Positions 1-64,000 of a stretch of 64,000 nucleotides of DNA are shown here, piece by piece. The stretch spans positions 28,184 to 92,183 of the IMG/VR virus record IMGVR_UViG_3300014205_000195, one strand, 5' to 3'. The position numbers and the translations under genes are program-made. Below the pieces are notes generated by a model that saw nothing but the letters and a program-made list of their open reading frames with translations, did no database searches and was not told the DNA's origin. The first letter of the stretch is position 1, and the number at the start of each line of letters is the position of its first letter. Origin of the DNA: a virus. Its lineage: Duplodnaviria > Heunggongvirae > Uroviricota > Caudoviricetes.

Positions 1-2868
1 GTCCACCAGCGAGTCAGTTATGTTGGACGTCGTGACCGGGGTCCCGCTTGTGCAGCTGAAGCCGCTTGGGCCGCCCTTCAGGTCGCCCGGCCCGGGGCCG
101 GTCCCGGCCACCGACTGCGTGTTCACCTGGTAGTACATCTCGCCGGCCTGCGGCGACGGCGCCGCGTCGTTCGGCGTGAACGTGACCTGGTACGGGCCTG
201 TCTGCGAGGTCACCGGCGACGGCGAGACGGAGACGGAGGTGGACGCGGTCGGCGGACTTGGGTCCGTCAGGACGGTGAACGCGCTTGACGTCGTCGTCAG
301 CGTCCCGTCTGAGAGCTCCACCCTGAGCTGCGGCGCCCCGCTGGCGACCCCGACGGCGTTCCACGCCACGGTCACCGTGGTCGGCGAGCCGACGGCCGCG
401 GCACCGGCCTGCACCTGCTGGCTGGACGCGTTTATGAGGCGGTAGGATAGCGACCCTGACTCCGCGTCGGTCGCGGTGAACGTCACGAAGAAGCTCTGGT
501 TCCTGGGGCCGGCGCGGGTGAACCCAGAGCCGTACGAGACGGACGGCTGCACGGAGAACCCAGGCGCCGTGGTCCTGGGGACGACGATCGCGACCTCCGC
601 CGAGTTGCCCGCGGTGTCGACCACTCGGACGTACCGCGTGGCGCCGTTCGTGAGGCTGGGATCGCTCACAGAGGCAGTCACCTGCGTGCCGGCCGTCACC
701 GTCCCCGACGACAGCGTGCCGGCGCCGCCCACACCGGTGGCTATCGTCCACGACAGCTCGTTGGCACCTGTGGACCCTGTGTCGGTGGGCGTGAACCTGA
801 CCTGGTACGACGTGCCGACGACGGGCGAGGACACCAGCGTCGGCGAGCCCGCCGACGGCGCGATAGAGTCCCGCCTGACAGGGAACGAGCTCGTCGCCGT
901 CGACGTCCCATCGCTGACCTGCACCGACCACCCGCCGTTCACGCCATCCGCCGACACTGACGAGTACGGTATCGATGCGCTCGTTTGCTGGGCGCCGGCA
1001 GTGAATGCCACCGGCCCGACTATCGTCGACCCGACCTGGTTCAGCACCCTGTACGACAGCTGGCCGCCGCCGGTCTGCTCTGCGTCTGTCGCCGTGAACC
1101 TCACCTGGAACCCGCTGCTGGGCCCTGTCGCCAGCAGCCCCGCCCCATAGAGGACGACGGGGGCCGAGGTGAACGTCGGTGCGGTGTTTGAGGCGATGAC
1201 CGCCGACCGCTCGGTTATCGCGCCGGCGGCGTTCCTGACCCTCACGTACCTGGTGGCGCCGGCGTAGCCTGGGTCGTTCACATTGGCCGTCACCTGCTGC
1301 CCGGACGTGGCAGTGCCAGACGCCAGCTGGTTGCCTGTGGCGCCAGGCCCCGTGAACACCCAGTAGGTCAGCTGGCCGGCGCCCGTGCTCCTGGCGTCGG
1401 TCGGCGTGAACACCACGTTGTACGCCGGGCCGACGACCGTGGCCGGTGACGTCGTCACGGCGGAGATGGCCGGGGCCTCGTCCTCGCGGTCAAGAGTGAA
1501 GTCCGCCGTGTTGAGAGAGCCGACCACCCCGTCGTTTATCTTCAGCCTCAGGCTGCTCACGCCGTTCGGGATGTTGCCGGCGTTGTACGCTATCGCGACG
1601 CCATGCGTCACGCCGCTCGTGAACGTCCCGGACGCGACCGTCTGGCTCTCCACCCCGGAGACGAGCGTCACCACGGAGTAGTTCAGCTGGTTGCCGCCTG
1701 TCTGCTCGGCGTCAGTCGCGCGCCACGACACGGTCCACAGCGGGTTGGACGGTCCGGTCTTCGTCAGGCCACCGCCGTACGAGACGGACGGCAGGCTGGT
1801 GTAAATAGGGTTGCTGTTCGGCGTGGTCCACCCGACGTACAGCTCGGGGCCGCCGGACGCGTCGCCCATGTAGTATGTGGCGCTCTCCGAGCCACCAGGC
1901 GCTAGCCCGAGCCGCTGGTTGGACGACGACACGACGACCTTCGTCGTCCCCGTCCTGTTCACCTGCGGCCCGACGCCGTTGTCGGCGAACTGGTACCTGG
2001 TGCCGGACGAGAACCCGCCGTTGAGGTTGTACGCGGCCATCAGCGGGAGCGCTGCGAGCTGCGCGCCGGACCTGAAGTCGGCGGCGGCCGGCGTAGAACC
2101 GGACCAGTCGAACCGCCTGACCTCCATCGTGAAGTCGCCGCCGCTGGTGTTGTCTGAGGCGGCCCTCACCGAGAACCCGTGCCCGGAGCCGTCCACCGTC
2201 CCGCCCGCCGCGCCTATGTTGGAGGTGTTGAACCCGTGGAACGTCTGGTAGCAGTAGACGTCGAAGCCGTCGTTGTTCTGGCCCACGGTGTCCGTGCCGT
2301 TGGTGTTCGGCTGGACCGACCTGACCGCCGGCGACGCGCCCGCAGCGACGGCCGCGTAGTTGCCGCCGGAGCACGACGTCGACTGTACCTGCGACAGGTA
2401 CGTGAGGTAGGCCCCGTTGTTGTAGACGGACCAGTCCTCGAACGGTGGGCGCCCGATGTTTATGCGTCCGTTCACGAGCTGCCTGGCGAACAGCCACGGC
2501 TGCAGGATGTACGTCGCCGACGGGCCGCTGGTCGCGCTGGTCGCGCCCGACATGGCCGCCAGGTCGGAGACGCTCGTGTGTATGTCGTTGATCTGGAGGA
2601 TGCCGCGGTCGTACGACCCGTTCGTGTTGGGGCCGCCCCACACGTAGTAGCGGAGACCTGACTCGGCCATCGCGATGGCGACTATCGTGTTCACGTCGGC
2701 GCCGGAGAAGCCGGCCTGCTCCGCCAGGTACTTGGCGTGGCATATGGAGGCGGTGTTTATGTTCGGGTCGCTGAGGTCGCCCCCGCCGCCGGCCGGGGCG
2801 TACGCGAACACCATGCCGTCCTGCACGCCGGACGACGCCGGGGATGACAGGTATGTCGAGATCACCAC
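1..2868 (-). CDS. Virion-associated lytic transglycosylase (SLT domain near N-terminus) with long tandem Ig/FN3-like repeat region; 3' end lies beyond window edge
   Basis: Hand translation of the minus frame (codon 3rd positions at coordinates congruent to 1 mod 3) gives ...DPNINTASICHAKYLAEQAGFSGADVNTIVAIAMAESGLRYYVWGG... (AxxESG / GILQIN SLT motifs), then repeats such as SFFVTFTATDAESGSLSYR and YQVRFTPTD. No stop in this frame from 2901 to position 1. The + frame-2 ORFs at 176..2884 are its high-GC3 antisense shadow (their only stops are TAG). Start is uncertain: GTG 2868 or ATG 2814. Confidence 0.6.
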   Translation of the reverse strand, partial: MVISTYLSSPASSGVQDGMVFAYAPAGGGGDLSDPNINTASICHAKYLAEQAGFSGADVNTIVAIAMAESGLRYYVWGGPNTNGSYDRGILQINDIHTSVSDLAAMSGATSATSGPSATYILQPWLFARQLVNGRINIGRPPFEDWSVYNNGAYLTYLSQVQSTSCSGGNYAAVAAGASPAVRSVQPNTNGTDTVGQNNDGFDVYCYQTFHGFNTSNIGAAGGTVDGSGHGFSVRAASDNTSGGDFTMEVRRFDWSGSTPAAADFRSGAQLAALPLMAAYNLNGGFSSGTRYQFADNGVGPQVNRTGTTKVVVSSSNQRLGLAPGGSESATYYMGDASGGPELYVGWTTPNSNPIYTSLPSVSYGGGLTKTGPSNPLWTVSWRATDAEQTGGNQLNYSVVTLVSGVESQTVASGTFTSGVTHGVAIAYNAGNIPNGVSSLRLKINDGVVGSLNTADFTLDREDEAPAISAVTTSPATVVGPAYNVVFTPTDARSTGAGQLTYWVFTGPGATGNQLASGTATSGQQVTANVNDPGYAGATRYVRVRNAAGAITERSAVIASNTAPTFTSAPVVLYGAGLLATGPSSGFQVRFTATDAEQTGGGQLSYRVLNQVGSTIVGPVAFTAGAQQTSASIPYSSVSADGVNGGWSVQVSDGTSTATSSFPVRRDSIAPSAGSPTLVSSPVVGTSYQVRFTPTDTGSTGANELSWTIATGVGGAGTLSSGTVTAGTQVTASVSDPSLTNGATRYVRVVDTAGNSAEVAIVVPRTTAPGFSVQPSVSYGSGFTRAGPRNQSFFVTFTATDAESGSLSYRLINASSQQVQAGAAAVGSPTTVTVAWNAVGVASGAPQLRVELSDGTLTTTSSAFTVLTDPSPPTASTSVSVSPSPVTSQTGPYQVTFTPNDAAPSPQAGEMYYQVNTQSVAGTGPGPGDLKGGPSGFSCTSGTPVTTSNITDSLVD

Positions 2869-3155
2869 CTGCAGACCGCCGTGACGGTCCTGACCACGGC
2901 CTCACGGAAGCCGGAGGCGTCGGCCATCAGCCCGTACCAGGTGAACGTCCTGGACGGCAGGTCGACGCGCCCCACGCCGTCCACGAGGACGCCGGCGACG
3001 CCGACTATGAGGTGGCCGTCGTCCCGCACAGTCGGCGGGCCCATGAGCTCCACGTGCACGCCGCCGACGCTGAACGACAGCGGCATGCCGACGCAGGCGG
3101 CGGCGGTCGCCCTCGCCATTGCCTCAGGGGACCTGGGCTCCGACTGGCTCGCCAC
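2862..3155 (-). CDS. hypothetical protein (97 aa)
   Basis: ORF track; non-Arg-rich composition; sits immediately upstream of the SLT gene. Confidence 0.35.
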   Translation of the reverse strand: MASQSEPRSPEAMARATAAACVGMPLSFSVGGVHVELMGPPTVRDDGHLIVGVAGVLVDGVGRVDLPSRTFTWYGLMADASGFREAVVRTVTAVCRW

Positions 3156-3171
3156 GCGTCACCCCCTCGGG

Positions 3172-3438
3172 TCAGTCCTCCCAGGACTTCTTCGAGTAAA
3201 TCCTGATGATCATCTCCGGCGGCCACGTGAGGATGATCGTCCCGTCGGCCTCGTTCTGGTACGGCACGTGCTCCCAGCCGCCCTGGAATGCGTCGTACCG
3301 GTAGAAGCCGCCATCGGCCTGCGGCACCCAGCGCTGGTCGGCCGGATACCCGTTCCTGTAGTAGACGTAGCCGAGGCCGTCGACCAGGCTGTAGCCGAAG
3401 TCGAGCAGCAGCTGCTCCGCCTTCTCCTGAAATTCCAA
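3172..3438 (-). CDS. hypothetical protein (88 aa), structural-module neighbour
   Basis: ORF track (TTG start directly after the upstream stop); protein-like composition (MEFQEKAEQLLLDFGYSLVDG...). Confidence 0.45.
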   Translation of the reverse strand: MEFQEKAEQLLLDFGYSLVDGLGYVYYRNGYPADQRWVPQADGGFYRYDAFQGGWEHVPYQNEADGTIILTWPPEMIIRIYSKKSWED

Positions 3439-3867
3439 TTACGCCTCCGAGACTACGAGCGCCCCCACGCCGACCGTGGCCGGCTGGTTCGACGTATCGA
3501 TCGTCTTGGCCGGGCTGATGGTACCCCAGTAGAGCACGTTGCCGGTGCCGGTGCCGGCGGAGTCGCAAACCGCGAACCCGTTGATGTTCGAGGAGCCGGC
3601 GGTGCAGTTGGCGAAGACGAGGGAGCTCGTGTTGGCGATCGTACCGGGCGACGACGACACCACGGGGGCGCCCATGTCGCTGGTCAGGATCTGCTTCCGG
3701 GCGTAGCCCGTGTACGTGGCCTCGACTATCGTGCCGCCGGTGCTGTTGGCGGCCGGCGCGGACGTGGTGAGCGCCAGGTACAGGTTGGCGGGCATCGTGT
3801 ACCCGGTGCCCTTGAAGACGTGCTTCAGCAGCGCGTCGATGAGATAGAGGGACTTGCCTCCGGCCAT
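3439..3867 (-). CDS. tail fibre / minor tail protein-like (142 aa)
   Basis: N-terminal ...LYLALTT... motif and Gly/Thr/Ser-rich body typical of phage tail fibre proteins; position next to other structural genes. Confidence 0.5.
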   Translation of the reverse strand: MAGGKSLYLIDALLKHVFKGTGYTMPANLYLALTTSAPAANSTGGTIVEATYTGYARKQILTSDMGAPVVSSSPGTIANTSSLVFANCTAGSSNINGFAVCDSAGTGTGNVLYWGTISPAKTIDTSNQPATVGVGALVVSEA

Positions 3868-4015
3868 TGTTGCTCCCCAGCCCTGTCGGGCCTAACTTGA
3901 GACGTTAGGACCATCATCCGATGGGGCGGCCGTGGCGGGAAACCCTGGGGTAACTGAAGGGGCGCGCCGAGCAAGCGGCGCGCCCCGATCGGGTCCCCGC
4001 GGCGTCGGGGCCTGC

Positions 4016-4774
4016 TTACGTGCTGAGGCCGAAGAGCTGCGTCGTGTACGTCGACTTCACCGGCGCCTGGGACGCGCTGAGCGCGAGCCTGAGCCAGACG
4101 CCGATGGCGTCGCCGGCGGCGAGGTTGCTGCCCGGGACGGACTTGTCGTTGTCGTCGAACGTGTCCGGGTCGAGCGTGTTGGCGGCGGACGGCGCCGTGA
4201 GCCTGTTGGCGGTCGTCGTCGTGTCGTTCACGGCGCTCGCGAGCAGGTGGGTGATGAGCCCGGTCGGGTCCGCCGACTGCTTCGCGATGGCGTTGATGAG
4301 CGAGAGCGTCCCGTGCGTGTTCTTCCAGAAGAACTTCATGTAGTAGTCCTTCGCCGAGGACAGGTCGGAGAACGCGTTGATGAACAGGCGGACGAACCCG
4401 CGCTCGCCCGGCGGTATCTGCGCGATCTGGATGGCGCCCGTCGTGCGCCTGACCGTCACGACGCCTAGCGCGGCGGACGCGAGCTCGGCCTTCAGGACGC
4501 GCTCGACCGTGCCGAGGGACGACAGCGTGATCGGCGTGGTCCCTGTGAGGGCCTTCGTCTCCGACGCGGTGATGCCGCTGGAGCGCCTGGCCGTGACCGT
4601 GATGTCCATCGCGTCCGCGGCGTTCGAGGAGACGACCTCAAGCGTGTCGGTGGACGCGATGTCGGTGAAGATGATCCTCCGCAGGGCGTCTATCGCGCCG
4701 CCGTTGGTGGACGTGTCGTCCTCCGGCATGTTCTGCGAGGCGTAAGCCACCAGGTCGGTTGTGAGGATTGCCAT
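4016..4774 (-). CDS. hypothetical virion structural protein (252 aa)
   Basis: ORF track; Ala/Thr-rich, protein-like; located in structural block. Confidence 0.55.
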   Translation of the reverse strand: MAILTTDLVAYASQNMPEDDTSTNGGAIDALRRIIFTDIASTDTLEVVSSNAADAMDITVTARRSSGITASETKALTGTTPITLSSLGTVERVLKAELASAALGVVTVRRTTGAIQIAQIPPGERGFVRLFINAFSDLSSAKDYYMKFFWKNTHGTLSLINAIAKQSADPTGLITHLLASAVNDTTTTANRLTAPSAANTLDPDTFDDNDKSVPGSNLAAGDAIGVWLRLALSASQAPVKSTYTTQLFGLST

Positions 4775-4842
4775 GCGAGAGGTCGCCCCTTAGATCGCGG
4801 ATACGTCTACGGTACACGGACGGCCTGGGCGCGGAAAACCCG

Positions 4843-5034
4843 TCACCGCCCCGCCAGGTACCTGTCCACGACGGCCATTATCTGATCGTGCGCGGACGAC
4901 GCCTTCCTGAGCATGGACATGTTGGGGTCACCGCTCGAATCGCTCGGTACCATCCTCATCAGGGCCGCGTCTATCTCGCTCACGAGCTCCTGCCGCGTCA
5001 TCACTCGGCCCTGGTCCCATATAGACCTGCTCAT
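4843..5034 (-). CDS. hypothetical small protein (63 aa)
   Basis: ORF track; stop overlaps start region of next gene. Confidence 0.35.
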   Translation of the reverse strand: MSRSIWDQGRVMTRQELVSEIDAALMRMVPSDSSGDPNMSMLRKASSAHDQIMAVVDRYLAGR

Positions 5035-7997
5035 GCCGGCCCCCCGCCCAGCGCGAAGTTGCGCGATTCGCCGGCCGAGACCAGCCTCACGCTGCCCATG
5101 GACACCGGCGTCGTCTCCACTGACGGCACGCCCCTCGCCTCCAGATCCATGCCTGGCTCGTCGTCCTCATACCGCAGCGTCATGTGCGGCGTGTACCCGT
5201 GCGTGTGATCCACCGGCACGCCGGCGGCCGTCAGGGCCCTCACCAGGTCCGCCCTGAACTCCGACAAGCCCGGGACGTCCATCAGCGCGACGATTGGGGC
5301 GCGTCCTGGGGCGTTGAACCGCCCGACGCCGCCCACCGTGCCGCTGAGCGGTCCCGCCGACGCGCATACGGCCTCCACCGCGCGGACGGCGGCCTCCATC
5401 AGCCCGGCGCCAGTCAGGTCCCGCTTAGCGTCGTCCGTGAGATACGCGATCGTGACGTGCAGCTCGTTCGGCGGCTCCCCGCCGTCCACCGCCAGCCTCG
5501 TCGCGAGCTCCCGGTCGGGGAACCACGCGATCATGGCGCCCGGGTCGGCGTCGGCCGATATCTCCCTGTCGTCGTATCTGCCCGGCAGGTTCTCCGGGCC
5601 GCCCTTGTCCTCGTCGTCGGGGCCCTGTATCGTCACGCCCTTGCTCTCGGTCGACCCGAGGAGGACCTCCGCCTGCCTGACGTCCTCGTACGTCCCGTCG
5701 GCGCCGGCGCGCTCGATTATCTCGTGCTCCGGCTCGTCGCCGAACTTGACGCACGCACCCAGCCTCAGACCGTCGACTATGGCCTCGGCGTCCTCGTGCA
5801 GCGCGTCCACCGCCGCGAGGATGATCGGGTCGAGCGCGTCGCGATCGCGGACGGCCCTCTCGAGCTCCGAGCGGACCATCTCCACGACGTCCGCCCCGAA
5901 GCCTGACTTGGACAGCTTCGAGCCGACGTCGATGCCCAGGTCGGCGGCTGCCGACAGGACGTCAGACGTCCACAGCGCAGCGTCTCGCTCGCGGAGCGGG
6001 CGCACGGTGGTCGCCTTCCTCAGCGCCAGACCGAGCTCGTTGAACAGGGCGCCGTCGCCGGCGGCTGACGCCGACCTCTGCAGCCCGGAGATGAGCTTGG
6101 TGGCGTTCACGTACCCGTGCTCGACGGGGAACCCCGTGCCGTCCACCCATATCAGCCAGTCGCCTCGGTCGGCCCTCGCCGGGCCGCCCATCCACGTCAG
6201 CGCCGGCGGAGGCGCACCCTTGTCGAGGGCGGCGAGCACGGCGAACGCCGGCATCCTCAGGCTCGGCTCCGCTATGTGGATGGCCTTGTCGACTACGTCA
6301 GTTATCGCGTTGAACAGGAACGGCGTCTGCGGCGTCGAGAGCTTCGGCGTCCTCACTGGCTCCGACAGGGCGGGCTCCTTCCTGTCGTCGCTGCCATCCA
6401 CTATCTCGTACGCCCTGCCGGCGAAAGCGTCCGCTGGCATGGACTTCTCCATGCGCTTCTCCGGCGTCGCGGGCTCGAGCTCGTCCTCCTCGCCGCCCTC
6501 CATGTCGCGGAGCTTGGTGTAGTACCTCGGGTCCTCCGCCAGGTGGTCGCGCACGATGTTCGCGATCGAGTCCATGTCGCCGCCCACCGTCTCGTAGTGC
6601 TCAGACGACTCGGCCTCAAGGCCCTCGTCGAACTCGTCGACGCCGTTCTCGAGTCGCGGCCCGCTGATGGCCTCCATGACTATGTCGAGCGTGGCGGCGA
6701 GCTCGTCCCTGACGCCGGGGTTGTCGCTCAGGTCGCTCGGGTCCCACCACGCGAGCGACTCCACCATGTCGCCCCCCGGGTCGTCTGGGTTGTCTGCGTG
6801 GTCGCGCGGTCCCGCTATCGGGACGTCTGCCTCAGACTCCACGGTGTACACGAACCCGGCGTAGACGCCGTCGGGGGTCACCCACCTACCGGTCAGCTTG
6901 CCCGGCGGCAGCGGACACCCAGTCTCCTCCGACCACTCCCGCCTGGCGGCCCACGGGAGGGACTCCGAATCGCCGTCCCTGTGGCCGCCCGGGAACTCCC
7001 ACTTGCCCGCGGCCGCGTCGTCCTCGTTGCCGATGAGCGCCCGCTGCAGCATGAGCACGCGGCCGCTGTCGGCGGCCCTCACGGCCAGCCCGGCGACCTG
7101 CGGGCCGTCTGCGACCTCCGCCGGCGCCGACGCGCGCCGACCGGCCGCGTCCCGCGCGTGCCCGCGCGGCCTGTGCGACTCGACGTCGCCACGGCCGCTG
7201 CGCCTATGGTGCGCCGTGGACCCGTGCTTGTCCTTGTGCTTGTCGAGGAACCCGGCCGGACCTGTAGCCGTCTGTCGCCACGTCTGTATGCCGCCTGGCG
7301 TCTTGGCCTGCCGCTTCGCGGCCTGCGACAGCGCCTTCATGGCCTGCCCAGGTGTCACCGGGCACACGCCGTCCAAGCAGAACGCCGACTGCGCGAACTC
7401 GCCTGCGACATCGAACGACTTCGAGATGATGGTGAACTTGGCGTCAGGGTTGACGGGCGTCTCACAGATTGTGATCTCGTACAGCACGACCTCGTCGATC
7501 ACCCAGAAGCAGGTGCCTCCCTGGCACTCGTGCCTCCTGGACTCGAACGGCGCGTCCGCGGAGATGGAGAAGCTGGCCATCTTTCCGGACATGATGTCCT
7601 CGATGACCTTGTCCACCACCGGCGGCCTGTACTTGTCGGTCCTGACCTTGACCACCGCGAACAGGCCTATGTCGTCGACCTTGGTCTCATACACCTGACC
7701 GGTGCGCGGGTCCTTCCAGCTGCGCAGCACCTCGCCAACCTGCACGTTGCTGTGCAGCAGATTGGCGTTGCGGTACTTCGGGTTGGCCATGAACCTCGGG
7801 AGGTCCCTCGCCAGCGCGCGCTTGGTGATGACGTGCTTCTCGCGGTCCACGACCTGCGGCGACGCGTAGCCGGCGACCACCACGTCCGGTATGTCGCCGT
7901 CTCCCTTGTGCAGCACGGTCAGCTGGCCGTAGCCGCTCAGCGGGTACTGCGGGACCGTGCCGGTGACTATCCTATCCCAGGCCCTCGAAGCTATCAT
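5031..7997 (-). CDS. Multidomain fusion: N-terminal HK97-type prohead protease-like domain, central Nudix hydrolase domain, C-terminal 2H phosphoesterase (LigT-like) domain
   Basis: N-terminus resembles the Caudovirus prohead protease family. Nudix box GKWEFPGGHRDGDSESLPWAARREWSEETG is present. The C-terminus has two H-x-T motifs (HVTIAYL and HMTLRY) of the 2H phosphoesterase fold. Confidence 0.75.
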   Translation of the reverse strand: MIASRAWDRIVTGTVPQYPLSGYGQLTVLHKGDGDIPDVVVAGYASPQVVDREKHVITKRALARDLPRFMANPKYRNANLLHSNVQVGEVLRSWKDPRTGQVYETKVDDIGLFAVVKVRTDKYRPPVVDKVIEDIMSGKMASFSISADAPFESRRHECQGGTCFWVIDEVVLYEITICETPVNPDAKFTIISKSFDVAGEFAQSAFCLDGVCPVTPGQAMKALSQAAKRQAKTPGGIQTWRQTATGPAGFLDKHKDKHGSTAHHRRSGRGDVESHRPRGHARDAAGRRASAPAEVADGPQVAGLAVRAADSGRVLMLQRALIGNEDDAAAGKWEFPGGHRDGDSESLPWAARREWSEETGCPLPPGKLTGRWVTPDGVYAGFVYTVESEADVPIAGPRDHADNPDDPGGDMVESLAWWDPSDLSDNPGVRDELAATLDIVMEAISGPRLENGVDEFDEGLEAESSEHYETVGGDMDSIANIVRDHLAEDPRYYTKLRDMEGGEEDELEPATPEKRMEKSMPADAFAGRAYEIVDGSDDRKEPALSEPVRTPKLSTPQTPFLFNAITDVVDKAIHIAEPSLRMPAFAVLAALDKGAPPPALTWMGGPARADRGDWLIWVDGTGFPVEHGYVNATKLISGLQRSASAAGDGALFNELGLALRKATTVRPLRERDAALWTSDVLSAAADLGIDVGSKLSKSGFGADVVEMVRSELERAVRDRDALDPIILAAVDALHEDAEAIVDGLRLGACVKFGDEPEHEIIERAGADGTYEDVRQAEVLLGSTESKGVTIQGPDDEDKGGPENLPGRYDDREISADADPGAMIAWFPDRELATRLAVDGGEPPNELHVTIAYLTDDAKRDLTGAGLMEAAVRAVEAVCASAGPLSGTVGGVGRFNAPGRAPIVALMDVPGLSEFRADLVRALTAAGVPVDHTHGYTPHMTLRYEDDEPGMDLEARGVPSVETTPVSMGSVRLVSAGESRNFALGGGPA

Positions 7998-8311
7998 CTC
8001 TGATCCGCATCGTAGCCGAGCCTGGAGCGCCGGGAAGCCTTCCGCCGCGACCCTGGGACGTCGGTGTGGGTGTCCATGGAAGTGAGCGGTCCCTGTGCTC
8101 CCTGGGACGCCGCGCCGCCGTCGCCGCCGAACTCCTTCGCGACCGCTGACGCGATCCTGATGGCGGCCTCGGCAGCACCGCCCGGCCTAACCCTGCCCCT
8201 GGCTATCGCGCGGCCCAGCTCCCGGTCCCTCGGGTTCCTGCTCCGCATGAGCTGCTTCGCCACCGCCCTCCTCGGGTTCGTCGACAACTGCCAGCCTCCC
8301 GGCGGCGGCAT
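7994..8311 (-). CDS. hypothetical basic protein (105 aa)
   Basis: ORF track; its stop overlaps the downstream start (ATGA-type overlap) suggesting translational coupling. Confidence 0.35.
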   Translation of the reverse strand: MPPPGGWQLSTNPRRAVAKQLMRSRNPRDRELGRAIARGRVRPGGAAEAAIRIASAVAKEFGGDGGAASQGAQGPLTSMDTHTDVPGSRRKASRRSRLGYDADQR

Positions 8312-8570
8312 CCTCCCTGAGGAGCTGCAGCCCGTATATGATGCGGTCCACGTCCTCCACCGAGAAGTTGGTGCCGCGGCCCGGCGCCATGACGCCGAGG
8401 TGGTTGGGGTAGTACTCGCGTATGTGGACGCGGTACCGCCCGCGCCACCAGACCGCCACCACCCGTAGCTGGGCCCTGAAGCCCCTCCGGTCGTGGAGGT
8501 CTATCGCGGTGTACACCCTGTCCCTCGGCTTGCTGGCCATCAGGCCGACCACCGTAGAGCACGCATCCAT
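8187..8570 (-). CDS. hypothetical protein (127 aa)
   Basis: ORF track; N-terminal half protein-like (…AVWWRGRYRVHIREYYPNHLGVMAPGRGTNFSVEDV…); overlaps previous ORF in another frame so one of the two may be shorter. Confidence 0.4.
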   Translation of the reverse strand: MDACSTVVGLMASKPRDRVYTAIDLHDRRGFRAQLRVVAVWWRGRYRVHIREYYPNHLGVMAPGRGTNFSVEDVDRIIYGLQLLREDAAAGRLAVVDEPEEGGGEAAHAEQEPEGPGAGPRDSQGQG

Positions 8571-8623
8571 ACAATCGTGCCAGTCGATGGCGGCAGCGGG
8601 AAACCTACGTGGCCTTCCATGTC

Positions 8624-8697
8624 TGGTTCCCCCGGAGGGATTCGAACCATCCCCGACGGATTCAAAGTCCGCAGCGCTACCACTACACCACGGGGGA
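8624..8697 (-). tRNA. tRNA-Gln(TTG)
   Basis: minus-strand cloverleaf; T-loop TTCGAAT; anticodon loop CTTTGAA; 7-bp acceptor TCCCCCG/CGGGGGA; CCA encoded; one T-stem mismatch. Confidence 0.7.
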
Positions 8698-8705
8698 GCT
8701 GCTGT

Positions 8706-8779
8706 TGGCTACGCCGCTAGGATTCGAACCTAGACTGCTGGGGTCAGAACCCAGTGTCCTACCGTTAGACGACGGCGTA
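8706..8779 (-). tRNA. tRNA-Gln(CTG)
   Basis: minus-strand cloverleaf; anticodon loop TTCTGAC; perfect acceptor TACGCCG/CGGCGTA; CCA encoded. Confidence 0.8.
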
Positions 8780-8788
8780 ACGACTCGC

Positions 8789-9058
8789 TCAGTTAGATTG
8801 TGCCACGAACTGATCGATGAGCGAAATGAACCACGGCGCGTCACCGCGCCCGCTGTAGGTCACACGCCCGGCGCTCGGGTCGTACACGGTGACGGCGAAC
8901 GGCTCCGCCAGATAGTCGTGCGTCTCGACGATGACCAGCTCACCCGTCGTCAGCCGCGTGCTCAGCCCCATCGTCCCAGGCCACCGGCCGCTCACGGTCG
9001 CGGCCATAGGCTTCCGGCCCGACACCCTCTCGAGGACGTGCGCCGCGAGGGCCTCCAT
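8789..9058 (-). CDS. hypothetical protein (about 89 aa; start trimmed to MEALAAH)
   Basis: ORF track 8789..9346 has an Arg-rich N-terminal extension judged spurious; internal Met start sits at the stop of the upstream gene. Confidence 0.35.
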   Translation of the reverse strand: MEALAAHVLERVSGRKPMAATVSGRWPGTMGLSTRLTTGELVIVETHDYLAEPFAVTVYDPSAGRVTYSGRGDAPWFISLIDQFVAQSN

Positions 9059-9534
9059 CAGTCCCACATCCCGGGCTGGAGGGCGGCGAGCTGGACGAGG
9101 AGCCACGCGGCGAACCGCGTCCCGTAGATCTCGTCCTCGTTGACCTTCCCGTCGTCCCGCATCTTGCGGTAGGAGATGGCGGAGTCCAGCAGGCGCTCCA
9201 GGGCCGGCAGCTCGTCGTGCTGGGCCATGAAGTTGTAGTTGTGCTTGCACGCCCAGACGTAGCCGGAGACGAACTGGATCACGAAGTCGAGGACGATATC
9301 GTCGGTCTCGTAGTTCTTGGAGGCGTCGATGGTGATCTTTCGCCACGGGTTGTCGCGGTAGTCCATCTGGCCGGCGAGCTTGCGGTCAGACCTGGCCATC
9401 AACTTCTTGAGGCGCTTGTCCTTCCGGGCCAGCTCGTCGAAGAAGGACGTCGCCGCGTCTGCGCTCCTCGTCCCACCGCTCGTCTGCTTCAGCTTGGACC
9501 CGCCCGAGCCGCCTGAGCTCTGCGCCTTGGCCAT
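9058..9534 (-). CDS. hypothetical protein (158 aa)
   Basis: ORF track; GGAGGG Shine-Dalgarno 6 nt upstream of the ATG at 9534; protein-like composition. Confidence 0.6.
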   Translation of the reverse strand: MAKAQSSGGSGGSKLKQTSGGTRSADAATSFFDELARKDKRLKKLMARSDRKLAGQMDYRDNPWRKITIDASKNYETDDIVLDFVIQFVSGYVWACKHNYNFMAQHDELPALERLLDSAISYRKMRDDGKVNEDEIYGTRFAAWLLVQLAALQPGMWD

Positions 9535-9622
9535 TCATCGCCCTCCTGAGGGTAACGTACCTGCGGTTCGCGTCGAGGGACGCCCTGACCTCATCGGCCG
9601 AGCCCCCGCGCGCCACGACACA

Positions 9623-9651
9623 AATATAACACTCTGGGGAGCAGTTGTGTA
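9623..9651 (-). promoter_or_regulatory. candidate sigma-70-type promoter (-35 TACACA, 17-nt spacer, -10 TATATT) for gene starting at 9534
   Basis: Read on minus strand in the 150-nt intergenic region upstream of the 9058..9534 gene. Confidence 0.3.
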
Positions 9652-9690
9652 CCCCCTGAGTAGCTTTTTTTACCAAACTGCCACCAGACC

Positions 9691-9765
9691 TGGGCCGGCT
9701 GGCGGGACTCGAACCCGCACGACGACGTTGGAAGCGTCGGATGCTTGCCGTTACATCACAACCGG
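9691..9765 (-). tRNA. tRNA-Gly(TCC)
   Basis: anticodon loop CTTCCAA; AC stem CGACG/CGTCG; T-loop TTCGAGT; CCA encoded. Confidence 0.75.
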
Positions 9766-9770
9766 GCTAC

Positions 9771-9845
9771 TGGGGCCCCCGGTGGGACTCGAACCCACAC
9801 CTCATGCTTGGGAAGCACGCGTCCTTGCCCTTGGACCACGAGGAC
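9771..9845 (-). tRNA. tRNA-Gly(CCC)
   Basis: anticodon loop TTCCCAA; D-stem GTCC/GGAC; acceptor with two G-U pairs; CCA encoded. Confidence 0.7.
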
Positions 9846-9854
9846 CTGCTCTGT

Positions 9855-9929
9855 TGGGGCCCGGACTGAGATTCGAACTCAGATCTCCGCGTTACGACGG
9901 CGGCGTTCTTGCCGTTGAACTATCCGGGC
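9855..9929 (-). tRNA. tRNA-Thr(CGT)
   Basis: anticodon loop GTCGTAA; acceptor GCCCGGA/TCCGGGC; T-loop TTCGAAT; CCA encoded; 31-39 mismatch. Confidence 0.65.
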
Positions 9930-10507
9930 AGGCTCATGGCGCCGACGCGGGCCATGTAGATCGCCACTATGGCGTCCACGGCCGAGTCGGTGCCCTGCAG
10001 GCGCATGTACGGGACGCCGTTGGCGTCCAAGACGTGTCTGATCCTCACGTCCAGGCCTGCGGCCTGCTCCTCCGTCTGCTCGCGCCCAGACGTGACGTAC
10101 GGCTTCCGCCGCTCGAGGACGAAGTTGAGGTTGCTGAACGAGTTGAACTCGTGCCACACGAGGTCCGTGAAGCACGCCGGGTAGTGCGAGCCGTACACCG
10201 CCGACAGCGGCAGCGGCGAGTCGGTGAGCACGACGTCCACGTGCCCGACCACGTCCGTCAACCGCTTGTGCTGCTTGGCGAACACGTAGATCTGGTTGGC
10301 CAGCAGCGAGTTCCGGCCCTCCCACACCACGTCCTTGGCGTACTCACGGACGAGCTCGCAGTTCACGCTAAGTGACTTCAGCCTGAAGAACACGCCGGCG
10401 GCTATGGTCGACTTGCCGACGCCAGGGCCACCGAAGAGATTTACTACATCGCCCATGTGTTCAGCCTTTCGTCTGGGGCCCCCGCCGGGAATCGAACCCG
10501 ACCCCAC
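9920..10507 (-). CDS. P-loop NTPase / putative nucleotide or nucleoside kinase (195 aa)
   Basis: Walker A GGPGVGKST at N-terminus; ORF track. Confidence 0.55.
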   Translation of the reverse strand: MGSGSIPGGGPRRKAEHMGDVVNLFGGPGVGKSTIAAGVFFRLKSLSVNCELVREYAKDVVWEGRNSLLANQIYVFAKQHKRLTDVVGHVDVVLTDSPLPLSAVYGSHYPACFTDLVWHEFNSFSNLNFVLERRKPYVTSGREQTEEQAAGLDVRIRHVLDANGVPYMRLQGTDSAVDAIVAIYMARVGAMSLPG

Positions 10508-10548
10508 GCCTTACCAAGGCGTCGCTCTGCCTACTAAGCTACGGGGGC
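10474..10548 (-). tRNA. tRNA-Thr(GGT)
   Basis: anticodon loop TTGGTAA; acceptor GCCCCCG/CGGGGGC; CCA encoded. Confidence 0.8.
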
Positions 10549-10555
10549 GCTTTTC

Positions 10556-10801
10556 CTAAAGCGGGATAAGCTCGAACTGGACCGGGACGACGGCCCTCTG
10601 CGTCAGCTGACCGACCGCCACATAGTACTCGCGGTACGGCCTGGTGGCAGACCACTTCGCCGTCATCGACAAGGCCTTCTCGATGACCTTGTCCCTGTTG
10701 CCGCCGACAAACGACGACAGCGCGCCGTCAGCACGCTGCGACTCTCCGTCACCCGTCATCACGACGGCGACCCACGTCTCCTGCTTCCTCTTGTTACCCA
10801 T
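10556..10801 (-). CDS. hypothetical protein (about 81 aa, start trimmed to MGNKRKQ)
   Basis: ORF track 10556..10867 overlaps tRNA-Thr(TGT) at its 5' end; internal Met taken as start. Confidence 0.4.
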   Translation of the reverse strand: MGNKRKQETWVAVVMTGDGESQRADGALSSFVGGNRDKVIEKALSMTAKWSATRPYREYYVAVGQLTQRAVVPVQFELIPL

Positions 10802-10834
10802 CGCTGTGTCCCTTCCCTTGAACGTTCTTCTCTG

Positions 10835-10909
10835 TGGAGCCCCCGACCGGAGTCGAACCGATGTCAACCGCTTACAAGGCGGCCGCTCTACCGGCTGAGC
10901 TACGGGGGC
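10835..10909 (-). tRNA. tRNA-Thr(TGT)
   Basis: anticodon loop CTTGTAA; acceptor GCCCCCG/CGGGGGC; T-loop TTCGACT; CCA encoded. Confidence 0.8.
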
Positions 10910-10910
10910 G

Positions 10911-11486
10911 CTACTTCGGCAACCCTGCGATCGCCATCACCGCCTTCATGACCCGGATCTGCTTCACGCAGTCCTCGTCAGCCACATGGCCCACCAGGCC
11001 GTCGCCGGCAGTCTTGTAGGCGAGCGTCGCCGCGTCCGACGCGGCCTGGTTCAGCCTGAACAGCGTCCCCAGGTCCCTGGCGCCCTTGCGTCCCCATGCC
11101 GGCGCTATGCCGACGTGCGTGTACAGGTCGGACAGGAGCCTCTGGTCGTAGTACATGTGGCTCCACATGGCCGTGCACTTGTTCTCGCGGTAGAAAGCGT
11201 TGGCGGCGCGCAGGGCGTCGCCCAGCGGCAGCTTCGGCTCGGCCAGCAGCACGGCCCCCTGGGCCTCCGCCGACTGCTGCGCCCACCACATCACAGTGTC
11301 TACCGATGGCTTGCCGGGCGTGGACTTCGGGTCCACGTTGATGAGCGTCCTGGCGATCGGCTCGAAGTCGACCGTATCGTAGGTCACCATGCCTATCTGG
11401 AGAAGGCACAGGTCGCTCAGGCCCTCGGTGTCCACCATGCACTCAATTGGCATAATATATGCCCGCCACCTTCTCGCAATGCTCAC
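10911..11486 (-). CDS. DnaQ-like DEDDh 3'-5' exonuclease (191 aa)
   Basis: VDTEGL (Exo I) ... H...D motifs; paralogous to 37186..37782 (shared TVMWW motif). Confidence 0.6.
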   Translation of the reverse strand: MSIARRWRAYIMPIECMVDTEGLSDLCLLQIGMVTYDTVDFEPIARTLINVDPKSTPGKPSVDTVMWWAQQSAEAQGAVLLAEPKLPLGDALRAANAFYRENKCTAMWSHMYYDQRLLSDLYTHVGIAPAWGRKGARDLGTLFRLNQAASDAATLAYKTAGDGLVGHVADEDCVKQIRVMKAVMAIAGLPK

Positions 11487-11871
11487 GCACAGCAGCTATC
11501 GCCTCGTCCAGCGTCATCGGCGGCCCGGCGTGGTACCGCATCCACGGGCTCAGCGGCGCGGACGTGTCCGGCATCGCGAGCGCAACCTTGACGTACCCCA
11601 GGTCGTACGCGTAGTGGACCTCCATGGCGGTGCCGACAGACGGCCCGTCGTGGTAGACCAGCATCGCCTCGCATATCGAGATGTTCTTCTTATCGTTGCG
11701 AACTATCCGCTCGTAGTCCACGTCCTCGCGGCCGCGGTAGTCCCTGTCCATGGGGTCCACCACGATGGCGACGTCCCGCAGCTCCCGCTTCGCAGTCTCC
11801 CGCCAGGCTGAGCACTCCTCATCGCTGCGGCCGAATATCGGGCCCGCCAGGTAAACCTTCGGTCTGCGCAT
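11443..11871 (-). CDS. nucleoside 2-deoxyribosyltransferase-like / Rcl-family nucleotide N-glycosidase (about 143 aa)
   Basis: PKVYLAGPIFG motif (YLAGPxF of the Nuc_deoxyrib_tr family); start set at ATG 11871 with an AGGGA SD 5 nt upstream, because the longer ORF-track N-terminus overlaps tRNA genes. Confidence 0.6.
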   Translation of the reverse strand: MRRPKVYLAGPIFGRSDEECSAWRETAKRELRDVAIVVDPMDRDYRGREDVDYERIVRNDKKNISICEAMLVYHDGPSVGTAMEVHYAYDLGYVKVALAMPDTSAPLSPWMRYHAGPPMTLDEAIAAVREHCEKVAGIYYAN

Positions 11872-11958
11872 CTGCGTCCCTGTAGTCTGGGTTGATGCCG
11901 TGGAGGGATAATCACACAGGGTGACAAAACGTGTTGCCATTACACCAGATGGGCCCGT

Positions 11959-12047
11959 TGGTGCCCACCGCAGGACTCGAACCTGCAACTTTCCTTTAGA
12001 AGAGGAAGAAGTAACCCTACGTTCGCCTCTCCGCGGCATCTCGTTCC
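11959..12047 (-). tRNA. tRNA-Arg(TCT)-like element with unpaired acceptor stem (possible pseudo-tRNA)
   Basis: T-arm GCAGG-TTCGAGT-CCTGC and anticodon arm TTCCT-CTTCTAA-AGGAA plus encoded CCA, but the 3' acceptor strand GGTGGGC has no complementary 5' strand. Confidence 0.4.
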
Positions 12048-12049
12048 TA

Positions 12050-12123
12050 TGGTACCGACACCGGGACTCGAACCCGGGCCAACGCATTATGAGCGCGTCG
12101 CTCTGCCTCTAAGCTATGTCGGG
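12050..12123 (-). tRNA. tRNA-Met/Ile2(CAT)
   Basis: anticodon loop CTCATAA; T-arm CCGGG-TTCGAGT-CCCGG; CCA encoded; C1:U72 mismatch at top of acceptor. Confidence 0.65.
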
Positions 12124-12126
12124 GTG

Positions 12127-12202
12127 TGGTGGGCCCGCAGGGATTCGAACCCTGAACCTACCGGTTATGAGCCGGGTGCTCTGACCGTTGAGCTACGGGC
12201 CC
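12127..12202 (-). tRNA. tRNA-Met(CAT)
   Basis: anticodon loop CTCATAA; perfect acceptor GGGCCCG/CGGGCCC; T-loop TTCGAAT; CCA encoded. Confidence 0.75.
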
Positions 12203-12203
12203 T

Positions 12204-12290
12204 CGGAACTGCGTGCCTGATTCGAACAGGCTACTCGGCAGACCGGGCGGTTTCGGTCGTTTCATCCCACTCTCCGTTGCCCCAACCACC
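12204..12290 (-). other. tRNA-like element (canonical T-arm GCCTG-TTCGAAT-CAGGC) with no recognisable acceptor pairing or anticodon arm
   Basis: T-arm read on minus strand at 12215..12231; no canonical cloverleaf could be folded by hand. Confidence 0.3.
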
Positions 12291-12344
12291 AGATCGGGCA
12301 ACAGCCAGACGCGCGTTCCCACCGCGCCGCCGCAGCTTCGTCAA

Positions 12345-13011
12345 TCACCAGTCGCCGGCCATCCAGTCGGACAGCCTCCACCGCCTGCCTGTGCGATGGT
12401 CGAGCGCCTGGTCATCCTTGCACCGGTAGGTGCGTACCTTGTCGCCCCTCTCGCCGCGGCCGATCTGCCCGCGGCGATCGCCGTTCACTGATGCCGCCGC
12501 CTCCGACTTGCCGGCATCCGTCAGCCTCGCTTCCAGCACCGACAGGGCGAGCTGCCTGTTATGGTACTGCGACCGCGTGGACTCTATCCGGACGCGCTCG
12601 CCGGTCGGCCTGTGCACCACCACGACGGCGGACTCCGTCTTGTTCCTATGCTGCCCTCCGGGGCCGTCGCCGCGCGTGACCGAGACGTCCACATCCCGCA
12701 TGTCCAGGCGTGCCTCGGCGCCATCCTGTGGCCGCAGGACGGCCACGGTGACCGTGGACGTGTGCACCTTGCCGTTCTTCTCGTTAGGCGGCACCCTCTG
12801 CCACCTGTGGCCGCCACCCTCGCCCAGGAAGTCCGAGGCGTCGTCGCCGCTCACCTCCAGTGCGATGAACCCTGGCCTCTCCTCTATCGGAGAGAGGTCA
12901 AAGACCCCTCCGGTCGCAGCGGCGGGCGTAGGCCCTCGCCATCTCCGCAACCAGTGCCTTGGCCTCGTCGCCGCCCTCGGCGGCCCGTATCTCGATGAGC
13001 AACGTATCCAT
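12345..13011 (-). CDS. PrfH/RF-H-like peptide chain release factor (GGQ domain, lacks RF domain 1 and the SPF motif); translation appears to need a +1 programmed frameshift at CUU UGA C (codon 38)
   Basis: ATG at 13011 (AGGA 9 nt upstream) opens MDTLLIEIRAAEGGDEAKALVAEMARAYARRCDRRGL, which aligns with the start of RF2 domain 2 and then hits TGA. The +1 frame continues DLSPIEERPGF...GDGPGGQHRNKTESAV...RTYRCKDDQALDHRTG to the stop at 12345. The shift site GGAGGGG-U-CUU-UGA-C matches the prfB autoregulatory frameshift motif. The ORF-track N-terminus (12899..13241) is Arg/Pro-rich and out of frame. Confidence 0.7.
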
Positions 13012-13029
13012 GTGCTAATCCTGTCGTGT

Positions 13030-13103
13030 TGGTCGGACCATCGGGAATCGAACCCGAGCCTGGGACTTATCAGATCCCCGTTTTGCCACTCAACTATGGT
13101 CCA
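13030..13103 (-). tRNA. tRNA-Ile(GAT)
   Basis: anticodon loop CTGATAA; AC stem GGGAT/GTCCC; T-loop TTCGATT; CCA encoded. Confidence 0.75.
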
Positions 13104-13111
13104 ACTGGATA

Positions 13112-13180
13112 TGTCGCCAGGCGGACTCGAACCGCCTCGACGGTCGCCCGTCTTTATCCTTGGCTGGCCAGGCCGACGAC
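13112..13180 (-). ncRNA. tRNA-like RNA module (acceptor stem + T-arm + small GCGA-tetraloop hairpin, no anticodon arm); Y-RNA-like candidate adjacent to rsr
   Basis: Acceptor GTCGTCG/TGGCGAC (two G-U pairs), T-arm GGCGG-TTCGAGT-CCGCC, internal hairpin GACGG-GCGA-CCGTC. Only 69 nt, no 7-nt anticodon loop with U33, and no encoded CCA. It lies in the 175-nt gap between tRNA-Ile and the rsr stop. Confidence 0.4.
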
Positions 13181-13279
13181 ACGTGGCGGAAGGAGGAGCA
13201 CTCGAAGCCCAGCCCGGAGACCGGACCGCTCCGTTTAGCAAACGGGCCCGGCGCGCCTGTCCGGTTCACCTTCCATCGG

Positions 13280-14794
13280 CTACGACCCAGCGAGCGCCGT
13301 CCCAGCGATGGCTTGGACGAGCGCGTCCTGGCCGCCGCCGCTCTCGACGATGCCCATGAGGTCGAAGATCTTCTCGCTGAAGCCGGCCAGCGCCACGACA
13401 CGCTTCTCCGGGAACATCAGCGTCCCGTAACCGGCGAGGTCGATGCTGTACAGCATCGGGTCGGCGCCGGTCGCCTTCTTGTACGCCTTGAACGCGCCCT
13501 TGGTGGGACGGCTGTCGCCGTACGAGTCCTCCGCCCAACCCTGCATGTCCGACAGGATGATGATCCTGTCGTACGCGGTCCCCGTCTTCGTGATGAGATT
13601 GAACGCCGCGTGGAAGTTGGTCCCGCCGTAGTTGAACCGCAGCGACTCAGCCGCCGCAAGCACCGAGGACCCGGTGCCGAGGCTGTGGTACGACGCGTCT
13701 GTGCCGAACAGCACGAGGTCAGCACCGGTGGCGCGGACCAGGGCGGCCGCGAACAGCGCGCCCTTTTGGGCGGCACTGGCTGCGTCCCTCCCCTTCGTCC
13801 ACGTCATCGACGACGAGACGTCGAGGATGACGAGCGTCTTTCCGGGGAGGTCCGGGATGTTCCCGAGCGCGATGTCCGCCGCCCGCTCCACCGCGCCGAT
13901 CGCCTTGGCGGTCCCAGGGACCGACTTCAGCGTGTCACGTGCGACGGCAAACCTGAACGGGAGCACGAGACTGCCACGGATCCGCCGCTCGTCCGTCAGC
14001 TGCTCGCAGGCGATGTCGACAGCGTCCGGGGCGTCCTTCACGATGTTCCGCAGGTTGCGGAGGAGCGCGAAGTAACCGAGCTTGTTGTCACGGAGCAGCT
14101 GCTCCCAGGCGGCGCCCTTCGTGGCGCCGGTGCCCTCGTCGGACTGCCCAGCCTGCGTGAGGGCGACCTCCCACGTCTCCGCCGGCTTCAGCGTGCCGCC
14201 CATGAGGGCGGACAGGGCCGGCGTCGGCCGCGGGTGCGTCAGGTTGACCAGGTCGAGCATGTTGATGTCGCGCCCGGTGCCGAGGTACTTGGCCAGCTGG
14301 TACTCGTCGAGGCCCTCGATGGCCCGCGCGAACCCCTTCCGCATGGCGGCCGGCTCGTTCTTGCCGATGTTAGCGCGGTAGTAGCCGAGGATCTCGAACA
14401 TGTCGTCCGGGCGCCGGACGATGCGTTCGAAGAACGTCTTCGTCCACTGGGCACCCTTGACGCGCGCGGCGAGCTCCGCCGCCACGACGTGTGAGATAGA
14501 ACGCATGCCGAACTCTCGGCGAGCGTACAGGGCCGCCTTGGCGGCGAACTCCGGGTCGACCATATCGAGGACCCGCTTGAGCTGCTCGCGGCCGGCCGCC
14601 TCCGAGCGGTAGAACTTGTCATCCATGAAAGACGTAAGGAGCATCGAGACCAGCTCGAGATTGTCGGATTCCTTGTAGGCCCGCCCTCCGGCGAGGTTGG
14701 CGACCTTCGGCTTGGCGATCTTTACCGCCGGTGCCGGTGCCTTCTCCTGGAGCTTGTTGTACTTCGCCATCTCTGTCTCTCCTAAGCGCTGCAT
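13280..14794 (-). CDS. rsr: Ro60/Rsr orthologue (TROVE domain + C-terminal vWA domain)
   Basis: 504 aa; TROVE-like N-terminal region; vWA MIDAS motif LVILDVSSSM; architecture identical to bacterial Rsr. Confidence 0.8.
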   Translation of the reverse strand: MQRLGETEMAKYNKLQEKAPAPAVKIAKPKVANLAGGRAYKESDNLELVSMLLTSFMDDKFYRSEAAGREQLKRVLDMVDPEFAAKAALYARREFGMRSISHVVAAELAARVKGAQWTKTFFERIVRRPDDMFEILGYYRANIGKNEPAAMRKGFARAIEGLDEYQLAKYLGTGRDINMLDLVNLTHPRPTPALSALMGGTLKPAETWEVALTQAGQSDEGTGATKGAAWEQLLRDNKLGYFALLRNLRNIVKDAPDAVDIACEQLTDERRIRGSLVLPFRFAVARDTLKSVPGTAKAIGAVERAADIALGNIPDLPGKTLVILDVSSSMTWTKGRDAASAAQKGALFAAALVRATGADLVLFGTDASYHSLGTGSSVLAAAESLRFNYGGTNFHAAFNLITKTGTAYDRIIILSDMQGWAEDSYGDSRPTKGAFKAYKKATGADPMLYSIDLAGYGTLMFPEKRVVALAGFSEKIFDLMGIVESGGGQDALVQAIAGTALAGS

Positions 14795-14868
14795 GGTCCC
14801 GAAGGGATAAGCGGTGGTGGGCGTTTCATTGACCAGCGTTCTGCCGTCTGAACTACACGCCGCCGAAG

Positions 14869-14933
14869 CAGGCGAGGTTGGACTCGAACCAACGACATCC
14901 GGTTTCGATAAGAAGTAGCCCTCTACCTCGCCT
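14869..14933 (-). ncRNA. 65-nt tRNA-like element (perfect 7-bp acceptor AGGCGAG/CTCGCCT, T-arm GTTGG-TTCGAGT-CCAAC, 4-bp D-like hairpin, no canonical anticodon arm, no CCA)
   Basis: Read on minus strand; located just upstream of rsr inside a 380-nt non-coding region. Confidence 0.4.
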
Positions 14934-15176
14934 CTCCAGGACTTGCTGCGCTCAAAATGGTGACCGGGGGATTGGTCTGTCTGGGAGTCAACTGAGCGGA
15001 TTTAGAGTCCGATGTACGAAGTAACCCAGACGGTCGCCTCCCGACCGACCCTTTGCTCTGTGGAAGTATCTGAGGCAGGGATAGTTCCAGACGGGGGCTG
15101 TTGGAGAACACACAAGTTCGAAGTACCCGTCACGGTCGCCTCTGCGTCCGACACTCACATGATACCGAGACCTACG

Positions 15177-15252
15177 TGGTTGGCCCGGGGGGATTCGAAC
15201 CCCCGACCTCCCGCATGTCGAGCGGGGGCTCTAGCCGCTGAGCTACGGGCCA
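15177..15252 (-). tRNA. tRNA-Val(GAC)
   Basis: anticodon loop TCGACAT (C at position 33); perfect acceptor TGGCCCG/CGGGCCA; T-arm GGGGG-TTCGAAT-CCCCC; CCA encoded. Confidence 0.75.
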
Positions 15253-15261
15253 ACTTTTTGC

Positions 15262-15336
15262 TGGTTCCCCCGGAGGGATTCGAACCCTCGTACCCGGTGC
15301 TTCAAGCCGGTGCTACGCCGTCTCAGCTACAGGGGA
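15262..15336 (-). tRNA. tRNA-Phe(GAA)
   Basis: anticodon loop TTGAAGC; D-stem GCTG/TAGC; T-loop TTCGAAT; CCA encoded; C31:A39 mismatch. Confidence 0.65.
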
Positions 15337-15342
15337 ACTTGG

Positions 15343-15650
15343 ACCGGCCGCCTGGCAGTTGGACGCCGTCTCAGGCTGGCCGGTTTCTATGCCACGGACG
15401 CGCAGGGCCTCCGCAAAGTAGCGATCGCTCGCCGAGCGATCGCGGTCGTCCACGACACTGACGTCGCACGCCAGCGGCGGCCACGACGTCGGTGGAACCT
15501 TCCCCGTGGCCCGCCACCTGAGGTACTCGACGACCCTACCGTGCGTAAACGCACCGGTGGCGAGGTCAGTATCGTACGTGGTGATGCCGTCGGACACGAA
15601 CACGCAGTGATCATCGCGCTGGAAAATCGTCAGTTTCACGACCGTCTCCG
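15343..15650 (-). CDS. possible small hypothetical protein between tRNA-Phe and tRNA-Leu
   Basis: Trimmed from ORF track 15313..15696, which overlaps tRNAs at both ends; weak. Confidence 0.2.
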
Positions 15651-15654
15651 ATTG

Positions 15655-15741
15655 TGGTGCTCCGGGAGGGACTCGAACCCTCACGACCGAGGTCACCCGC
15701 TCTTGATGCGGGCGCGTCTGCCACTATTCCGCCACCAGAGC
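15655..15741 (-). tRNA. tRNA-Leu(CAA) (class II, long variable arm)
   Basis: anticodon loop ATCAAGA; AC stem CCCGC/GCGGG; V-arm hairpin; acceptor GCTCTGG/CCGGAGC; CCA encoded. Confidence 0.75.
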
Positions 15742-15748
15742 GTTCGTA

Positions 15749-15824
15749 TGGTACTCCCGGGGGGATTCGAACCCCCATCTCCTCGGGTAAGAGCCGAGCA
15801 CTCTGGCCATTGAGCTACGGAAGC
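15749..15824 (-). tRNA. tRNA-Lys(CTT)
   Basis: anticodon loop CTCTTAC; AC stem CTCGG/CCGAG; T-arm GGGGG-TTCGAAT-CCCCC; CCA encoded. Confidence 0.75.
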
Positions 15825-15857
15825 ATGTTCCCGTCCCCGTGGGGTTGGGATCGTTCG

Positions 15858-16013
15858 TCAGGCCGCCAGGACCTGCTCCTGGGCGGCACGGATGCGACGC
15901 CACTCGCTGTGACGCCACTTCGTCTTCTCGGGGACGTGGGCGACCTTGTGCGTCTTGCACATCTTGCAGCCGGCCCTGGCGTTCCTCGCCCGGCCGCGCT
16001 TGTGGTTAGCCAT
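15858..16013 (-). CDS. small basic Cys-containing protein (about 51 aa, MANHKRGRARNARAGCKMCKTHK...)
   Basis: Trimmed from ORF track 15858..16178, whose N-terminus overlaps tRNA-Cys. Confidence 0.35.
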   Translation of the reverse strand: MANHKRGRARNARAGCKMCKTHKVAHVPEKTKWRHSEWRRIRAAQEQVLAA

Positions 16014-16036
16014 GCCGCCCACCCCCGTGGTTAGTC

Positions 16037-16112
16037 TGGAGTCCCGTGTCGGATTCGAACCGACGTCTGCAGGGTTGCAGCCTGCCGCCTGCTGCCTCTC
16101 GGCGAACGGGAC
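16037..16112 (-). tRNA. tRNA-Cys(GCA)
   Basis: anticodon loop CTGCAAC; AC stem GCAGG/CCTGC; discriminator U followed by encoded CCA (a Cys identity feature); perfect acceptor GTCCCGT/ACGGGAC. Confidence 0.8.
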
Positions 16113-16125
16113 GTCTCTTACCAGG

Positions 16126-16206
16126 TGCTCCGGGAGGGACTCGAACCCCCATGGCTCGCGGGGCCACACGCGTTGCATGATACATTTCCAATTCTGTCAC
16201 CGGAGT
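16126..16206 (-). other. class-II-sized tRNA-like element of uncertain identity (T-arm GGGGG-TTCGAGT-CCCTC, acceptor with A1:C72 mismatch, no clean anticodon arm)
   Basis: D-arm and variable-arm-like hairpins fold, but the anticodon loop lacks U33 and its stem is mostly G-U pairs. Confidence 0.3.
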
Positions 16207-16247
16207 ATGCTTACACTATACCACTCAACGGCGCCCGTGTAAACCCC

Positions 16248-16511
16248 TCAGAGGATCAAAATCTTCCTCTCCGTCGTCGCATGCACGAAGTAGGCCGTGC
16301 GCCGATCGAGACCGATGAGGTGCACGCTGCCCACCAGGCCGACCATGTCGTCGGCGTACGCGACGACACGCCCATCGTGCACCGCCAGCCACGAGCCATC
16401 GCCGTACCTGGAGACCAGCGAGTCCATCGTGTTCATCGACCAGAACGCGTTCACGCTGTGGCTGAATCTTTGGATGCCCCGTGCGGCCTCCTCGGCCTCC
16501 ACCTGATCCAT
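16248..16511 (-). CDS. hypothetical protein (87 aa)
   Basis: ORF track; protein-like composition. Confidence 0.45.
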   Translation of the reverse strand: MDQVEAEEAARGIQRFSHSVNAFWSMNTMDSLVSRYGDGSWLAVHDGRVVAYADDMVGLVGSVHLIGLDRRTAYFVHATTERKILIL

Positions 16512-16525
16512 GCCTGCCTCCTGAT

Positions 16526-16571
16526 AGCTGGGGGCGGGGTTCGAACCCGCGGCGACTTCTGTCTACCCCAG
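16526..16571 (-). other. 46-nt tRNA minihelix-like element: 7-bp acceptor-like stem GCTGGGG/CCCCAGC enclosing a canonical T-arm GCGGG-TTCGAAC-CCCGC, no D or anticodon arms
   Basis: Direct reading; resembles the 3' acceptor/T-arm portion of a tRNA. Confidence 0.35.
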
Positions 16572-16805
16572 CGTCACTGTCTCTCTGGGGAAGTCTTCCC
16601 TCCCCATGATGAGAACGAAGCACCGGCAGCACACGTAGGCCGTCAGCCCGTGCGCCGGCCGGCGCCGGTCGTCAAACATCCGCTCCTCGCCCACCTTGTG
16701 GGTCGCAGGCGCTCGACACATGGAACATCGCTCGCCGGCACACGCGGCGGACACCCAATGCTCGACACTCACGACATCCTCGGGATCATGCTGATCAGCT
16801 GCCAC
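16563..16805 (-). CDS. hypothetical Cys-rich small protein (80 aa)
   Basis: ORF track; CxxC pairs. Confidence 0.35.
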   Translation of the reverse strand: MAADQHDPEDVVSVEHWVSAACAGERCSMCRAPATHKVGEERMFDDRRRPAHGLTAYVCCRCFVLIMGREDFPRETVTLG

Positions 16806-17458
16806 CGGTGCTCGCGCCAGTTGAACGCCTGCGTCATGGCGCCGTCTGGCTCGACGAGCCCGCCCATCCTGTCACGCGGCGTCGCCACCTCGTCCAGCAT
16901 GACGTCGTTCAGCTCCAGCCGCTCCACTAGCTCATGCACCTTCATGCCCTGGCACGCAGAGTGCCCGAACCGGCTCTGCGCGATGGCGTTGATGCTGTTC
17001 CTAACGGCATCTTTCTGTCGCCAGAGGAAGTAGTTCTCCACCTCTGTAGGGTCCGGTATTGTCCAGACCCGCGAATCGAACGTCGCGAGCCGTCTCCACT
17101 CAGGCATGGCCGCGTTGAAGCACGCGGTCGCTATCGACGCCGACACGCTAGCGAGCTTCTGGACGTTGTTGTCGAACATGGCCTCCGTCTCTACCGTCTC
17201 GAAGTCGGTCATCAGAAGGCTCACCTCGTCGCTCTGCACGTACGCAAACCTCGCGTTCTGCATCGTGGTGACGAGCCCTGAGGCGACCGCGTCCATCGCG
17301 TTCGTTATCATCCGGTCGAACGGCTTCTCGAACGGGCGACACAGCGTGTGGAACGCGCGTCCGTCCACCCTGATGAGCGTGTACGTGCGGCGCGGCAGCA
17401 TGTACCGGGTCCTGTCCTCGTACTGCCTCTTCATCCGATCGCCTAGCTCGTCGCGCAT
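16769..17458 (-). CDS. Thg1-like protein (tRNA-His guanylyltransferase family, 3'-5' nucleotidyltransferase used in tRNA 5'-end repair)
   Basis: YTLIRVDGRAFHTLCRPFEKPFD...AYVQSDEVSL matches the Thg1/TLP signature (RIDGRxFHKF...KPND...SDE); start trimmed to the internal Met because the ORF-track N-terminus overlaps tRNA-Arg. Confidence 0.7.
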   Translation of the reverse strand: MRDELGDRMKRQYEDRTRYMLPRRTYTLIRVDGRAFHTLCRPFEKPFDRMITNAMDAVASGLVTTMQNARFAYVQSDEVSLLMTDFETVETEAMFDNNVQKLASVSASIATACFNAAMPEWRRLATFDSRVWTIPDPTEVENYFLWRQKDAVRNSINAIAQSRFGHSACQGMKVHELVERLELNDVMLDEVATPRDRMGGLVEPDGAMTQAFNWREHRWQLISMIPRMS

Positions 17459-17481
17459 CACACCAGCCTCGCTGTGGTCTT

Positions 17482-17556
17482 TGGTACCCTCGGCAGGACT
17501 CGAACCCACATCCTGACGTTCGAAGCGTCGCATCCTATCCGTTGGACGACGAGGGC
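17482..17556 (-). tRNA. tRNA-Arg(TCG)
   Basis: anticodon loop CTTCGAA; T-loop TTCGAGT; CCA encoded; G1:U72 wobble. Confidence 0.7.
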
Positions 17557-17710
17557 ATTGTACCGGGCTACTTCAGACCCCGGCCCGGCAGGCACGTCTC
17601 GCAGCGTCCTGCTCTGCTGCACCGTCGGACCGCTCGCCACCCACCCCGGCTACCCACTCGCGCGATGTGGTTCACGGGCCTAAGCCTCGTCCGTCCGACA
17701 GTCTCTAGTT

Positions 17711-17787
17711 TGGCGCCCCCGGCAGGACTCGAACCCGCGGCCTTGGAGGTAGAAGCTCCCTGCTCTATCCGACTGAGCTACGGAGGC
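17711..17787 (-). tRNA. tRNA-Arg(TCT)
   Basis: anticodon loop CTTCTAC; D-arm GCTC-AGTCGGATA-GAGC; T-loop TTCGAGT; CCA encoded. Confidence 0.75.
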
Positions 17788-17995
17788 GCTCGATGGTCGC
17801 AGTCTCCTTGGACTGCCTGTACCCTGGCCTCGCCAGGACTATGTTCTGGGCGGCGTGCACGGCGGCCACGAACTCGGCAGAGTCCGATGGGTGCTCATCT
17901 GGGAGGAGCCAGAACGCCTTCGCGGCGGCCCCAAGCAGCTCCAGGACGCGCAGCTCGACGTCTGTGATCAGGAACCCGCTCAGGTCGTCAGTCAC
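17765..17995 (-). CDS. hypothetical small protein (GTG start, about 76 aa)
   Basis: Trimmed from ORF track 17765..18094; weak. Confidence 0.25.
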   Translation of the reverse strand: MTDDLSGFLITDVELRVLELLGAAAKAFWLLPDEHPSDSAEFVAAVHAAQNIVLARPGYRQSKETATIERLRSSVG

Positions 17996-18194
17996 GGAGG
18001 CGGTACTCCTTCTCTGCGTTCCACTCGAGGGCCTCCACGATGAGGCGCGCCTCGAGCGGGTCATAGCCGCCGGCGACCAGCGCTGAGTGGACAACCTCCC
18101 TCGTCTCTATCGAGCTTCGACCCAGCCAGCTCATCCAGAGCCCCCTCGTCTCTGCGTTCAACGCCCTGTCCGGGTTCACGTCGTACCACCCCAT
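17988..18194 (-). CDS. hypothetical protein (68 aa)
   Basis: ORF track; protein-like. Confidence 0.4.
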   Translation of the reverse strand: MGWYDVNPDRALNAETRGLWMSWLGRSSIETREVVHSALVAGGYDPLEARLIVEALEWNAEKEYRLRD

Positions 18195-18212
18195 CGCATG
18201 CCCTCCGTCTCG

Positions 18213-18288
18213 TGGTAGGCCGGGCGGGACTCGAACCCGCGACCTCGTCCTTCGCAGGGACGCGCTCTATCCGCTGAGCCACCGGCCT
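18213..18288 (-). tRNA. tRNA-Arg(GCG)
   Basis: anticodon loop CTGCGAA; AC stem CGTCC/GGACG; perfect acceptor AGGCCGG/CCGGCCT; CCA encoded. Confidence 0.75.
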
Positions 18289-18294
18289 GTGTCG

Positions 18295-19185
18295 CTACTC
18301 CGGCTCCTGCTCCCCCCGTCCGGGTACGTACCTCGTCTTGCCATACCCGCCGGCCCTGATCCTGTCGTACTTGAAGTACTCGCACAGCCAGTGCTCTATC
18401 GAGCTCAGGTGGAGGCGCTGGAGGCCTGGCGCGGCGACCGACTGGAAATCGAGCTCCAGCCTGTGGTACGCCTCGTCCTGGACGTCCCTGAGCCGCCGCA
18501 TGGCGCCCATGGCCTCGGTCGGCTTGAGCTTGTACCCGAAGACGACCTCGAGCCCGCCGAGCGCGCCAGGGCCGGCGTGCGCCCACTCGTCCACGCCGAC
18601 GGTGACGACTGGGTCCGGGCCGTACGTGAGGTCCTGCACCATCTGGTACCCGAGGAAGCTGCCGACGCCGTCCACGCAGGTCATCCACTCATAGGCGCCC
18701 TCCAGCGAGGGCGCGGCCTTGAGCTTCACCGCCAACGCCTCGGACATCCACGCGACCGTCGGGATCGCCTCCGTCACCGCCTTGAACGACGGCGCCATGT
18801 GGGCGGACGTGAACACCGGCTTCTTGGACTTCTTCCGTTCGGCCATCCTGGCCACCACGTCCCGCGGCTCCAGGTCGGCCATGCTCACGAAGCCGCCGAG
18901 CACGTCCCGCCACGAGTCCACGTTGTTCAGCTCGCGGTAGAACCACACGTTCCACACGATGTCCGCGTCGGACAGCCCCGCCGCCCTCGCCTCTGTGATT
19001 CTGTCTATCAGGAACACGGTCCCTGCGTCCAACTCCCTGAACACGTTCGTGAACTTCCACGAGGAGAAGACCGGGTCGTCCGTCCACGGGGCGGACGCTC
19101 CTGAGTCCCTCACGTGCCATATGCGCTGGCGCTCGTGCGCGGTCCTGAAGAAGTCCTCTAGGGCAGCAGTCCAGTCGAGCCGCAA
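18295..19185 (-). CDS. hypothetical protein (296 aa), conserved-looking, function unknown
   Basis: ORF track; globular composition (…FTNVFRELDAGTVFLIDRI…); no family recognised with confidence. Confidence 0.6.
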   Translation of the reverse strand: MRLDWTAALEDFFRTAHERQRIWHVRDSGASAPWTDDPVFSSWKFTNVFRELDAGTVFLIDRITEARAAGLSDADIVWNVWFYRELNNVDSWRDVLGGFVSMADLEPRDVVARMAERKKSKKPVFTSAHMAPSFKAVTEAIPTVAWMSEALAVKLKAAPSLEGAYEWMTCVDGVGSFLGYQMVQDLTYGPDPVVTVGVDEWAHAGPGALGGLEVVFGYKLKPTEAMGAMRRLRDVQDEAYHRLELDFQSVAAPGLQRLHLSSIEHWLCEYFKYDRIRAGGYGKTRYVPGRGEQEPE

Positions 19186-19398
19186 GCCATCTCCCGGCCG
19201 GAGGTCACCGGCATCGGCTACAGCTTACCAGGAAGTCGTGGCCGTAGTACGAGGCCCTGTCGATGTCCACGTCGTCGCGGTGACGGCCCAGCACGTGGCA
19301 CAGCACAAATGATATTATGGCATTCATATCACGATTATACCGGCGCCGGCACTGCGACCGGACCCGCGCACCAACGGCGCTCCCTATGGCATCGATAG

Positions 19399-19487
19399 TG
19401 GAGGAGGGCGGCGGACTCGAACCCCCACGCCGGCTCTCGCCGACCTCACCGCTTTCGAGGCGGCGTACCTCTCCTTTGGGGCCCTCC
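19399..19487 (-). tRNA. tRNA-Ser(CGA) (class II)
   Basis: anticodon loop CTCGAAA; perfect acceptor GGAGGGC/GCCCTCC; long variable arm; CCA encoded. Confidence 0.75.
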
Positions 19488-19489
19488 AC

Positions 19490-19702
19490 TCATGTGACGA
19501 CGACGAATATGACCGCCATGCAGCAGGCGACAGCCAGGGCGTACGTACCGACGTAACCGATCAGCAGCGCGGCGACCCAGTGGCTGCCGATCGACAGGGT
19601 GCTCTCCCTCTGCCGGGCGACGTCGATGAGCAGCGACCTGATGTTGGCCACGCATAGCGCGATAACGACGACGCTTATAATGACAGCCAGCCAACCGACC
19701 AT
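19490..19702 (-). CDS. small two-TM membrane protein (70 aa), holin-like topology
   Basis: Two hydrophobic segments (LAVIISVVVIALCV / VAALLIGYVGTYALAVACCMAVIFVVV). Confidence 0.45.
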   Translation of the reverse strand: MVGWLAVIISVVVIALCVANIRSLLIDVARQRESTLSIGSHWVAALLIGYVGTYALAVACCMAVIFVVVT

Positions 19703-19940
19703 TCCAGCCTCCGGCGACGGCGGCCCGATAGATCGATTGGTCGCAGCGAGGGGGACCCGAGAGGTCGAGCTCGCTAACCGCGGTTATCGCCGATGGCCGC
19801 TGGGGTCCCACGCCAAAGCGCCATCCCCAGGTTTTGGATACGGAAAGCCATCGACGCTTCCCCGTGCCCAATCCAGGCACGCTGGTCGGGCCCCCGTCGC
19901 TGTGTTAGATAATACCGCGAACCGAGCTCGCGCTCAGCAG

Positions 19941-20288
19941 CTACTTCCCGATGAACTTCCACGGCTTACGGGTCTCATGGCACCGGCCGTCGAACCCGTC
20001 GACCCTCGCGGCCCATCTCAGGTCGGACGCTTCACGGCGCATCCACTGGAGCGGGTTGGACTCCTCATGGCAGGTCCGCCAATGGTCCCAGACGTAATCG
20101 TTCCAGTCCCACACCTGCGACACGTCCCGGAGAGTCGGCGGCGGCCTTGACTCTATGTCGCCCGCCAACCACGAGCGAACGGCCGCCCTGAGCGTCCTGT
20201 TGGCGAGCGTCTTCCAGTAACGCGCAACACGCGGCCTGCCGGCCCCCTTTCTGACCGGCGAGCTCCTGTACGAACGAGACATGATCAC
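19941..20288 (-). CDS. hypothetical protein (115 aa)
   Basis: ORF track; Trp-rich, protein-like. Confidence 0.45.
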   Translation of the reverse strand: MIMSRSYRSSPVRKGAGRPRVARYWKTLANRTLRAAVRSWLAGDIESRPPPTLRDVSQVWDWNDYVWDHWRTCHEESNPLQWMRREASDLRWAARVDGFDGRCHETRKPWKFIGK

Positions 20289-20328
20289 CTCCCTAGAGGA
20301 ATCTCATGCCTACACCTCCCAGTTTATC

Positions 20329-20417
20329 TGGCGGAAGGACAGGGAATCGAACCCTGGACCCGGTCTCCCGGGCAGCCGCTTTCAAGGCGGTGTCCTCGTC
20401 CGTGCCGGACGCCTTCC
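20329..20417 (-). tRNA. tRNA-Ser(TGA) (class II)
   Basis: anticodon loop CTTGAAA; discriminator G; long variable arm; CCA encoded. Confidence 0.7.
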
Positions 20418-20433
20418 GTACGACTCTATCATC

Positions 20434-20528
20434 TGGCGGACAGGGAGGGATTCGAACCCTCGGACCGCCCGTAATGGGCGACCACCCGCTTTCCAAGCGG
20501 GCCCGTTCGGCCTCTCCGGCACCTGTCC
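20434..20528 (-). tRNA. tRNA-Ser(GGA) (class II)
   Basis: anticodon loop TTGGAAA; AC stem CCCGC/GCGGG; perfect acceptor GGACAGG/CCTGTCC; CCA encoded. Confidence 0.75.
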
Positions 20529-20732
20529 GTTCCGCTGGAAGTGGGACGCCAGCCGGGTGGATTCCAACCACCTGGCAACATTACGTTCTCCGGTTTCCAC
20601 CCCGCAGCCTAACGCGGGGGAACCTTCCTGCGAGCGAGGGTGTCACGCACCACGCCGCGGCCGACGGAGCCCACACGCGATCGGTACCACGGGTCTACCC
20701 GTAGCCCTAGTCGCCGTCCCCAGCCTGGATCT

Positions 20733-20807
20733 TGGTGGACCGGCCGGGACTCGAACCCGGAACTCCTCGGTGCGAGCGAGGTGTTTTCCCATTAGCACTA
20801 CAGGCCC
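20733..20807 (-). tRNA. tRNA-Ala(CGC)
   Basis: anticodon loop CTCGCAC; G3:U70 wobble (Ala identity element) present; CCA encoded. Confidence 0.75.
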
Positions 20808-20819
20808 ATGCTGTTGCGT

Positions 20820-20894
20820 TGGTGGACCGGCCGGGACTCGAACCCGGAACTCCTCCATGCCATGGAGGCGTTTTCCCGTTGCTACTACAGGCCC
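20820..20894 (-). tRNA. tRNA-Ala(GGC)
   Basis: anticodon loop ATGGCAT; AC stem CCTCC/GGAGG; G3:U70; same 3' half as the neighbouring Ala tRNA; CCA encoded. Confidence 0.75.
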
Positions 20895-20905
20895 ACGCTG
20901 CTAGA

Positions 20906-21697
20906 TCAGTCGATGTCGGGCATGAGCCCGCGCGACTCGAGGTACTTGGCTGTCCGCTCGGCCTCGTCGACGGAGATGCCGGCCGCCGCGGCCACGAGGC
21001 TCGCATCGGTGGAACCGATGCTCGCGGAGGTGGCGACGTAGGACCTGGCGCTGTTGACGAGGCCCGCCGTGCTCGCCATGGTCATGTGCACGGAGTGCGA
21101 CGCCTGGTGGATGTCATCGACCGACATCGTCGTGTACTCGCCCTCGCAGGCCGTCGCCAGGTCCTTGAACCCAGCAACGTCGGAACCGATCGATATCACG
21201 CTCAGGCGCAACGATCCCTCGTTTATCGAGCGGGCGACGCCGCCGAGCGTTAGGCCGCACGGGCATCCCTGCGGGAACCCGTCGCCCCACTGACCCGCCA
21301 TCCCGTGCGGCGGCGCGTCGCCGACCAGCCACAGGCGCCGGTCCGCCTTCCTGCGCCACTTGAGGGAGACCGCCGCGTCCAGCCCGTCGAACACGGCCTC
21401 CGGCGCGTCGCCGCCGCCGCTCGCGAACATGCGACCGAGGGCCATCTTGAAGCCCTGCGTGTCCTTCCAGTCGGTGACATGCGTGACGAAGGACGAGTCC
21501 TGCGGCGGGTGATCGCGGTACGCAACGAGCGCGACCCTCAGATCGAGGCCGGCGTCCGTCGCCACCTCGTCGAGGATCCGCTTGATCTCGCGGCGAGCCT
21601 CATCGATGAACGGGCTCATGCTGCCCGTGCTGTCCACCACGAACGCAAGGTCTACCTTGCCGATGTCGTCTGTCACGTGTTTCCCGTCCTTGCCCAT
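20906..21697 (-). CDS. von Willebrand factor A (vWA) domain protein (about 263 aa)
   Basis: MIDAS motif DLAFVVDSTGSM near N-terminus; start trimmed to MGKDGKH (ATG 21697) since the ORF-track N-terminus overlaps tRNAs. Confidence 0.7.
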   Translation of the reverse strand: MGKDGKHVTDDIGKVDLAFVVDSTGSMSPFIDEARREIKRILDEVATDAGLDLRVALVAYRDHPPQDSSFVTHVTDWKDTQGFKMALGRMFASGGGDAPEAVFDGLDAAVSLKWRRKADRRLWLVGDAPPHGMAGQWGDGFPQGCPCGLTLGGVARSINEGSLRLSVISIGSDVAGFKDLATACEGEYTTMSVDDIHQASHSVHMTMASTAGLVNSARSYVATSASIGSTDASLVAAAAGISVDEAERTAKYLESRGLMPDID

Positions 21698-21721
21698 TGT
21701 GTCTACGCAAGCATACCGGGA

Positions 21722-21800
21722 TGCGCCCGCCCCGGAGTCGAACCGGTCCTTCCTCCGCAATGGAGGACGTGCTGCCGCAACACCTCTGCGAACTCTGGCC
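21722..21800 (-). other. tRNA-like element with T-arm (CCGG-TTCGACT-CCGG) but no clean acceptor pairing
   Basis: minus-strand reading; a CCTCC/GGAGG hairpin is present but no canonical anticodon loop. Confidence 0.25.
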
Positions 21801-21900
21801 GTGCAGCGCTGCCGCGCCGAGACGGGGGCCGTCGCCCGTCCAAGCCGGCGGGTGATCGGCCCGCCGGACCGGCGCCCGCGGAGCGCCGGCTTACATGCTA

Positions 21901-21977
21901 TGGTCCCCAGTACGGGATTCGAACCCGTGTTCTCTTGATTGACAATCAAGTATGTTGGGCCTCTACACCAACTGGAG
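21901..21977 (-). tRNA. tRNA-Asp(GTC)
   Basis: anticodon loop TTGTCAA; AC stem CTTGA/TCAAG; T-arm ACGGG-TTCGAAT-CCCGT; CCA encoded. Confidence 0.7.
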
Positions 21978-21981
21978 GTCT

Positions 21982-22066
21982 TGGTACCGGGGGAGGGAGT
22001 CGAACCCTCACGCTCGTGGAGCATCGCATTCTGAGTACGACGTGGCTGCCGTTACACCACCCCGGT
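21982..22066 (-). tRNA. tRNA-Leu(CAG) (class II)
   Basis: anticodon loop CTCAGAA; perfect acceptor ACCGGGG/CCCCGGT; variable-arm hairpin; CCA encoded. Confidence 0.75.
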
Positions 22067-22102
22067 GAGCGAGCGGCTGGACTGCCAGCCGCATCAATGC
22101 CT

Positions 22103-22187
22103 TGGTACCGTCGGCAGGGATCGAACCTGCTAGCGCGAACGCACCGGGTTTACAGTCCGGCTCCCAGTCCATTAGAGAATCAACGGC
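22103..22187 (-). tRNA. tRNA-Tyr(GTA) (class II)
   Basis: anticodon loop CTGTAAA; T-arm GCAGG-TTCGATC-CCTGC; variable arm GCGTTCGCGC; CCA encoded. Confidence 0.7.
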
Positions 22188-22231
22188 ATGGTGCCGGGCT
22201 ATTCAATGCGGTGCCCGGCGGAACGCTCCTT

Positions 22232-22307
22232 TGGCTGGTCGGGAGGGATTCGAACCCCCACCTTAGCGGGTAACAACCGCCCATCATACCTATTAGACCA
22301 CCGACCA
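22232..22307 (-). tRNA. tRNA-Asn(GTT)
   Basis: anticodon loop TTGTTAC; perfect acceptor TGGTCGG/CCGACCA; discriminator G; CCA encoded. Confidence 0.75.
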
Positions 22308-22310
22308 ATC

Positions 22311-22397
22311 TGGTACGGACGGGGGGAGTCGAACCCCCACCCCCTCTCGAGGACCGGACTCTCATTCCGGCGCGTCTGCCATTCCAGCCACGTCCGT
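22311..22397 (-). tRNA. tRNA-Leu(GAG) (class II)
   Basis: anticodon loop ATGAGAG; AC stem CCGGA/TCCGG; perfect acceptor ACGGACG/CGTCCGT; CCA encoded. Confidence 0.75.
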
Positions 22398-22778
22398 GCT
22401 TACCCTGCTCCTGAGCTTGAACTCGGCGAGCAGGATCTCCATCTCTCGTCGACCGACCAGCTCCTCGCCGGGACGGGTCAGCCCGAGCTCGAACAGGCGA
22501 CACGGCTTGTTGTCCCAACGGACGCACACGCCGCGGCCCCACCTGGCGTGCTTCATGTCGCACACCAGGCAACGATAATGCCCGTGGTGGCCGCAGTCGT
22601 CGCCAACCACCTTGACCGCTGCGTCGGTGTGGTGGACGAACCGCCCCATGCCGAGGTGCTCGGTCCAGCACACCTTGACGCCCAGCCTCGATGCACGACG
22701 CATCTTCCTTATCGTCGGGAGCGCCGCGACGGCGACCGCTACCGACGCCAGACAGACCACCATGATCGCCGTCAGCAT
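22362..22778 (-). CDS. hypothetical membrane/secreted protein (138 aa)
   Basis: ORF track; hydrophobic N-terminus; its 3' end overlaps tRNA-Leu(GAG) by about 35 nt so the true stop may differ. Confidence 0.4.
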   Translation of the reverse strand: MLTAIMVVCLASVAVAVAALPTIRKMRRASRLGVKVCWTEHLGMGRFVHHTDAAVKVVGDDCGHHGHYRCLVCDMKHARWGRGVCVRWDNKPCRLFELGLTRPGEELVGRREMEILLAEFKLRSRVSTDVAGMADAPE

Positions 22779-22779
22779 C

Positions 22780-22856
22780 TGGTACCCCCCGGGGGATTCG
22801 AACCCCCATCTCCACGGGTAAAAGCCGCGCGCTCTAGTCCGTTGAGCTAGGGAGGC
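22780..22856 (-). tRNA. tRNA-Lys(TTT)
   Basis: anticodon loop CTTTTAC; D-arm GCTC-AACGGACTA-GAGC; T-loop TTCGAAT; CCA encoded. Confidence 0.75.
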
Positions 22857-23043
22857 CCTTCTTGGCGGCCCAGGCCTCCTCGACCACGCGGTCGACGAGC
22901 TCCCTGGTTATCCTCGGGTTCTCGATGTGAAGGTTGCCCCAGACAAACGACTTGGCCTGCTCCTTCTTCATCTCGTCCGTCATCACGAACCCGCTGGCGC
23001 GGATGCGGTCCAGCATGGCCACTATGTCGTCGTTGCTTGGCAT
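22834..23043 (-). CDS. hypothetical small protein (about 69 aa, MPSNDDIVAMLDRIRASGF...)
   Basis: Trimmed from ORF track 22834..23181; start set at ATG 23043. Confidence 0.4.
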   Translation of the reverse strand: MPSNDDIVAMLDRIRASGFVMTDEMKKEQAKSFVWGNLHIENPRITRELVDRVVEEAWAAKKGLPSSTD

Positions 23044-23061
23044 CCGCCGCCTTTCTTTCTT

Positions 23062-23135
23062 TGGAGCAACCGGAGGGAGTTGAACCCTCGACCCGACCTT
23101 GGCAAGGTCGTGCGTTACCGCTACGCCACGGCTGC
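23062..23135 (-). tRNA. tRNA-Gly(GCC)
   Basis: CGACC-TTGCCAA-GGTCG anticodon arm (classic Gly-GCC arm); T-loop TTCAACT; discriminator U; CCA encoded. Confidence 0.8.
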
Positions 23136-23236
23136 GAGGTGGACCGCCATGGACGGTCCCGTTGGGCGCGTCGCCTACCATCCAACGCCCTTCAGGGGAG
23201 CCACATCGACCACTCCCCCAACCCGAAACGCCTTCT

Positions 23237-23314
23237 TGGTCTGGGTGGCAGGATTTGAACCCGCGACATCTCGGATCCGAACCGAGTACTCTGGCCAGGC
23301 TGAGCTACACCCAG
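23237..23314 (-). tRNA. tRNA-Pro(CGG)
   Basis: anticodon loop TTCGGAT; AC stem CTCGG/CCGAG; perfect acceptor CTGGGTG/CACCCAG; T-loop TTCAAAT; CCA encoded. Confidence 0.75.
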
Positions 23315-23319
23315 ACGAT

Positions 23320-23394
23320 TGGTCGGAACGACGGGATTCGAACCCGCGTCCTCCCGGTCCCAAACCGGGCGCGCGACCGCTGCGCTACATTCCG
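23320..23394 (-). tRNA. tRNA-Pro(TGG)
   Basis: anticodon loop TTTGGGA; AC stem CCCGG/CCGGG; T-loop TTCGAAT; CCA encoded. Confidence 0.75.
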
Positions 23395-23405
23395 ACTGAC
23401 TTGAT

Positions 23406-23483
23406 TGGTAACGGGGTCGAGAGTCGAACTCGATGATCTTCGGCTTATGAGGCCGACGAGACTTCCCTTTCTCCATCCCCGCA
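23406..23483 (-). tRNA. tRNA-Met(CAT)-like (third CAU tRNA; 1:72 mismatch)
   Basis: anticodon arm TCGGC-CTCATAA-GCCGA; T-arm TCGAG-TTCGACT-CTCGA; CCA encoded; the top acceptor pair is unpaired. Confidence 0.55.
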
Positions 23484-23587
23484 CCGCGGTGATCGCCGGT
23501 CGGATTCCCACCGACCGTCCGGGCCTGTGTTTCCCGGCGGTGGAGCGTGCGGCTTTACCCGCATGCCCTGTCGCCAGCGCACGTACC

Positions 23588-23603
23588 ACGCGTCGCGACG
23601 CGT
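23588..23603. repeat. perfect 16-bp palindrome ACGCGTCGCGACGCGT
   Basis: Sequence reads the same on both strands. Confidence 0.8.
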
Positions 23604-23620
23604 CGCGGCGATCGGCTCTT

Positions 23621-23697
23621 TGGTCTGGAAGGCGGGATTTGAACCCACGGCCCCTAGCCCCCCGAGCTAGTGCTCTACCAGGCTGAGCTACATCCAG
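23621..23697 (-). tRNA. tRNA-Pro(GGG)
   Basis: anticodon loop TCGGGGG (C33); AC stem CTAGC/GCTAG; T-loop TTCAAAT; CCA encoded; one acceptor mismatch. Confidence 0.65.
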
Positions 23698-23815
23698 ACG
23701 GGATTAGTAGTGGCGCGACCGACCACTCTCTCCCGGACCTTTCGTTGGCTTACCATGCGAGCACTCAAGGTGCCGATGGTCGGTCGCTTGCCAACATGAT
23801 ACCGGGGGACTGCTT

Positions 23816-23890
23816 TGGGGTGACCGGAGGGGCTCGAACCCTCGCCAGCTGAGTCACAATCAACCGTGCTGCCCTTACACCACGGTCACC
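23816..23890 (-). tRNA. tRNA-His(GTG)
   Basis: anticodon loop TTGTGAC; encoded extra 5' G(-1) opposite discriminator C (His hallmark); T-loop TTCGAGC; CCA encoded. Confidence 0.8.
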
Positions 23891-24050
23891 ATCCAGTGCC
23901 GGGCCTGACCCATCAGCCCAACCGCCCCGGCCTCCGCAGGTGATACCTACGCCAGGGTTCCCACCAACCGCCTCGTGAGGGCGGCGCCTTCGTCGGGACG
24001 GCGCGCTCTACCGCGGTGCGAACGCGGGAGCGCTGGCCGTCCTTCGTATA

Positions 24051-24125
24051 TGGTACCACGACCGGGAATCGAACCCGGGCCTCCGCCTTGAGAGGGCGGT
24101 GTCCTGGCCGCTAGACAATCGTGGC
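24051..24125 (-). tRNA. tRNA-Glu(CTC)
   Basis: anticodon loop CTCTCAA; AC stem CCGCC/GGCGG; T-arm CCGGG-TTCGATT-CCCGG; CCA encoded. Confidence 0.75.
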
Positions 24126-24128
24126 ACT

Positions 24129-24204
24129 TGGTAGCCCGTGCCGGATTCGAACCGGCGCCGTCCCGCTTGAAAGGCGGGCGTCCTGTCCGGTAGACGAACG
24201 GGCC
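24129..24204 (-). tRNA. tRNA-Glu(TTC)
   Basis: anticodon loop CTTTCAA; AC stem CCCGC/GCGGG; T-arm GCCGG-TTCGAAT-CCGGC; CCA encoded. Confidence 0.75.
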
Positions 24205-24361
24205 ACTTGTTCACTGCGGGCCGGGCTCGACACCGGCTTCCTTGTTTTCCCCGTTATAAGCGGGACATTCGGTATCCACCAACGGGCTAGCACGCGTTGG
24301 CGAAGGGGGAACCGCCTATCCAGCACCCCGCGTGTCCTTCCACGCTGCCGCAGTTCATTCT

Positions 24362-24437
24362 TGGTACCCCCGGCAGGACTCGAACCTGCGACCATCTCGT
24401 TAGGACCGAGCGACTCTATCCTCTGAGCTACGGAGGC
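24362..24437 (-). tRNA. tRNA-Arg(CCT)
   Basis: anticodon loop GTCCTAA; T-arm GCAGG-TTCGAGT-CCTGC; CCA encoded; one AC-stem mismatch. Confidence 0.65.
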
Positions 24438-24600
24438 ACTTCTTCATAAGGCCGGGCGACGAACTAAGCCGCCGCCCGGCCGAAGGCATACTATAAGGTT
24501 TCCCGCTTGGACTGGCCGCGACGCATCCTGTTGCGCCGCGACTCCTTGGTCGGATCGCATTACGCGGATATCGACCGGCGAACCGATCGACGTGTGTGTC

Positions 24601-24676
24601 TGGTACTCCAGGGGGGATTCGAACCCGCGACCTCCCAGATGTGAGCTGGGTGCTCTAGCCACTGAGCTACTGGAGT
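24601..24676 (-). tRNA. tRNA-Val(CAC)
   Basis: anticodon loop CTCACAT; AC stem CCCAG/CTGGG; perfect acceptor ACTCCAG/CTGGAGT; CCA encoded. Confidence 0.75.
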
Positions 24677-24838
24677 GCCTGGTCGTTAGACCCGCCTCCA
24701 GCGCTGCATGGGGGCGGGCTAGCCGGTCCTCGATGGCGTCCGACCTGCGGACTGTCCAAATACCGGCTCATACGATGGTAGGCGCGGGTCTGTGCGCTTA
24801 TTGCCTTGCATACTGCCTCTGCCTCCCATTGTGTTCTC

Positions 24839-24913
24839 TGGCACGGCCTGTAGGATTCGAACCCACATCGTCCGGGTTGGAGCCGGATGTCCTATCCGTT
24901 GAACGAAGTCCGC
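24839..24913 (-). tRNA. tRNA-Trp(CCA)
   Basis: anticodon loop CTCCAAC; AC stem TCCGG/CCGGA; T-loop TTCGAAT; CCA encoded; one acceptor mismatch. Confidence 0.65.
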
Positions 24914-24972
24914 GCGTCCCGTGCCCGCATTCCGTATAGGATTGCACTCACGATGTACCTATATTACCGGGT

Positions 24973-24995
24973 CGGTGCCCGCTTGTAAACCCCCC
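24973..24995 (+). terminator. intrinsic-terminator-like hairpin CCCCCCTCAGGGG followed by ATTTTTT
   Basis: GC stem plus T-run on the plus strand, immediately downstream of the tRNA island and next to the stop of the phosphatase gene; may act bidirectionally. Confidence 0.35.
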
Positions 24996-25436
24996 TCAGG
25001 GGATTTTTTCGACGTACCCCGCGAACGTCCTGTTGAACAGGCAGTCCGGGCTCCGGCGCGCCCTGATGTACTCTACCAGCTCCGGCCCGCGCATCGGCGT
25101 CAGCCGAGCGAGGACCAGGGCGGTCACCAGGGATGAGCGGTTCAGCCCCGCTGCGCAGTGTACCAGGACGCGCGTCCCCGCCCTCACGGCAGCCGCCGTC
25201 CGGTCAGCCACGGCCGCGAGGGCCGCCTCGTCCGGGAGGACGTGGTCGTCGTCGAACTCCCACCTGACCTCAGTGAACGGCTGCAGGTCGCTGGGCACGT
25301 GCCTAATGGGGTCGTCGCCGCAGAGGTTCACGACGTAGCGTATCCCTCTGCGCCACACCTCCATCTCGTCGAACGGCGTGTCGAGCGAGCCGGACTGCCA
25401 CAGCTTGCCGGGGATGATCTCCGACAACATCACCAC
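24996..25436 (-). CDS. dual-specificity / tyrosine protein phosphatase
   Basis: Active-site signature VHCAAGLNRSS (HCxxGxxRS). Confidence 0.8.
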   Translation of the reverse strand: MVMLSEIIPGKLWQSGSLDTPFDEMEVWRRGIRYVVNLCGDDPIRHVPSDLQPFTEVRWEFDDDHVLPDEAALAAVADRTAAAVRAGTRVLVHCAAGLNRSSLVTALVLARLTPMRGPELVEYIRARRSPDCLFNRTFAGYVEKIP

Positions 25437-26647
25437 GCCGACTGCGAGTGGTCGATGCCGTCCTGCCTGCGGTCAGCCAGGAGGTCGACGTCGTCGTCGG
25501 GCACGCCTGCCCCTCCGAGGGGACGCGGCGTCGGGCCGCCGTCGTCGAACGGGAGCGGGCCGCCCAGGTCCGGCGCCTGCTTCCTGTCGCGATGGTAGTG
25601 GTGGCCGGTGCCGCCGCGGGCGTCGCGGTGCTTCTCCTCTGGTGCGCCCCAGCCGTCCTCGGCCGGCGCCCTCTGGTCGCGGAGCTTGCTGCGGAGCCGC
25701 ACGGGGTCGCCCTCGTACTTGACGGGATACTCCTGCCGCTCGCTCTTGGGCCTGAGACTCTGCCGCCTCGGGAACTGCTTCACGGCGGACCCGGCGTCCT
25801 CCTGGTGGTGATGCGCGGTCGAGCCGAACGAGTCTCTGTGCTTCTCCTCCATCGACTTCGCGATGGCCGACGAGGCGGCTATGACGTCGTCGACGTCACC
25901 CTCGCCGTAGGCGAGCGCGAGGCGGCTCGCCGTATCGATGGCCTTCGCCAGGAGCGGCCTGTGGTCGGAGAGGGCGCTCTTCGGCTTCACCGCGGCGCCG
26001 GCATCCTCCGGGTCGAGGAGCTCGTCCGGGGCCTCTATGCCGGGGTCGAGCGCGTCCTTCGGCTTCTCGACGACGGCCGTGTCCCCGTCCCGCGACACGA
26101 CGAAGTCCGCCTGCGACAGCGCTCTGATGATCCGTCTCGACAGCTTCTTGACGCCCGCCTCGTCGACCGCCTCGGCGTCGACGTGGTACGAGCTCCCGTC
26201 GTCGGTGACCACGTACCCGTCCGGCTGCGTCGGCGACGCCGGCGGTATGTCGGCCGCGGCGAGCGCCTCGCGGATCCTCGCCAGCGTGCTCTCACGCACG
26301 TCGTCTACGGCAGCGGTCTGGGCGGTGTCCGGCATCTCGTCCTGCGCCAGCCCTGGGTCGCCGGCCGACGGGTCGTCAGCCTGTCCGTCCCCAAGCCCGC
26401 GCGCCGCGACGTCGTCAGACACGGGCGGCCTGGTGCGGCCGTCCGCCACGTAGAAGCGCCCGCCACGCGGGCCCTCCTGAACGAATATGCCGGCCGGCGG
26501 CTTCTCGTTCTGCCTGAGGTATATGCGCTTGGCCGGCAGCTCCATCCGCCTGTCGGAGTCGGACTCCTTGACGGCGAACGGGTCGGCCGTCCTCATGGTC
26601 GTCCGTCTGCGCGCCGCCCTGCTCTGGTGCTTGCTATCCGGCATCAT
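25430..26647 (-). CDS. hypothetical acidic protein (405 aa) with RGGxFY and KHRD...G(S/T)(A/G)HH repeat motifs
   Basis: ORF track; motifs GPRGGRFYVADGR, EEKHRDSFGSTAHHHQ and EEKHRDARGGTGHHYH. Confidence 0.55.
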   Translation of the reverse strand: MMPDSKHQSRAARRRTTMRTADPFAVKESDSDRRMELPAKRIYLRQNEKPPAGIFVQEGPRGGRFYVADGRTRPPVSDDVAARGLGDGQADDPSAGDPGLAQDEMPDTAQTAAVDDVRESTLARIREALAAADIPPASPTQPDGYVVTDDGSSYHVDAEAVDEAGVKKLSRRIIRALSQADFVVSRDGDTAVVEKPKDALDPGIEAPDELLDPEDAGAAVKPKSALSDHRPLLAKAIDTASRLALAYGEGDVDDVIAASSAIAKSMEEKHRDSFGSTAHHHQEDAGSAVKQFPRRQSLRPKSERQEYPVKYEGDPVRLRSKLRDQRAPAEDGWGAPEEKHRDARGGTGHHYHRDRKQAPDLGGPLPFDDGGPTPRPLGGAGVPDDDVDLLADRRQDGIDHSQSAW

Positions 26648-26885
26648 CGCCTCCCGTGTCTATCATGCTGGCCCGTCGCCTCCACCGCGACCCCGCGCGG
26701 CATCCCGCTCACCCTGGCCACGACGTAGCCGTTGGTGAGCGCCACGGCCATGTCCGCCAGGCTCCGGCCTCGCCTCTTCCCGGCCACCAGCCTCGCCCAT
26801 TGGGGGTCGCCGGCGTACCGGCCGTCATCGTACACCGAACACGCCAGCTTAGGCTGCCCGTCCGTCATCTCATATATGTCCAACT

Positions 26886-27869
26886 TCACCGGAGGCCGCC
26901 GTGCAGCGACGCGAGGACGTCCAGCCTCGCGTCTATTATTGACGCCTTCTCTGACTCGCTCAGCTTCACCTTCCCGACGCCATCGGAGCCGTGCGTGTTC
27001 ACCACGCGGGCGAGCACCGGCGCGAGCTGGTGGCGCTTCGCGAGCACCTCGCCGCAGGCGGCCAACACGTTCCGACGGATGACGTCGTTCCCACGGTAGT
27101 CGTCCGCCTCGACGCTCTCCGGGCTGCCTATCCCGAGCTGCTGCTCGAGCCCCGGCCAGGAGTTTCCCTTCAGGAGCTCCCACACGGACTCCTCGTCCGT
27201 CGGGTCGTCCCACCGTCCGGCGTTGTCTATCGCCCACAGCCTGTCGTTCTCTGGGTCCACGATGAAGTTCGCGCCGTGCCTGTCCCAGTTGCCCAGCATC
27301 AGATCCATGACGACCATGCGGCTGTAGTCCCTGACCATCGCCTCGCTGATCTCGCCGTCGTACATCTGGGCCAGTCTCGCCTTGCCGCCGAACCCGGCGT
27401 CGTCCACCCACCGCAGCGCCATGCCGTCGAACCGTTTCTCCTCCGTCAGCTGGTAGACGCCGGGATGGAGCCCCCACCCCATGATCTCGTCCAGCTGTTG
27501 CCACTGCAGCTCGCCAGCCCTGTCCACCTTGCTGGCCTTGATGAGCATCCTGCTGTCGGATAGGCCGGGGACAGGATCGAACGTCCCAGGCTTAGCGTAC
27601 GCGGTGGCGCACTTCCCGCGGTTCAGCGTGCCCTGCTGATCGGCGCACGTCCACGTGTCGTCAACCTTGACGATGTGACCGAAACCCATCCGACCGCCGC
27701 GAGCCAACGAACGGCCGGAGGCGGCTGGCTGCTGCTCTGCCGGCCTGCCTGCCGAGTCGGCGTCGTAGTAGAGCCCACCGCGCTCGCCCTGACGGACGGT
27801 CGCGCCAGGCGGCGCCGAGCCGGGCCTCCCGGTGACGTAGACTCGTCCCTTCTCGTAGATCTGGGTCAC
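26886..27869 (-). CDS. PI3/PI4-kinase-like atypical protein kinase (327 aa) with N-terminal RGGLYYDAD motif
   Basis: Catalytic-loop-like LGNWDRHGANFIV and metal-binding-like LWAIDNAG (DRHxxN / IDxG). Confidence 0.6.
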   Translation of the reverse strand: MTQIYEKGRVYVTGRPGSAPPGATVRQGERGGLYYDADSAGRPAEQQPAASGRSLARGGRMGFGHIVKVDDTWTCADQQGTLNRGKCATAYAKPGTFDPVPGLSDSRMLIKASKVDRAGELQWQQLDEIMGWGLHPGVYQLTEEKRFDGMALRWVDDAGFGGKARLAQMYDGEISEAMVRDYSRMVVMDLMLGNWDRHGANFIVDPENDRLWAIDNAGRWDDPTDEESVWELLKGNSWPGLEQQLGIGSPESVEADDYRGNDVIRRNVLAACGEVLAKRHQLAPVLARVVNTHGSDGVGKVKLSESEKASIIDARLDVLASLHGGLR

Positions 27870-28072
27870 CGTCGCCGCTGCCTCTCCGCCTCGAAATCTA
27901 TCACATCATGCGCCCGACGGTGGCGGTTCTCAAACCTACCTATCGTCCAACCAGCGAAGGCGCACGCGACGAACCCTGCCGCGAAGGCGGTTCGTGACCC
28001 CAACGGAGCGGCCAGGATGAAGCCGACCACGAGGGTCGCAGTCCCGATGACCGGCGCCAGCTTGTTGCCCAT
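27866..28072 (-). CDS. small membrane protein (68 aa)
   Basis: Two hydrophobic segments; TATAAT 6 nt upstream of the ATG suggests a leaderless transcript. Confidence 0.45.
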   Translation of the reverse strand: MGNKLAPVIGTATLVVGFILAAPLGSRTAFAAGFVACAFAGWTIGRFENRHRRAHDVIDFEAERQRRR

Positions 28073-28075
28073 GCT

Positions 28076-28100
28076 GTAATTATAACGTATCTAACGCCGC
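28076..28100 (-). promoter_or_regulatory. candidate leaderless promoter: -10 TATAAT ending 6 nt before ATG 28072, preceded by GTTAGATA motif
   Basis: minus-strand reading GGCGTTAGATACGTTATAATTACAGC-ATG. Confidence 0.3.
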
Positions 28101-28273
28101 TCGCGAGCCCGCCTGGCGACGGCGCCCACGACGTCCTCGTTCACGCCGCCGTTCCCGACCCTCACTCCGACGGACAGCCTGACGAACCATAGCCCGAACA
28201 CGACGGCGCCGGGCATGGTGACCATGCCGAGCACCCTCCCGGCGAAATCCGGCCTGAAGAGCCTACGCCTCAC
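28091..28273 (-). CDS. small hydrophobic protein (60 aa)
   Basis: ORF track; one TM-like segment. Confidence 0.3.
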   Translation of the reverse strand: MRRRLFRPDFAGRVLGMVTMPGAVVFGLWFVRLSVGVRVGNGGVNEDVVGAVARRARERR

Positions 28274-28285
28274 GTCCCCCTCCGA

Positions 28286-28714
28286 TCAGGCGACGAGCGC
28301 CGCCGCCACGGCCACCGCGATGCCGACGTGGAGCGCCTGGTCGATCTTGTAACTGATGAGACCGCCTATCCGGCAGACGTCGATGGCGAAGTGGGTGACA
28401 CCGATCGCCGCACCGGCCAGCAGCGGGTCGTAGGAGCCGGCGCCCATGAGGCTGGCCGCGATGGCTGCGCACCCGCCGTGCATGAAGGCGTGGGCCGTCA
28501 GCAGCCACCCGGCATCGAACGGTCCGAACCCCCACGTCAGCACCTTGGGGCGCTTCGGCCACACGGCCGTCATGCCATCCGACAGTTCGGCGTCATTGAG
28601 CCTCACGTACGCCTTGAGCTTGCCCTTCGTGTTCGACATGTAATCGCCCTGGAGCGGGTAGTCGGCCAGGAAGTGGGCGAACACCATGGCCAGCGCGCAA
28701 CTGATAATGTGCAA
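28286..28714 (-). CDS. integral membrane protein (142 aa)
   Basis: Several hydrophobic helices; FLADYPLQGDY motif. Confidence 0.5.
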   Translation of the reverse strand: MHIISCALAMVFAHFLADYPLQGDYMSNTKGKLKAYVRLNDAELSDGMTAVWPKRPKVLTWGFGPFDAGWLLTAHAFMHGGCAAIAASLMGAGSYDPLLAGAAIGVTHFAIDVCRIGGLISYKIDQALHVGIAVAVAAALVA

Positions 28715-28717
28715 GGA

Positions 28718-30127
28718 TCACCCCTGGAGGTAGATCGGGTAGACGGACTCTACCTTGTGCTTCTCTGACACGACGTACACGGTCTGCACCGGCCGGGACG
28801 ACCTCCCGTACGCCTTAGTGTACCAGAGCGACCCGCCGTCTGCCGTCCCGTTCTGGATGACGACGACGCCGCTGACGTCCATCATGAGGAACGAGTGCCG
28901 GTGCGCCGTCAGGAAGACGTCAGGCCTGCAGCCGAAGATGTCCGACAGGACCCAGCTCGGGAGGAGCTGCTCTAGCTTCGCGACCGGCCCGTTCCACTGG
29001 TCGCCGTGGATGGCCACGTTCCTGTGCCCGAGCACGTCGAACCTCGCCCACCACTCGTCCTCGATCTCCCACCGCACGTTCGGCTGGAGCGCAGCCTTGT
29101 CCTTGGCCCACTCTGCCACGAGCGTATCGAAGTTGTCCTCAGGGTCGCTGAAGTCGTTCTTCCCGTTCGGCCGGCCGTGGTTGCCGGGGACGGACACGAC
29201 GACGACCTCAGGGGCCACCTCCGCCATCTTCAGGGCGAGGGTCGCCTCCAGGTGGGCCGCCAGCTGTATCTGACGGATGAGCCTGTGCGTGTTGCCGGAC
29301 CTGTCGAGGCCGGTGACGTTCTGGCCTCCGTAGATGAAGCAGCCCTCTATCATGTCGCCGTCGTAGACCACCCATATGCGCTCAACCGGGTGCCCAGACG
29401 CCCGCAGGTGCTCGACTATGGCGGTGACCGCCTCGATTATCCTGGGGAACCTGTGCTCCACGAACTCGCGGACGCCTATACCGTTCTCCAGCTTCCCTAT
29501 CTGCCAGTCTGAGCAGAACAGGACTACCTCGCGCGGCTTCCCGCCGCGGCCGCCGGCGCCGTCAGGCTCGCGCACCCTCGGTATGCGCACGGACGGGTTC
29601 GCCTTGCTGATGGACGCCAGCTCGTACTTGAGGAAATCGCGGAGCGACGTCAGCTGCTGGACCCGCCGCTGGAGTGTGTTCTTCTGCCCGAACGCGCGTG
29701 CGACCATCTCCGGCCCTGACGCGTTGGGCCACATGGAGCCCTCCTCGCGAAGGATCTCCTCCTTGGTCCACAGGTCCTCTGACCGCCTGCAGTCAGCGTG
29801 ATGGTACCAGTGATTGTCGTTCACCGGGGTGAACCGTTCGATGCAGAACTTGTTCATGCACCGCCGCTTCACCGGCGGTACGGAGTCCTCCAGGTCGTCC
29901 AGTGCCTCGTACGAGGAGACTACGTCCAGCTCAGCCGTCCGCCTCACGTGTATGCCGTAATTCCTCCGCAGCAGGTCGTACACGCACTGCTGAGAAGCCA
30001 CGACGCCGAACTCGTCGGCGACCGCCTTGGACAGCGCCGCCGCCGACTTCGTCCCGCCTGCCGCCGACACCAGGAACTCCCTGATGTCAGACTTCAGGTC
30101 CTGGTCACAATCGCGGTATGGTGTCAC
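28718..30127 (-). CDS. calcineurin-like metallophosphoesterase with N-terminal Cys/His zinc-finger-like region (469 aa)
   Basis: Metallophosphatase motifs (…DWQIGK…, VYDGDMIEG, …PGNHGRP…). Confidence 0.7.
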   Translation of the reverse strand: MTPYRDCDQDLKSDIREFLVSAAGGTKSAAALSKAVADEFGVVASQQCVYDLLRRNYGIHVRRTAELDVVSSYEALDDLEDSVPPVKRRCMNKFCIERFTPVNDNHWYHHADCRRSEDLWTKEEILREEGSMWPNASGPEMVARAFGQKNTLQRRVQQLTSLRDFLKYELASISKANPSVRIPRVREPDGAGGRGGKPREVVLFCSDWQIGKLENGIGVREFVEHRFPRIIEAVTAIVEHLRASGHPVERIWVVYDGDMIEGCFIYGGQNVTGLDRSGNTHRLIRQIQLAAHLEATLALKMAEVAPEVVVVSVPGNHGRPNGKNDFSDPEDNFDTLVAEWAKDKAALQPNVRWEIEDEWWARFDVLGHRNVAIHGDQWNGPVAKLEQLLPSWVLSDIFGCRPDVFLTAHRHSFLMMDVSGVVVIQNGTADGGSLWYTKAYGRSSRPVQTVYVVSEKHKVESVYPIYLQG

Positions 30128-30132
30128 CGCGG

Positions 30133-30420
30133 CTACGCCAGCTTCGACGTAAGGTCTATGACCTCCTGGACGGCCTTCGAGAGCGTCTTCGTGCCGAGGG
30201 ACTTCCTGGCCGCGCTCTCGACGTCGGAGACGCTCATCCCGCCGTCGCCAGATTCCGTGCGGGAGTTGGGTCCTCCCGTCACCTTGTCGCCTGAGTCCAG
30301 CACGCCGTCTGTGTCGGTCTTGGCGTCCTCTATCGGGTCGTCCGTCGGCTCTATCGCCTTCTGAGCGACGCTCGAGAAGGTCATGGCGCTTGACAGCTGC
30401 CTGGTCATATTCGGCTTCAC
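30133..30420 (-). CDS. hypothetical protein (95 aa)
   Basis: ORF track. Confidence 0.4.
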   Translation of the reverse strand: MKPNMTRQLSSAMTFSSVAQKAIEPTDDPIEDAKTDTDGVLDSGDKVTGGPNSRTESGDGGMSVSDVESAARKSLGTKTLSKAVQEVIDLTSKLA

Positions 30421-30478
30421 CTCGACGCTTATTGTCTCCCCGTCCAGCCGACGGCGAAACCTGGCCGAGCCGCCGTCG

Positions 30479-30919
30479 CTATGCCACGTCGCCAGCCTGG
30501 CCGCTGTTGAACGTCTTCAGCGACTCCCGCATCTCCGGCCCGCACTCTGTGTCTGCGTCCGCCGTCGGCGTCTCATCGTGCATCGCCTTCCATGCCCTGA
30601 ACGACTTCATCAGGATGTTCTTCCCTATAGGAAGGCCGGACGTGTCCTTGGCCGCCTGGGGGACGACGTAGTCCACGAGCATGAGGAAGTGCGCCGTCAT
30701 CGGCAGCGCCACGTCCGAGAACCCGTCATCGGCGCAGTTCACGATGGCCTCGGCGATGAGCCTATTGAACTCCAGGCTGGTGGCCGGATGCTGCCACCGA
30801 CTCTGGTCCTGGCTCTCGTGACGCACGACGCCCTGGAGGAGCCACAGCTCGTCCAGCGTGAAGATGACGGGGACAACCTTGCCGGCCACCATGGGAGCCT
30901 CCACCGGTCCAATTACCAT
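30479..30919 (-). CDS. hypothetical protein (146 aa)
   Basis: ORF track; protein-like. Confidence 0.45.
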   Translation of the reverse strand: MVIGPVEAPMVAGKVVPVIFTLDELWLLQGVVRHESQDQSRWQHPATSLEFNRLIAEAIVNCADDGFSDVALPMTAHFLMLVDYVVPQAAKDTSGLPIGKNILMKSFRAWKAMHDETPTADADTECGPEMRESLKTFNSGQAGDVA

Positions 30920-30983
30920 TGTGGGGGCTTCTGCGTGGTTGCAGGGCCCCCATGCTGCGGTGAATGTACCGGCTACAGTCCGA

Positions 30984-33176
30984 TCAGCCGCACTTTGAGT
31001 ACGTGCAGTTCGGGCATATGGCGCACCCCTCGGCCCGCCTCAGGCTGGACCCGCACGACGGGCACACGTCGCCGTTCCTGGCGAACTCCCTGACGTTATC
31101 GTACTGGACCGACGCCGCGGTGCTGCCGCCGAAGTGCTGGTTGGCCTTCCGACCGACGTAATCGACGAGGCTCGTGGCGAACGGTATCTGCCGGTTGCCA
31201 GTCGGCCCGGCCGGCTCGAACGATATCCCGGTCCACTTGTCGGCGAGGTCGAAAATCGGGCAGCCCCACTGGAGGGCGAACGACGTGACCATGCTGAAGG
31301 CGTCGGCCAACCCGTTCACCGTCGAGCCCTGCTTGCTGATGTTCAGGAACATCTCGCCTGGCGTCCCATCATCATACAGGCCGAACGTGAGGTAGCCCTC
31401 GACCCCGTCGATGTTGAACTTGTGCGTAAACGCCTGCCTGTCGTCGGGCAGCCTGCGCCTCGACTGCCTCGGCTGGTCGACCACGACCTGCTCGATGACC
31501 TCATCGTCGGCCTGCGAGGCCGCCGTGTAGAGCGCCTGCTCGCTGCGACTACCGTCCCGGTACACGGAAAGCGACTTGAGGTTGTGCTTGTAGGCCAGCC
31601 TGTAGAGGCGGTCCACGTCGTCCCGCGTCGCACTGTTCGGCAGATTCGCCGTCTTCGAGATGCTCGAGTCGTTCGACGCCTGAGCGGCGGCCTGCATGAG
31701 GACGTGCTCCTCCGGCGTCACGTCCATGGACGTGACGAGGTGGGCCGGCCTGGTCTCGACGGCGTCGTACTCGTCAGACCAGTCGGACTTGACCCAGTAC
31801 TCGCCGATCCTGTCCTTGCGAAAGTACTTGAAGTCGAAGTACGGCTCTATGCCGGAGTTGACACCGGCCATCAAGGCGATGGTCCCTGTCGGCGCCTGGG
31901 TCAGCAGGTAGCAGTTGCGGATGCCGTGCTGCCGTATGGCCGCCCGGACGTCTGACGGCAGCCTCTTGATGAACGGGCGCTTCAGGTACTCGTCGGCGAC
32001 GTACTCGGGGAACGGCCCACGCTCAGCGGCGAGCGCGGCGCTCGCCCTGTAGGCGGAGTCACGGAGCGACCGGCACACACGCTCGGTGAACTCGATGGCC
32101 TCAGGCGACCCGTAGCGCAGCCTCATGTCGAGGAGGGCGTCCGCCAGTCCCATGACGCCTATGCCCATGCGGCGGATGCGCCTCTGGCTGTCGCGGCACT
32201 CCTCCAGCGGGTAGCTCGACAGGTCGATGACGTTGTCCTGGAACCTAACGGCGACCGGCACCCACCTCTCGAACTCGTCGAAGTCGAAGTGGGCCGCGCC
32301 GTCGCCGTCCCTGCGGACGAACGCCCTGAGGTTGAAGCTGCCGAGCAGGCAGGCGCCGTACGGGCCGAGCGGCTGCTCGCCGCACGGGTTGGTCGAGATG
32401 AGCTCCTCGAAGTAGCCGGAGTTGGCCTCCTTGTTGGCCCTCTCCATGAAGTAGATGCCAGGCTCCGCCGACCTCCACGCCGCGTCGATGATCTCGTCCC
32501 ATATCTGCCGCGCCTTCACGGTCCTGTACACGCGGCCGCCCCACTTCAGGTCCCAGTCGCCGTTCACCTCGACGGCGGCCATGAACGCGTCGCTGATGCA
32601 CACGCTCATGTTGCATCCCTCGAGCCGGCCCGGCTTCTCCTTCGCGTGGATGAACTCGAAGATGTCCGGGTGGTCGTCGTTCATCATGATCATCGCGGCG
32701 CCGCGGCGGCTGCCGCCCTGTATCACGATGTCGTGCGACACGTACGCGAACAGCTGCGCCCACGTCACCGGACCGGAGCTCGTGCCGTTCACGCCGTGGA
32801 CGCGGTCGCCGGACGGCCTGAGCGACGATATGTTCACGCCGACGCCGCCGCCCTTCGACTGTATCTCGACCCACTCCATCAGCGACTTGCCGACTATGCC
32901 GGCACGGCTGTCCTCCGGACACGGTATGACGTAGCAGTTCTGGGCGGTCTCGCCTGAGTCGGTGCCGATGGCCCGCATGATCCTACCGCCGGGTACGAAC
33001 TTGAACCCCTCCAGGAGCCCGAAGTACTCCTGGACCCTCGCCGGGTCGTCGCCGTCCAGCGTCGCGACCGCCTTGGCAAGCCTCATCCACGCCTGGTGCG
33101 GGTACTGCTCGCCGTCGTGTGAGTACCGGTCCCTGAACGTGACGAGCGAAATCTCCGAATAGTCTGCCTCGGCCAC
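30984..33176 (-). CDS. nrdJ: class II (adenosylcobalamin-dependent) ribonucleotide reductase
   Basis: 730 aa; signature TNPCGEQPLGPYGACLLGSFNL and the overall motif set of NrdJ. Confidence 0.9.
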   Translation of the reverse strand: MAEADYSEISLVTFRDRYSHDGEQYPHQAWMRLAKAVATLDGDDPARVQEYFGLLEGFKFVPGGRIMRAIGTDSGETAQNCYVIPCPEDSRAGIVGKSLMEWVEIQSKGGGVGVNISSLRPSGDRVHGVNGTSSGPVTWAQLFAYVSHDIVIQGGSRRGAAMIMMNDDHPDIFEFIHAKEKPGRLEGCNMSVCISDAFMAAVEVNGDWDLKWGGRVYRTVKARQIWDEIIDAAWRSAEPGIYFMERANKEANSGYFEELISTNPCGEQPLGPYGACLLGSFNLRAFVRRDGDGAAHFDFDEFERWVPVAVRFQDNVIDLSSYPLEECRDSQRRIRRMGIGVMGLADALLDMRLRYGSPEAIEFTERVCRSLRDSAYRASAALAAERGPFPEYVADEYLKRPFIKRLPSDVRAAIRQHGIRNCYLLTQAPTGTIALMAGVNSGIEPYFDFKYFRKDRIGEYWVKSDWSDEYDAVETRPAHLVTSMDVTPEEHVLMQAAAQASNDSSISKTANLPNSATRDDVDRLYRLAYKHNLKSLSVYRDGSRSEQALYTAASQADDEVIEQVVVDQPRQSRRRLPDDRQAFTHKFNIDGVEGYLTFGLYDDGTPGEMFLNISKQGSTVNGLADAFSMVTSFALQWGCPIFDLADKWTGISFEPAGPTGNRQIPFATSLVDYVGRKANQHFGGSTAASVQYDNVREFARNGDVCPSCGSSLRRAEGCAICPNCTYSKCG

Positions 33177-33260
33177 CTGGCCCCCTTTTCACTATGCAAA
33201 AGATGGGTATGGGCCAGACAGACGGTCTGGCCCGATGGAGAAAATCGCTGTGGCTGCGCG

Positions 33261-34511
33261 CTACAAGTAGCGCGGATCGTGCTTCGGGCCGTACTTGGGG
33301 CGCCCGAGCACGTCGCGTTCCGGACCCCGCTCGTCATCGAGCTCCTGCTCCCTGTCCTTCACCCGCTGATCGCCCGCCGCTATCATGAGGTTCCAGGCCT
33401 TGTTGCCCTCCGGCGAGAGACCGCCACCCGGGACGTCCTCCCGGTCGCCGTGACCGAACATCGCCTGGAAGGCGGGGTAGAACATGTCCACCATGTCGTC
33501 CTCTGAGAAGTCGTCGGCCCCGCCGTGCTCGCTCTCCCACACGCCGTTCGCCCACACGTCAGCCATCTCGTTTATAGCGGGATGCTTCTTGGCCCAGCGG
33601 TTCGCGGTCCAGCCGTTCATGCTGTTTTTTCCGTCGTCCGGCTCCGGCGCCTCGAGGTCGCCGTCCCACCCCTGCCGCTGCCTGCCCTGCGTGCCGTACC
33701 CGGTCTCCGATGGGCCGTCGTCGTAGAAGAGGCCGCCACGCGGGCCCTGCCTCAGCTCCGCGCCCTCCGGGGCGTCGCCGCGGCCGTGCACGTACACCTT
33801 GTCCTTCTCGAGGCCGCCCTTGCCGACCCCCTCGCCGAACGTGGGATCGGTCATCGAGCCGTCGGTGCCGTAGTCGTACGGGTCGTCGTCCGGGTAGTTC
33901 GGCTCGCCGTGGCCCTTCGATATGTCCCCGGTGGCCATGATGGCGGCGTCCACCGCCTTGGACAGCGTCCCCGCCGGCCGTCGTGACGGACGGTGCTTCT
34001 GCCCGATGGCGAACCCGTCGCCGTCGCGGTCCCACTCGCCCATGCTCCCGAGGACGCGCCTGGCCTCGCCCTCTCTGGCAGCGTTTATCTCGGACAGGCG
34101 GCCACGTATGTCCCTGACCCTGCCGAGCTCAGCCGGCGTGCACTCGCCGCGTCGCGCCTTGTCGTAGAGGTCCTTGTACTCGTCGACGAGCTTGTCCTCC
34201 TCGCCGTGAAGCGGGTCTGCGCTGCCCTTACGGTGGCGCATGGCCACCGGGTGCTCGTCCGGGTGCCCGAAGTGCCGGTGCGTCAACGCGTGGCCGGCCT
34301 CCACCACCTCGATCGGGTCCTGCGTGTACGTGGCCTCGATGTCCGGCCTCGGCGCCGGGCCCTGGCCGCCCATGGCGCCGGCCATGTGCTTCACGACGAC
34401 GGAGTCGCCCACGCGTATGTACCTCTTGGTCACGTCACAGCTCCTGCGGGTCAACGGGCACGAGCCCCAAGCGTCCAGGCGCCGGCGGGTCTGCCCTGAG
34501 CGCCCACTCAA
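33261..34511 (-). CDS. hypothetical protein (416 aa) with RGGLFYDD motif (paralogous motif family)
   Basis: ORF track; GPRGGLFYDDGPSETGYG; Asp/Gly-rich. Confidence 0.55.
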   Translation of the reverse strand: MSGRSGQTRRRLDAWGSCPLTRRSCDVTKRYIRVGDSVVVKHMAGAMGGQGPAPRPDIEATYTQDPIEVVEAGHALTHRHFGHPDEHPVAMRHRKGSADPLHGEEDKLVDEYKDLYDKARRGECTPAELGRVRDIRGRLSEINAAREGEARRVLGSMGEWDRDGDGFAIGQKHRPSRRPAGTLSKAVDAAIMATGDISKGHGEPNYPDDDPYDYGTDGSMTDPTFGEGVGKGGLEKDKVYVHGRGDAPEGAELRQGPRGGLFYDDGPSETGYGTQGRQRQGWDGDLEAPEPDDGKNSMNGWTANRWAKKHPAINEMADVWANGVWESEHGGADDFSEDDMVDMFYPAFQAMFGHGDREDVPGGGLSPEGNKAWNLMIAAGDQRVKDREQELDDERGPERDVLGRPKYGPKHDPRYL

Positions 34512-34676
34512 CCCGGCGCTCTGATATTGGCCTCACACGAGCGACCGGCCGGGTCGCCAGCATGAGGAACTGAAACCACCGCACGCGCACGGTGCACTTG
34601 CCGCACTTCTCGTAGCCGGTGAGCTTGGTCACCGGCCAGAAGACGACTGTGAGTGCGGCGTCGATGGCGTTTACGA

Positions 34677-35159
34677 TCACTTCTCGCCCTTGCACCCGCA
34701 GCCACCGGCCTTCACGCCGGACGGGCCGAACACCTCCGCCATGAACCTGGCGGCGGCGTGGTCGATGCTGGCGCCCTTGTGGACGCGCGGTATGGCGTAG
34801 ATGCCGCCGGTGCTGGACTTGGCGATCTTGTCGTCGTCGCCGAACATGGCGCCAGTGACAGCGTACCAGTTGCCATCCGGCTTGGTCCAGAGCTCAGCGT
34901 AACCGGCCGGGTTGTCGACGGAGACGACGTGGTTGAACCCGCCGGACACGGCCTTCGTCAGCTTCGGCCATCTAGACGCCCTGACCACCTCCACCGCCCG
35001 CTTGAGGTCAGTCTTGGCGAGCCGCGCCGCAGCCGCATCGTACTGGATGGCGCGCGCCACGGCCTGCGCGGCCTCCCTCAACGGGAACCCGGCCGGCATG
35101 AGCCCCGGCTCCGCCTTCAGGACACCCATGCACTCGTCTATCATCCTAGGACCCTCCAC
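34677..35159 (-). CDS. hypothetical protein (160 aa)
   Basis: ORF track. Confidence 0.45.
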   Translation of the reverse strand: MEGPRMIDECMGVLKAEPGLMPAGFPLREAAQAVARAIQYDAAAARLAKTDLKRAVEVVRASRWPKLTKAVSGGFNHVVSVDNPAGYAELWTKPDGNWYAVTGAMFGDDDKIAKSSTGGIYAIPRVHKGASIDHAAARFMAEVFGPSGVKAGGCGCKGEK

Positions 35160-35203
35160 CTAACCGTAGGATCTTACGGCCGGACGCTCTCGCCTAAGAA
35201 CCC

Positions 35204-35755
35204 CTACTTGGCCCTGGACCTGGATCGGCTGGACTTCGCTTCCTCGGTGGCGACCGGCTCTGACGCGGCTGCGGGCCCGTCGCCGTCGGTTATGCCCGCC
35301 TGGCCCTCGCCGATGGACTCGAGGGCGATGTCCAGCCCCAGCGGCACGACGACGAGCTCGCTCTCGTCAACGGCACCGTCGACGAACGCCTCATCATCAG
35401 ATGAGGAGGCCGATTCTGCCTCAACGGCGTATTCGCCGTCCTCGTCCTGCCAGCCGTACGGCCTGCCTATGGGATCTGCGAACCTGTGGGCAAGCGTGCG
35501 CTCGAGCACCTCCGACTCGTCCAGCCGCCTGAGACCGTCGAAGCCGTTGCCCTCGACAGCGAACACGTCGCCTGTCGGATCAGTCACGGTGGCGAGCGAC
35601 CCCACCCGGATCTCCGTCCCACCCTCAGCGATGAGCGCGTTGCCGTACGCTCCGCCGCGGTCGCCGATCACGCGGCAGTCCATGAACCCACCGCCCACGA
35701 GACCGAGCCTGTACAGCCCAGGCATGGGCACAAAACCATCACTCGTCATCATCAA
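35204..35755 (-). CDS. hypothetical acidic protein (183 aa)
   Basis: ORF track. Confidence 0.45.
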   Translation of the reverse strand: MMMTSDGFVPMPGLYRLGLVGGGFMDCRVIGDRGGAYGNALIAEGGTEIRVGSLATVTDPTGDVFAVEGNGFDGLRRLDESEVLERTLAHRFADPIGRPYGWQDEDGEYAVEAESASSSDDEAFVDGAVDESELVVVPLGLDIALESIGEGQAGITDGDGPAAASEPVATEEAKSSRSRSRAK

Positions 35756-35969
35756 ACTCCTCTATGGGGTCGGTCAGCAGACCGCCCTGGTAAATCGGCG
35801 ACCGAGCCTCGCCTGCCGCGACGCTAGCGGTCATCATAGCAAATTGCAACGCTATGCACGCATCCTTATACATGCCAGACCTGGTGGCCCTCCTAGACAC
35901 GCGCATGAGCTGCTTGAACACCCGGTCGAGCCGGTCGGCCTCGACGGCCGCGCGCTCGTCGTCGGTCAC
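35739..35969 (-). CDS. hypothetical protein (76 aa)
   Basis: ORF track. Confidence 0.35.
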   Translation of the reverse strand: MTDDERAAVEADRLDRVFKQLMRVSRRATRSGMYKDACIALQFAMMTASVAAGEARSPIYQGGLLTDPIEEFDDDE

Positions 35970-36316
35970 GCCACCACCTCGTCCACCGCGGCACGCTCCC
36001 TCATGGCGGCGCGCCAGGCGAGCGCTGACATCGTCCTGAACAGGATCTTGTTCACCCTGCGTATGGAGTCGTCCAGCGACCTGTTGCGCATGCTGTCGTT
36101 GGCTATCGCCTGGTATACGGCCGACAGGTTAGCCTTCATCACGCGTGCTACGTCTGGGTCTGACTCCAGCCACGACAGCAGTCCCGGCTCATCGCCGTAC
36201 ATCATCACGGACGTGGCCTCGTCTATCCAATCGTCCGCCATAGCTATCTCACGCGCCGCGTCACCGGTCACTCGCCCCCGCAGCAGTCGAGTAAACACCC
36301 GAGCATTGACAGCCAT
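35966..36316 (-). CDS. hypothetical protein (116 aa)
   Basis: ORF track; preceded by the conserved TGTTAGATAATACCG motif. Confidence 0.4.
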   Translation of the reverse strand: MAVNARVFTRLLRGRVTGDAAREIAMADDWIDEATSVMMYGDEPGLLSWLESDPDVARVMKANLSAVYQAIANDSMRNRSLDDSIRRVNKILFRTMSALAWRAAMRERAAVDEVVA

Positions 36317-36352
36317 CTGACGACACGTTCCCCCTCTGTTAGATAATACCGG

Positions 36353-36616
36353 TCACCTGCTCCTGACCCTCCTCCTCACGGGCCTCCGCTCGAGCTCCAG
36401 TCTCTTGTCCTCCAGGGAGGCCCTATCGGCCTCCAAGGCGGCCGTGGCCTCGCGCATGCGATCGACGTCCAGCGTCATCACATGCAGCAGGCTACGGATG
36501 TCGTCGGACGGCTGCCTGGTGATGGCTGCTCGTCCCCTCTGCTCTGTGTTGTCGGTCATAGGGTCTGCCGCGTCCAGCAGCAATATGCCGCGGAGCCACG
36601 AGAAAATGGCGTTCAC
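36353..36616 (-). CDS. hypothetical protein (87 aa)
   Basis: ORF track. Confidence 0.35.
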   Translation of the reverse strand: MNAIFSWLRGILLLDAADPMTDNTEQRGRAAITRQPSDDIRSLLHVMTLDVDRMREATAALEADRASLEDKRLELERRPVRRRVRSR

Positions 36617-36876
36617 TGGTCACCCCCGTGCGCCCTCTTGACCTCATCGACTAGCGCTGAGGCCGTCTTCTGAAAGTCCGCCATCGCCTGCGTGACCTCG
36701 TGCATGACGTTTATTGTCTCCCGTAGGTCGGCGCGATTCTGTATCTGGAGGTCCCGCCCATCGCGGTACAACTTGCCTATGGCGGTGGCGCACGCCGTGA
36801 AGCCGACGCCGATAGCTGTCATGATCAGGACAGCCAGATCGCCGTCAACATCGGCAAGCATAAAGACAGGCTTCAC
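36613..36876 (-). CDS. hypothetical small protein, possibly membrane (87 aa)
   Basis: ORF track; hydrophobic stretch. Confidence 0.35.
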   Translation of the reverse strand: MKPVFMLADVDGDLAVLIMTAIGVGFTACATAIGKLYRDGRDLQIQNRADLRETINVMHEVTQAMADFQKTASALVDEVKRAHGGDQ

Positions 36877-36973
36877 CGCGTCCCTCCCCCTGCAACGATG
36901 CGTCGCGCCACGCTCGCGACCTACCGTACTCGGCGGAGCCGCCGGGTGAAGCCCATGGTGGTTTACCTGTCGG

Positions 36974-37255
36974 TCAGGCGCCTATACGGTCAGCCTGCAG
37001 CGGGCCCAGCTTGACCAGCGTCATCTCAAACACGTCGCCCGGCAGCGGGCTCTCGTCCGCCCGGCAGACGAAGACCACTGTCGAGTCGCCCCTGGCAGTC
37101 ACCTGCACGAGCTGCTCAGACTGGGCCACGGTGCCCTGCGTCGGGACCACCAGCGCGACGTTGCTGACCTGGACCTTCGTCTTGATCATATCTCCACCGT
37201 CTCCAGCGACGCCGGATCCACCGGAACGGCCATCGCCCTCATCGCGGCGTGGCAC
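36974..37255 (-). CDS. hypothetical protein (93 aa)
   Basis: ORF track. Confidence 0.35.
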   Translation of the reverse strand: MPRRDEGDGRSGGSGVAGDGGDMIKTKVQVSNVALVVPTQGTVAQSEQLVQVTARGDSTVVFVCRADESPLPGDVFEMTLVKLGPLQADRIGA

Positions 37256-37782
37256 TTCTGCAGGTGCTCCGCCTGTGTTATGGCATCGAACAGCGCGGTG
37301 TGTCCATCCGCACGGTCGTCCGCCCGCGGCAGTTTCATGCCGACGCGCCTGAACACCGTCCTGGTGTCATTCACGTCCCAGAACTTCCACGGCGCCTTGA
37401 GCCCGAGCCGCTCGTAGCACTCCGAGATCAACGGCACGTCGAACGTGGCACCGTGCGACCACACGCAGCTGCCGTACCGAGTCACGCTCGAGTACCACTC
37501 GGTGAATGCGGTCAGCACGTCCGTCACCGGCACCGGCGGCGGGTCCATCAAGCTCTGCCTGGCCACATCCGGTCTGGACAGCCACCACATCACCGTGTCG
37601 CCGCTCACCCTGAGCCCTAGGTCTATGCAGCTCTGCAGGTCAACGTTCCTATGGAACACCTTCTTGCCGTCCTTCGGTACCGATGACCCGTCAGGGTCGA
37701 ACGCCACGGCACCTATGGACACGAACGCCGCGTCCCCCCGGGTCGACATGGTCTCCAAGTCGACCATCACATCCACAACCAT
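37186..37782 (-). CDS. DnaQ-like DEDDh 3'-5' exonuclease (198 aa)
   Basis: VDLETMS (Exo I), HGATFD (Exo II), H...D (Exo III); paralogue of 10911..11486. Confidence 0.65.
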   Translation of the reverse strand: MVVDVMVDLETMSTRGDAAFVSIGAVAFDPDGSSVPKDGKKVFHRNVDLQSCIDLGLRVSGDTVMWWLSRPDVARQSLMDPPPVPVTDVLTAFTEWYSSVTRYGSCVWSHGATFDVPLISECYERLGLKAPWKFWDVNDTRTVFRRVGMKLPRADDRADGHTALFDAITQAEHLQKCHAAMRAMAVPVDPASLETVEI

Positions 37783-37785
37783 CGT

Positions 37786-38262
37786 TCAGATCAGCCCTTC
37801 CCTGGCGGAGTCCGCTATCCATAGCGCGTCCGCTTCGTCGTGCTTGATCGTACCGAGCTCCGGCCACCTCGCCACCGCCGCCTCCACCATCGCGTCCTTC
37901 TGCGCGTTGCCCTTACCGGTGGCATGCTTCTTGTACGTCCCCGGTCTCACGCCGCCGTATGCTATCCCGAGCTCGTCGAGGCACGACTCCAACCGGCCGA
38001 CGAGCTTGTAGTACATGGCCACGGCGGACACCGACCCGTATGGGTGCACCAGGTCGTAGGCCACCAGCACCTCGTGCGGCTGCCACGGAGCCACCAGCTC
38101 GCGCAGCAGGCGCTCCAGTCGTATCGCCCTCATGCCGGGCCCGTCAGTCTTCGCCCGGTCTAGCATCCATGTGCCTGAGGCCACCAGCCCGCCGTGCTGG
38201 TCCAGCACCCCCCAGCCGCAGTTGGTCCCTGGATCTATGCCCACGTACCTTAGTATTGTCAC
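37786..38262 (-). CDS. ruvC: RuvC-like Holliday junction resolvase
   Basis: N-terminal VGIDPGTNCGWGVLD (RuvC catalytic Asp motif); 158 aa. Confidence 0.7.
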   Translation of the reverse strand: MTILRYVGIDPGTNCGWGVLDQHGGLVASGTWMLDRAKTDGPGMRAIRLERLLRELVAPWQPHEVLVAYDLVHPYGSVSAVAMYYKLVGRLESCLDELGIAYGGVRPGTYKKHATGKGNAQKDAMVEAAVARWPELGTIKHDEADALWIADSAREGLI

Positions 38263-38277
38263 GTAGACATTGTATCG

Positions 38278-38868
38278 TTATGCGTGCCGTCCCAACAGCC
38301 TCATGTACCGGGTCAGCGCGACTATGGACTTGGCGTCTGCCACGCGGCCACCGTCTATGGCCGCCCACACCTCGTCCAGCCCGAGCCAGTGCATCGAGAC
38401 GCCCTCGCCGTGATCCTGCGGCAACGGGTCGCGCGTCAGCCCGGCGCAGTGGAAGATGGTTATCCGTTCGTTGCTGTACCCGGGCGACATGAGCAACGGC
38501 CGCCCCAGCCTGGTCAGCATGGACGGTCTCAGCCCGCACTCTTCGCGCAGCTCGCGCGCCGCCGCTTCGAAGTCCGTCTCACCGTCGTCCACGCGGCCGG
38601 CCGGCACCTCGTATGTCAGGTTCTCCACCGCGTGCCTGTACTGCGACACCAGCGCCACGCGGCCGTCGTCTGTCGCCACCATGGCGACCGTCCGTGGACG
38701 CTCGACCACCGAGCGCACCTGCTCGACGCCATCCACGATCACCACGTCGTCCCTCACCGGGACGAACCCGGTGAGAAGGTACTTGCTGCTCACGGGAGTG
38801 ACTGCGATGCGCCTGCTCCAGTTCATGGTCACAGCGCCGCCGCGAGGCGGACCTCGCCGAAGCTCCAC
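38278..38868 (-). CDS. Nudix hydrolase, ADP-ribose pyrophosphatase-like
   Basis: Nudix box GRVDDGETDFEAAARELREECG; 196 aa. Confidence 0.75.
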   Translation of the reverse strand: MELRRGPPRGGAVTMNWSRRIAVTPVSSKYLLTGFVPVRDDVVIVDGVEQVRSVVERPRTVAMVATDDGRVALVSQYRHAVENLTYEVPAGRVDDGETDFEAAARELREECGLRPSMLTRLGRPLLMSPGYSNERITIFHCAGLTRDPLPQDHGEGVSMHWLGLDEVWAAIDGGRVADAKSIVALTRYMRLLGRHA

Positions 38869-40259
38869 TCGCGAAGCAGCTCGCCGTCACGGAACACCTC
38901 CACGAGGTGGTTGCCCAAGGCGTCCGCCTTCGACTCGCTGACCGTCTTGAACGCGTTGCCGCTGGCGATCAGCCCCAGCCTGCCCTCCTTGGAGTTCTTG
39001 GACGGCATGCCGATGGGATGCTTGGAGACGCCCCGTCGCTCGCCGTTCACCGTGATCTCCGAGCACTTGATGGCGAACTGGATGGTGTCGCGGTTCACGT
39101 CGCGCAGCAGACCGCCGCCGGACCCGAACGCGATGTTGTCGAGCGACCATCGCGCATCGGCCACGGCCTGCATGATCCCGACGATGGACCGCCTGTTGAT
39201 GCCGTCGCCCTGGATCACCCTGATCTGCGGCGGCAGGACCCTGTACCCGGCGCCGTTCACGGTGAACCCGAACGCATCGCCCAGGATGCCAAGGACCTCG
39301 ACCACCACCTTCGCCGGCTCTCCGCTGTCAGGCCTCACGACCACGGTCCCGTTCCTCGAACGGACCGCATCCTTGAGCGAACCGCCCCACAGGTCGCGGC
39401 AGGCGTCGTAGATGTTGTAGCTGTCGCTGACGACCGCCACCATGCCTGTCGGGAACTGCTGCAACATGTTCCTGAAGGCGTCGCCCTCGTAAGCGCGGCC
39501 CCAGCTCGTGATGGTCGAGTGCTCCGCCGCGGGGATGCTGTGTCCAGGGTTGTCGGCCCCGTAGTAGGCGATGGCCAGCTCCATGCCGAGGTAGTTGTCG
39601 CTGCCGCTGAAGTTCACCAGGTGGGCGGCGCCGCCGAGGGCGGCCTCCTCCGGGCACGACACTCCGCGCGCGCCGAAGTCGTGGAGCCTGTAATCGGAGT
39701 ATGGGTCCGCGCCGGTCATCCTGGCGAACCTCACGATGTCAGCCTTCTGGGAACGCGACTGGCTGGCCACCGAGGTTGGGTACCAGACGTTGCTCAGGAG
39801 GGTCTCGATGTAGTTGGTCACCCACGGCATGGTCGGGTCGGTGTTCACGACGGAGAACAGCACGTTGCTCGGACCGATGACGGTGCCCTCCGGAACGGCC
39901 TTGATGCTCACCGGCCACCGGCCACCGTGCTTGCTCACTATCCGCTCCAGCCCGGCGCGGTTGTACACGAGCCCGTTCCCGCCGTGGACGGCGGCGACGC
40001 GGTCAGCCATGTACTCGACATCGTCGCTCGTCACCTGCTGGCCGACCAGGTACTCCTTCAGGAAGTACTGCAAACCGAAGAACACGATCGGGAAGTCAGA
40101 CCCGCGGGACTCGGCGTACGAGTACACCTCCTCGGTGTTCGGCGGGTAGCCGAGCCAGTGCCCTGACTTGTAGCTGTCCGTCCGCGCGATCCCACCGCCC
40201 CTGATCAAGCTGAGTGCCATGCCCGCGCCTCCTGCGCCAGTTTCGGAGACGGGCCGCAT
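38829..40259 (-). CDS. nadV: nicotinamide phosphoribosyltransferase (NAMPT/NadV)
   Basis: 476 aa; type II phosphoribosyltransferase architecture and motif set typical of NadV. Confidence 0.8.
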   Translation of the reverse strand: MRPVSETGAGGAGMALSLIRGGGIARTDSYKSGHWLGYPPNTEEVYSYAESRGSDFPIVFFGLQYFLKEYLVGQQVTSDDVEYMADRVAAVHGGNGLVYNRAGLERIVSKHGGRWPVSIKAVPEGTVIGPSNVLFSVVNTDPTMPWVTNYIETLLSNVWYPTSVASQSRSQKADIVRFARMTGADPYSDYRLHDFGARGVSCPEEAALGGAAHLVNFSGSDNYLGMELAIAYYGADNPGHSIPAAEHSTITSWGRAYEGDAFRNMLQQFPTGMVAVVSDSYNIYDACRDLWGGSLKDAVRSRNGTVVVRPDSGEPAKVVVEVLGILGDAFGFTVNGAGYRVLPPQIRVIQGDGINRRSIVGIMQAVADARWSLDNIAFGSGGGLLRDVNRDTIQFAIKCSEITVNGERRGVSKHPIGMPSKNSKEGRLGLIASGNAFKTVSESKADALGNHLVEVFRDGELLREWSFGEVRLAAAL

Positions 40260-40299
40260 CTCTGCGGCCCGTCAGGTACATGCTACCGGGCCGACGGCC

Positions 40300-41286
40300 C
40301 TACTTCGCCGGCGTCAGGAACGACGACGGGTCGAGGATGAAGCCCTGCCCAGACGGGACGAGGGCGATGGTGACGTTGTCAGCGAGCTTCTCGATGGCGC
40401 GGTTCTGGAGGATCTGTGGGGTGAGCGACGAGTCCACGATGCGGTTCGCGTCGGCCTCGCCCTGCGCCTCGATGACCTGCGCCTCTGCCCGGCCGTTCGC
40501 CTGGGCGACCAGCTGCTGCGCTTCGAACTCGCGCTGCTTCACCACTTCCTGGGCGCGGAGCGCTTCCTGGGTCGCGACCTGCTTCTGCTCGATGCTGTCG
40601 TTGAAGGCCGCCGAGTAGGAGATGTTGTCGATCTGGAGCGAGTTCACGGCGATCGAGTACGGGGCGAGCTCCTCGCCGAGCCGGCGCGTGACGACCTCGC
40701 GGATCTCGTCGCGCTTCTGCGTGACCTCGATCGCGTTGTACTGGACGGTCTCGTCCTTGAAGTACTGGTTGACACGGCTGAGGACGAGGATGTTGAAGTA
40801 GTCCGGCCCGACGTTGCGGAACAGGTCCTGCACGCGATTCGCGCTGATGGAGTAGTTGAGTGTGACCGTGAAGTTGACGTCCTGCGTCTCCGACGACGCG
40901 GCCGCGATGTTCTCGAACTTGAACGCCTGGATCTGGACGTTGGCGTTCTTGACGTTCTGCCATGGCGCGGTCAGGTTGAGGCCCTCATCGCGCTGGCCGA
41001 CGATCGATCCGAACTGGTACACGACCCCGACGTGGCCGGCAGGGACCGCATGGACGGAGCTGATGACGGTCATCAGCAGCCAGACGCCGGCCATGAAGCC
41101 GGCGACGCCGGCGAGGATCCGCCCAACGATGAGCGAGTCCTTGCTGGGCTGCCTGGTGCCGTAGCGGGACTCTGAGGAGGCGGCCGCAGCCAGCGCCTTG
41201 TGGTACGCGCCGAGAAATCGGCGCCTGATCTCCAGGCTGCCAACGCCGACGATGCCCAGGAGAATTGTCATCACTAACCAGAACAT
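40300..41286 (-). CDS. SPFH/band-7 (prohibitin/HflK-like) membrane protein
   Basis: N-terminal TM helix followed by SPFH domain and coiled-coil-like Ala/Gln/Glu-rich C-terminus. Confidence 0.75.
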   Translation of the reverse strand: MFWLVMTILLGIVGVGSLEIRRRFLGAYHKALAAAASSESRYGTRQPSKDSLIVGRILAGVAGFMAGVWLLMTVISSVHAVPAGHVGVVYQFGSIVGQRDEGLNLTAPWQNVKNANVQIQAFKFENIAAASSETQDVNFTVTLNYSISANRVQDLFRNVGPDYFNILVLSRVNQYFKDETVQYNAIEVTQKRDEIREVVTRRLGEELAPYSIAVNSLQIDNISYSAAFNDSIEQKQVATQEALRAQEVVKQREFEAQQLVAQANGRAEAQVIEAQGEADANRIVDSSLTPQILQNRAIEKLADNVTIALVPSGQGFILDPSSFLTPAK

Positions 41287-41338
41287 GGGACTCCTTTTGC
41301 CTCTGTGCTTTGAGTACTGTTTGAATGATACCTGGAAG

Positions 41339-41848
41339 CTAGGCCTCGACCGACCTCAGGCTCACCAGCAGGTCAACGACCGCCCGGTCGGCGATCTGTT
41401 CCATGATGTCGAGGCGATCGCCGTGGAAGAGGTACTCGTTGCACCTGACCTCGCGGAACGAATGGGCGATCGCGATGAAGCTCAGCCCCGCAGGCTTGGT
41501 CGACCTGGCGCCCGGGCGCTTGTACGAGAGGCTGCTCTCCGCGAGGCACACGTCGACCTTCGACCGGTCCCTCGCCCACATGGCCATCAGGCGCGTGGTG
41601 TCTGCGCTCACGGCGCCCATCTGGACGATGGCCTCCTCGCTGATGCCGGTGTGCTCGACCTTCGAGCGGTTGGAGTAGGCGACAACGCCGCCGTCGAACC
41701 AGGCTGACGCGCCGTTCACCGACACCAGCCGGCTGCTGATGAGGCCGCCGGCCGCCGTCTCAACGACGCAGATCTTCAGACCCCTGTCGGTCAGGATCCG
41801 ACCGATCTCCTGCAGACTCGTGTTGATGCTGACGGTATGAGCGTTCAA
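41339..41848 (-). CDS. CinA C-terminal-domain / PncC-like NMN amidohydrolase
   Basis: 169 aa; VVETAAGGLISSRL matches the ESCTGG signature of CinA/PncC. Confidence 0.65.
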   Translation of the reverse strand: MNAHTVSINTSLQEIGRILTDRGLKICVVETAAGGLISSRLVSVNGASAWFDGGVVAYSNRSKVEHTGISEEAIVQMGAVSADTTRLMAMWARDRSKVDVCLAESSLSYKRPGARSTKPAGLSFIAIAHSFREVRCNEYLFHGDRLDIMEQIADRAVVDLLVSLRSVEA

Positions 41849-41973
41849 TTCGTTCCATCCATTCGCGATCGCGACGCTTGCCCTTTACGTATGCTATAGG
41901 CCACAGGATGACCAGCGCGACCGCGAGGCCGAGCTGGATACCTGCGACGACGTGCTGGACGACGTCCATAGAG

Positions 41974-42879
41974 CTAGAAGTCCCCGTCCGCCACCTGCAG
42001 GCAGGTGAGCCCGAGCGATCTCCAGAGCTGGACGACCTGGTTCCGGTCGTCCAGGACGAACCGGATGTTGTACTTGCCGCGGATGTGGGCGTCGAAGATC
42101 TCGGCCTTCACGACCGCGTCCTTCCGGCTGTCGCCCGTCCTCCGCATGTGGAGCGTGTAGTCCTTGATGGCAGCCGGCCCCTCGATGAACTCGACGGTCT
42201 GGTCGCGGTAGAGGCTCTCGCGCCCGGAGACGAAGATGATGTCGGTATCCCCTGAGAACCGCTTCAGCATGTGCCTCACTGGCCTGTTGGGGACGTCCAG
42301 GTGCGCGGTCGACGCGTTGTACGGGCTCCTGTGGTTGAGCTCGCAGGCGCACCCGTGCTCCTTGCAGAACAGGGCCAGCGTCCCGTCGAGGTCGCAGATG
42401 ATCGCCCACCGAAGGCCGGGCGTGTGCGCGTACTGCTCGAGCCTCCACGGCTCGCCGTAGTAGCGCCGAGCCATGTCTCTGATGACGGCCTCGCCGACCG
42501 GCCTGGCCCGCCGCGAGTCCCGCTCGATGGCGTCCTCAACGTCGACGTCCATCGTCTTGATCTCGACGCGGACGCCGAATACGTTGGCCAGCTCGTACAG
42601 GCGGCGCAGGTGCCGGTCCTCGAGGTTCGTGTCGTCCACGATGACCGAGCGGCCGGCCACGAGCGCCTCCGTGATCAGCCGGTCGCGCTCCGGCTCGACC
42701 TCGGACTTCTCGCGGTGCTTGTTCCAGCGGCCACTGTCCGGGCCGAGGCCGAGCCGCTCGCGGATATCGTCCTTGTTCACGCGGGTCCAGACGTCCGGGT
42801 CGCTGGCCTCGATGGCCCTGGCGAGGGTCGACTTGCCGGAGGCCGGCAGCCCGCGCATGATGGTCATGGTCTGCCTCAA
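41974..42879 (-). CDS. pnk: polynucleotide 5'-kinase / 3'-phosphatase (T4 Pnk-like: P-loop kinase + HAD phosphatase)
   Basis: Walker A GLPASGKST; C-terminal HAD motif I ICDLDGTL. Confidence 0.8.
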   Translation of the reverse strand: MRQTMTIMRGLPASGKSTLARAIEASDPDVWTRVNKDDIRERLGLGPDSGRWNKHREKSEVEPERDRLITEALVAGRSVIVDDTNLEDRHLRRLYELANVFGVRVEIKTMDVDVEDAIERDSRRARPVGEAVIRDMARRYYGEPWRLEQYAHTPGLRWAIICDLDGTLALFCKEHGCACELNHRSPYNASTAHLDVPNRPVRHMLKRFSGDTDIIFVSGRESLYRDQTVEFIEGPAAIKDYTLHMRRTGDSRKDAVVKAEIFDAHIRGKYNIRFVLDDRNQVVQLWRSLGLTCLQVADGDF

Positions 42880-43682
42880 AACAGGTTCCTCCTCACCTCG
42901 ATGATGAAATCGTTGACGGGCTCGACCTCGGTCGCCTTGCGGTCCGCCTCGCGGTACGTCCTGTCGAGCCGACGGGCGTAGTCGTCGGTGATCCTGATGA
43001 TCTCGTGCGGCTGCAGCGGGACGTCAAACGTCTCCGAGCTCAGCCCGGCCTTCCACGCCCTGAGCACGCTCTCGATGTCCGAGCCGACCACGCTCATGCT
43101 GAACGAGCCCGTGCGGATGAGCTCCTCGGCAATGTAGAGCGTGCGGAGCCACGCGACCGCGTACTTGTTGTAGCGCCCGTCCTTGTTGTCAAGCATCTTC
43201 GTGCGCTGATTGAACCCGTAGCCGCGGAAGGCGCTGTAGACGCCCTCGGTGCTCCAGACGTGCTCGAACAGGCCAAGCAGGCGCAACGTGTAGCCGGTGG
43301 CCGTCCACGAGTCGTCGTTCGACGAGACCGGCGACTTGAACGCCTCCAGGACGGACGGGTTTGACTTGCACGCCAGGAACAGGAAGTGCCCGAGCTCCCA
43401 CGACGTGTCGTCGACGGCCCCCTCGATCCACTGGCTGTTCCCGACCCTCGGCCGCTGCCCGTTCTCGGGGAGGACGAAGAAGTCCCTGGTGCGGGCGGCG
43501 TAGACGCCGCGGTAGTCGATGTCTGACGCCGGAGTCGCCAGCCCGTGGGCGTGGCTCCCGACGATGGTCTTGAGCAGAATCACTGTCCATCCTCCAACCC
43601 GTGGTAGTGCATGCCGTCCCACTCGTCCAGCCTCACGATCGGCTCGCCGTACTGGACTGGCGCAGGACGGCAGTCCTGCCAC
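42876..43682 (-). CDS. Pol-beta-superfamily nucleotidyltransferase
   Basis: GSHAHGLATPASDIDYRGVY (hG[GS]...D[IV]D motif); 268 aa. Confidence 0.6.
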   Translation of the reverse strand: MAGLPSCASPVRRADREAGRVGRHALPRVGGWTVILLKTIVGSHAHGLATPASDIDYRGVYAARTRDFFVLPENGQRPRVGNSQWIEGAVDDTSWELGHFLFLACKSNPSVLEAFKSPVSSNDDSWTATGYTLRLLGLFEHVWSTEGVYSAFRGYGFNQRTKMLDNKDGRYNKYAVAWLRTLYIAEELIRTGSFSMSVVGSDIESVLRAWKAGLSSETFDVPLQPHEIIRITDDYARRLDRTYREADRKATEVEPVNDFIIEVRRNLF

Positions 43683-44737
43683 ACCTTCTCGGTGCTCTTA
43701 CCGTCAAGCAGCAGCATGACGAGGCCCGGGTGCTTCGTTGCCTTGGCCTGCTCGGCTATCCAGCGGCGATCGTCGCCGCCCGGCCGCCTGGCCAGGATGT
43801 CCCTAAGGTCGACGGCCGCGGCCGCCAGCCTCTCGTCGTACCAGCCACGTATGGTGGCCTCCGTCGTCTCGACCCAGTCGACGAACCAGGCAGGCGCCTC
43901 GTGCCGGATGGAGTCGGCGTAGCCGTCGACGCCGCCGCGCATCGCGCGCCATATGGTCGCCGCGTTCGTGTCGAACACGTGCTTGTTCGCGATCAGGTAG
44001 TCGTCGAACTTCACCTTCAGCTTCAGGCCTGAGCCGGTGTACCTGATGACGAAGCCCTCCCTGTTCGGCTCCTGGAGGAGCTTCAGGTGGAGCGGGTTCT
44101 CGTCCGAGCCGGCGATGCCGAAGAACTCGGGGAGGTGCGGCCACTGGTCGTCGCGCGGCGGGAACTCCTGGCCGGTCGCCTTGTCGACGGTGCCGAGCAG
44201 GACTAGCCTCTCCTCGTCGTAGCGCACGACGGACGGGTTCTCCGGGTACACGATCTCGAAGACGTAGGTGACGTCCCTGTCGATGGACGGCCACAGGCCG
44301 GCGTACTGCGAGCGCAGGAGCCGGTTGGCGACCGCCGACTGCTTCGTGCGGAAGCTGCGCCGCGTGGCGACGTACGGCTCGTCGTCCATCCAGTACATCA
44401 CGCCGAGCGAGCCGTCGACCTTCTCCCACACCTCGTACGGGCCGGTCGGCAGCGGGCCCATGTGCTCCTCGTAATCGAAGAACTTCCCGAATGGGCGGGC
44501 CACGACGTTGCCGACGCCGTCCGTCACCAGGCCGCGGCACATGAGCGTCACGCGGTCCCACTGCCTGGAGTTGACGGCCAGGCTGGAGTAGCACCACGAG
44601 CTTAGGTCGGTCCGCGGATGCCGGCCGCGGTCGAGCAGGCCCCTGGAATGGTAGTCCTCGAGCTCGGCGATGTCGACGCGGGGCACGGCGCGATGGAGGG
44701 CCATCCCGGTCTCTTCCTTGGTTCTCATCTTGGCCAT
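43580..44737 (-). CDS. ATP-dependent RNA ligase (Rnl-family)
   Basis: Nucleotidyltransferase motif I EKVDGS (KxDG); 385 aa; adjacent to pnk. Confidence 0.7.
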   Translation of the reverse strand: MAKMRTKEETGMALHRAVPRVDIAELEDYHSRGLLDRGRHPRTDLSSWCYSSLAVNSRQWDRVTLMCRGLVTDGVGNVVARPFGKFFDYEEHMGPLPTGPYEVWEKVDGSLGVMYWMDDEPYVATRRSFRTKQSAVANRLLRSQYAGLWPSIDRDVTYVFEIVYPENPSVVRYDEERLVLLGTVDKATGQEFPPRDDQWPHLPEFFGIAGSDENPLHLKLLQEPNREGFVIRYTGSGLKLKVKFDDYLIANKHVFDTNAATIWRAMRGGVDGYADSIRHEAPAWFVDWVETTEATIRGWYDERLAAAAVDLRDILARRPGGDDRRWIAEQAKATKHPGLVMLLLDGKSTEKVWQDCRPAPVQYGEPIVRLDEWDGMHYHGLEDGQ

Positions 44738-44778
44738 GACCTGCCCTCCAGCCGCGGCGCTATCGTCGCGTGTTGTTA

Positions 44779-45228
44779 CTATACCTCTTCTTTATCGAAA
44801 CGTACACGGCCGTCGGTCGCCCACTCGACGTACCGCCTGAGCTCCTTGTCGGCCACGTCCTCCACCAGATCGCCGGAGACGAACATCCTGTAGCTATCGG
44901 AGGCGTACCTCCCGACGCCGGGCAGCGACCTGACGTCCCCTGACCCGTCCCACGAGCAAAGCGCGGCAGACATCTTCACGATGAGCGCGGCCCTCCGGTT
45001 CTGGAGGCCGAGCGTCCGTATGAAGTCCGCCATCTCGTCCACGTCGGCGCTCGCCGCGGCGCTCGCCGTCGGCCACCTGACGAAGAAGTCCCATATGATG
45101 GGCCTGACCTGCTTGATGCTCGTCTGGTTCAGCATCATGCACGCCACCAGCAACCGCCACGGGTTGCCCCTCAGCTCCTCCTGGATGAGGCAGTACGGGG
45201 AGACGTCCAGCGGCGTGAGCACTGGCAC
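44779..45228 (-). CDS. HhH-GPD DNA glycosylase resembling the MBD4 / Mig-type mismatch (T/U/5hmU:G) glycosylase domain
   Basis: PWRLLVACMMLNQTSIKQ...IRTLGLQNRRAALIVKMS...LPGVGRYASDSYRMF parallels the MBD4 glycosylase core (PWKLLIATIFLNRTS...LGLYDLRAKTIVKFS...LHGIGKYGNDSYRIF). Confidence 0.6.
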   Translation of the reverse strand: MPVLTPLDVSPYCLIQEELRGNPWRLLVACMMLNQTSIKQVRPIIWDFFVRWPTASAAASADVDEMADFIRTLGLQNRRAALIVKMSAALCSWDGSGDVRSLPGVGRYASDSYRMFVSGDLVEDVADKELRRYVEWATDGRVRFDKEEV

Positions 45229-45231
45229 ATG

Positions 45232-45507
45232 CTACCGGAAGACGCCGAGGACCTCCCAGTCCAGGAGCGACACGCGCTCGACCCCGTCCACCCGCGTGCG
45301 ATGCCCGGCGCCGTACGGCGGGAAAAGCACACGGGCCCCCTTCACTATGCCGTCGGCGCGGCACGTCGGCCCGACGGACTCCACCACGCCGGTGGTCCTG
45401 AACGCGCTCGGTCTGGCGGGGACCACCAGCCCGTGGGCGCCGGTGACGACCTCTCCGGGCTGGTCCACCAGCACGGTCACGTAATTGTTCAGCGCTTCCC
45501 AGGTCAT
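45232..45507 (-). CDS. GroES (Cpn10)-like co-chaperonin
   Basis: 91 aa; VTVLVDQPGE...GLVVP...GVVESVGP...GARVLFPPYG pattern matches the Cpn10 fold. Confidence 0.5.
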   Translation of the reverse strand: MTWEALNNYVTVLVDQPGEVVTGAHGLVVPARPSAFRTTGVVESVGPTCRADGIVKGARVLFPPYGAGHRTRVDGVERVSLLDWEVLGVFR

Positions 45508-45511
45508 CGCA

Positions 45512-45724
45512 CTACCCCCACGAGTCCCAGACTCGCTCAGTCTGCAGCTTTGTCGCCCCGCAACGCTTGCACGTCGACGGCCGTCCGATGCAGTTCGGGT
45601 GCCTGCTGAGCACGTCGCGGCTGAGCCGTTGCGCCGGCACGTCCGTGAGGACCCAGTGATGCACGCACTCTACGACAGCCGCCTCGTCAGCGACCGGCCC
45701 ATTATCCTGGGCAACGATCTCCAT
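45512..45724 (-). CDS. hypothetical protein (70 aa)
   Basis: ORF track. Confidence 0.3.
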   Translation of the reverse strand: MEIVAQDNGPVADEAAVVECVHHWVLTDVPAQRLSRDVLSRHPNCIGRPSTCKRCGATKLQTERVWDSWG

Positions 45725-46074
45725 GTCTCCTCCACGGCCCGGGCCATGTAACCGCTGCCCCGACCTGTATAGCCTGACCGTTGGTACGGCATCGTGGTTC
45801 TCCGGCCGACCATGACCGTCGGCCTCGGCGCGCTGTACCTATGCACACGTGGCGCGCCTGGACGCCTGGTCCTAGCGCCATTCGCCTCCACCGCCGCCGC
45901 GTACGGCGCGCTGAACCCGACCACGAACCCCCTCGGGAGCTTCCTCATGTACGAGCTCGCCCTGAGGTTCCCGCTGCCCAACGGCGCGTTCATCCGTGCC
46001 TGCTGTAGCAGGTAGGCCCCGACTTCCTGCAGCGCGCGCACCATTGCGTCTGCCAGTCGCTCGCCGTCGGTCAT
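45670..46074 (-). CDS. hypothetical protein (134 aa)
   Basis: ORF track. Confidence 0.4.
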   Translation of the reverse strand: MTDGERLADAMVRALQEVGAYLLQQARMNAPLGSGNLRASSYMRKLPRGFVVGFSAPYAAAVEANGARTRRPGAPRVHRYSAPRPTVMVGRRTTMPYQRSGYTGRGSGYMARAVEETWRSLPRIMGRSLTRRLS

Positions 46075-46076
46075 GG

Positions 46077-46694
46077 TTAGATGCCCCGCACGTACTTCAA
46101 ATCATGCCGCCACCGGCCCACGTCCGTCAACGCGTCGTGGATGGCTGCCATGTCCTCCGTGATCTGCACAAACCGGCTGAGCGCCTGCATGATGCCCTCT
46201 ATCACAGTGGGCGTGTAGTCAGGGTCGTCCACCAGGAGCGCCCTGTACGCCGGGCGGAGCGCCTGTCGGAGGGTTATCCTCTCCGCGCCGACGGTGTTGT
46301 CTATGGCGGCCACGCGACCGTCCGCGGTCACCAGCCAGTTGTTGGAGTGCCTGTCGCTGTTGCCGACAACGTAGTCCATGACGACCATGTTGGCGATGTC
46401 CAGGATCGCCCGTTCAGACGACCTGACCGCCATGTATAGGTCCGGGCCGAGCTCGTCGGCGGTCCTGCCATCGACGAACATCTGGGCGGATCTGTGCTCG
46501 TCGTACTGGACGGTCAGCGGGACTATCCCGTCGAACACGGCTGCCGCGACCGCGTACGCCGCCACCTCGTCGTGCCCGTCCCGAAGAACCCACCTGTTGC
46601 CGAGCACGTCCGTCGCTATCCTGATGCCCGACAGCCCAGGCCTCACCTCCCCGGCGTTCGGCTCCCTGACTGACACGAACCACCCGTTATCCAC
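46077..46694 (-). CDS. PI3/PI4-kinase-like atypical protein kinase (205 aa), paralogue of 26886..27869
   Basis: VGNSDRHSNNWLV ... AAIDN motifs. Confidence 0.55.
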   Translation of the reverse strand: MDNGWFVSVREPNAGEVRPGLSGIRIATDVLGNRWVLRDGHDEVAAYAVAAAVFDGIVPLTVQYDEHRSAQMFVDGRTADELGPDLYMAVRSSERAILDIANMVVMDYVVGNSDRHSNNWLVTADGRVAAIDNTVGAERITLRQALRPAYRALLVDDPDYTPTVIEGIMQALSRFVQITEDMAAIHDALTDVGRWRHDLKYVRGI

Positions 46695-48708
46695 GGTACT
46701 TCCCGCGGCTCGGCGTCCTCCCGGCTGGGATGACGGCCTTCACGATCGGCGATGCCGGCGGGGCTGGCGTTTGACCCGGCGGCGGCTGTATGGAACCGTC
46801 GTTCCCAACCACCCCAACCACCTGGTTCTGAGCTGACGCGGCCGGCTGTCCAGCGGTCGGCGCCCCGGCCGCTGGCGCACCAGCCGCGGCCGCCGGGGCG
46901 GCGCCTCCAGCGCCGAACGGGCTGGCGCCCTGCATCTGCGCCTTCTGCTGGTCCTCCATGGACAGGACACGCCCGTTGAACGTGAACTCCTCGTCCTCTG
47001 AGTTGTACTCCACGCCGAACCCCATGCCGGCCATCGTCTGCGCAACGGCCGCCTTGGTCTGCAGTATCTGGAGCTCCACGAGCTCGTTCGACTCCTCGGG
47101 CGTCTTTATCCTGAGGTACCAGTCCTCGATACCAAGCGCCTTCTGCAGCTTCGGGAAGACGTCCGTGTGGTAGTTCCGCTGGGCGCCCTCCACGACGCGG
47201 CTCATGACCGTCAGCTGCTGGCTCTCGCTGTTCAGCCCGCCGATGCCCTCCGTGGACTGCATCCATATCTGCGACACGCCGTACATGCCGGCTATGCGCT
47301 CGCGGATCTCGTCCCTGACCGGGAGGTAGTCGAGCTCGTCGAGCGAGTAGGCGAAGCGGACGAACTCCATCTTCCCCATGCCAGTCTTGGACGATATCGC
47401 TATCCACGGAACGAAGTGCGGGTCCTGGGCCATCTTGGCCTCGACCTCCAGCTTCGCCGCGTTGAAGGACGGCACGTCGTCGGTGGTGACCGTCACGACG
47501 CCCTGCGGGACCTTCCTCTCGTAGAAGTAGTCGTACAGGTACCGGTCCATGCCTATGAGGGTCATGGCCTTCTCGTAGATGCTCAGGACCGGCGGGTACC
47601 CGTACGTCTCCGTCGGGCTGTACCGCGACCAGTGGATGACCTCATCGTCGAGCAGGTACATCGTCTGGGGGCGGCCGGCGCCGTACATCATCGTCTGCTG
47701 CTCGATGTACTTGTAGTAGACCGGGTACGTCCTGATGCCGCACTTCGGGCACACGCCGCGCCACTCGACGTCCCAGTCCTCGCCGCCGGGCACGTCGAGT
47801 ATGTCCTCGCGATGGAACACGCACACGTGGTGCGCCAGGCCGGGGACGCCTCGGTCGTCCATGTCCATCTCGACGAGCGTCGGGTCCAGCCTGAATATCT
47901 GGACGACGAGGGCGTCTGGCTTCAGGTCCGTGATGAGCGGGTCCTGGCGCGCCTCCTCCATCTCGTAGTCGGCCATCTCGTACACCTTCCTGAGGAAGAT
48001 GAACCCGTCGTCGACCGTGTTTATGTCGTCCTCGCACGCCCGCAGCAACGACTCGAACGACTGGCCGAAGTAGTTGCACCTGTCCAGCAGGTTATCGAAC
48101 TCCTTTAGCTCAGAGGCATCAGGGCGCCTCATCCTGTGACCGAGGGCGCGCGCCTCCGGGTCCTCGGGGACCTTCGGTATCTCCGGGTCCCAGCCCTCGA
48201 CCTCGCAGAAGCACACGAACTTCAGCTTCTTGGCCTGCTTCTCCGTGTACTCCTCTTCGCAGTGGTCGCACTTGAACTCGAAGGCCGGCTCCCACTCCAG
48301 GCCGCGCCTGAACACCTCGTTGCGGAGGTGGACGGTGGCCGTCCTGACGTCGGCGCTGTTCTGGACTATCTGGTAGAGGTCCAGCAGCCTGCGCCGCTCT
48401 GCGGCGAACTGCCTCCTGCCCTTCACGCCGTAGTCGTTTATGCCTATGGCGTCGTTCACCGTCCTGGCGCGGTTCAGGGTCGAGGCCAGGCCGCCGAACG
48501 CACGCCTGTCCTCTGACTTGTCCATGAAGTCCTGTACCGTCTGCGCGTGGAGCGCCAGCTCGCCGCCCTGCGACTTCATGGTGCTCAGGAAGGAGTCGAA
48601 CTCGGCGCGCTGCTTCGTCACGGAGCGCGCCGGCCTCAGGGCGTCGGAGTTGGTGCCCGTCGCCACCGCCGGATCGCGTCGCCTGAGAACGAAGTCAGCG
48701 ATTCCCAT
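46687..48708 (-). CDS. portal-like protein (673 aa) with low-complexity Ala/Gly/Pro-rich C-terminus
   Basis: Size, Cys4 cluster, and position just downstream (in transcription order) of the terminase large subunit. Confidence 0.5.
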   Translation of the reverse strand: MGIADFVLRRRDPAVATGTNSDALRPARSVTKQRAEFDSFLSTMKSQGGELALHAQTVQDFMDKSEDRRAFGGLASTLNRARTVNDAIGINDYGVKGRRQFAAERRRLLDLYQIVQNSADVRTATVHLRNEVFRRGLEWEPAFEFKCDHCEEEYTEKQAKKLKFVCFCEVEGWDPEIPKVPEDPEARALGHRMRRPDASELKEFDNLLDRCNYFGQSFESLLRACEDDINTVDDGFIFLRKVYEMADYEMEEARQDPLITDLKPDALVVQIFRLDPTLVEMDMDDRGVPGLAHHVCVFHREDILDVPGGEDWDVEWRGVCPKCGIRTYPVYYKYIEQQTMMYGAGRPQTMYLLDDEVIHWSRYSPTETYGYPPVLSIYEKAMTLIGMDRYLYDYFYERKVPQGVVTVTTDDVPSFNAAKLEVEAKMAQDPHFVPWIAISSKTGMGKMEFVRFAYSLDELDYLPVRDEIRERIAGMYGVSQIWMQSTEGIGGLNSESQQLTVMSRVVEGAQRNYHTDVFPKLQKALGIEDWYLRIKTPEESNELVELQILQTKAAVAQTMAGMGFGVEYNSEDEEFTFNGRVLSMEDQQKAQMQGASPFGAGGAAPAAAAGAPAAGAPTAGQPAASAQNQVVGVVGNDGSIQPPPGQTPAPPASPIVKAVIPAGRTPSRGKYRG

Positions 48709-48709
48709 G

Positions 48710-49057
48710 CTAGTCCTCTACCCTCGCGAGCACGTGCTCAGTTCTCATGATAAGGCACCGGACCACGCCGTCCGCCGCCCCCTCGTCCAGCATCGCCCAC
48801 CTTCCGCCCTCCCACTGGGCGAACATCACCCTGTCGTTCACGGCGACGCCGGCAGCGACGGCCAACGGGCCGGCCTTCAGCACGAGGCCGATCGTGGTGT
48901 TGGACGCCGGGGGGATGATGATCGACGCGTGCAGCCGCTCCAGCTCCTCCGCGATGACGACGTAGTCGAGCGTCGGCTCGAAGTCCTCCAGGCTGCGCTC
49001 CACCCTCGTGTACCCGGCCAGCTTTCCCAACGGGTTAGGCCTCTTAGTTGTCAGCAC
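48710..49057 (-). CDS. hypothetical protein (115 aa), possibly Cpn10-fold
   Basis: ORF track. Confidence 0.35.
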   Translation of the reverse strand: MLTTKRPNPLGKLAGYTRVERSLEDFEPTLDYVVIAEELERLHASIIIPPASNTTIGLVLKAGPLAVAAGVAVNDRVMFAQWEGGRWAMLDEGAADGVVRCLIMRTEHVLARVED

Positions 49058-49301
49058 GGCCCCTCCTCCTTCTCCTGTGTATGGCGTCAGCCAACGGCCC
49101 GTCCGACGTCAGCAGCCTCGGGTCTGGGCCCTCCGGCAGCACGAATCGGCGCCGGTACTCCCTCAGCTCCTCCAGCTCCATGTCGACCGCCGCCTGGCTC
49201 CACCCGCGCGTCAACAGCGCCTCCGCGAACTCCTCCTCGTCGAGGAGGGCGATCGTGGCCTGGACCTTCGTTGTCGACTCGAACTGGAACGGGCCTATCA
49301 C
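49044..49301 (-). CDS. hypothetical protein (85 aa)
   Basis: ORF track. Confidence 0.35.
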   Translation of the reverse strand: MIGPFQFESTTKVQATIALLDEEEFAEALLTRGWSQAAVDMELEELREYRRRFVLPEGPDPRLLTSDGPLADAIHRRRRRGRADN

Positions 49302-49516
49302 GCCTCGCCCGTCTCGTACTTGTCGTACCAGTAGGCCGACAGCTCCTCGAGCTGCGCGAGGCCGGCCACGATCTGCTCGTCGGTCAGGCCCTGCTGCCTC
49401 GCCCAGTCCTCGAACGGCGCGCGGTAGCCGGCGTACTTCTCCGCCTTCTCCAGCGCGTGCGTCCTCACCTGCACGCCGTGGTCATGGTCTCGGTTGGTGT
49501 TTATGTAGACGGCCAC
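49298..49516 (-). CDS. hypothetical protein (72 aa)
   Basis: ORF track. Confidence 0.35.
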   Translation of the reverse strand: MAVYINTNRDHDHGVQVRTHALEKAEKYAGYRAPFEDWARQQGLTDEQIVAGLAQLEELSAYWYDKYETGEA

Positions 49517-49567
49517 TTGCCCCTGCCTTCCTGCTTTATCCTATCGACTGGCTGCCCGTTGGTGGGC

Positions 49568-51088
49568 CTACGTGTTCCTTCCGGCTATCAGGGCGTCGCG
49601 TCTGCGCTGGCCGAACATGCCCTGCGCGTCGCCGAGTATCGCCATCACCGGCCCGTCGTCCGCCGCCCTGATCATCAGGGCTATCGACCAGAACGCATCG
49701 CCGTGGCCGTCCTTCGTCTGTATGGACTTCAGCAGCCTGTCGACGGCGACTATCTGCGACGTCTGCCTCCTGTCTTCCAGGAGGACGATGCCGGGCTCGT
49801 CGCCGTCGGCGTAGAACCTGGCCTCCATGGCGAGTGCCATCTGGGCCTTTGACCGCTGCGTGAACGTGACGCCGATGGCCCTTTTCGGCATGTTCCGGTC
49901 GTCCATCTCGGACCGTGTTGAGTCGTAGTAGAAACGCTTGATGTTGAAGTGCTCGATGAGCCTGCGCACGTGCTTGGCCTGCGCGCGGTAGTCCATCCCG
50001 TCCAGGAACTCCTGGTACACCTGCACCAGGTCGCCCGTCGGCATCAGCGCGGCGATGCTCACGTGCGTGGGGTGCACGTTCTTGCCGACGTCCATGCCGC
50101 CGTACATGCCCAGCGTGCCGGTCTGGTTGAACGGCTCCGACAGCTTCGCCGCGCGAAGGAGCGGGTCGCAGTTGGTCTCGACGACGGCCTGAGGTATGAA
50201 GCTGTTGACGGCGAGCACGGGCACGAGCATGTACTCGACCTCGTACGCCGTGTCGTGGACCCTGCGCCGCGTCCTCTTCAGACGCTCCATGTCGAACTTC
50301 TCCGGCCATAGCGTCCTGCCGTCGCCCAGCTCGGCCGGGAACTTGGCCCAGACGTACTCCGGGTTGTTCCTCAGCTTATAGAGCGTGTCCTCGTACGACT
50401 GCGGCGTGCCTATGACGACGAGGGAGTCGCCCTCGTCAGGCAGCGACTCCAGCGACTGTCTGAATATGGTGTCTATGCGCCTGATCTGCGTCGGCTCCAG
50501 CGCGTTTGCGAAGTCGGACAGGATGTCGTCGCATATGAGGAACTTGGGATGCAGTCCGCGAACGGCCGACATTATGCCGTACGGGTCTATCTGCCCCCGC
50601 CACTCTCTGTCCGTGCCGAACGATATCTTGAAGTCCACCACGGACTCCGCCCGCGGCTTGTTGTCCACCCAGAAGCGACAGTACGGGTTGTTCACTATCG
50701 CCTCCTTTATCTTGATGACGTGCTCCTGCGCGAGCGTGTCCTTGTAGGACATCACTATGCCGTCGACGTTCTGGTTGGCCCTGAACAGCTTCCAGAAGGA
50801 GAACGCGTGGTTGATTATGGTCGACTTCAGGTGCGCCCGCGGCGCCAGTATGCAGACGCGCGGGTTCTCCTCGACTATCTTGGCCCAGACGAAATGAGCC
50901 TTGCCGAGCGAGAACTCGTGGTACTGCTTGTCCGCCATCCTGAACTTCTTGCCATCGAAGCTTCGCGGGTACACGTACGCCAGGAAGAACTGGAACGACG
51001 CCTGGGCGGCCGTTATGACCGCCATGTCCTTCTTGGAGAACGGCGTCGGCGCCGGGCCCTGCCCGCCGCTAGTAGTCGTCTTCCTCAT
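49568..51088 (-). CDS. terL: terminase large subunit
   Basis: 506 aa; ATPase Walker A-like ILAPRAHLKST and Walker B FLICDDI; C-terminal RNase-H-like nuclease region (GMDVGKN...). Confidence 0.8.
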   Translation of the reverse strand: MRKTTTSGGQGPAPTPFSKKDMAVITAAQASFQFFLAYVYPRSFDGKKFRMADKQYHEFSLGKAHFVWAKIVEENPRVCILAPRAHLKSTIINHAFSFWKLFRANQNVDGIVMSYKDTLAQEHVIKIKEAIVNNPYCRFWVDNKPRAESVVDFKISFGTDREWRGQIDPYGIMSAVRGLHPKFLICDDILSDFANALEPTQIRRIDTIFRQSLESLPDEGDSLVVIGTPQSYEDTLYKLRNNPEYVWAKFPAELGDGRTLWPEKFDMERLKRTRRRVHDTAYEVEYMLVPVLAVNSFIPQAVVETNCDPLLRAAKLSEPFNQTGTLGMYGGMDVGKNVHPTHVSIAALMPTGDLVQVYQEFLDGMDYRAQAKHVRRLIEHFNIKRFYYDSTRSEMDDRNMPKRAIGVTFTQRSKAQMALAMEARFYADGDEPGIVLLEDRRQTSQIVAVDRLLKSIQTKDGHGDAFWSIALMIRAADDGPVMAILGDAQGMFGQRRRDALIAGRNT

Positions 51089-51645
51089 CTTCGTCCGTCA
51101 CTCTGCCCTCTCCCGGGAGGCGAACGTTCTCGGCGCCGTACTCGTCCACTATGTCCCCCACCGGCGGGCGCAGGCGGTTGAACTCCGTCACGACCTCCAC
51201 CAGGTAGGACTGCGCGTCCTGCTGGTCGTCGTCGCCGTCGGCCTGGTCGTCGCGCTGACCGCCGTGCTCGAGCAGCGCCGTGTTCATCTTCACGGCCAGC
51301 TCGCTGCACTGACGCGCCCAGTTGAACGCGCGGCCGGACCACTCCCAGTGCTTGCTCTCCAGCAGGGCGCGACGACCCTCGGTCAGGTCCGGGTCGTCGA
51401 GCTCCTCGTCCACCATGCCGAGGCGGTTCAGGGCCTCGCTCGTCAGGTCCTTCATGATCTCGAACGAGTTGAAGTCACGCGCGACCGTCTCGTACCTGCG
51501 CCTGAGGAACCTGGACGTGACGGTCGGGAGGTGCAGGTCCGCCGGCGCGTGACGCAGCCCGTTGCCTATCGACCGGTACGTCAGCTCCTGATACCCCGCC
51601 TCGTGCGCTGCCTCCGTGATCCTGACGAGCGAGTGCTGGCCCTGT
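51069..51645 (-). CDS. hypothetical acidic protein (possible small terminase subunit)
   Basis: Trimmed from ORF track 51069..51908 (Arg-rich N-terminal extension removed); position immediately upstream of terL. Confidence 0.3.
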
Positions 51646-51720
51646 CTCATAGAGACGGCCTGCGTCCAGAACGGGTGTCCCGGGCCGAACCTCTGCACAG
51701 GCGCTCGCTGGTCCACCTCT

Positions 51721-52293
51721 CTACCTCGGCACGTAGCCCAGCTGGGCCGCCTTCGTGACAAGGAATGAGACGACGTCCATCGGCGAGAACCGGCCCCGCC
51801 GCTTGGACGGGCTCGCGACAAAGCTGAGGAGCCAATAGGCACCGTACGCGTACGCCATGAGGGACCGCCAGCTGGTCGCCTCGCCATTCGTGAAGATGTC
51901 GACCTCATGCGCGTGCATCGCCTCGGCGAAGTCCTCGTCTATCGTCGGGAGCGAGCCACTGTTGATGATCCTCTGCGCGACTGCGGTGCAGGACTCCTTG
52001 ATGGGGTCCAGCTGGCCTGGCTCGAGCATCGACGACACCATCACGACGCCCCTGACGAAGTCGGTGAAAGACACGTCCTCCTCTACGGGAGGTATCTCGA
52101 ACATGAGGCTGATCGTGTCCGGGTCGCCGGGCTCGAACGTCTCTGGATCGGCGATCTTCTTGACCGGCCTCAGCACCTTCGTCCCGTCGACGTACCTGGA
52201 GAACCTGGGCCGGAGCCGCTCCATGCCCATCGCCGCGTACTCCGACACTATGCTCGCATCCTGCGCCGTGATTGCTGGTCCGACTGCTCTCAC
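51721..52293 (-). CDS. hypothetical protein (190 aa)
   Basis: ORF track. Confidence 0.45.
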   Translation of the reverse strand: MRAVGPAITAQDASIVSEYAAMGMERLRPRFSRYVDGTKVLRPVKKIADPETFEPGDPDTISLMFEIPPVEEDVSFTDFVRGVVMVSSMLEPGQLDPIKESCTAVAQRIINSGSLPTIDEDFAEAMHAHEVDIFTNGEATSWRSLMAYAYGAYWLLSFVASPSKRRGRFSPMDVVSFLVTKAAQLGYVPR

Positions 52294-52772
52294 TGTATGA
52301 ACCCCGTCACCCTGTTGAAGATACTGGCGATGTTTCCAGCGAAGCCCTCCTCGCTGTCGCCGTCGAACGCGTCCCGCCTGATGTCGGCCACGCCGGTCGA
52401 CGCGGTCACGGTTATCCCGTTGCCGAGCGCGGCCTGCTCGGGCGGCGACCAGCCGTCCGTCGACCCGTCTGCGATCACCGGCTGGTCGTCATCGTCGCCC
52501 CTGAACCGGGCGAGGTCATCGTTGGCCGGCGCCCGCTGGGCCGTGGCTACGGCCACGGCGCCGACAGCGACCGTCGGGACAGATATGCCGTACTTCTCGC
52601 GGAGCAGCGACCCTAGCCCGTTCAGCAGGTCAGCGGTGCCGCTGAGCTCACCGCGCGCCCTCTCGAACGCAACCTTCAGCCTGTGCCACTCAGACACCAT
52701 CTCGCCGGGGTCCTGGCCGTCAACTACCTCAACCGTTTCATTGTCCATCGGTGATGCCTCCACCCTCTCCAT
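52290..52772 (-). CDS. hypothetical protein (160 aa)
   Basis: ORF track. Confidence 0.45.
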   Translation of the reverse strand: MERVEASPMDNETVEVVDGQDPGEMVSEWHRLKVAFERARGELSGTADLLNGLGSLLREKYGISVPTVAVGAVAVATAQRAPANDDLARFRGDDDDQPVIADGSTDGWSPPEQAALGNGITVTASTGVADIRRDAFDGDSEEGFAGNIASIFNRVTGFIQ

Positions 52773-53130
52773 TATGTCGCAACTGGACCGGCTGTCCGTC
52801 TAGCAGCTTCTTTCGTTGCGCGCGTATGTCAAGCAGCCTCTTGTCTGGGGCCTGTGGCTCGAACGTATCCGGGTCGACGGTGCTTATCTCAGCCCTGTCG
52901 TTGTACTTGGACCCAAGGCAGGGGCACGACGCGCACACCAGGTCGTCCCATCGGGAGCACTTGCCCGCGCAGCCGCGCTTGAACAGTGGGCACGCGTCGC
53001 AGTCGTCTATACATACGATGGAGTCCACGAAATCGACCGGACGCGTGAGCGTGAACGCCCCCCGCACCCAGTCGGCCGCGTTGGTTCGCTTCCCGTTGTC
53101 CGGCTGCTTGTCCTGCCTCTGCCGCGTCAT
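52738..53130 (-). CDS. Cys-rich zinc-binding protein (130 aa)
   Basis: CIDDCDACPLFKRGCAGKCSRWDDLVCASCPC. Confidence 0.4.
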   Translation of the reverse strand: MTRQRQDKQPDNGKRTNAADWVRGAFTLTRPVDFVDSIVCIDDCDACPLFKRGCAGKCSRWDDLVCASCPCLGSKYNDRAEISTVDPDTFEPQAPDKRLLDIRAQRKKLLDGQPVQLRHNGEGGGITDGQ

Positions 53131-53133
53131 GCG

Positions 53134-53658
53134 TCACCGCATGACGTGCGCCTCGGCCTCCCTTCGGGACTGCTCCCGCGACAGACGAACGAGCTGCTCT
53201 TTGTAGATGTTGGCCTGAGTCTCGAGTAGCTTGACACGGTGTCGGCGCGCCAGAAGCGCCTGGTACATCTTCTTCACGTCCTCATCGTTGGAGAGGGCCA
53301 GCGCCCTGAGGACCTCCTTCACTGTCCTTCCGTCACCCGCACGCCTGGAGGCCTCCTCGTCCATGGCGATCCCCAGCTTCACGCTGAACACCTCCTCCAA
53401 CGCCCCCAACTCAGACTCCTCGCGGCCCAGTAGTTGCAGTGTGTATGTGTAGAATGCCGTCAACTGCAGCGACAGCGTGCCCAACGTATTCGACTTTATC
53501 ACGGATACGTCGGAAGGGTAACTGTACTGTCGCCCGAGACCCTCCGGCTTCTCCATCTGCGGCAGCTGCAGGCCCGTCATCCACCGGTCGGCCGCCTTGA
53601 ACATCTCGCCCAGCGTCCACTTCTGGGCGCCGTCGTCATCAGAACTCGACGAGCTCAT
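53134..53658 (-). CDS. hypothetical protein (174 aa)
   Basis: ORF track. Confidence 0.45.
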   Translation of the reverse strand: MSSSSSDDDGAQKWTLGEMFKAADRWMTGLQLPQMEKPEGLGRQYSYPSDVSVIKSNTLGTLSLQLTAFYTYTLQLLGREESELGALEEVFSVKLGIAMDEEASRRAGDGRTVKEVLRALALSNDEDVKKMYQALLARRHRVKLLETQANIYKEQLVRLSREQSRREAEAHVMR

Positions 53659-54535
53659 CCACGTCCCCCAATTCGTCCTCGGCCACGTAGACCTCGCGGC
53701 CCTCGTTGTCCGCCGTGAACACGGTCTCGTCCCACTTGGTCATCAGCGCCTCGCTGACGGCCTTAGGCCCCACGCCCAGGCCGTCCTGGAGGTTGTAGCA
53801 CGCCTGCTCACGGTAGCACTTCCGGCACGTGATCGACCCGCGCTTGAACGGTGGGTCTATCAGCTGGCCAGCCAGCGTCGCCTCGCGAGCGGCCAGGCTG
53901 TTTGTGAAGGCCATCGTCATCAGCTTCTCGTTCGGCCTGAACCAGCGTATGCAGTAGTCCTGGTCGTTGGTGTTCTCGAACAGGAAGAAGACGTCGTCTG
54001 ACAGCTCTGGGTACAGCCGCCTGAACTCCACGAGGTACTGCGTCAGCTGGAAGACGTATGACGATTCAGCCTTGTACATCACGCTCGCCATGGCCAGGTA
54101 GTCGCGCTCCTGCGCCGGGACGCGCCTGAACCGACCGTCGTTCATCGTCTTTATCTCGCCAAGATGCGTCTTCCCGGTGACGGGGTTCCTGACCATGACG
54201 TCGTACTCGCCGGACCAGTAGCCCGGGATCTTCAGGCGCTCGCCGCCCTTGACGAGGACGCCGGCCTTGTCCAACTCGGCGGTCCACCTGGCGTGCGCCG
54301 CCGTCCCGTTGTCCATGCGCCTGCGGTTCTTCGGCTTTATCTCCGTGTGGTGGCCGAGCATGGACAGCTGTATGTCGCGGATGCACGGGCTGCCTGCCCC
54401 AGACGGGTGGATCTCTGGGTTGGGGGCGGTCCACCGCTCCGGCTCGCCAGACGGCGCGCGGTCTATGGCGGTCCCAAGCCAGTCACCCGTGTCCAGCTGC
54501 TTCAGCCTCCTGGCGAGCAGCCCGCCGTCAGCCAA
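53639..54535 (-). CDS. PD-(D/E)XK-family nuclease-like protein (298 aa)
   Basis: ...GEYDVMV...HLGEIKT... pattern consistent with a D..(D/E)xK nuclease core. Confidence 0.45.
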   Translation of the reverse strand: MADGGLLARRLKQLDTGDWLGTAIDRAPSGEPERWTAPNPEIHPSGAGSPCIRDIQLSMLGHHTEIKPKNRRRMDNGTAAHARWTAELDKAGVLVKGGERLKIPGYWSGEYDVMVRNPVTGKTHLGEIKTMNDGRFRRVPAQERDYLAMASVMYKAESSYVFQLTQYLVEFRRLYPELSDDVFFLFENTNDQDYCIRWFRPNEKLMTMAFTNSLAAREATLAGQLIDPPFKRGSITCRKCYREQACYNLQDGLGVGPKAVSEALMTKWDETVFTADNEGREVYVAEDELGDVDELVEF

Positions 54536-55379
54536 CGTCGGCCGCCAGCTTCTTCACCCAGGCAGCCATCGGCTCGCCGTCCCACGGGGCCAACACGTCC
54601 CCCCAGCGACCGGAGCTGGCCGCATCCACCGAGCATACGGCGCTGAACTGCGATGCCATCATGCGCATGATTGGGCCTTCGTCCCTGGCAAGGTGCGAGG
54701 CAGCGACGTTCGCGAGCGTCTTGCCCTTGACCGGCGTCGGGCGCAGATCGAAGTGCCGCTCGTACACGTGCGCGTTGCCGGCCAGGTGCGAGTACGGGCC
54801 GAGCTCGACACCGAGCGCGTCTGCCACGCACATCTGCACTGCAACGAAGCATGGGACGTCGTTTGTCAGGCCCCACACCAGGTCCCACGACCTCATGTTC
54901 ACCGTCATCTCAAGCCGGCCGTGCCTGACCATGAACTGCCACGACACTGTGCACGGGACCTCGCGCTCGCTGCGCTGCTGCACCTTCAGGAGGTCGTTCT
55001 CGCGGCCCACGTGCACGATCGCGCGCCTCGAGTCTGGGTCGTCCGTCAGCTCCCTGACCACGTCCAGCAGCTGCGAGCTCACGCGCGGCCCGTACGCGCC
55101 GTGAGGCGTCATGAGATCGGCAGCCTGCTGCGATATCCGGGCGAGCACCCCGCCGTCGTACGTGCCACCTATCATCTGGGCGGCCTCCATCCACATGAGG
55201 GCGCGACTGATGCCTGGCCTCGTGACGAGGCACGCCTCTGGCCTCGTGAGCCTGAGCAGGAGCGGCCGCACCTCCATGACCTCCATGCCGCGCGGCCTAG
55301 ACAGCTCGCCGTCGTCCAGCACGTCCAGGAGCAGGTCCGGGTACGTGAACCCCAAGTCGTCGGTCTCGTGCACGAGCAT
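54528..55379 (-). CDS. thymidylate synthase / dNMP hydroxymethylase-family protein (divergent)
   Basis: 283 aa; ThyA-fold signatures including the nucleophile Cys in VPCTVSWQF (ThyA reads PCHxxFQF; here His is replaced by Thr). Confidence 0.65.
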   Translation of the reverse strand: MLVHETDDLGFTYPDLLLDVLDDGELSRPRGMEVMEVRPLLLRLTRPEACLVTRPGISRALMWMEAAQMIGGTYDGGVLARISQQAADLMTPHGAYGPRVSSQLLDVVRELTDDPDSRRAIVHVGRENDLLKVQQRSEREVPCTVSWQFMVRHGRLEMTVNMRSWDLVWGLTNDVPCFVAVQMCVADALGVELGPYSHLAGNAHVYERHFDLRPTPVKGKTLANVAASHLARDEGPIMRMMASQFSAVCSVDAASSGRWGDVLAPWDGEPMAAWVKKLAADVG

Positions 55380-55381
55380 CG

Positions 55382-56320
55382 CTAAACCACCGTGAACCCG
55401 CGCTCCTCGAGCGTCGGGAACTTTGTTATATTGGACGGCACCTCCGGCTCCGTCACGCGCCCGCTGGCGCCGTCGATGAGCCGCCCGTACTCGACGACGT
55501 CCTTGTAGCGCTCAGCCGACCACAGCGTGGCCGACGGGACGCTCCGGTACTCGGTGACACCGGCCGCCTCGCAGGCAGCCTCGCCAGCGTCGCCGAACGC
55601 CACGAACTCGGTCGACATCCAAAAGTCGCTGCCGTCGAACCCGTCCAGCGACTCGACGACGCACACCTGGTTCAGCGGTATGCCGGCCCCGACCATCGCC
55701 CTGAACAGGTACCTGTTGGGCGCGTCGCCGACGAGACAGAGCCTCGGGCTGTAGCCGTTGCCGAACCACGAGCCCAGCGGCATCGGCGACGACTCGAAGA
55801 ACCCGACGATGCCCTCTATCTCGGCGATCGCCGACTCGAGCGCACCTGGCACGGTAAAGTCGTACGAGATCCACGGGAGCGCCGTGATGCTGCCGACGTA
55901 CGCCTCGTACAGCTGCCTGACCTGCGCCTGCATGGCAGGCGCCTCGTACACCGCCGCATCCTCGTCTATCGGGCCTGCGGCTACGTTCGCGTCGCTGGCG
56001 GATGCCGGCGGGTTAGCCCATACGAGCAGCGAGTTGTAGCCCATCAGGGTCCCCTCTATCTGCCAGTGCTCGTACGGCGTCAGGTCATCCATGCCGCGGA
56101 AGATGGTCCCGTACACGAAGCTGCCGATGTGCAGCCTGTCCAGGACGGCATGCCCGTACGGGTGCCGGCGCACAGCGTCTAGGTAGAACGCGAGCGGCTC
56201 GTACGTCGGCGGGCCGGCGTGCTCTATGCCCCAGCCGCGCTCCACGAGCGCGTTCGCCAGCGTCGTCTTCCCCGTGCCGTCTGCGCCCTCTATCAAAACG
56301 AACGGACGTCTGGTCATGCC
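55382..56320 (-). CDS. thymidylate-kinase-like dNMP kinase fused to a C-terminal domain of unknown function
   Basis: P-loop LIEGADGTGKTT (Tmk signature); start trimmed to MTRRPFV (ATG 56320) giving a 4-nt overlap with the upstream deaminase gene. Confidence 0.65.
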   Translation of the reverse strand, partial: GMTRRPFVLIEGADGTGKTTLANALVERGWGIEHAGPPTYEPLAFYLDAVRRHPYGHAVLDRLHIGSFVYGTIFRGMDDLTPYEHWQIEGTLMGYNSLLVWANPPASASDANVAAGPIDEDAAVYEAPAMQAQVRQLYEAYVGSITALPWISYDFTVPGALESAIAEIEGIVGFFESSPMPLGSWFGNGYSPRLCLVGDAPNRYLFRAMVGAGIPLNQVCVVESLDGFDGSDFWMSTEFVAFGDAGEAACEAAGVTEYRSVPSATLWSAERYKDVVEYGRLIDGASGRVTEPEVPSNITKFPTLEERGFTVV

Positions 56321-56757
56321 TGCCCCCTCTTGCCGCCGGTCAGGTCCGGCGCACCACTGTGGTCCTCGTAGTCCTCGAGCCACCGCCACTCGTCTATGCC
56401 GGCGGCCCTCAGCAGCTTCTGGCACTCGTAGCACGGCTTCACGAGCGTGAACAGCACCGCGCCGGCCGTCGGGTGCCCATGGGCCGCCGCCTGGGCGACG
56501 GCGTTGGCCTCTGCGTGGACCGTCCGCTTGCAGTGGCCGTCCACGATGAAGCACCCGACGTCAGTGCAGTGCGGCTCGCCAGGGGGCGAGCCGTTGAAGG
56601 CTGTCGCCACGATGTAGGGCTTGCCGCCGGCCCCTGTGCGCGTCAGAACTGCGCCGACGCGCCTCCGCGGGCACGTGCTCTGCTCCGCCCACACCCTGGC
56701 CGTCTGCCAGATCGACTCGTCCTTGGACGGCCTAGTACCCGGTGTTCTGTCTGTCAA
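56314..56757 (-). CDS. dCMP deaminase (cytidine/deoxycytidylate deaminase family)
   Basis: HAEANAV ... PCYECQKLL zinc-binding motifs (HAE / PCxxC). Confidence 0.8.
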   Translation of the reverse strand: MTDRTPGTRPSKDESIWQTARVWAEQSTCPRRRVGAVLTRTGAGGKPYIVATAFNGSPPGEPHCTDVGCFIVDGHCKRTVHAEANAVAQAAAHGHPTAGAVLFTLVKPCYECQKLLRAAGIDEWRWLEDYEDHSGAPDLTGGKRGQA

Positions 56758-57166
56758 TGTTCACCGCCGCCTTCTCGAAGTAGAGCTCCACCATCCGCCT
56801 CGGGTCCACGCCCGCCCTCAGGTAAAGGTTCAGCAGCAGCACGAGCACGTCCGTGATCTCGAGCCTTGCCTCGGCCCACTCCTCCGCCGTCGGCTCGCGG
56901 CCCCAGTCCCGCTTGTGCATCTTCCACGGCAGGCATCGCAGCACCTCGTGGGCCTCGTCCAGCAACATGAGGATGTTCTCCTTCATGAACACGACGTCTC
57001 CGCTGACGGGCTTGCCGTTCACCGTCTGGTCCCAGTTGCCGCGTAGCCTGTCCTGCAGCTCCGCCTGCGTTGCCATCATCCTGCCGATGATCGCGACGTC
57101 CTCGGCGCTCACTCCATCCATCCCGACACCCACCTCACACGCCTGACCTCGACGTCCTCGCCACAC
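56732..57166 (-). CDS. MazG-like all-alpha nucleoside triphosphate pyrophosphohydrolase
   Basis: 144 aa, helical; EAHEVLRCLPWKMHKRDW...EEWAEARLEITDVLVLL resembles the MazG/dUTPase-like NTP-PPase fold. Confidence 0.5.
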   Translation of the reverse strand: MWRGRRGQACEVGVGMDGVSAEDVAIIGRMMATQAELQDRLRGNWDQTVNGKPVSGDVVFMKENILMLLDEAHEVLRCLPWKMHKRDWGREPTAEEWAEARLEITDVLVLLLNLYLRAGVDPRRMVELYFEKAAVNIDRQNTGY

Positions 57167-57501
57167 TCGTCCACGAACGCCGTTATCCTGTCCTTCAGAT
57201 TACCGAGATTAGATGCGGTCACCTCGTCGTCCCTGACGCGCAGCACTGCCACGCCGGCGACGCTCAGCAGGAGTGCGTCCCTCTCCGTATCCTTCCTGGA
57301 CTTTGCCGTGCTGCCGTGGTGCCAGTCGCGCCCGTCGTACTCGACCGCTGCGTGCACCTCCTCGAGGTAACAGTCGACCGTGTACGGACCGACCTCGTAC
57401 TCATCCTCCACGGCCAGCCCGAGCGACCTCAACAGCGACGACAACCGCTGGTGACCGGCCGTCAGCGACGTCGACTGGCCCGGCCTCCCGCTACGAAGCA
57501 A
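57109..57501 (-). CDS. Vsr/DUF559-like endonuclease-fold protein
   Basis: VDCYLEEVHAAVEYDGRDWH core. Confidence 0.4.
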   Translation of the reverse strand: MLRSGRPGQSTSLTAGHQRLSSLLRSLGLAVEDEYEVGPYTVDCYLEEVHAAVEYDGRDWHHGSTAKSRKDTERDALLLSVAGVAVLRVRDDEVTASNLGNLKDRITAFVDECGEDVEVRRVRWVSGWME

Positions 57502-57961
57502 AGTTGTCCCGGACGTACCTCAGCCACGCCCCGTCGGCCCTCTCCCGGTTCTCCTCGCGCACCTGCATCAACAACATGCCGAGCCTGTTCAGCCCGACGC
57601 CGTCCACCACGCCCCAATACCTGTCTCCCCAGCGGTTGTCCTCCAGGAGGATTGAGTCGCCGGTGTCGTCCAGCATGAGCACCAGGTTGGAGTACACAAA
57701 CTTCTGCCTGAGGAGGTCCAGCATGACGTCGTCCTTGACGTCCTCCCAGTCCGGCCTCAGATCTGCCAGGCGGCCCAGCGCCTTAGCGTCGGCCGCCTTG
57801 TACGAGTTCATCACAGCCACCCTGTAGTCTGGATCGAGCGACTTGGACGCCTGGTACGCGTGCTCCACTGACCTGAACGGGAGCGAGAACGCGACCACCT
57901 CCACCGGCCAGAAGTTGGACAGGAACCGGTGCCGACCCTGGAACCCCATCACGACGTCCAC
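57491..57961 (-). CDS. NADAR (YbiA-like) domain protein
   Basis: FLSNFWP ... EHAYQASK motifs characteristic of the NADAR/DUF1768 family. Confidence 0.7.
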   Translation of the reverse strand: MDVVMGFQGRHRFLSNFWPVEVVAFSLPFRSVEHAYQASKSLDPDYRVAVMNSYKAADAKALGRLADLRPDWEDVKDDVMLDLLRQKFVYSNLVLMLDDTGDSILLEDNRWGDRYWGVVDGVGLNRLGMLLMQVREENRERADGAWLRYVRDNFAS

Positions 57962-57962
57962 G

Positions 57963-59015
57963 TCAGACTTCCAGCTGCTCTATGGCATCGATCGACGCCT
58001 CCAGGATGGACTTCAGCTCGGCGTCTGACCTGACCGCCTCTATGAGGTTCGAGCGTCCGTAGAACTCGCGCTCCACCACCTGGCCGTCGTCGTCGACGCC
58101 GATCTTTATCCAGTACTTGGCGCCCTTCTGACGAATGACCTCCGTCTCGAGCCCCACCTCGACAATGCCGGCCACCTCGTCGATGTCACCGGTGAAGTAG
58201 AACGGGACCTGGGCCTCCTGCCACGGTGCGCCCTGCTTGTTCTTCTGGACGCTGATCTTGAGCATGTACCCGATGCGACGGGTGCCGTCGAGGATCCACT
58301 CGCCCCGCCTGACGCGGACTATCTGCCAGGCCACGAACTCCTGGGCCTTGCCGCCTGGTATCGTCTCTGGCGACCCGTACGACACGCCCGGCTTCTCGCG
58401 GATCTGGTTGATGCAGAGGACGAGCGTGCCCTTGTTCTCGTTCTCTATCATCGTCAGCCCGCGGCCGACCAGCTTGGCCACCGTGCCGACGAACTGCTTC
58501 TCGAACATCTCCTCGATGTCCACGTCTATCTCAGCCGTGGCCCTGAGCGCGGCCAGCGAGTCGATGACCACAACGCCGACCTTGCGCCGCACGAGCGCGA
58601 CCGCTGCGTCGAACGCCTTCTCGCCGCTCGGCGGCCTGATGACGATCACGTCCGCCGCCTTGATGCCGAGCTGCTCGGCCCACTCCGGCGTCCACGTCTT
58701 CTCGACGTCTATGAACGCGACCGACTGCCCCAGGAGCTGGGCGGCCCTCATCGTCAGCATGGCGAGCACGGTTTTGCCGGCCGAGAACTGGCCGATGATC
58801 AGCGTCACCCGGTCGTACGCGAACCCGCCGCTGAGCGCCTTGTCCAGCGTCGCGATGCCGAGCGGTAGCTTCTTGAGCTTAAGCTTCTCGTCGTCCCCGA
58901 ACAGGAGGTCCATGCCGAGCTCTTTGGCGAGCTCCGTCCTGGCCTGGGCGAGCTCGGTCATCGTCATCAGCCCGTCGTCGTCGGCCTGCTCCGTCTTGCG
59001 CCTACTTGCCGCCAC
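57963..59015 (-). CDS. RecA/UvsX-family recombinase
   Basis: Walker A GQFSAGKT; Walker B VVIDS; RecA-like core of 350 aa. Confidence 0.75.
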   Translation of the reverse strand: MAASRRKTEQADDDGLMTMTELAQARTELAKELGMDLLFGDDEKLKLKKLPLGIATLDKALSGGFAYDRVTLIIGQFSAGKTVLAMLTMRAAQLLGQSVAFIDVEKTWTPEWAEQLGIKAADVIVIRPPSGEKAFDAAVALVRRKVGVVVIDSLAALRATAEIDVDIEEMFEKQFVGTVAKLVGRGLTMIENENKGTLVLCINQIREKPGVSYGSPETIPGGKAQEFVAWQIVRVRRGEWILDGTRRIGYMLKISVQKNKQGAPWQEAQVPFYFTGDIDEVAGIVEVGLETEVIRQKGAKYWIKIGVDDDGQVVEREFYGRSNLIEAVRSDAELKSILEASIDAIEQLEV

Positions 59016-59421
59016 CCTTCACCTCCGCCGATATGACGTCGACGCGCTCGCCGAGCTCCTTCAGCCGGCTCACGACGCGCTTCAGGTTCTCCCTGGCGAC
59101 GTTCAGGTTCCTCATCCCAGTCTCGACCGCCTCCAGCCTCTCCCTGAACCCTGGCAGCCCTGTCTCCGGTGCTAGTATGTTGCTGATGACGTTTATCATC
59201 TCGCCGTCCACGAGCCCGAAGGCGCGCGTCGCCGTCTTCAGGGCGACGGACACCTGCTCGTCGACGTCGCCGTACGGGTCGATGTTGTTGATCGTCACCC
59301 TCGGGCGCACGTTGCCGTAGTCGGTGACCGGGAGCGTCATGCCGAGCTCCACGGTCACCGACAGGCGCGGGTCGCTAGCGTCGTCCGCCGCCTGGCGGCG
59401 GGCGTCCGGCTGCCCGCCCAC
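59002..59421 (-). CDS. hypothetical protein (139 aa)
   Basis: ORF track. Confidence 0.4.
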   Translation of the reverse strand: MGGQPDARRQAADDASDPRLSVTVELGMTLPVTDYGNVRPRVTINNIDPYGDVDEQVSVALKTATRAFGLVDGEMINVISNILAPETGLPGFRERLEAVETGMRNLNVARENLKRVVSRLKELGERVDVISAEVKGGGK

Positions 59422-59424
59422 CGG

Positions 59425-60249
59425 CTAGACCTCGAACGGCAGGTCCGTGCCGTCCTCGTCGTTGAAGTAGTCTAGGACTTCCGGCTGCGCGGCCGATGAC
59501 GCGGGCTGGCCCCAACCGCCGGTCTCCACCGGGAGGCCGTTCCCGGAGGCCACCGTCGGCGCCTTGGGCGCGCCGAACTCGGCGATGATGGTCTCCTCGA
59601 GGCTGGGGGCGGTCCGCCTGGCCTGGATGACGGCGTCCGGCACCGTGGGCGTGGCGTCCGGGGTCAGCGTCTCCATCTTGTTGGCGCGCTCCCCCATCGC
59701 CTTGTAGCGCCATCCCCGGTCGAGGATAGTGGTCGGCGGCGGCGTGTCGCTGATGGGGTCGCCCGTGAGGTAGTCCGTCAGCTGACCTGTCAGCTTGTCC
59801 CTCATGATGAGGAGCTGGTAGCCCTTGACCTCCTCCTTGTAGAAGGTCCCGGTCGCGCCGGTCACGGCGATGGGCTGCCAGCTCTTGCCCTCGGGCCTCG
59901 TCGGGTGGACGATGATGTCCACCCAGACGATGGCCACGTAGCGCGGCCACGGGCCGCGCTCGCCGTCCACGCAGTACGCGCACGTCTTGGGGTCGTCGGA
60001 TAGCGTCTTGCGGGCGCAGAGGACATCGGCGTTGTACGCCTCGCCGTTCTTCTTCTTCCGCTCCACCATGTGCACCAGGGGGACGGCGATGTCCTCGTGG
60101 TCCTGGATGAACCAGAACTTTGCCGTGTCACCGTTCTTCAGCCACAGCTTGAACATCCTGTTGCCGCTGCCCCTGCCGCCGATCTGCTCCTGCTGGTCAC
60201 GCAGGAACTTCAGTCCAGTACCAAATCCACCCGACATCCACACATCCAC
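59425..60249 (-). CDS. putative ssDNA-binding protein (gp32-like?) with acidic C-terminal tip DLPFEV
   Basis: Cys/His cluster (H...C...CxxC) and acidic tail; weak. Confidence 0.35.
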   Translation of the reverse strand: MDVWMSGGFGTGLKFLRDQQEQIGGRGSGNRMFKLWLKNGDTAKFWFIQDHEDIAVPLVHMVERKKKNGEAYNADVLCARKTLSDDPKTCAYCVDGERGPWPRYVAIVWVDIIVHPTRPEGKSWQPIAVTGATGTFYKEEVKGYQLLIMRDKLTGQLTDYLTGDPISDTPPPTTILDRGWRYKAMGERANKMETLTPDATPTVPDAVIQARRTAPSLEETIIAEFGAPKAPTVASGNGLPVETGGWGQPASSAAQPEVLDYFNDEDGTDLPFEV

Positions 60250-60288
60250 CGATAAGTGATCACCACTCCCTGGCGATCACCGACCAGG

Positions 60289-60900
60289 TCACTGTAGTGT
60301 CTCTTGGAATATACCGGAACCGGCGACGTGCTCGCGGATCAGCCGCTGCAGCTTCACGGGCAGCTGGGTGGGCTTGACCTTGCCGTTCTGGCTGACGACC
60401 GGGATGTCGAGGACGACGCGGTACAGGGCGGCGCGGGCCTCGGCGCGGTGGGCCGCCGGGAGGCGGTCCACGATGCGGTCGACCAGGTCCGTCGCCTCGC
60501 CGTCGTACTCGTCGCTCGCCGTCGGCTGCCAGAAGTCGCCGGCCTCCGCGAGCTTGTCGACTGAGCCGATCTGGTTGCCGTAGACGGACTTCCACCGCCC
60601 GCCGCCGCACGAGGCGCACTTCTTGTCGCCCGGTGCCCGATGGAGCCGGCCCGGCGCGCCGCAGCCCTCGCACTCGAGGGAGACGACAACGTGCCTCTGG
60701 CGACGACCGTAGTAGTCGAGGTTGCCGAGGCAGTTTGAGATGGCGTGGATCACATAGTTGATGAAGCTGGAGGGCTTGCCGTTGTGGCCGACCTTCGTCG
60801 GATCGTAGTTCTGCTGGCACCGCCAGATGCGCAGCAGCAGCTCCTGCATCTTGTCGTCGTGCTCGAAGCCTGGAACGTGCGAGCGGAAGACGCTACGGGT
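60289..60900 (-). CDS. sigma-factor-like transcription regulator with embedded Cys4 zinc ribbon
   Basis: ELLLRIWRCQQNYDP...SFINYVIHAISN resembles sigma region 2; CEGC...CASC; the ORF-track N-terminus overlaps the primase gene, so the start is trimmed. Confidence 0.45.
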   Translation of the reverse strand, partial: TRSVFRSHVPGFEHDDKMQELLLRIWRCQQNYDPTKVGHNGKPSSFINYVIHAISNCLGNLDYYGRRQRHVVVSLECEGCGAPGRLHRAPGDKKCASCGGGRWKSVYGNQIGSVDKLAEAGDFWQPTASDEYDGEATDLVDRIVDRLPAAHRAEARAALYRVVLDIPVVSQNGKVKPTQLPVKLQRLIREHVAGSGIFQETLQ

Positions 60901-62026
60901 GAGGAGCGGCTTCAGCAGGCCGAACAGCTCCTCCGGGGCGATCGACTTCAGCTCCTCCACGGTCATGCCGGTCACTGTCGTCCGGGCCGGCGCCTGATCC
61001 TCTACTATTGGGTCGGTCATCGTGCTCTCCGTTCTCTGTGGTGGTATGCCCAGTTCTGCCGTGCAAGGTTGGCACGGTCGAAGACAGGTCATTATACCAC
61101 AGAACAGCTACGGAAGCGAGCACGTTTTCGACCTCATCGCCATCGCATTCCTGGATGTCCTTCCGTCCAGGCGGGAGGCTAATCCCCATGACGTTCAGCC
61201 TGGACAGTATCCCCCTCGCCTCGTCCGTGATGAGCCTGCCGGCAGTGTCCTGATCGAACCCGAGCACGACTGTCCAGAACCGCCTCTTTATTATGTCGGC
61301 CTGCTCGGCTGACATGGACGCGCCGAGCAGCGCGACCGCTGGGTAGCCGAACTGCTCCAGCCACATGCAGTCCAACGGGCCCTCTGTGACGATCACCGTC
61401 CGGCTGTTCGGGTCCACCTTGTCCAGACCGAACAGGTGCCCGGACTTGCCGAGGCCGCGACTGTTCATGTACTTGGGTCCCGGGCCCAGGTTGCGCCTGA
61501 CGAGGCCGATGAGCTTGCCGTCTGCCTTGAACGGGATGACCGCGCACCTCATCTGCGGGTCGTAGCCGACCTCCCACCGGCGCAGCGTCTCCATCGAGAA
61601 CCCGCGGTCCACCATGTACTTGGGGACGCGGCTGCGCTCGTAGAACAGCGGCTCCGGCGGGCGCTCCCTGACCGGCCTGTCACGCCGGCGCTTCAGCATG
61701 TCCACTATGGTACGGCTATCCGCGGGTATCTTCAGCCGCAGCCGCCTGCGGGCCGATTGGTCGGACTCGCCGGTGACCTTCGCCACCAGGAACGCGAGGT
61801 CCGGGCTGGACCCGCAGCCGGCGCGGCAGCGCCACGCGCCGTCGTTCACGTGGACGGTGAACGACGGGCTCTGCTCGTCGTGGAGCGGGCAGCACGCGTT
61901 GTGCCATCCCTCGCTGTCGCCGTCCGTCAGATCTATCCCGAGCTCGTCCAGCGTCGCGAGCACCACCTCGCGCCCGTAGCTCGGGTACTCGTCTGGGTTA
62001 CGCCTGCGCTGTCGTCTCCGGATCAA
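60893..62026 (-). CDS. dnaG: DnaG-type DNA primase (CHC2 zinc finger + TOPRIM)
   Basis: CCPLHDEQSPSFTV...CRAGCG zinc-binding domain; TOPRIM VIVTEGPLDCMW ... GFDQDTAG. Confidence 0.8.
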   Translation of the reverse strand: MIRRRQRRRNPDEYPSYGREVVLATLDELGIDLTDGDSEGWHNACCPLHDEQSPSFTVHVNDGAWRCRAGCGSSPDLAFLVAKVTGESDQSARRRLRLKIPADSRTIVDMLKRRRDRPVRERPPEPLFYERSRVPKYMVDRGFSMETLRRWEVGYDPQMRCAVIPFKADGKLIGLVRRNLGPGPKYMNSRGLGKSGHLFGLDKVDPNSRTVIVTEGPLDCMWLEQFGYPAVALLGASMSAEQADIIKRRFWTVVLGFDQDTAGRLITDEARGILSRLNVMGISLPPGRKDIQECDGDEVENVLASVAVLWYNDLSSTVPTLHGRTGHTTTENGEHDDRPNSRGSGAGPDDSDRHDRGGAEVDRPGGAVRPAEAAPHP

Positions 62027-62566
62027 TCTCGTTCCCCCAGGACGAAAAGCCGTCTATCCCGCGCCTGGCGAACAGATCTATCCTGGGCCCCGGGGATGCG
62101 GTCCTCACCATGTCGTAGAACTGCCCGGGCTTCTCCGAGTGCCTCGTCCTCGGGGCATAGAATACCGTGGGGAGGCTCCTGGACGCCGTGGGGAGCCGGC
62201 CGCGGACGCCGAACGCCACGTGCTCCGTCACGTTCCTGAAGTAGTGGCCCATGCCGATGTGCGGGTTCCCGGCCTTGTTCACCTTCACCCACGTCAGCAA
62301 CGTCTTGTAGGTGAACCCCCACTCGCCTATCAGCCTGACTGCCTCGGCCACGAAGCCGTTCGTGGCCCAGACGTAGACGTGCGCGTCCGGGGCGGCCATG
62401 TCGCCTATCGGCATGGCCGCTATCTCGTCCAGCGTCATCAGGGAGTAGTGCTTCGCGGCCCCCCTCCCGCCGCCGGGGAGCCGGTCGTCGTACGGCCACG
62501 GTGGGTCCATCACTATCGTCGAGAACGGTCCCGGCGGTAGCCCGGTCGCGAGCGTCACCTCAGGTC
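61998..62566 (-). CDS. N6-adenine DNA methyltransferase (DPPW motif)
   Basis: IVMDPPWPY catalytic motif; start trimmed (GTG near 62566) because the upstream 115 codons of the ORF-track entry are Arg/Gly-rich and overlap the dnaB gene. Confidence 0.65.
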
Positions 62567-63847
62567 CCAGTCGACGATGCCGGTCCCCTCGTCGATGTTC
62601 GGCACGAGGTCGCCGATGTCGCCTGAGTCCACGTCGAACCGCAGGTACTGCTTGTCTGTTATCTTCTCGCCGTCCCTGTTCTTGGGCATCTTCCACACCC
62701 TCTGCATCGGGTCTGACTTCTTCGTGCCGAGGCTTATCACCTTGTTGGCCGCCTCCATGAACGCCATGCCGTACGCCGAGTCCTCGAGCCCTGCAGGGTC
62801 GTCGGCCGCCGCCACGGCGTCCCGCTTCACCTGAGTGCCGCCGATGACCACCAGCCCGTCGTGCTGCGCCGCCCCCTTGATGGCCTTCGAGGCGGCCTGC
62901 ATGTTCTCCCACGACTTGCCGCCGCCGTCTATGAGGTGCACGCCGTCTATCGCCACGACGTCCGGCCTGTGCTCGCGTATCTGCTGGAGTATCTCCGTGA
63001 TGGAGAACGCCCCCATGTCGCCGGCATCGCGGGTTATCCAGTCCGCGCGGCCGTCAGCGGCGATGGCCTGCTGGTACGCCTCGTACTGCTCGAAGTCGAT
63101 GTTGGTGCCGTTCCTGAGGCCGAGGTTGGAGAACCTGAACCCCATGAACCTGGCCATCATCGGGTCCAGCCTGTCCTCGATGTCGGTTATCGTCGACTCC
63201 GGCGTGAGGAACAGGACCTTTGACCTGTCGTAGAAGTACGTGTATGCGCACGTCCACAGGAGCAGCGTTGACTTGCCTACGTTCAGCGGCCCCTGTATGG
63301 CGACGACGTCGCCCTGGCGCCAGTTCAGCCCCCTCGAGTCGAGGAGCTTCAGCCCCGTCCTGAGACCGATGAGCTCGCCCCGCGACCGCTGCTCCGCCCG
63401 CTGCCTGAGCAGCTCCAGGCGCCGGCCCCTGTTGTCGTCGAAGTACGTCGTGTGGGCGGTCGAGTTGCGGCCTATCTCCGACAGGTCGCCGACCAGCAGC
63501 TCTATGGCCTTCTGCGGGTTCTGCTTGAACAGCTCCGCCCTGTCGCCGATGGCGGAGATGGCGAGCCTCTCGACGGTGCGCCTGAGCAGCTCCTCCATGT
63601 ACGTCTCGGCGTCCGCCACGTCCGTCCTGAGCGCGACGCCGGTCACGGCGCCGACGTCGGCGGGCGTCGGCTGGTCGCCGACCCGCGCGCGTTCCAGCAT
63701 GTACTCCCACGCCCTGGCGTGGTCGTCCACCTGCCAGGACTCGTCGCGGATGCCGGCCGCGGCGGCCTTCAGCACGAGGTCCGACGTCCTGAGAGACGAG
63801 AGGACCAGGAGCTCGACCTCCTCGGGGGACGCGTCGCCTATGGTCAA
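62555..63847 (-). CDS. dnaB: DnaB-family replicative helicase
   Basis: 430 aa; Walker A GPLNVGKST and the DnaB C-terminal RecA-like domain motifs. Confidence 0.85.
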   Translation of the reverse strand: MTIGDASPEEVELLVLSSLRTSDLVLKAAAAGIRDESWQVDDHARAWEYMLERARVGDQPTPADVGAVTGVALRTDVADAETYMEELLRRTVERLAISAIGDRAELFKQNPQKAIELLVGDLSEIGRNSTAHTTYFDDNRGRRLELLRQRAEQRSRGELIGLRTGLKLLDSRGLNWRQGDVVAIQGPLNVGKSTLLLWTCAYTYFYDRSKVLFLTPESTITDIEDRLDPMMARFMGFRFSNLGLRNGTNIDFEQYEAYQQAIAADGRADWITRDAGDMGAFSITEILQQIREHRPDVVAIDGVHLIDGGGKSWENMQAASKAIKGAAQHDGLVVIGGTQVKRDAVAAADDPAGLEDSAYGMAFMEAANKVISLGTKKSDPMQRVWKMPKNRDGEKITDKQYLRFDVDSGDIGDLVPNIDEGTGIVDWDLR

Positions 63848-64000
63848 ATCGTTATCTCCTCAATCGCGTGTGCGTCGGCGACCTGCGCGCCCATCAGCTT
63901 CTCCAGCATGGACCGGGCGACGGCCACCCTGTCATGCTCTCCGGCCCCGTCGGCGTCCGCCCACAGGCCCAGCCAGTACTCGGCGGACGAGCTCACCTTC
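63844..64000 (-). CDS. partial ORF (3' end of upstream minus-strand gene, start beyond window)
   Basis: Open minus-strand frame continuing to the window edge with high GC3. Confidence 0.3.
   Translation of the reverse strand, partial: KVSSSAEYWLGLWADADGAGEHDRVAVARSMLEKLMGAQVADAHAIEEITI

What the first reader, a model, noticed from the sequence alone, without database searches (positions are those of the whole stretch)
13104..15176. Ro60/Rsr orthologue flanked by two anticodon-less tRNA-like modules and a 380-nt non-coding region: candidate phage Y RNA locus
The rsr gene (TROVE + vWA) is bracketed by two elements that each have a paired acceptor stem and a canonical T-arm but no anticodon arm and no CCA. 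One is at 13112..13180, with a GCGA-tetraloop hairpin. The other is at 14869..14933. Bacterial Y RNAs have a tRNA-like domain and are encoded next to rsr, often with RtcB. The upstream 14795..15176 region is unusually long for this genome and holds a direct repeat ACGGTCGCCTC at about 15033 and 15134.
Basis: partly seen in the sequence, partly recalled or inferred. Interest (0 to 1): 0.8.

Follow-up and report, generated by a model that had tools for sequence, protein, structure and literature searches.

The report
Phage Ro60 gene with four Y RNAs
Inside a phage tRNA gene cluster sits a gene for the ring-shaped RNA-binding protein Ro60 (Rsr) together with four small structured Y RNA genes of the type that partner this protein; this kind of phage locus is already known, but this divergent version falls below the curated threshold of the standard RNA family library.

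Summary
The core idea, a phage Y RNA locus, holds.

- **rsr gene:** it lies at 13280..14770(-) and encodes a TROVE/vWA protein.
- **Upstream region:** the 380-nt region is not one leader. It holds three tandem Y RNA modules, W1 15071..15149, W2 14961..15047 and W3 14797..14941. The reported direct repeat is their conserved 5' motif (GAGGCGA-N-UACUUC).
- **Model scores:** covariance models built only from relatives in other phage contigs score W4 at 81 bits and W3 at 71 bits as full-length YrlA-type RNAs (terminal stem, then T-arm, closed acceptor hairpin, D-arm). W1 and W2 score as short YrlB-like modules (E about 1e-3 and 2e-2).
- **Family support:** covariation is strong, and 115 of 115 significant matches lie on the rsr strand.
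- **Element 14869..14933:** this is the 5' half of W3. Its "acceptor stem" is an alternative pairing that relatives do not conserve.
- **Downstream stretch:** it holds an unannotated tRNA-Ser(GCU) and a 70-nt tRNA-shaped element with no anticodon loop. That element is not a Y RNA by these models and remains unexplained.
- **RtcB:** none in the window. A Pnkp/RlaP/Rnl1 RNA repair cassette is present.

This is a new member of a known kind.

The parts
13280..14770 (-). rsr (Ro60 orthologue), 496 aa; the mechanical ORF extends to ATG 14794, but the likely start is ATG 14770 behind AGGAGA
   Evidence: Pfam TROVE 2e-18 and vWA_Ro60 1.2e-5. Identical to called protein P0001. Full-length match to the Thermus phage phiLo Ro60 structure 9KOP/9L5Y, E=1.3e-26.
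15071..15149 (-). Y RNA module W1 (short, YrlB-like). Terminal stem GCAG/CUGC, bulged A, GG:CC, loop CGA, stem P2 GACGGG/CCCGUC, apical UACUUC plus hairpin GAAC-UUGUGU-GUUC.
   Evidence: Model R2 (no window sequences) 26.5 bits, E=1.2e-3, full length, whole window with filters off. Also the second-best hit of R1.
14961..15047 (-). Y RNA module W2 (short, YrlB-like). P1 UCGGG/CCCGG, GG:CC, CGA, P2 GUCUGGG/CCCAGAC, UUACUUC, 35-nt apical insert.
   Evidence: R2 21.4 bits, E=0.018, full length. Best hit of R1 in the window.
14797..14941 (-). Y RNA module W3 (YrlA-type). Terminal stem, CUACUUC, T-arm GUUGG-UUCGAGU-CCAAC, closed acceptor hairpin with UUCG loop, D-arm GUUC-AGACGGCA-GAAC. Ends 27 nt before the rsr start codon.
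   Evidence: R3 70.8 bits, E=5.7e-15, model 1-137. Rfam YrlA RF02553 28.7 bits, E=0.0018, model 1-114, below the gathering score of 69. R2 gives only 10.7 bits.
11898..12036 (-). Y RNA module W4 (YrlA-type, the best-formed copy). About 20-bp interrupted terminal stem with exact GGCGAACG, UUACUUC, hairpin UUCCU-CUUCUAA-AGGAA, T-arm GCAGG-UUCGAGU-CCUGC, 7-bp acceptor hairpin whose loop starts ACCA, D-arm GUGU-AAUGGCA-ACAC. Starts 13 nt after tRNA-Met.
   Evidence: R3 81.3 bits, E=1.7e-17. R2 29.8 bits, E=2e-4. Its MFE fold equals the family consensus fold. Rfam tRNA 26.7 bits and a partial YrlA match of 20.1 bits.
14908..15142 (-). Span holding the three copies of the 27-nt repeated 5' motif (GAGGCGA-N9-10-UACUUCG) of W1-W3. 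A fourth copy lies at 12007..12033 in W4.
   Evidence: the repeat finder families D1 and D17. Pattern count against shuffles.
13184..13274 (-). Probable tRNA-Ser(GCU) with encoded G73-CCA, 5 nt after the rsr stop codon. Has U7.U66 and U49.C65 mismatches.
   Evidence: ARAGORN at 90% threshold. Its acceptor GGAAGG/CCUUCC-G-CCA matches that of tRNA-Ser(UGA) 20329..20417. Missed by default ARAGORN and by Rfam.
13112..13181 (-). tRNA-shaped element without an anticodon loop. Acceptor and T stems stack to 13 bp, the D-arm is class-II-like (CCU-GGCCAGCCA-AGG), AUAAA occupies the place of the anticodon arm, and a GACGG-GCGA-CCGUC hairpin precedes the T-arm. No CCA. Not a Y RNA by the models used; function unresolved.
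   Evidence: MFE fold is a cloverleaf at -33.8 kcal/mol. Best Rfam match is tRNA-Sec, 20.8 bits, E=0.64. No R2 match. R3 gives only a 13.2-bit partial match running into tRNA-Ile.
15177..15252 (-). tRNA-Val(GAC), the 5' neighbour of the Y RNA array on the same strand.
   Evidence: ARAGORN and Rfam.
13030..13103 (-). tRNA-Ile(GAU), the 3' neighbour of the tRNA-like element.
   Evidence: ARAGORN and Rfam.

Best explanation
This is a phage-encoded Ro60 (Rsr) ribonucleoprotein locus embedded in a tRNA operon of at least 39 genes. Four Y RNA genes lie on the same strand as rsr: three in tandem directly upstream (W1, W2, W3) and one 1.25 kb downstream (W4).

**Shown here**
- Each module has a long stem formed by its 5' and 3' ends. 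The stem carries a conserved 5'-strand motif (GAGGCGA here, GGYAGYGA in relatives), which corresponds to the GNCGAA motif Chen 2014 proposed for Rsr recognition.
- The stem is followed by an apical loop with the invariant UACUUC and a variable effector module. That module is a small hairpin in W1 and W2. In W3 and W4 it is a circularly permuted tRNA-like domain (T-arm, closed acceptor hairpin, D-arm).
- The evidence covers family membership, covariation-supported structure, strand and position.

**Inferred from characterised systems** (D. radiodurans, S. Typhimurium, M. smegmatis, Thermus phage phiLo)
- The modules are cut out of a long tRNA/Y RNA/rsr precursor by host tRNA-processing nucleases.
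- Rsr binds the stem motif.
- The different apical modules tether the Rsr ring to, or gate it from, effectors such as a 3'-5' exoribonuclease. Candidates are host PNPase or the phage's own Rv2179c-like enzyme, encoded about 400 nt beyond W4.
- The likely purpose is surveillance or decay of structured RNAs (tRNA, rRNA) during infection.

The tRNA-shaped element 13112..13181 is most likely a decayed class II tRNA copy, or a processing punctuation element of the operon, and not part of the Rsr system.
For: - **Protein:** rsr has TROVE plus vWA domains and matches the phiLo Ro60 structure over its full length.
- **Wide occurrence:** 475 IMG/VR stretches encode relatives, and nearly every fetched locus carries 2-6 tandem modules with the same motif upstream of rsr.
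- **Strand and position:** R1 found 115 matches at E<0.01 in 63 loci. All are on the rsr strand and almost all lie within 800 nt upstream.
- **Covariation, terminal stem:** 16 pairs, all with double-sided changes; 86.8% of cells paired against 61.3% in shuffles; covariation score 0.70 against 0.23; slid controls at most 0.27. Nine of the 16 pairs were not in the model that made the alignment.
- **Covariation, YrlA-type set:** on a plain MAFFT alignment, 36 pairs with 90.3% of cells paired against 62.5%; 31 pairs have double-sided changes.
- **Window search with models containing no window sequence, filters off, both strands:** R3 scores W4 at 81.3 bits and W3 at 70.8 bits, both full length, while the next hit is 34.7 bits and partial. 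R2 scores W4, W1 and W2 as its top three.
- **Rfam YrlA:** full-length sub-threshold match on W3.
- **Window paralogues:** they keep the motifs while P1 and P2 differ in sequence but stay paired (alignments).
- **Transcription signals:** no minus-strand terminator, and only one sigma-70-like promoter (at 16243), in 11.3-16.3 kb.
- **Precedents:** Y RNAs lie within 4 kb of rsr on the same strand, and M. smegmatis YrlA and YrlB come from one precursor upstream of rsr (PMC4201824). phiLo Ro60 binds two upstream-encoded Yrl RNAs and forms a complex with PNPase (PMC12135203).
Against: - No expression, processing or binding data exist for this uncultivated phage.
- All four modules fall far below the Rfam YrlA gathering score (28.7 and 20.1 bits against 69; W1 and W2 give no Rfam match).
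- The E-values for W1 and W2 are modest (1e-3 and 2e-2, with rough calibration).
- The predicted MFE fold of W3 is not the family fold.
- The GNCGAA motif is exact only in W4.
- MFE z-scores of the flanks are not significant.
- R2 does not find phiLo's experimentally bound Yrl RNAs upstream of its Ro60 gene, so no member of this particular family has been shown to bind Ro60.
- The link to an exoribonuclease is inferred from proximity only.
Confidence: 0.8

Rival explanations
1. The elements are non-functional debris of the tRNA array: decayed tRNAs and tRNA dimers whose T-arm and D-arm fortuitously resemble YrlA. Their position next to rsr would then be incidental.
For: - The window holds 39 tRNAs on this strand and several other orphan T-arms or tRNA-like fragments at 16534-16550, 16134-16150 and 12215-12231.
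- tRNA dimers do give partial YrlA-like and R3 matches (one search hit 15228..15290; one search hits of 35 bits or less). Chen 2014 names this artefact (PMC4201824).
- Element 13112..13181 is plausibly such debris.
Against: - W3 and W4 match the full 137-position model, including the terminal stem that has nothing to do with tRNA, at 71-81 bits. tRNA junctions reach at most 35 bits and only over positions 28-105.
- W1 and W2 have no tRNA-like part at all, yet match R2.
- The stem covaries across more than 100 modules.
- Modules are strand- and position-locked to rsr in loci that have no tRNAs. Only 21 of 80 loci carry tRNAs.
Confidence: 0.04
2. The upstream modules act mainly in cis, as a structured leader of the rsr mRNA. 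Rsr would bind its own 5' UTR and autoregulate its translation or stability. They would not be released as trans-acting Y RNAs.
For: - W1-W3 lie directly upstream on the same strand, with no promoter or terminator between them and rsr.
- The 3' strand of the W3 terminal stem ends 27 nt from the start codon, close to the Shine-Dalgarno sequence.
- W3 has a competing, more stable alternative fold, as riboswitch-like leaders do.
Against: - W4 is separated from rsr by three tRNA-type elements and a release-factor gene, and follows two tRNA-Met genes.
- Some relatives carry modules downstream of rsr (L070, L081).
- In M. smegmatis, YrlA and YrlB encoded upstream of rsr are processed from the precursor and bound in trans (PMC4201824).
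- Tandem arrays of 2-6 differing modules fit several RNPs better than one leader.
- The two roles are not mutually exclusive.
Confidence: 0.1
3. The tRNA-shaped element without an anticodon loop, 13112..13181, is itself a functional partner of the system. It could be a decoy or substrate for tRNA-targeting defence nucleases, for Rsr, or for the CCA-adding, RNase P or repair enzymes.
For: - It folds as a clean cloverleaf with a perfect T-loop and a 13-bp acceptor/T stack.
- It lies 99 nt from rsr, inside a phage that also encodes Thg1, Pnkp, RlaP, Rnl1 and a release factor.
- A second minimal acceptor/T-arm element exists at about 16524..16572.
Against: - It matches neither Y RNA model.
- It lacks the GGCGA and UACUUC motifs.
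- No homologue could be found, because the closest Rsr relative is only 56% identical. Conservation is therefore untested.
- No equivalent was seen downstream of rsr in nine relatives.
- It has no CCA and carries an atypical U at the discriminator position.
Confidence: 0.06

Closest known systems
YrlA (Rfam RF02553; S. Typhimurium and M. smegmatis YrlA; Chen et al. 2014, PMC4201824; structure preprint 10.1101/312249)
   Same: - Encoded next to rsr on the same strand.
- Stem formed by the 5' and 3' ends, with a GNCGAA-type motif on the 5' strand.
- YUAY (CUAC/UUAC) opens the variable-loop region.
- Then a T-arm, an acceptor stem closed by a loop and a D-arm, giving a circularly permuted tRNA-like domain.
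- Like M. smegmatis YrlA, W4 has a 7-bp acceptor stem, and the RNAs lie upstream of rsr in an apparent common precursor.
   Different: - Scores of 20-29 bits against the Rfam gathering score of 69.
- The 5' motif is GGCGA(A/C/G) here and AGYGA in relatives, rather than strict GNCGAA.
- An invariant UACUUC and a pyrimidine-rich 3' motif (AUUUUCUCC, here AUCCC) define the phage family.
- The variable-arm position carries a hairpin shaped like an anticodon arm (5 bp, 7-nt loop).
- There is no RtcR/RtcBA operon context.
YrlB / Yrn2-type short Y RNAs (S. Typhimurium, M. smegmatis, D. radiodurans)
   Same: W1 and W2 are short hairpin-type modules with the stem motif but no tRNA-like domain. They are encoded beside the YrlA-type RNA, as in the three characterised bacteria, each of which has at least two Y RNAs.
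   Different: No detectable sequence relationship was tested or expected, since YrlB has homologues only within Salmonella. Here the short and long forms are clearly paralogues sharing one stem architecture, and they occur in tandem arrays.
Thermus phage phiLo Ro60 with Yrl1/Yrl2 (PMC12135203; PDB 9KOP, 9L5Y)
   Same: A phage-encoded Ro60 with Y-like RNAs encoded upstream. It is the closest solved structure to the window's Rsr (E=1.3e-26). In vitro it shows RNA binding and a complex with host PNPase.
   Different: Model R2 finds no module upstream of the phiLo gene, only a weak hit downstream (E=0.33). The RNAs therefore belong to a different or very divergent family. phiLo has two RNAs and is not reported within a tRNA array.
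Metazoan Y RNAs (Rfam RF00019)
   Same: Modular design: a terminal bulged stem that binds Ro60, plus a variable apical module.
   Different: No tRNA-like domain, different conserved helix sequence (GGUCCGA), RNA polymerase III genes, and no Rfam match here.
Circularly permuted tRNA genes (algae, some archaea)
   Same: W4 contains every tRNA arm in permuted order. Its acceptor stem is closed by a loop that begins ACCA.
   Different: Those precursors are spliced and re-opened into working tRNAs. Nothing suggests that happens here, and the permutation junction is extended into a Ro-type stem.

Membership tests
Ro60/Rsr protein (TROVE ring + vWA) | TROVE domain above the Pfam cut-off | tested here: met
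   PF05731 at 67.2 bits against a cut-off of 23. 2987 homologues at E<=1e-3, many named 60 kDa SS-A/Ro.
Ro60/Rsr protein (TROVE ring + vWA) | C-terminal Ro60-type vWA domain | tested here: inconclusive
   PF25045 at 25.8 bits against a cut-off of 27.7, and VWA_2 at 21.4 against 27. However, the alignment to phiLo Ro60 (9KOP) runs through residues 26-478.
YrlA (Chen 2014 / Rfam RF02553) | Encoded within 4 kb of rsr on the same strand | tested here: met
   W3 ends 27 nt upstream of the rsr start. W4 starts 1.24 kb downstream of the stop. W1 and W2 lie within 380 nt. All are on the minus strand.
YrlA (Chen 2014 / Rfam RF02553) | GNCGAAN0-1G motif near the 5' end | tested here: inconclusive
   W4 has the exact motif GGCGAACG. 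W1 and W2 have GGCGACCG and W3 has GGCGAGG, one mismatch each. The consensus in relatives is AGYGA.
YrlA (Chen 2014 / Rfam RF02553) | tRNA-like domain in the order T-arm, closed acceptor stem-loop, D-arm, with canonical T-loop and D-loop GG | tested here: met
   Met for W3 and W4 (alignments). Not present in W1 and W2.
YrlA (Chen 2014 / Rfam RF02553) | Conserved YUAY at the start of the variable loop | tested here: met
   CUAC in W3, UUAC in W2 and W4, GUAC in W1. UAC is invariant in relatives.
YrlA (Chen 2014 / Rfam RF02553) | Score at or above the Rfam gathering threshold (69 bits) | tested here: not met
   W3 scores 28.7 bits. W4 scores 20.1 bits as a partial match. None of 20 related phage loci reached the threshold either.
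YrlA (Chen 2014 / Rfam RF02553) | Bound and stabilised by Rsr; tRNA-type modifications; RNase P cleavage | not testable with these tools
   Needs RIP/EMSA, Northern blots and modification mapping.
Phage rsr-associated Y module family (defined here by models R2 and R3) | Full-length match to the covariance models built from other phage loci | tested here: met
   R3: W4 81.3 bits, W3 70.8 bits. R2: W4 29.8, W1 26.5, W2 21.4 bits. Element 13112..13181 and the rest of 13090..13300 give no match.
rsr-yrlBA-rtcBA RNA repair operon (Salmonella type) | RtcB ligase (and RtcA/RtcR) encoded with rsr | tested here: not met
   No RtcB domain in the 30 largest ORFs of the window. A Pnkp, RlaP and Rnl1-type ligase cassette lies at 41974..44737 instead. 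The rest of the 107-kb contig was not examined.
Canonical tRNA (for element 13112..13181) | Four arms, including an anticodon stem with a 7-nt loop; detection by tRNA finders | tested here: not met
   Not called by ARAGORN at default, 90% or 85% thresholds. The Rfam tRNA clan gives only tRNA-Sec at 20.8 bits, E=0.64. The hairpin loop is the tetraloop GCGA.

The most novel reading that the evidence does not exclude
The phage may run an integrated system that maintains the translation apparatus and counters host defence. Several distinct Ro60-Y RNA particles would be transcribed and processed together with its own tRNAs. The particles would be two with complete permuted tRNA mimics and two with small hairpins.

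They would work with the co-encoded 3'-5' exoribonuclease, Thg1, a release factor and the Pnkp/RlaP/Rnl1 repair enzymes. Together these would triage tRNAs damaged by host anticodon nucleases.

Within this picture two further steps are possible:
- W4 has a 7-bp acceptor hairpin whose loop reads ACCA. RNase P could open it into a nicked, CCA-ended tRNA mimic.
- The tRNA-shaped elements lacking an anticodon loop (13112..13181 and about 16524..16572) could be decoys or dedicated substrates rather than debris.
Probability: 0.12. Interest if true: 0.7.

Novelty: new member of a known kind. Interest (0 to 1): 0.4.

Why it matters
Ro60 and its Y RNAs are conserved from bacteria to humans, and what they do in phages is barely explored. 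One structural and biochemical study covers phiLo. One genetic hint comes from phage Bas63, where a Ro60-like protein counters the 'ppl' defence system (PMC11482910).

- **An unlisted family:** this locus, and the hundreds of related viral contigs found on the way, show that many phage rsr genes carry tandem arrays of 2-6 Y RNA modules. The modules share a sharply conserved signature (AGYGA ... UACUUC ... UUUUCUCC) that scores below the Rfam YrlA threshold, so routine annotation leaves them unlabelled.
- **Annotation errors:** in crAss-like phage csAssE-Sib, two genes annotated as tRNAs lie inside Y modules. Some tRNA-array annotations may therefore be misleading.
- **Ready-made tools:** the two covariance models and the covariation-supported structure give testable RNA partners for phage Ro60 proteins.

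For this window alone the result is confirmatory. It does not change the concept.

Tried and rejected
- **Nucleotide search:** megablast of 12900-15400 against 50,697 phage records found nothing, so no close relative exists for base-by-base comparison. The best protein relative is 56% identical.
- **Whole-flank MFE folding:** z-scores were not significant, so this was uninformative.
- **nhmmer with a short 5'-motif profile:** only marginal E-values (0.03-0.3), and W1 was missed. The motif is too short and the profile is AT-rich against a 66% GC window.
- **RNAalifold on the plain MAFFT alignment of short modules:** it predicted no pairs. The structure had to be entered by hand and tested with pair counts.
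- **Pattern scan of IMG/VR (GAGGCGA-N7-GG-N-TACTTC):** 41 loci, of which only one (L094) encoded an Rsr. The rest are chance matches.
- **R1 on the window:** it ranked W2, W1 and W4 first, but at E=0.6-7. The refined models were needed.
- **R2 restricted to 13090-13300:** nothing. The idea that the downstream flank is a fifth module was rejected.
- **ARAGORN at 85% threshold:** 30 extra calls, many inside genes. It was used only as a pointer. Only the tRNA-Ser(GCU) call, which also passes at 90% and aligns with the genuine tRNA-Ser genes, was accepted.
rejected as the conserved structure, because the 5' strand of that pairing is the family's conserved motif and relatives close the acceptor stem locally. 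It remains a possible alternative conformer.
- **RtcB linkage:** not found.


Full report
**Setting.** The window is 66% G+C. It carries phage genes (portal-like, a domain resembling a prohead protease, ribonucleotide reductase, NAMPT, 5-hmdU DNA kinase, RecA, primase, DnaB) and 39 tRNA genes, all on the minus strand between 8.6 and 24.9 kb. It is part of a 107-kb metagenomic contig, ENA ERZ27247358 k141_1647009. No phage record shares nucleotide similarity with the locus. The best protein relative of the Rsr among deposited phages is a 635-kb uncultured phage at 45.6% identity. The best relative anywhere in the protein collection is 56% identical.

**The protein.** ORF 13280..14794(-) matches Pfam TROVE at 67.2 bits; vWA_Ro60 (25.8 bits) and VWA_2 (21.4 bits) both fall below their Pfam cut-offs.
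- The probable start is ATG 14770, which lies behind an AGGAGA Shine-Dalgarno sequence. That 496-aa product is identical to the called protein P0001.
- The closest solved structure is the Ro60 of Thermus phage phiLo (9KOP/9L5Y), E=1.3e-26 over residues 26-478. Xenopus Ro60 and D. radiodurans Rsr follow.
- The rsr assignment is confirmed.

**First look at the flanks.** A permissive Rfam scan of 12900-15400 gave a full-length (1-114) but sub-threshold YrlA match at 14815..14922(-): 28.7 bits against a gathering score of 69, E=0.0018. The order was T-arm, hairpin, D-arm. The same scan gave only a weak tRNA-Sec match at 13112..13181(-), 20.8 bits, E=0.64. Folding each flank whole gave unremarkable z-scores.

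**Relatives reveal the real unit.**
- A degenerate-pattern scan of IMG/VR found 475 stretches encoding relatives of this Rsr, and 80 loci were fetched.
- Reading the DNA upstream of rsr in these loci showed 2-6 tandem modules in nearly every case. Each begins (G)GYAGYGA, then after 9-11 nt the invariant UACUUC, and ends in a pyrimidine-rich AUUUUCUCC.
- The window's minus strand has the same signature in a G+C-rich dialect, GAGGCGA-N9-10-UACUUC. It occurs at 15125, 15023 and 14917, and a fourth time at 12013.
The repeat finder reports it as a 27-nt family with three copies spaced 102-106 nt. The pattern GGCGA-N10-TACTTC occurs three times exactly. With one mismatch allowed there are 5 matches against 0.83 expected, and no shuffle out of 100 reached 5.

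**Structure and covariation of the family.**
- *Model R1* was built from 46 short modules of relatives, with only seven inner stem pairs annotated.
- *Strand and position.* R1 found 115 matches at E<0.01 in 63 loci. Every one lies on the rsr strand, and nearly all lie within 800 nt upstream of rsr.
- *Terminal stem.* On the resulting alignment I identified a 16-pair terminal stem. It consists of P1 (5 bp), a bulge, a 2-bp step AG:CU that covaries to GG:CC, an internal loop UGA/AUUUU, and P2 (9 bp). All 16 pairs show double-sided changes. 86.8% of cells are paired against 61.3% in shuffles, and the covariation score is 0.70 against 0.23 (0 of 500 shuffles). Slid controls score 0.27 or less. Nine of these pairs were not part of the model that made the alignment.
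- *Modules with a tRNA-like insert.* A second set of 26 such modules was aligned by MAFFT alone. It supports 36 pairs: the terminal stem, a hairpin in the variable-arm position, the T-arm, a closed acceptor hairpin and the D-arm. Here 90.3% of cells are paired against 62.5%, 31 pairs have double-sided changes, and the score is 0.745 against 0.223.
- *Conclusion.* This is the YrlA architecture described by Chen et al. 2014 (PMC4201824) and solved by Wang et al. (10.1101/312249). The anticodon-stem equivalent continues into the Ro-binding stem, YUAY opens the variable region, and the acceptor stem is closed by a loop.

**The window scored with models that contain none of its sequence** (whole 64 kb, both strands, filters off).
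- *R3, the YrlA-type model.* It gives 81.3 bits (E=1.7e-17) at 11898..12036(-) and 70.8 bits (E=5.7e-15) at 14797..14941(-), both over model positions 1-137. The next hits reach at most 34.7 bits. The strongest cover only the tRNA-like core (from position 28) across junctions of neighbouring tRNAs, the known dimeric-tRNA artefact. W2 and W1 also appear, full-length, at 21.3 and 19.6 bits.
- *R2, the terminal-stem model.* Its top three hits are W4 at 29.8 bits (E=2e-4), W1 15073..15148 at 26.5 bits (E=1.2e-3) and W2 14963..15046 at 21.4 bits (E=0.018). W3 comes fifth at 10.7 bits.
- *Result.* The locus holds two YrlA-type RNAs (W3, W4) and two short YrlB-like RNAs (W1, W2).
- *Paralogue comparison.* The four paralogues keep A-GG-CGA, UACUUC and AU(C)CC. 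Their P1 helices (GCAG/CUGC, UCGGG/CCCGG, UGGAG/CUUCG, GGAG/CUCC) and P2 helices differ in sequence but remain paired (alignments).
- *W4.* Its MFE fold is exactly the family fold at -55.4 kcal/mol. It carries the exact GNCGAAN0-1G motif (GGCGAACG). It has a hairpin UUCCU-CUUCUAA-AGGAA that the Rfam tRNA model reads as an anticodon arm (26.7 bits). Its acceptor hairpin has 7 bp (GGUGGGC/GCCCAUC) and a loop that begins ACCA.
- *W3.* It is less clean. The family fold costs -43.7 kcal/mol.

**The downstream flank.**
- R2 finds nothing in 13090..13300.
- ARAGORN at a 90% threshold calls tRNA-Ser(GCU) at 13184..13274(-). Its acceptor stem, discriminator G and encoded CCA match the genuine tRNA-Ser(UGA) of the window. 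It fills a gap in the anticodon set. Two mismatches at the acceptor/T junction explain why default tools missed it.
It folds as a cloverleaf with a 13-bp acceptor/T stack, a class-II-like D-arm, AUAAA where the anticodon arm should be, and a GNRA-capped hairpin just before the T-arm. It has no CCA.
- It looks like a class II tRNA that has lost its anticodon arm. It has none of the Y RNA motifs.
- No homologue is available to test conservation, and nine relatives show nothing similar downstream of rsr.
- A second minimal acceptor/T-arm element (about 16524..16572) and other orphan T-arms occur elsewhere in the array. Such elements are therefore not specific to rsr.
- I regard its function as unresolved. 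The most likely readings are tRNA debris or a processing punctuation element.

**Expression context (inferred).** Between 11.3 and 16.3 kb the minus strand shows one sigma-70-like promoter (at 16243..16215) and no intrinsic terminator. Modules are separated from each other, and from the flanking tRNAs, by only 13-28 nt. This fits a long precursor cut by tRNA-processing enzymes, as shown for M. smegmatis YrlA and YrlB (PMC4201824).

**Functional context.**
- No RtcB is present among the 30 largest ORFs.
- The window does encode a T4-type repair set: Pnkp 41974..42879, RlaP 42876..43682 and an Rnl1-family ligase 43580..44737.
- It also encodes Thg1 (16769..17533) and a 2H/LigT phosphoesterase domain (within 5031..7997).
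- An Rv2179c-like 3'-5' exoribonuclease (10911..11486) lies about 400 nt beyond W4.
- Bacterial Rsr works with 3'-5' exoribonucleases, and phiLo Ro60 with its Yrl RNAs binds host PNPase (PMC12135203). An exoribonuclease-tethering role is therefore the most likely mechanism, but it is inferred, not shown.

**What is known already.**
- Chen et al. 2014 reported YrlA-like RNAs next to rsr in 254 bacteria and 22 phages.
- The 2025 phiLo study showed a phage Ro60 binding two upstream-encoded RNAs.
- Iyer and Aravind noted TROVE proteins with a tRNA-like partner in jumbo phages (PMC7824862).
- The PhageMaP preprint suggested that some 'tRNAs' next to the Ro60-like gp130 of Bas63 may be Y RNAs (PMC11482910).
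- I found no paper in the held library that describes the AGYGA...UACUUC family or its tandem arrays. No Rfam family other than YrlA, at sub-threshold scores, touches it.
- R2 also detects modules in cultured or deposited viruses. The crAss-like phage csAssE-Sib has three, two of which enclose annotated tRNA-Tyr and tRNA-Lys genes. The haloarchaeal virus HGTV-1 has one directly upstream of its TROVE gene. None was found upstream of the phiLo gene.

**Verdict.** The finding is real, and its main interpretation is right in kind. The anatomy is corrected to four Y RNA genes, two of them YrlA-type. The downstream tRNA-shaped element is set apart as unexplained. It is a new, divergent member of a known kind of system. 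Interest is moderate, mostly because it exposes a large family of phage Y RNAs absent from Rfam 15 and from the literature searched.

Noticed in passing
window 12345..13011 (-): A phage-encoded class I release factor (PCRF plus RF-1 domains, GGQ present) that lacks the N-terminal domain. Its reading frame is broken by an in-frame UGA in the context AGGGGU CUU UGA C, the classic RF2 (prfB) +1 frameshift cassette. The +1 frame continues to 12345. The codon-recognition region reads QRVPPNEKNGKVHTS, which is RF1-like but has PPN in place of PxT. Public gene calls split it into 37-aa and 169-aa genes.
   Followed up: partly
window 13184..13274 (-): An unannotated, probable tRNA-Ser(GCU) with encoded CCA, directly after the rsr stop codon. 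Default ARAGORN and Rfam both miss it. It has two mismatches at the acceptor/T-stem junction.
   Followed up: yes
window ~16524..16572 (-); also 12215..12231 (-), 16124..16206 (-), 19400..19491 (-): Further tRNA-like pieces outside the annotated tRNAs:
- A 49-nt minihelix at about 16524..16572, made of a 7-bp acceptor stem (GCUGGGG/CCCCAGC), a 15-nt connector and a perfect T-arm.
- An orphan T-arm in the 140-nt gap after the release-factor gene (12215..12231).
- Low-threshold tRNA candidates: Arg-ACG-like at 16124..16206 and Ser-CGA at 19400..19491.
   Followed up: partly
window 41974..44737 (-); 16769..17533 (-); 10911..11486 (-); 5031..7997 (-): A T4-type RNA repair cassette: Pnkp kinase-phosphatase, an RlaP nucleotidyltransferase and an Rnl1-family ligase. 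The window also encodes Thg1 (tRNA-His guanylyltransferase), an Rv2179c-like 3'-5' exoribonuclease just beyond W4, and a 988-aa protein combining a domain resembling a prohead protease, NUDIX and 2H/LigT phosphoesterase domains. No RtcB is present.
   Followed up: partly
L130 (phage csAssE-Sib OR575929.1) 1147..1277 and 1293..1423; L024 2351..2483; L062 1895..2025; L007 2363..2422: In some relatives the apical insert of a Y module is a nearly complete tRNA in normal order (D-arm, anticodon arm, T-arm), and the module's stem replaces the acceptor stem. In csAssE-Sib, the annotated tRNA-Tyr and tRNA-Lys genes lie inside such modules. The family therefore has two tRNA-mimic topologies, and some phage 'tRNA genes' may in fact be Y RNAs.
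   Followed up: partly
window 11948..11969 (-), within W4: The closed acceptor hairpin of W4 has 7 bp, and its loop begins ACCA (discriminator plus CCA) directly after the strand equivalent to tRNA positions 66-72. M. smegmatis YrlA, which also has a 7-bp stem, is cut by RNase P and receives CCA (PMC4201824). W4 might be opened into a CCA-ended tRNA mimic.
   Followed up: no
L131 (Halogranum tailed virus 1, KC292026.1) 1342..1435: A module of the same family (R2 21.5 bits, E=0.014) lies directly upstream of the TROVE gene of a haloarchaeal virus. The family may therefore extend to archaeal viruses.
   Followed up: no
L006 3938..4025 (IMGVR_UViG_3300036766_001364): This is the only other G+C-rich relative (61%). 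Directly downstream of its rsr lies a stem-loop with Y-module-like ends (GGGGAG...CAGUCAU...CUCCCC), but with UCCAUC in place of UACUUC. It may be a degenerate module.
   Followed up: no

Follow-up and report, generated by a model that had tools for sequence, protein, structure and literature searches.

Introduction

Three minus-strand genes of the window, i.e. the whole 64,000-nucleotide stretch of Caudoviricetes DNA analysed here, encode proteins (p1, p2 and p3; Table 1) that appear unrelated apart from a near-identical short motif. The locus raises the question of whether this likeness is real, how far it extends, both within the proteins and across other viruses, and what role it might have in proteins of such different types.

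Results

A shared module in three proteins of the window

The similarity around the RGG-x-F/Y-Y core spans ~31 residues, well past the eight quoted in the preliminary description, and has the consensus LEKA[RK][VI]Y[LIV]xPGEx[AP]PxGxxVQxGPRGGx[YF]Y[ED] (module A). A six-frame search of the window with the regular expression G.RGG.[FY]Y gives exactly three matches, all in the minus-strand ORFs of p1, p2 and p3, and no match in 200 second-order Markov simulations of the window. An independent HMM, built solely from eight non-window homologues of p3 and searched against 895 six-frame segments, recovers p1 (E 2.2e-13), p2 (E 4.9e-7) and p3 (E 1e-6), the next best segment having E 0.11. Chance or low-complexity similarity might be entertained given that Gly, Arg and Pro codons are common in a genome with 66% GC; the absence of the pattern from all 200 simulations, the independent-HMM E values (1e-6 to 2e-13) and the 657 clusters described below refute it, and we give it practically no weight.

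Module A is thus a real feature of all three proteins, at the positions given in Table 1. The preliminary description of a motif common to the three ORFs is in this respect confirmed, as is a KHRD-type repeat common to p1 and a protease-Nudix fusion (see below). Its characterisation of the proteins as paralogous and as large and acidic does not hold: the module alone is common to p1, p2 and p3, and their pI values of 5.3-5.4 (proteome median 5.8) are not unusually acidic. The three window copies are themselves quite divergent (34% identity for p1 versus p3), and all-against-all blastp of the 83 window proteins gave no further common short module besides module A and the repeat, here termed motif B.

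Table 1. Positions in the window of the genes, module A copies and motif B copies under discussion.
Feature	Position	Strand	Basis
988-aa polyvalent protein	5031..7997	-	Pfam + PHROGs
Motif B, protease fusion (LDKHKDKHGSTAHH)	7206..7247	-	
Dual-specificity phosphatase	24996..25436	-	Pfam DSPc, E 1e-9
p1, orphan protein, 405 aa	25430..26647	-	ORF list
Motif B copy 2, p1 (EEKHRDARGGTGHH)	25598..25639	-	
Motif B copy 1, p1 (EEKHRDSFGSTAHH)	25808..25849	-	
Module A copy, p1 (LPAKRIYLRQNEKPPAGIFVQEGPRGGRFYV)	26447..26539	-	
G.RGG.[FY]Y match in p1	26450-26473	-	six-frame regex
p2, PI3/PI4-kinase-like protein kinase, 327 aa	26886..27869	-	Pfam PI3_PI4_kinase
Module A copy, p2 (YEKGRVYVTGRPGSAPPGATVRQGERGGLYYD)	27762..27857	-	
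G.RGG.[FY]Y match in p2	27765-27788	-	six-frame regex
p3, His-rich helical protein	33261..34511	-	ORF list, homologues, AF2 model
Module A copy, p3 (LEKDKVYVHGRGDAPEGAELRQGPRGGLFYD)	33720..33812	-	
G.RGG.[FY]Y match in p3	33723-33746	-	six-frame regex
Portal protein	46687..48708	-	phrog_18178 portal, E 5e-54

The three proteins differ in how they display the module. p1 opens with a leader at its N terminus, which is followed by module A, an acidic linker and both of its motif B copies; it matched neither a Pfam nor a PHROG family, and no homologue besides itself was found in 5.8 billion clusters. p2 has module A at its extreme N terminus and lies close to the Pfam PI3_PI4_kinase threshold (E 5.8e-6, 26.8 bits; cut-off 27.1), and its homologue P0068, which scores 61.8 bits for the same family, has two kinase domains with module A ahead of each. 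In p3 the module is internal (residues 234-264): a His-rich helical N-domain and a disordered linker come before it, another linker and a helical C-domain after it. The true start of p3 is probably the GTG at 34433, since the database protein P0001 begins MTKRY. All three are single-domain "solo" proteins and are not themselves polyvalent. The phosphatase gene lies directly downstream of that of p1, with a 7-nt overlap, and the genes for the kinase, p1 and the phosphatase are consecutive. The neighbours of p1, p2 and p3 are nucleotide-metabolism, RNA-repair and tRNA genes, and capsid genes are not adjacent.

Predicted fold and variation of module A

Conserved positions in the 31-residue logo include Tyr (94%), Pro (99%), two Gly (85% and 100%), the GG pair (100%) and [YF]Y (99/94%), and 76% of copies have an acidic residue after YY; at the "R" of GPRGG, Arg accounts for 57% and Lys for 15%. 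AF2 models of 104 copies place strands at 9-12, 24-26 and 32-35, with a core pLDDT of 88-89, and the full-length p3 model has the same β unit between segments with pLDDT <50. On these models module A is predicted to be a three-stranded β unit with invariant Tyr, Pro and Gly residues, lying between flexible linkers. Neither a sequence match in the PDB nor a significant match in fold was found for it.

The net charge of the module averages +0.5 but ranges from -8 to +8, being -3.25 in very acidic proteins, i.e. it tracks the proteome. Within a protein, copies resemble each other more closely than copies taken from different proteins do (60% versus 47% overall; 44% versus 26% in the variable columns). 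Because of these two trends, the partner of the module is probably virus-specific.

Distribution of module A

Searched against 1.84 billion representatives, a module A profile matches 657 protein clusters at E<=1e-3, of which 98 reach E<=1e-10. Two or more copies, often two to five, are present in 95 of the 141 top matches, with a median spacing of 271 aa, the top-150 list being skewed to multi-copy proteins because scores sum over copies; in 29 of the 46 single-copy proteins the module is within the first 80 residues. There tends to be about one module per enzyme domain, e.g. A-HEAT-GNAT-A-A-HEAT-DRAT in P0021 and A-kinase-A-kinase in P0068. In one large family, unrelated C-termini follow a common front part made of a 32-residue leader, a module A copy and a Gly linker, and in L022 five consecutive genes each open with the module. 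At the other extreme are cargo-free proteins of one to three modules, including P0012 (46 aa), P0162 (45 aa), P0112, P0113 and gp116 of the haloarchaeal virus HVTV-1; in gp116, P0025 and P0088 a module is at the extreme C terminus.

The carriers include kinases, ADP-ribosyltransferases (ARTs), Zeta toxins, topoisomerase IB, nucleotidyltransferases, GNATs, portals and prohead-protease fusions. Among 78 carriers scanned, Pfam gives Peptidase_S78 4 (+2) and Phage_portal 2, and PHROGs give head maturation protease 4 and 3, portal 3, 2 and 2, and head morphogenesis 1 (assumed to be MuF-like), the protease and portal counts being for different PHROG families that may match the same proteins. The cargo in this set comprises ADPrib_exo_Tox (5), DRAT (2), Alt-like ART (2), Topoisom_I (9), PolyA_pol (3), SAM lyase (2) and DUF5661 (4), with Zeta_toxin, GNAT and ParB_N also present. 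No Pfam family matched module A itself in these 78 carriers, including the LPD families, which we take to derive from the 2017 work of Iyer et al.

The sources range from haloarchaeal viruses and a contig binned with a DPANN archaeon to high- and low-GC bacterial-type phages, some with bacterial-type RecA/DnaB. Among ~50,700 cultured phage genomes the only carriers are the haloarchaeal viruses HVTV-1, HCTV-1 and HCTV-5, where the module is in the head-gene cluster: HVTV-1 gp115 (N-terminal module A, then Zeta kinase and ART) and gp116 (two copies) lie between the MuF-like gp114 and the prohead protease gp119. On this sequence distribution, module A is a widespread and previously undescribed tag in uncultured bacterial and archaeal viruses. 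Conservation in relatives was found both for module A, which is kept in eight of ten p3 homologues, in P0101 and P0128, which resemble the N-terminal region of p1, and in the kinase relative P0068, and for motif B, which recurs in metagenomic protease fusions homologous to that of the window (L115 and L092).

Motif B and the prohead-protease fusion

Motif B (KH[KR]DKxGSTAHH, 12 residues) had been grouped with module A in a single motif family. The comparisons instead indicate that it is a distinct entity, a separate linear motif confined to the lineage of the window phage and no variant of module A: there are 26 instances in 21 sources, with several ORFs per contig, and the p3-family proteins P0010 and P0011 have motif B and lack module A, the P0010 gene being directly after a ClpP-type head maturation protease gene.

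The window encodes a portal and a large terminase, and its 988-aa protein, with S78 prohead protease, motif B, NUDIX, DUF5661 and 2H phosphoesterase (2_5_RNA_ligase2) in that order, is a phage polyvalent protein, defined as one with at least two unrelated effector/enzymatic domains in a phage with portal and terminase. The window's own portal and protease are without module A. Homologues of both have it, however: five portal homologues found by phmmer (P0098, P0083, P0062, P0150 and P0061) have it in C-terminal extensions, and the S78 protease homologues P0035 (residues 226-260), P0127 and P0129 have it after the protease domain. In P0035 the protease occupies residues 9-202 and module A starts ~25 residues past the S78 catalytic domain; in the window fusion the S78 match ends at residue 196 and motif B (residues 252-265), ~50 residues past the protease domain, takes the site that module A holds in P0035. 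Judged by its distribution, i.e. by its occurrence at the same kinds of positions as module A, including just after a protease domain, motif B would probably serve the same head-internal logistics that are proposed for module A below.

Discussion

A possible tag for the head interior

The preliminary description proposed that the shared motifs mark a common interaction partner, for example a capsid-linked one or a host target. The comparisons support this in part: the step from a conserved short module to a common partner, plausibly a capsid-linked one, stands and is strengthened. Our tentative reading, which could well be correct but to which we give slightly less than an even chance, is that module A serves as a portable tag, for addressing or docking, on proteins that reside inside the capsid and are probably injected. 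Tagged proteins would attach to a component of head assembly in their own virus (candidates being the portal, the protease, the scaffold or inner side of the capsid, or further tag copies) and so be enclosed in the procapsid; the cargo would then stay in the head, possibly trimmed by the prohead protease, and enter the host with the DNA. In the window the cargo so loaded would be the PI3/4-kinase-like p2, the His-rich helical p3 and the orphan p1. We infer this from the fusion of the module to portal C-termini and prohead proteases, from a cargo repertoire resembling virion-delivered effectors (Alt-like ARTs, Zeta toxins, 2H, Nudix) and from the location of module A genes between MuF and prohead-protease genes in cultured carriers. 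Against the tag model, the genes of p1-p3 have no capsid genes beside them, and neither the portal nor the protease of the window is tagged; the cargo-free module proteins also fit poorly with a pure cargo label.

The same distribution may be read in other ways. Module A, motif B or both might be recognition or cleavage sites of the S78 prohead protease, packaging being by other means, with the protease cutting polyvalent proteins into single domains, freeing itself from cargo and trimming portal extensions. One module per domain does resemble polyprotein punctuation, both elements are directly downstream of the protease domain in protease fusions, and motif B is short, almost invariant and protease-site-like. 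The head proteases of T4 and phiKZ cleave after Glu, which the acidic residue after YY recalls. A folded module of ~31 residues is, however, far larger than known head-protease sites, its invariant residues are structural (Gly, Pro, Tyr) with no P1/P1' pair, cleavage at C-terminal or lone modules would give no useful product, and viruses with module A have differing protease families (S78, S78_2 and, in L008, ClpP-type). T4 offers a precedent for one element joining targeting and cleavage in its CTS (PMC7411985); overall we consider the cleavage-site explanation unlikely. Less probable again is that module A is a nucleic-acid adaptor, by which tagged proteins ride on the packaged DNA (or RNA) into the capsid and then the host. 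Its second half aligns with PBCV_basic_adap-type units (hhalign probability 96.8%), PBCV-1 A278L and A282L, which have PBCV_basic_adap, were recovered with virion DNA (PMC3281028), and the conserved Arg/Lys and two aromatics could touch nucleic acid; yet the module's net charge is not conserved, the GPRGG "R" is often not Arg, one RGG within a structured unit does not make an RGG box, and in PBCV-1 the adaptor domain as such was never mapped as the DNA-binding part.

Two further proposals concern the partner. A variant of head-internal localisation, which we rate a shade below the adaptor proposal, has the modules pairing with one another by β-sheet to build an internal body anchored on portal or protease copies, small multi-module proteins being cross-linkers. 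It would accommodate the cargo-free proteins, the homogenised copies within one protein and the presence of modules on structural anchors and cargo alike, but in the AF2 models the module forms a complete sheet as a monomer, and the divergence of the window copies does not favour pairing. The host-target half of the earlier proposal, in which the module has no virion link and docks enzymes, once made in the infected cell, on a conserved component of the host, is in our view highly improbable. Many attached domains, namely ARTs, kinases, GNAT and Zeta toxin, do have host macromolecules as their substrates, and the window genes sit among early- or metabolic-type genes. The range of module A is nevertheless so broad, from haloarchaeal and DPANN-binned to bacterial-type viruses, that a host target would need to be universal; this range and the fusions to head-assembly proteins, i.e. 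portal C-termini and prohead proteases, which a host handle would hardly explain, disfavour it, as does a module surface that varies by lineage. A capsid-linked partner, by contrast, is made plausible by the same fusions.

A broader version of the tag proposal, about which we are rather doubtful, is that module A might be a portable encapsidation code used generally by tailed viruses, and motif B a second, lineage-private code or a phospho-switch. Any protein with the 31-residue unit would then be loaded into the head and injected, in bacterial and archaeal viruses alike. Such a code would have an evolutionary tie to the chlorovirus basic adaptor, so that virion cargo would be loaded by related tags in viruses across the three domains of life; motif B might be read by the same machinery or be a phospho-switch under the adjacent kinase and phosphatase.

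Most virion-delivered effectors in metagenomic phage and archaeal-virus genomes are without annotation. If module A does mark capsid-loaded proteins, it would provide a sequence rule for them, and at least 657 protein clusters would become candidates at once, with anti-defence enzymes, host-takeover kinases and ARTs among the effectors. It would also mean that a MuF domain is not needed to anchor polyvalent and effector proteins in heads, provide a small transplantable handle to load foreign proteins into capsids, and give a function to a chlorovirus domain that is poorly understood. The tag idea is directly testable, since HVTV-1 and HCTV-1 exist in culture.

Comparison with known systems

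Eukaryotic RGG/RG boxes have the RGG tripeptide in common with module A, but are disordered arrays of several RGG/RG repeats; this identity was rejected, there being one RGG per module, in a predicted β turn (pLDDT 88-89), with Arg in 57%. Encapsulin cargo-loading peptides are conserved tags on unrelated enzymes that bind inside an HK97-fold shell. Their system is a different one; they have no similarity to module A and, unlike it, are C-terminal, linear, ~10 residues long and without a fold of their own. The HK97 prohead protease gp4 reportedly has a C-terminal capsid-targeting region, in 2013 work attributed to Duda, Oh and Hendrix. An element of this type is defined as lying directly C-terminal to the catalytic domain and as being both required and sufficient for encapsidation. 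The prohead protease gp245 of SPN3US also has a C-terminal capsid-targeting region (PMC7411985). The position of these regions matches that of module A in P0035 and of motif B in the window protease, though there is no sequence similarity and hundreds of cargo residues follow here in place of a terminal tail.

Like module A, the CTS of T4 (on IPI-III and Alt) is a short element on unrelated proteins, in this case directing them into the prohead (PMC7411985), and Alt-like ARTs are among the cargo of module A. The CTS, by contrast, is a propeptide 10-20 residues long at the N terminus; it binds the scaffolding core, and gp21 cleaves it off, whereas module A is a folded unit of 31 residues that can be N-terminal, internal, C-terminal or repeated. 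The two have no sequence similarity, and identity with a T4-type CTS was rejected, the module being internal in p3 and repeated or C-terminal in many carriers.

The closest resemblance in sequence is to PBCV_basic_adap (PF08789), which has a V-x-x-G-P-R-G-G-x-Y-Y core in common with module A; both are tiny β units, often repeated and fused to protein kinases. The PBCV-1 kinases A278L and A282L with this domain are packaged in the virion at roughly 400-530 copies (PMC3281028), a precedent that concerns DNA-associated proteins in a different virus realm. Aligning the module A set (A5) with a PBCV-type set (A6) by hhalign gives a probability of 96.8% and E 2.1e-10 over 27 columns, a score inflated because A6 was chosen with a module A-derived pattern, and one source protein alone in A6 passes Pfam's gathering score of 20.4 bits. 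Direct scores for PF08789 are 26.3 bits for the Bacteroidales protein L025 and 13.6-15.5 bits for P0016, L015 and L029, whereas p1, p2 and p3 have no match even at E<=1 and the short module proteins P0012-P0015 none at E<=10. Module A has a [KR]-h-Y-h-x-P-G-E-x-[AP]-P-x-G strand and loop ahead of the GPRGG-YY strand, whereas PF08789 units have a G-N-K-x-Y-L strand behind it. All three window copies have the GPRGG-x-YY core with the equivalent [KR]-h-Y-h before and no G-x-K-x-Y-[LV] strand after it, while tandem PBCV-type arrays (L025) and P0014/P0015 have both strand orders. The difference looks as if a repeat had been shifted in register or circularly permuted. Module A is also not basic, unlike the PBCV adaptor, and occurs in tailed viruses of bacteria and archaea, PF08789 being found in chloroviruses or Bacteroidota chromosomes.

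With respect to cargo, the effector repertoire of the carriers (ART, Zeta kinase, 2H, NUDIX, GNAT, ParB, nucleotidyltransferases) is the same as that of the MuF/portal-anchored polyvalent proteins of Iyer, Burroughs, Anand, de Souza and Aravind (2017; PMC5512222), in which packaging of effector domains was inferred from fusion to MuF or portal. Multi-domain and solo forms, portal-fused effectors and genes among head genes are likewise common to both, and the 988-aa protease-NUDIX-DUF5661-2H protein of the window is a typical polyvalent protein in that sense. The word "adaptor" is absent from that work, and the anchor in the present case would be a repeated 31-residue tag in place of a MuF domain.

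Two shared elements in the window

The window, which has a GC content of 66% and nearly all of its genes on the minus strand, contains exactly three six-frame matches to the pattern G.RGG.[FY]Y, one in each of the ORFs termed p1, p2 (the kinase) and p3, whilst the pattern is absent from all 200 second-order Markov simulations of its sequence. An HMM made from eight p3 homologues, all from outside the window, gave E-values of 2.2e-13 for p1, 4.9e-7 for p2 and 1e-6 for p3 when run against 895 six-frame segments (next best 0.11); the stretch common to the three proteins is ~31 residues long, not eight, and is here termed module A. The preliminary description of a motif shared by three otherwise unrelated ORFs is thus borne out, in that p2 is a kinase of the PI3/PI4-kinase-like type (26.8 bits in Pfam, under the 27.1 cut-off, compared with 61.8 bits for the homologue P0068), p3 has a helical, His-rich N-domain, and p1 is an orphan, with no homologues outside its own cluster in a 5.8-billion-cluster index. 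The same holds for a second element, motif B (KH[KR]DKxGSTAHH), reported as common to p1 and the 988-aa protease fusion, of which p1 has two copies and the fusion one. The term 'large acidic proteins' does not fit p1-p3, the pI values of which (5.3-5.4) are ordinary for the proteome (median 5.8).

All-against-all blastp of the 83 window proteins revealed no further shared short modules, the only other matches being a second kinase paralogue and an exonuclease paralogue pair. The former, a 205-aa protein encoded directly after the portal gene, has the kinase catalytic loop GNxDRHxxN...IDN as in p2 (blastp E 1.6e-6), and both match the same phrog_37179 region. Searches of ~50,700 cultured phage genomes with p1, p2 and p3 gave no protein matches, and those with the whole region gave only short DNA matches, in RNR.

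Features of the window and the basis of their assignment
Feature	Position	Strand	Basis or remark
p1	25430-26647	-	orphan
p2	26886-27869	-	kinase
p3	33261-34511	-
Module A core in p1	26450-26473	-	six-frame regex
Module A core in p2	27765-27788	-	six-frame regex
Module A core in p3	33723-33746	-	six-frame regex
Motif B copy 1 in p1	25808-25849	-
Motif B copy 2 in p1	25598-25639	-
Motif B in protease fusion	7206-7247	-
Protease fusion	5031-7997
Portal	46687-48708	-	phrog_18178, E 5e-54
205-aa kinase-loop protein	46077-46694
SLT_3 gene	1-2814	-
tRNA genes	8624-24913	-
Rv2179c-like exonuclease paralogues	37186-37782, 10911-11486		blastp E 1.4e-11
RF-1-domain protein	12345-13241
Ro60/TROVE-like	13280-14794
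NAMPT	38829-40259
SPFH/Band7	40300-41286
PNKP	41974-42879
Rnl1-type RNA ligase	43580-44737

Elsewhere in the window, the region separating the kinase/p1/phosphatase genes from the prohead-protease fusion holds 39 tRNA genes, which serve almost every amino acid and are scattered among small ORFs, and an RNA-repair/translation-related gene set lies within 12345-14794 and 38829-44737. The window begins within a 1464-aa SLT_3 lytic transglycosylase-domain gene (seen via contig L007, 11961-16355), downstream of a Gp80-like gene; its product, which has neither module A nor motif B, may be an ejected cell-wall-degrading protein. In relatives of the phage, a homologue of the exonuclease-like gene at 28718-30127 contains an intein (loci L001/L002, 15944-18526), the window copy being intein-free.

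Extent, fold and carriers of module A

Judged by its sequence profile, module A is a real and widespread unit. It is kept in eight of ten p3 homologues, in the form YLxPGExPPxGAxVQQGPRGGxF, i.e. it has the conservation on which the preliminary description had made its interpretation depend. In a search of 1.84 billion representative proteins, a profile built from 11 copies had 657 matches at E<=1e-3, of which 98 reached E<=1e-10. The logo of 232 copies reads L-E-K(71%)-A-[RK](89%)-[VI]-Y(94%)-[LIV]-x-P-G-E-x-[AP]-P(99%)-x-G(85%)-x-x-V(66%)-Q-x-G(100%)-P-R(57%)-G-G(100%)-x-[YF](99%)-Y(94%)-[ED](76%), followed by a Gly/Glu/Ser/Pro-rich linker. AlphaFold2 predicts a three-stranded beta meander from a 104-copy alignment (core pLDDT 88-89), and a full-length p3 model has the same beta unit flanked on both sides by stretches with pLDDT <50. 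Foldseek found no significant PDB match to the module model (best E 5.7), and a sequence-profile search found no PDB chain with module A. An RGG box was rejected as an identity for module A, there being a single RGG within a structured unit. Module A appears to be undescribed so far, since no Pfam family covers it among 78 carriers scanned, the PHROG that matches it in p2 and p3 (phrog_24083) is of unknown function, and no description was found in the searchable literature (GPRGG, capsid-targeting motifs, HVTV-1 virion proteins).

Within a top list of 141 proteins, biased to multi-copy proteins, 95 have 2-5 copies of module A at a median spacing of 271 residues, and in 29 of the 46 single-copy proteins it lies in the first 80 residues. 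The domains that follow or separate the modules are, by predicted family, effector-type enzymes, e.g. in the 78 carriers scanned with Pfam, Topoisom_I (9), ADPrib_exo_Tox (5), DUF5661 (4), PolyA_pol (3), PI3_PI4_kinase (3) and DRAT (2), with SAM lyase (2), Zeta_toxin, an anthrax-LF-like protease, HD, GNAT and ParB_N also present; two carriers match the PHROG 'Alt-like RNA polymerase ADP-ribosyltransferase'. Layouts include A-HEAT-GNAT-A-A-HEAT-DRAT (P0021) and A-kinase-A-kinase (P0068), and in a large carrier family the proteins open with the same 32-residue leader, continue with module A and a Gly linker, and end in unrelated C-termini. On contig L022 (7.7 kb; 3-6972), which was binned with a Pacearchaeota MAG, module A starts each of five consecutive genes; DRAT-like ARTs are among their cargo, as is a Zeta toxin-glutaredoxin protein. 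In the eukaryote-like P0024 (3223 aa), GPRGGYF[YF] occurs within 34 tandem units and the C terminus is, by eye, UDP-glucose-pyrophosphorylase-like; only the latter half of the module profile matches this protein.

Association with head proteins

Five homologues of the window portal (P0098, P0083, P0062, P0150 and P0061) have module A in C-terminal extensions, and close homologues of the S78 protease domain of the window fusion (P0035, P0127 and P0129) have it behind the protease; in P0035 the protease spans residues 9-202, with copies at 226-260 and 747-786. Prohead proteases and portal C-termini are located inside the procapsid, so in these fusions module A would lie inside the head. The window fusion has motif B in place of module A at the equivalent position, ~50 residues past the protease domain. 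Among the ~50,700 cultured phage genomes, module A occurs only in the haloarchaeal siphoviruses HVTV-1/HVTV-2, HCTV-5 and HCTV-1. In HVTV-1, gp115 (1313 aa) has module A at its N terminus, an ART at its C terminus and also a Zeta kinase, and the adjoining gp116 (153 aa) has two module copies at its C terminus; the pair lies between the MuF-like 'head assembly' gp114 on one side and prohead protease gp119 and MCP gp120 on the other.

The window fusion itself is a single ORF combining S78 prohead protease, NUDIX, DUF5661 and 2H phosphoesterase (2_5_RNA_ligase2) domains, with a weak Acb1-like match (E 0.025); possibly this is a head protease with nucleotide-signal-degrading cargo. Directly before its motif B lies AAKRQAKTPGGIQTWRQTATGPAGF (7242-7322), which by eye resembles a decayed module A, of which P0035 has an intact copy at that position; this candidate was rejected, being by-eye only and not significant by HMM. 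In a relative (contig L092, 716-4618) the fusion contains an intein, from which the window copy is free.

Relation to PBCV_basic_adap

When 185,579 species genomes were scanned with a DNA pattern, 75 stretches matched, of which 74 are from Bacteroidota (one record being labelled only 'uncultured bacterium'), the exception being the archaeal-MAG contig. The Bacteroidota stretches encode ~200-aa chromosomal proteins with a C-terminal KGPNGExVxTGPRGGKYYINKNGNKTYL, one of which, at 26.3 bits, exceeds the threshold of 20.4 set in Pfam for PBCV_basic_adap, with others being sub-threshold. This conserved protein with its terminal unit recurs in loci L010-L084 (Spirosoma, Fibrella, Larkinella, Pedobacter and others), implying that the chlorovirus-named domain is common in Cytophagales and Sphingobacteriales.

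These units match phage module A over its second half only. Searching the 5.8-billion-cluster index with a 46-column module alignment (442 candidates scored) returned only proteins of 38-70 aa, which exposed a pattern of circular permutation: the '[KR]xYLKPGE' strand may stand after or before the GPRGG-YY strand, as in short peptides P0014 and P0015 and in tandem arrays. The hhalign comparison of module A with the PBCV-type alignment (probability 96.8%, E 2e-10, 27 columns) is inflated, because the comparison set was selected by a module-A-derived pattern. The window copies have no PF08789 match in a Pfam scan, and module A is therefore treated as a non-member of PF08789 and as probably a distant relative or rearranged version of it. 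Such a kinship bears on function in that the PBCV-1 basic-adaptor kinases A278L and A282L are packaged at ~400-530 copies per virion and were recovered together with virion DNA (PMC3281028).

Motif B

Motif B differs in kind from module A, being a nearly invariant linear motif, h-x-K-H-[KR]-D-K-x-G-S-T-A-H-H, and is absent from other module-A carriers. IMG/VR gave no match, and a metagenome pattern scan gave 67, about two thirds of them spurious (either 'KHDDDAGETGHH', from a conserved gene read in antisense, or 'KHRDRLGVTAHH' of NAD ligase) and 21 genuine; adding the three copies of the window and the ones of P0010 and P0011 brings the total to 26 instances from 21 sources. Conservation extends to positions left free by the search pattern, with Lys/Arg in 96% at position 3 and Ser in 96%. 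Several ORFs per contig often carry it (three in L095; two each in L118, L135 and L151). Its carriers include protease fusions homologous to that of the window (L115, E 7e-72; L092); in L095 it adjoins a DUF5661 domain, and in L115 and L136 it shares the contig with module A. Both p3 homologues without module A, P0010 and P0011, have motif B, the P0010 gene lying directly after that of a ClpP-type head maturation protease. Pfam and PHROGs find almost nothing in motif-B proteins past DUF5661, an intein and an HNH domain. As judged from these sequences, the logic of its distribution, i.e. presence in a protease fusion and, in each genome, in several further proteins, resembles that of module A, but seemingly in one lineage only. 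A PLD-type HKD reading was rejected, as the spacing is not that generally known for HKD motifs.

Three consecutive genes (24996-27869) encode p2, p1 and, at 24996-25436, a dual-specificity phosphatase (DSPc E 1e-9), the latter two overlapping by 7 nt, and a Ser-Thr pair is conserved in motif B; the arrangement suggests a kinase/substrate/phosphatase unit.

Discussion

The best-supported reading, which is held tentatively at a little below an even chance, is that module A may act as a portable docking or address tag for the head interior. It would thereby load kinases, ARTs and other effectors into the procapsid, the cargo in the window being p1, p2 and p3. Against such a tag are the setting of the p1-p3 genes among metabolic, RNA-repair and tRNA genes, the lack of module A in the window portal and protease, and the existence of module proteins without cargo.

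Among the main alternatives, module A could be a nucleic-acid adaptor, as PBCV-1 suggests; however, its charge, +0.5 on average and -3.25 in very acidic proteins, tracks that of the proteome, and two copies from one protein resemble each other more (60%) than copies from different proteins do (47%), which favours a virus-specific protein partner over either DNA or a universal host target. The preliminary proposal of a common partner, whether through a capsid or ejection signal or as a host target, is supported in part, and sharpened towards the head. A homotypic 'glue' is a further alternative. Alternatively, module A could be a protease-processing cassette, in keeping with its one-per-domain punctuation, its occurrence behind protease domains and the acidic residue following YY; targeting and processing could coexist, as is the case in T4.

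The proposed address tag has a similar logic to the T4 CTS (PMC7411985), to the targeting region at the C terminus of prohead proteases, and to the anchoring of polyvalent proteins via MuF or portal (PMC5512222). The role suggested here for module A, on the basis of sequence comparisons, would fit a known type, that of a shared tag on virion-associated proteins.
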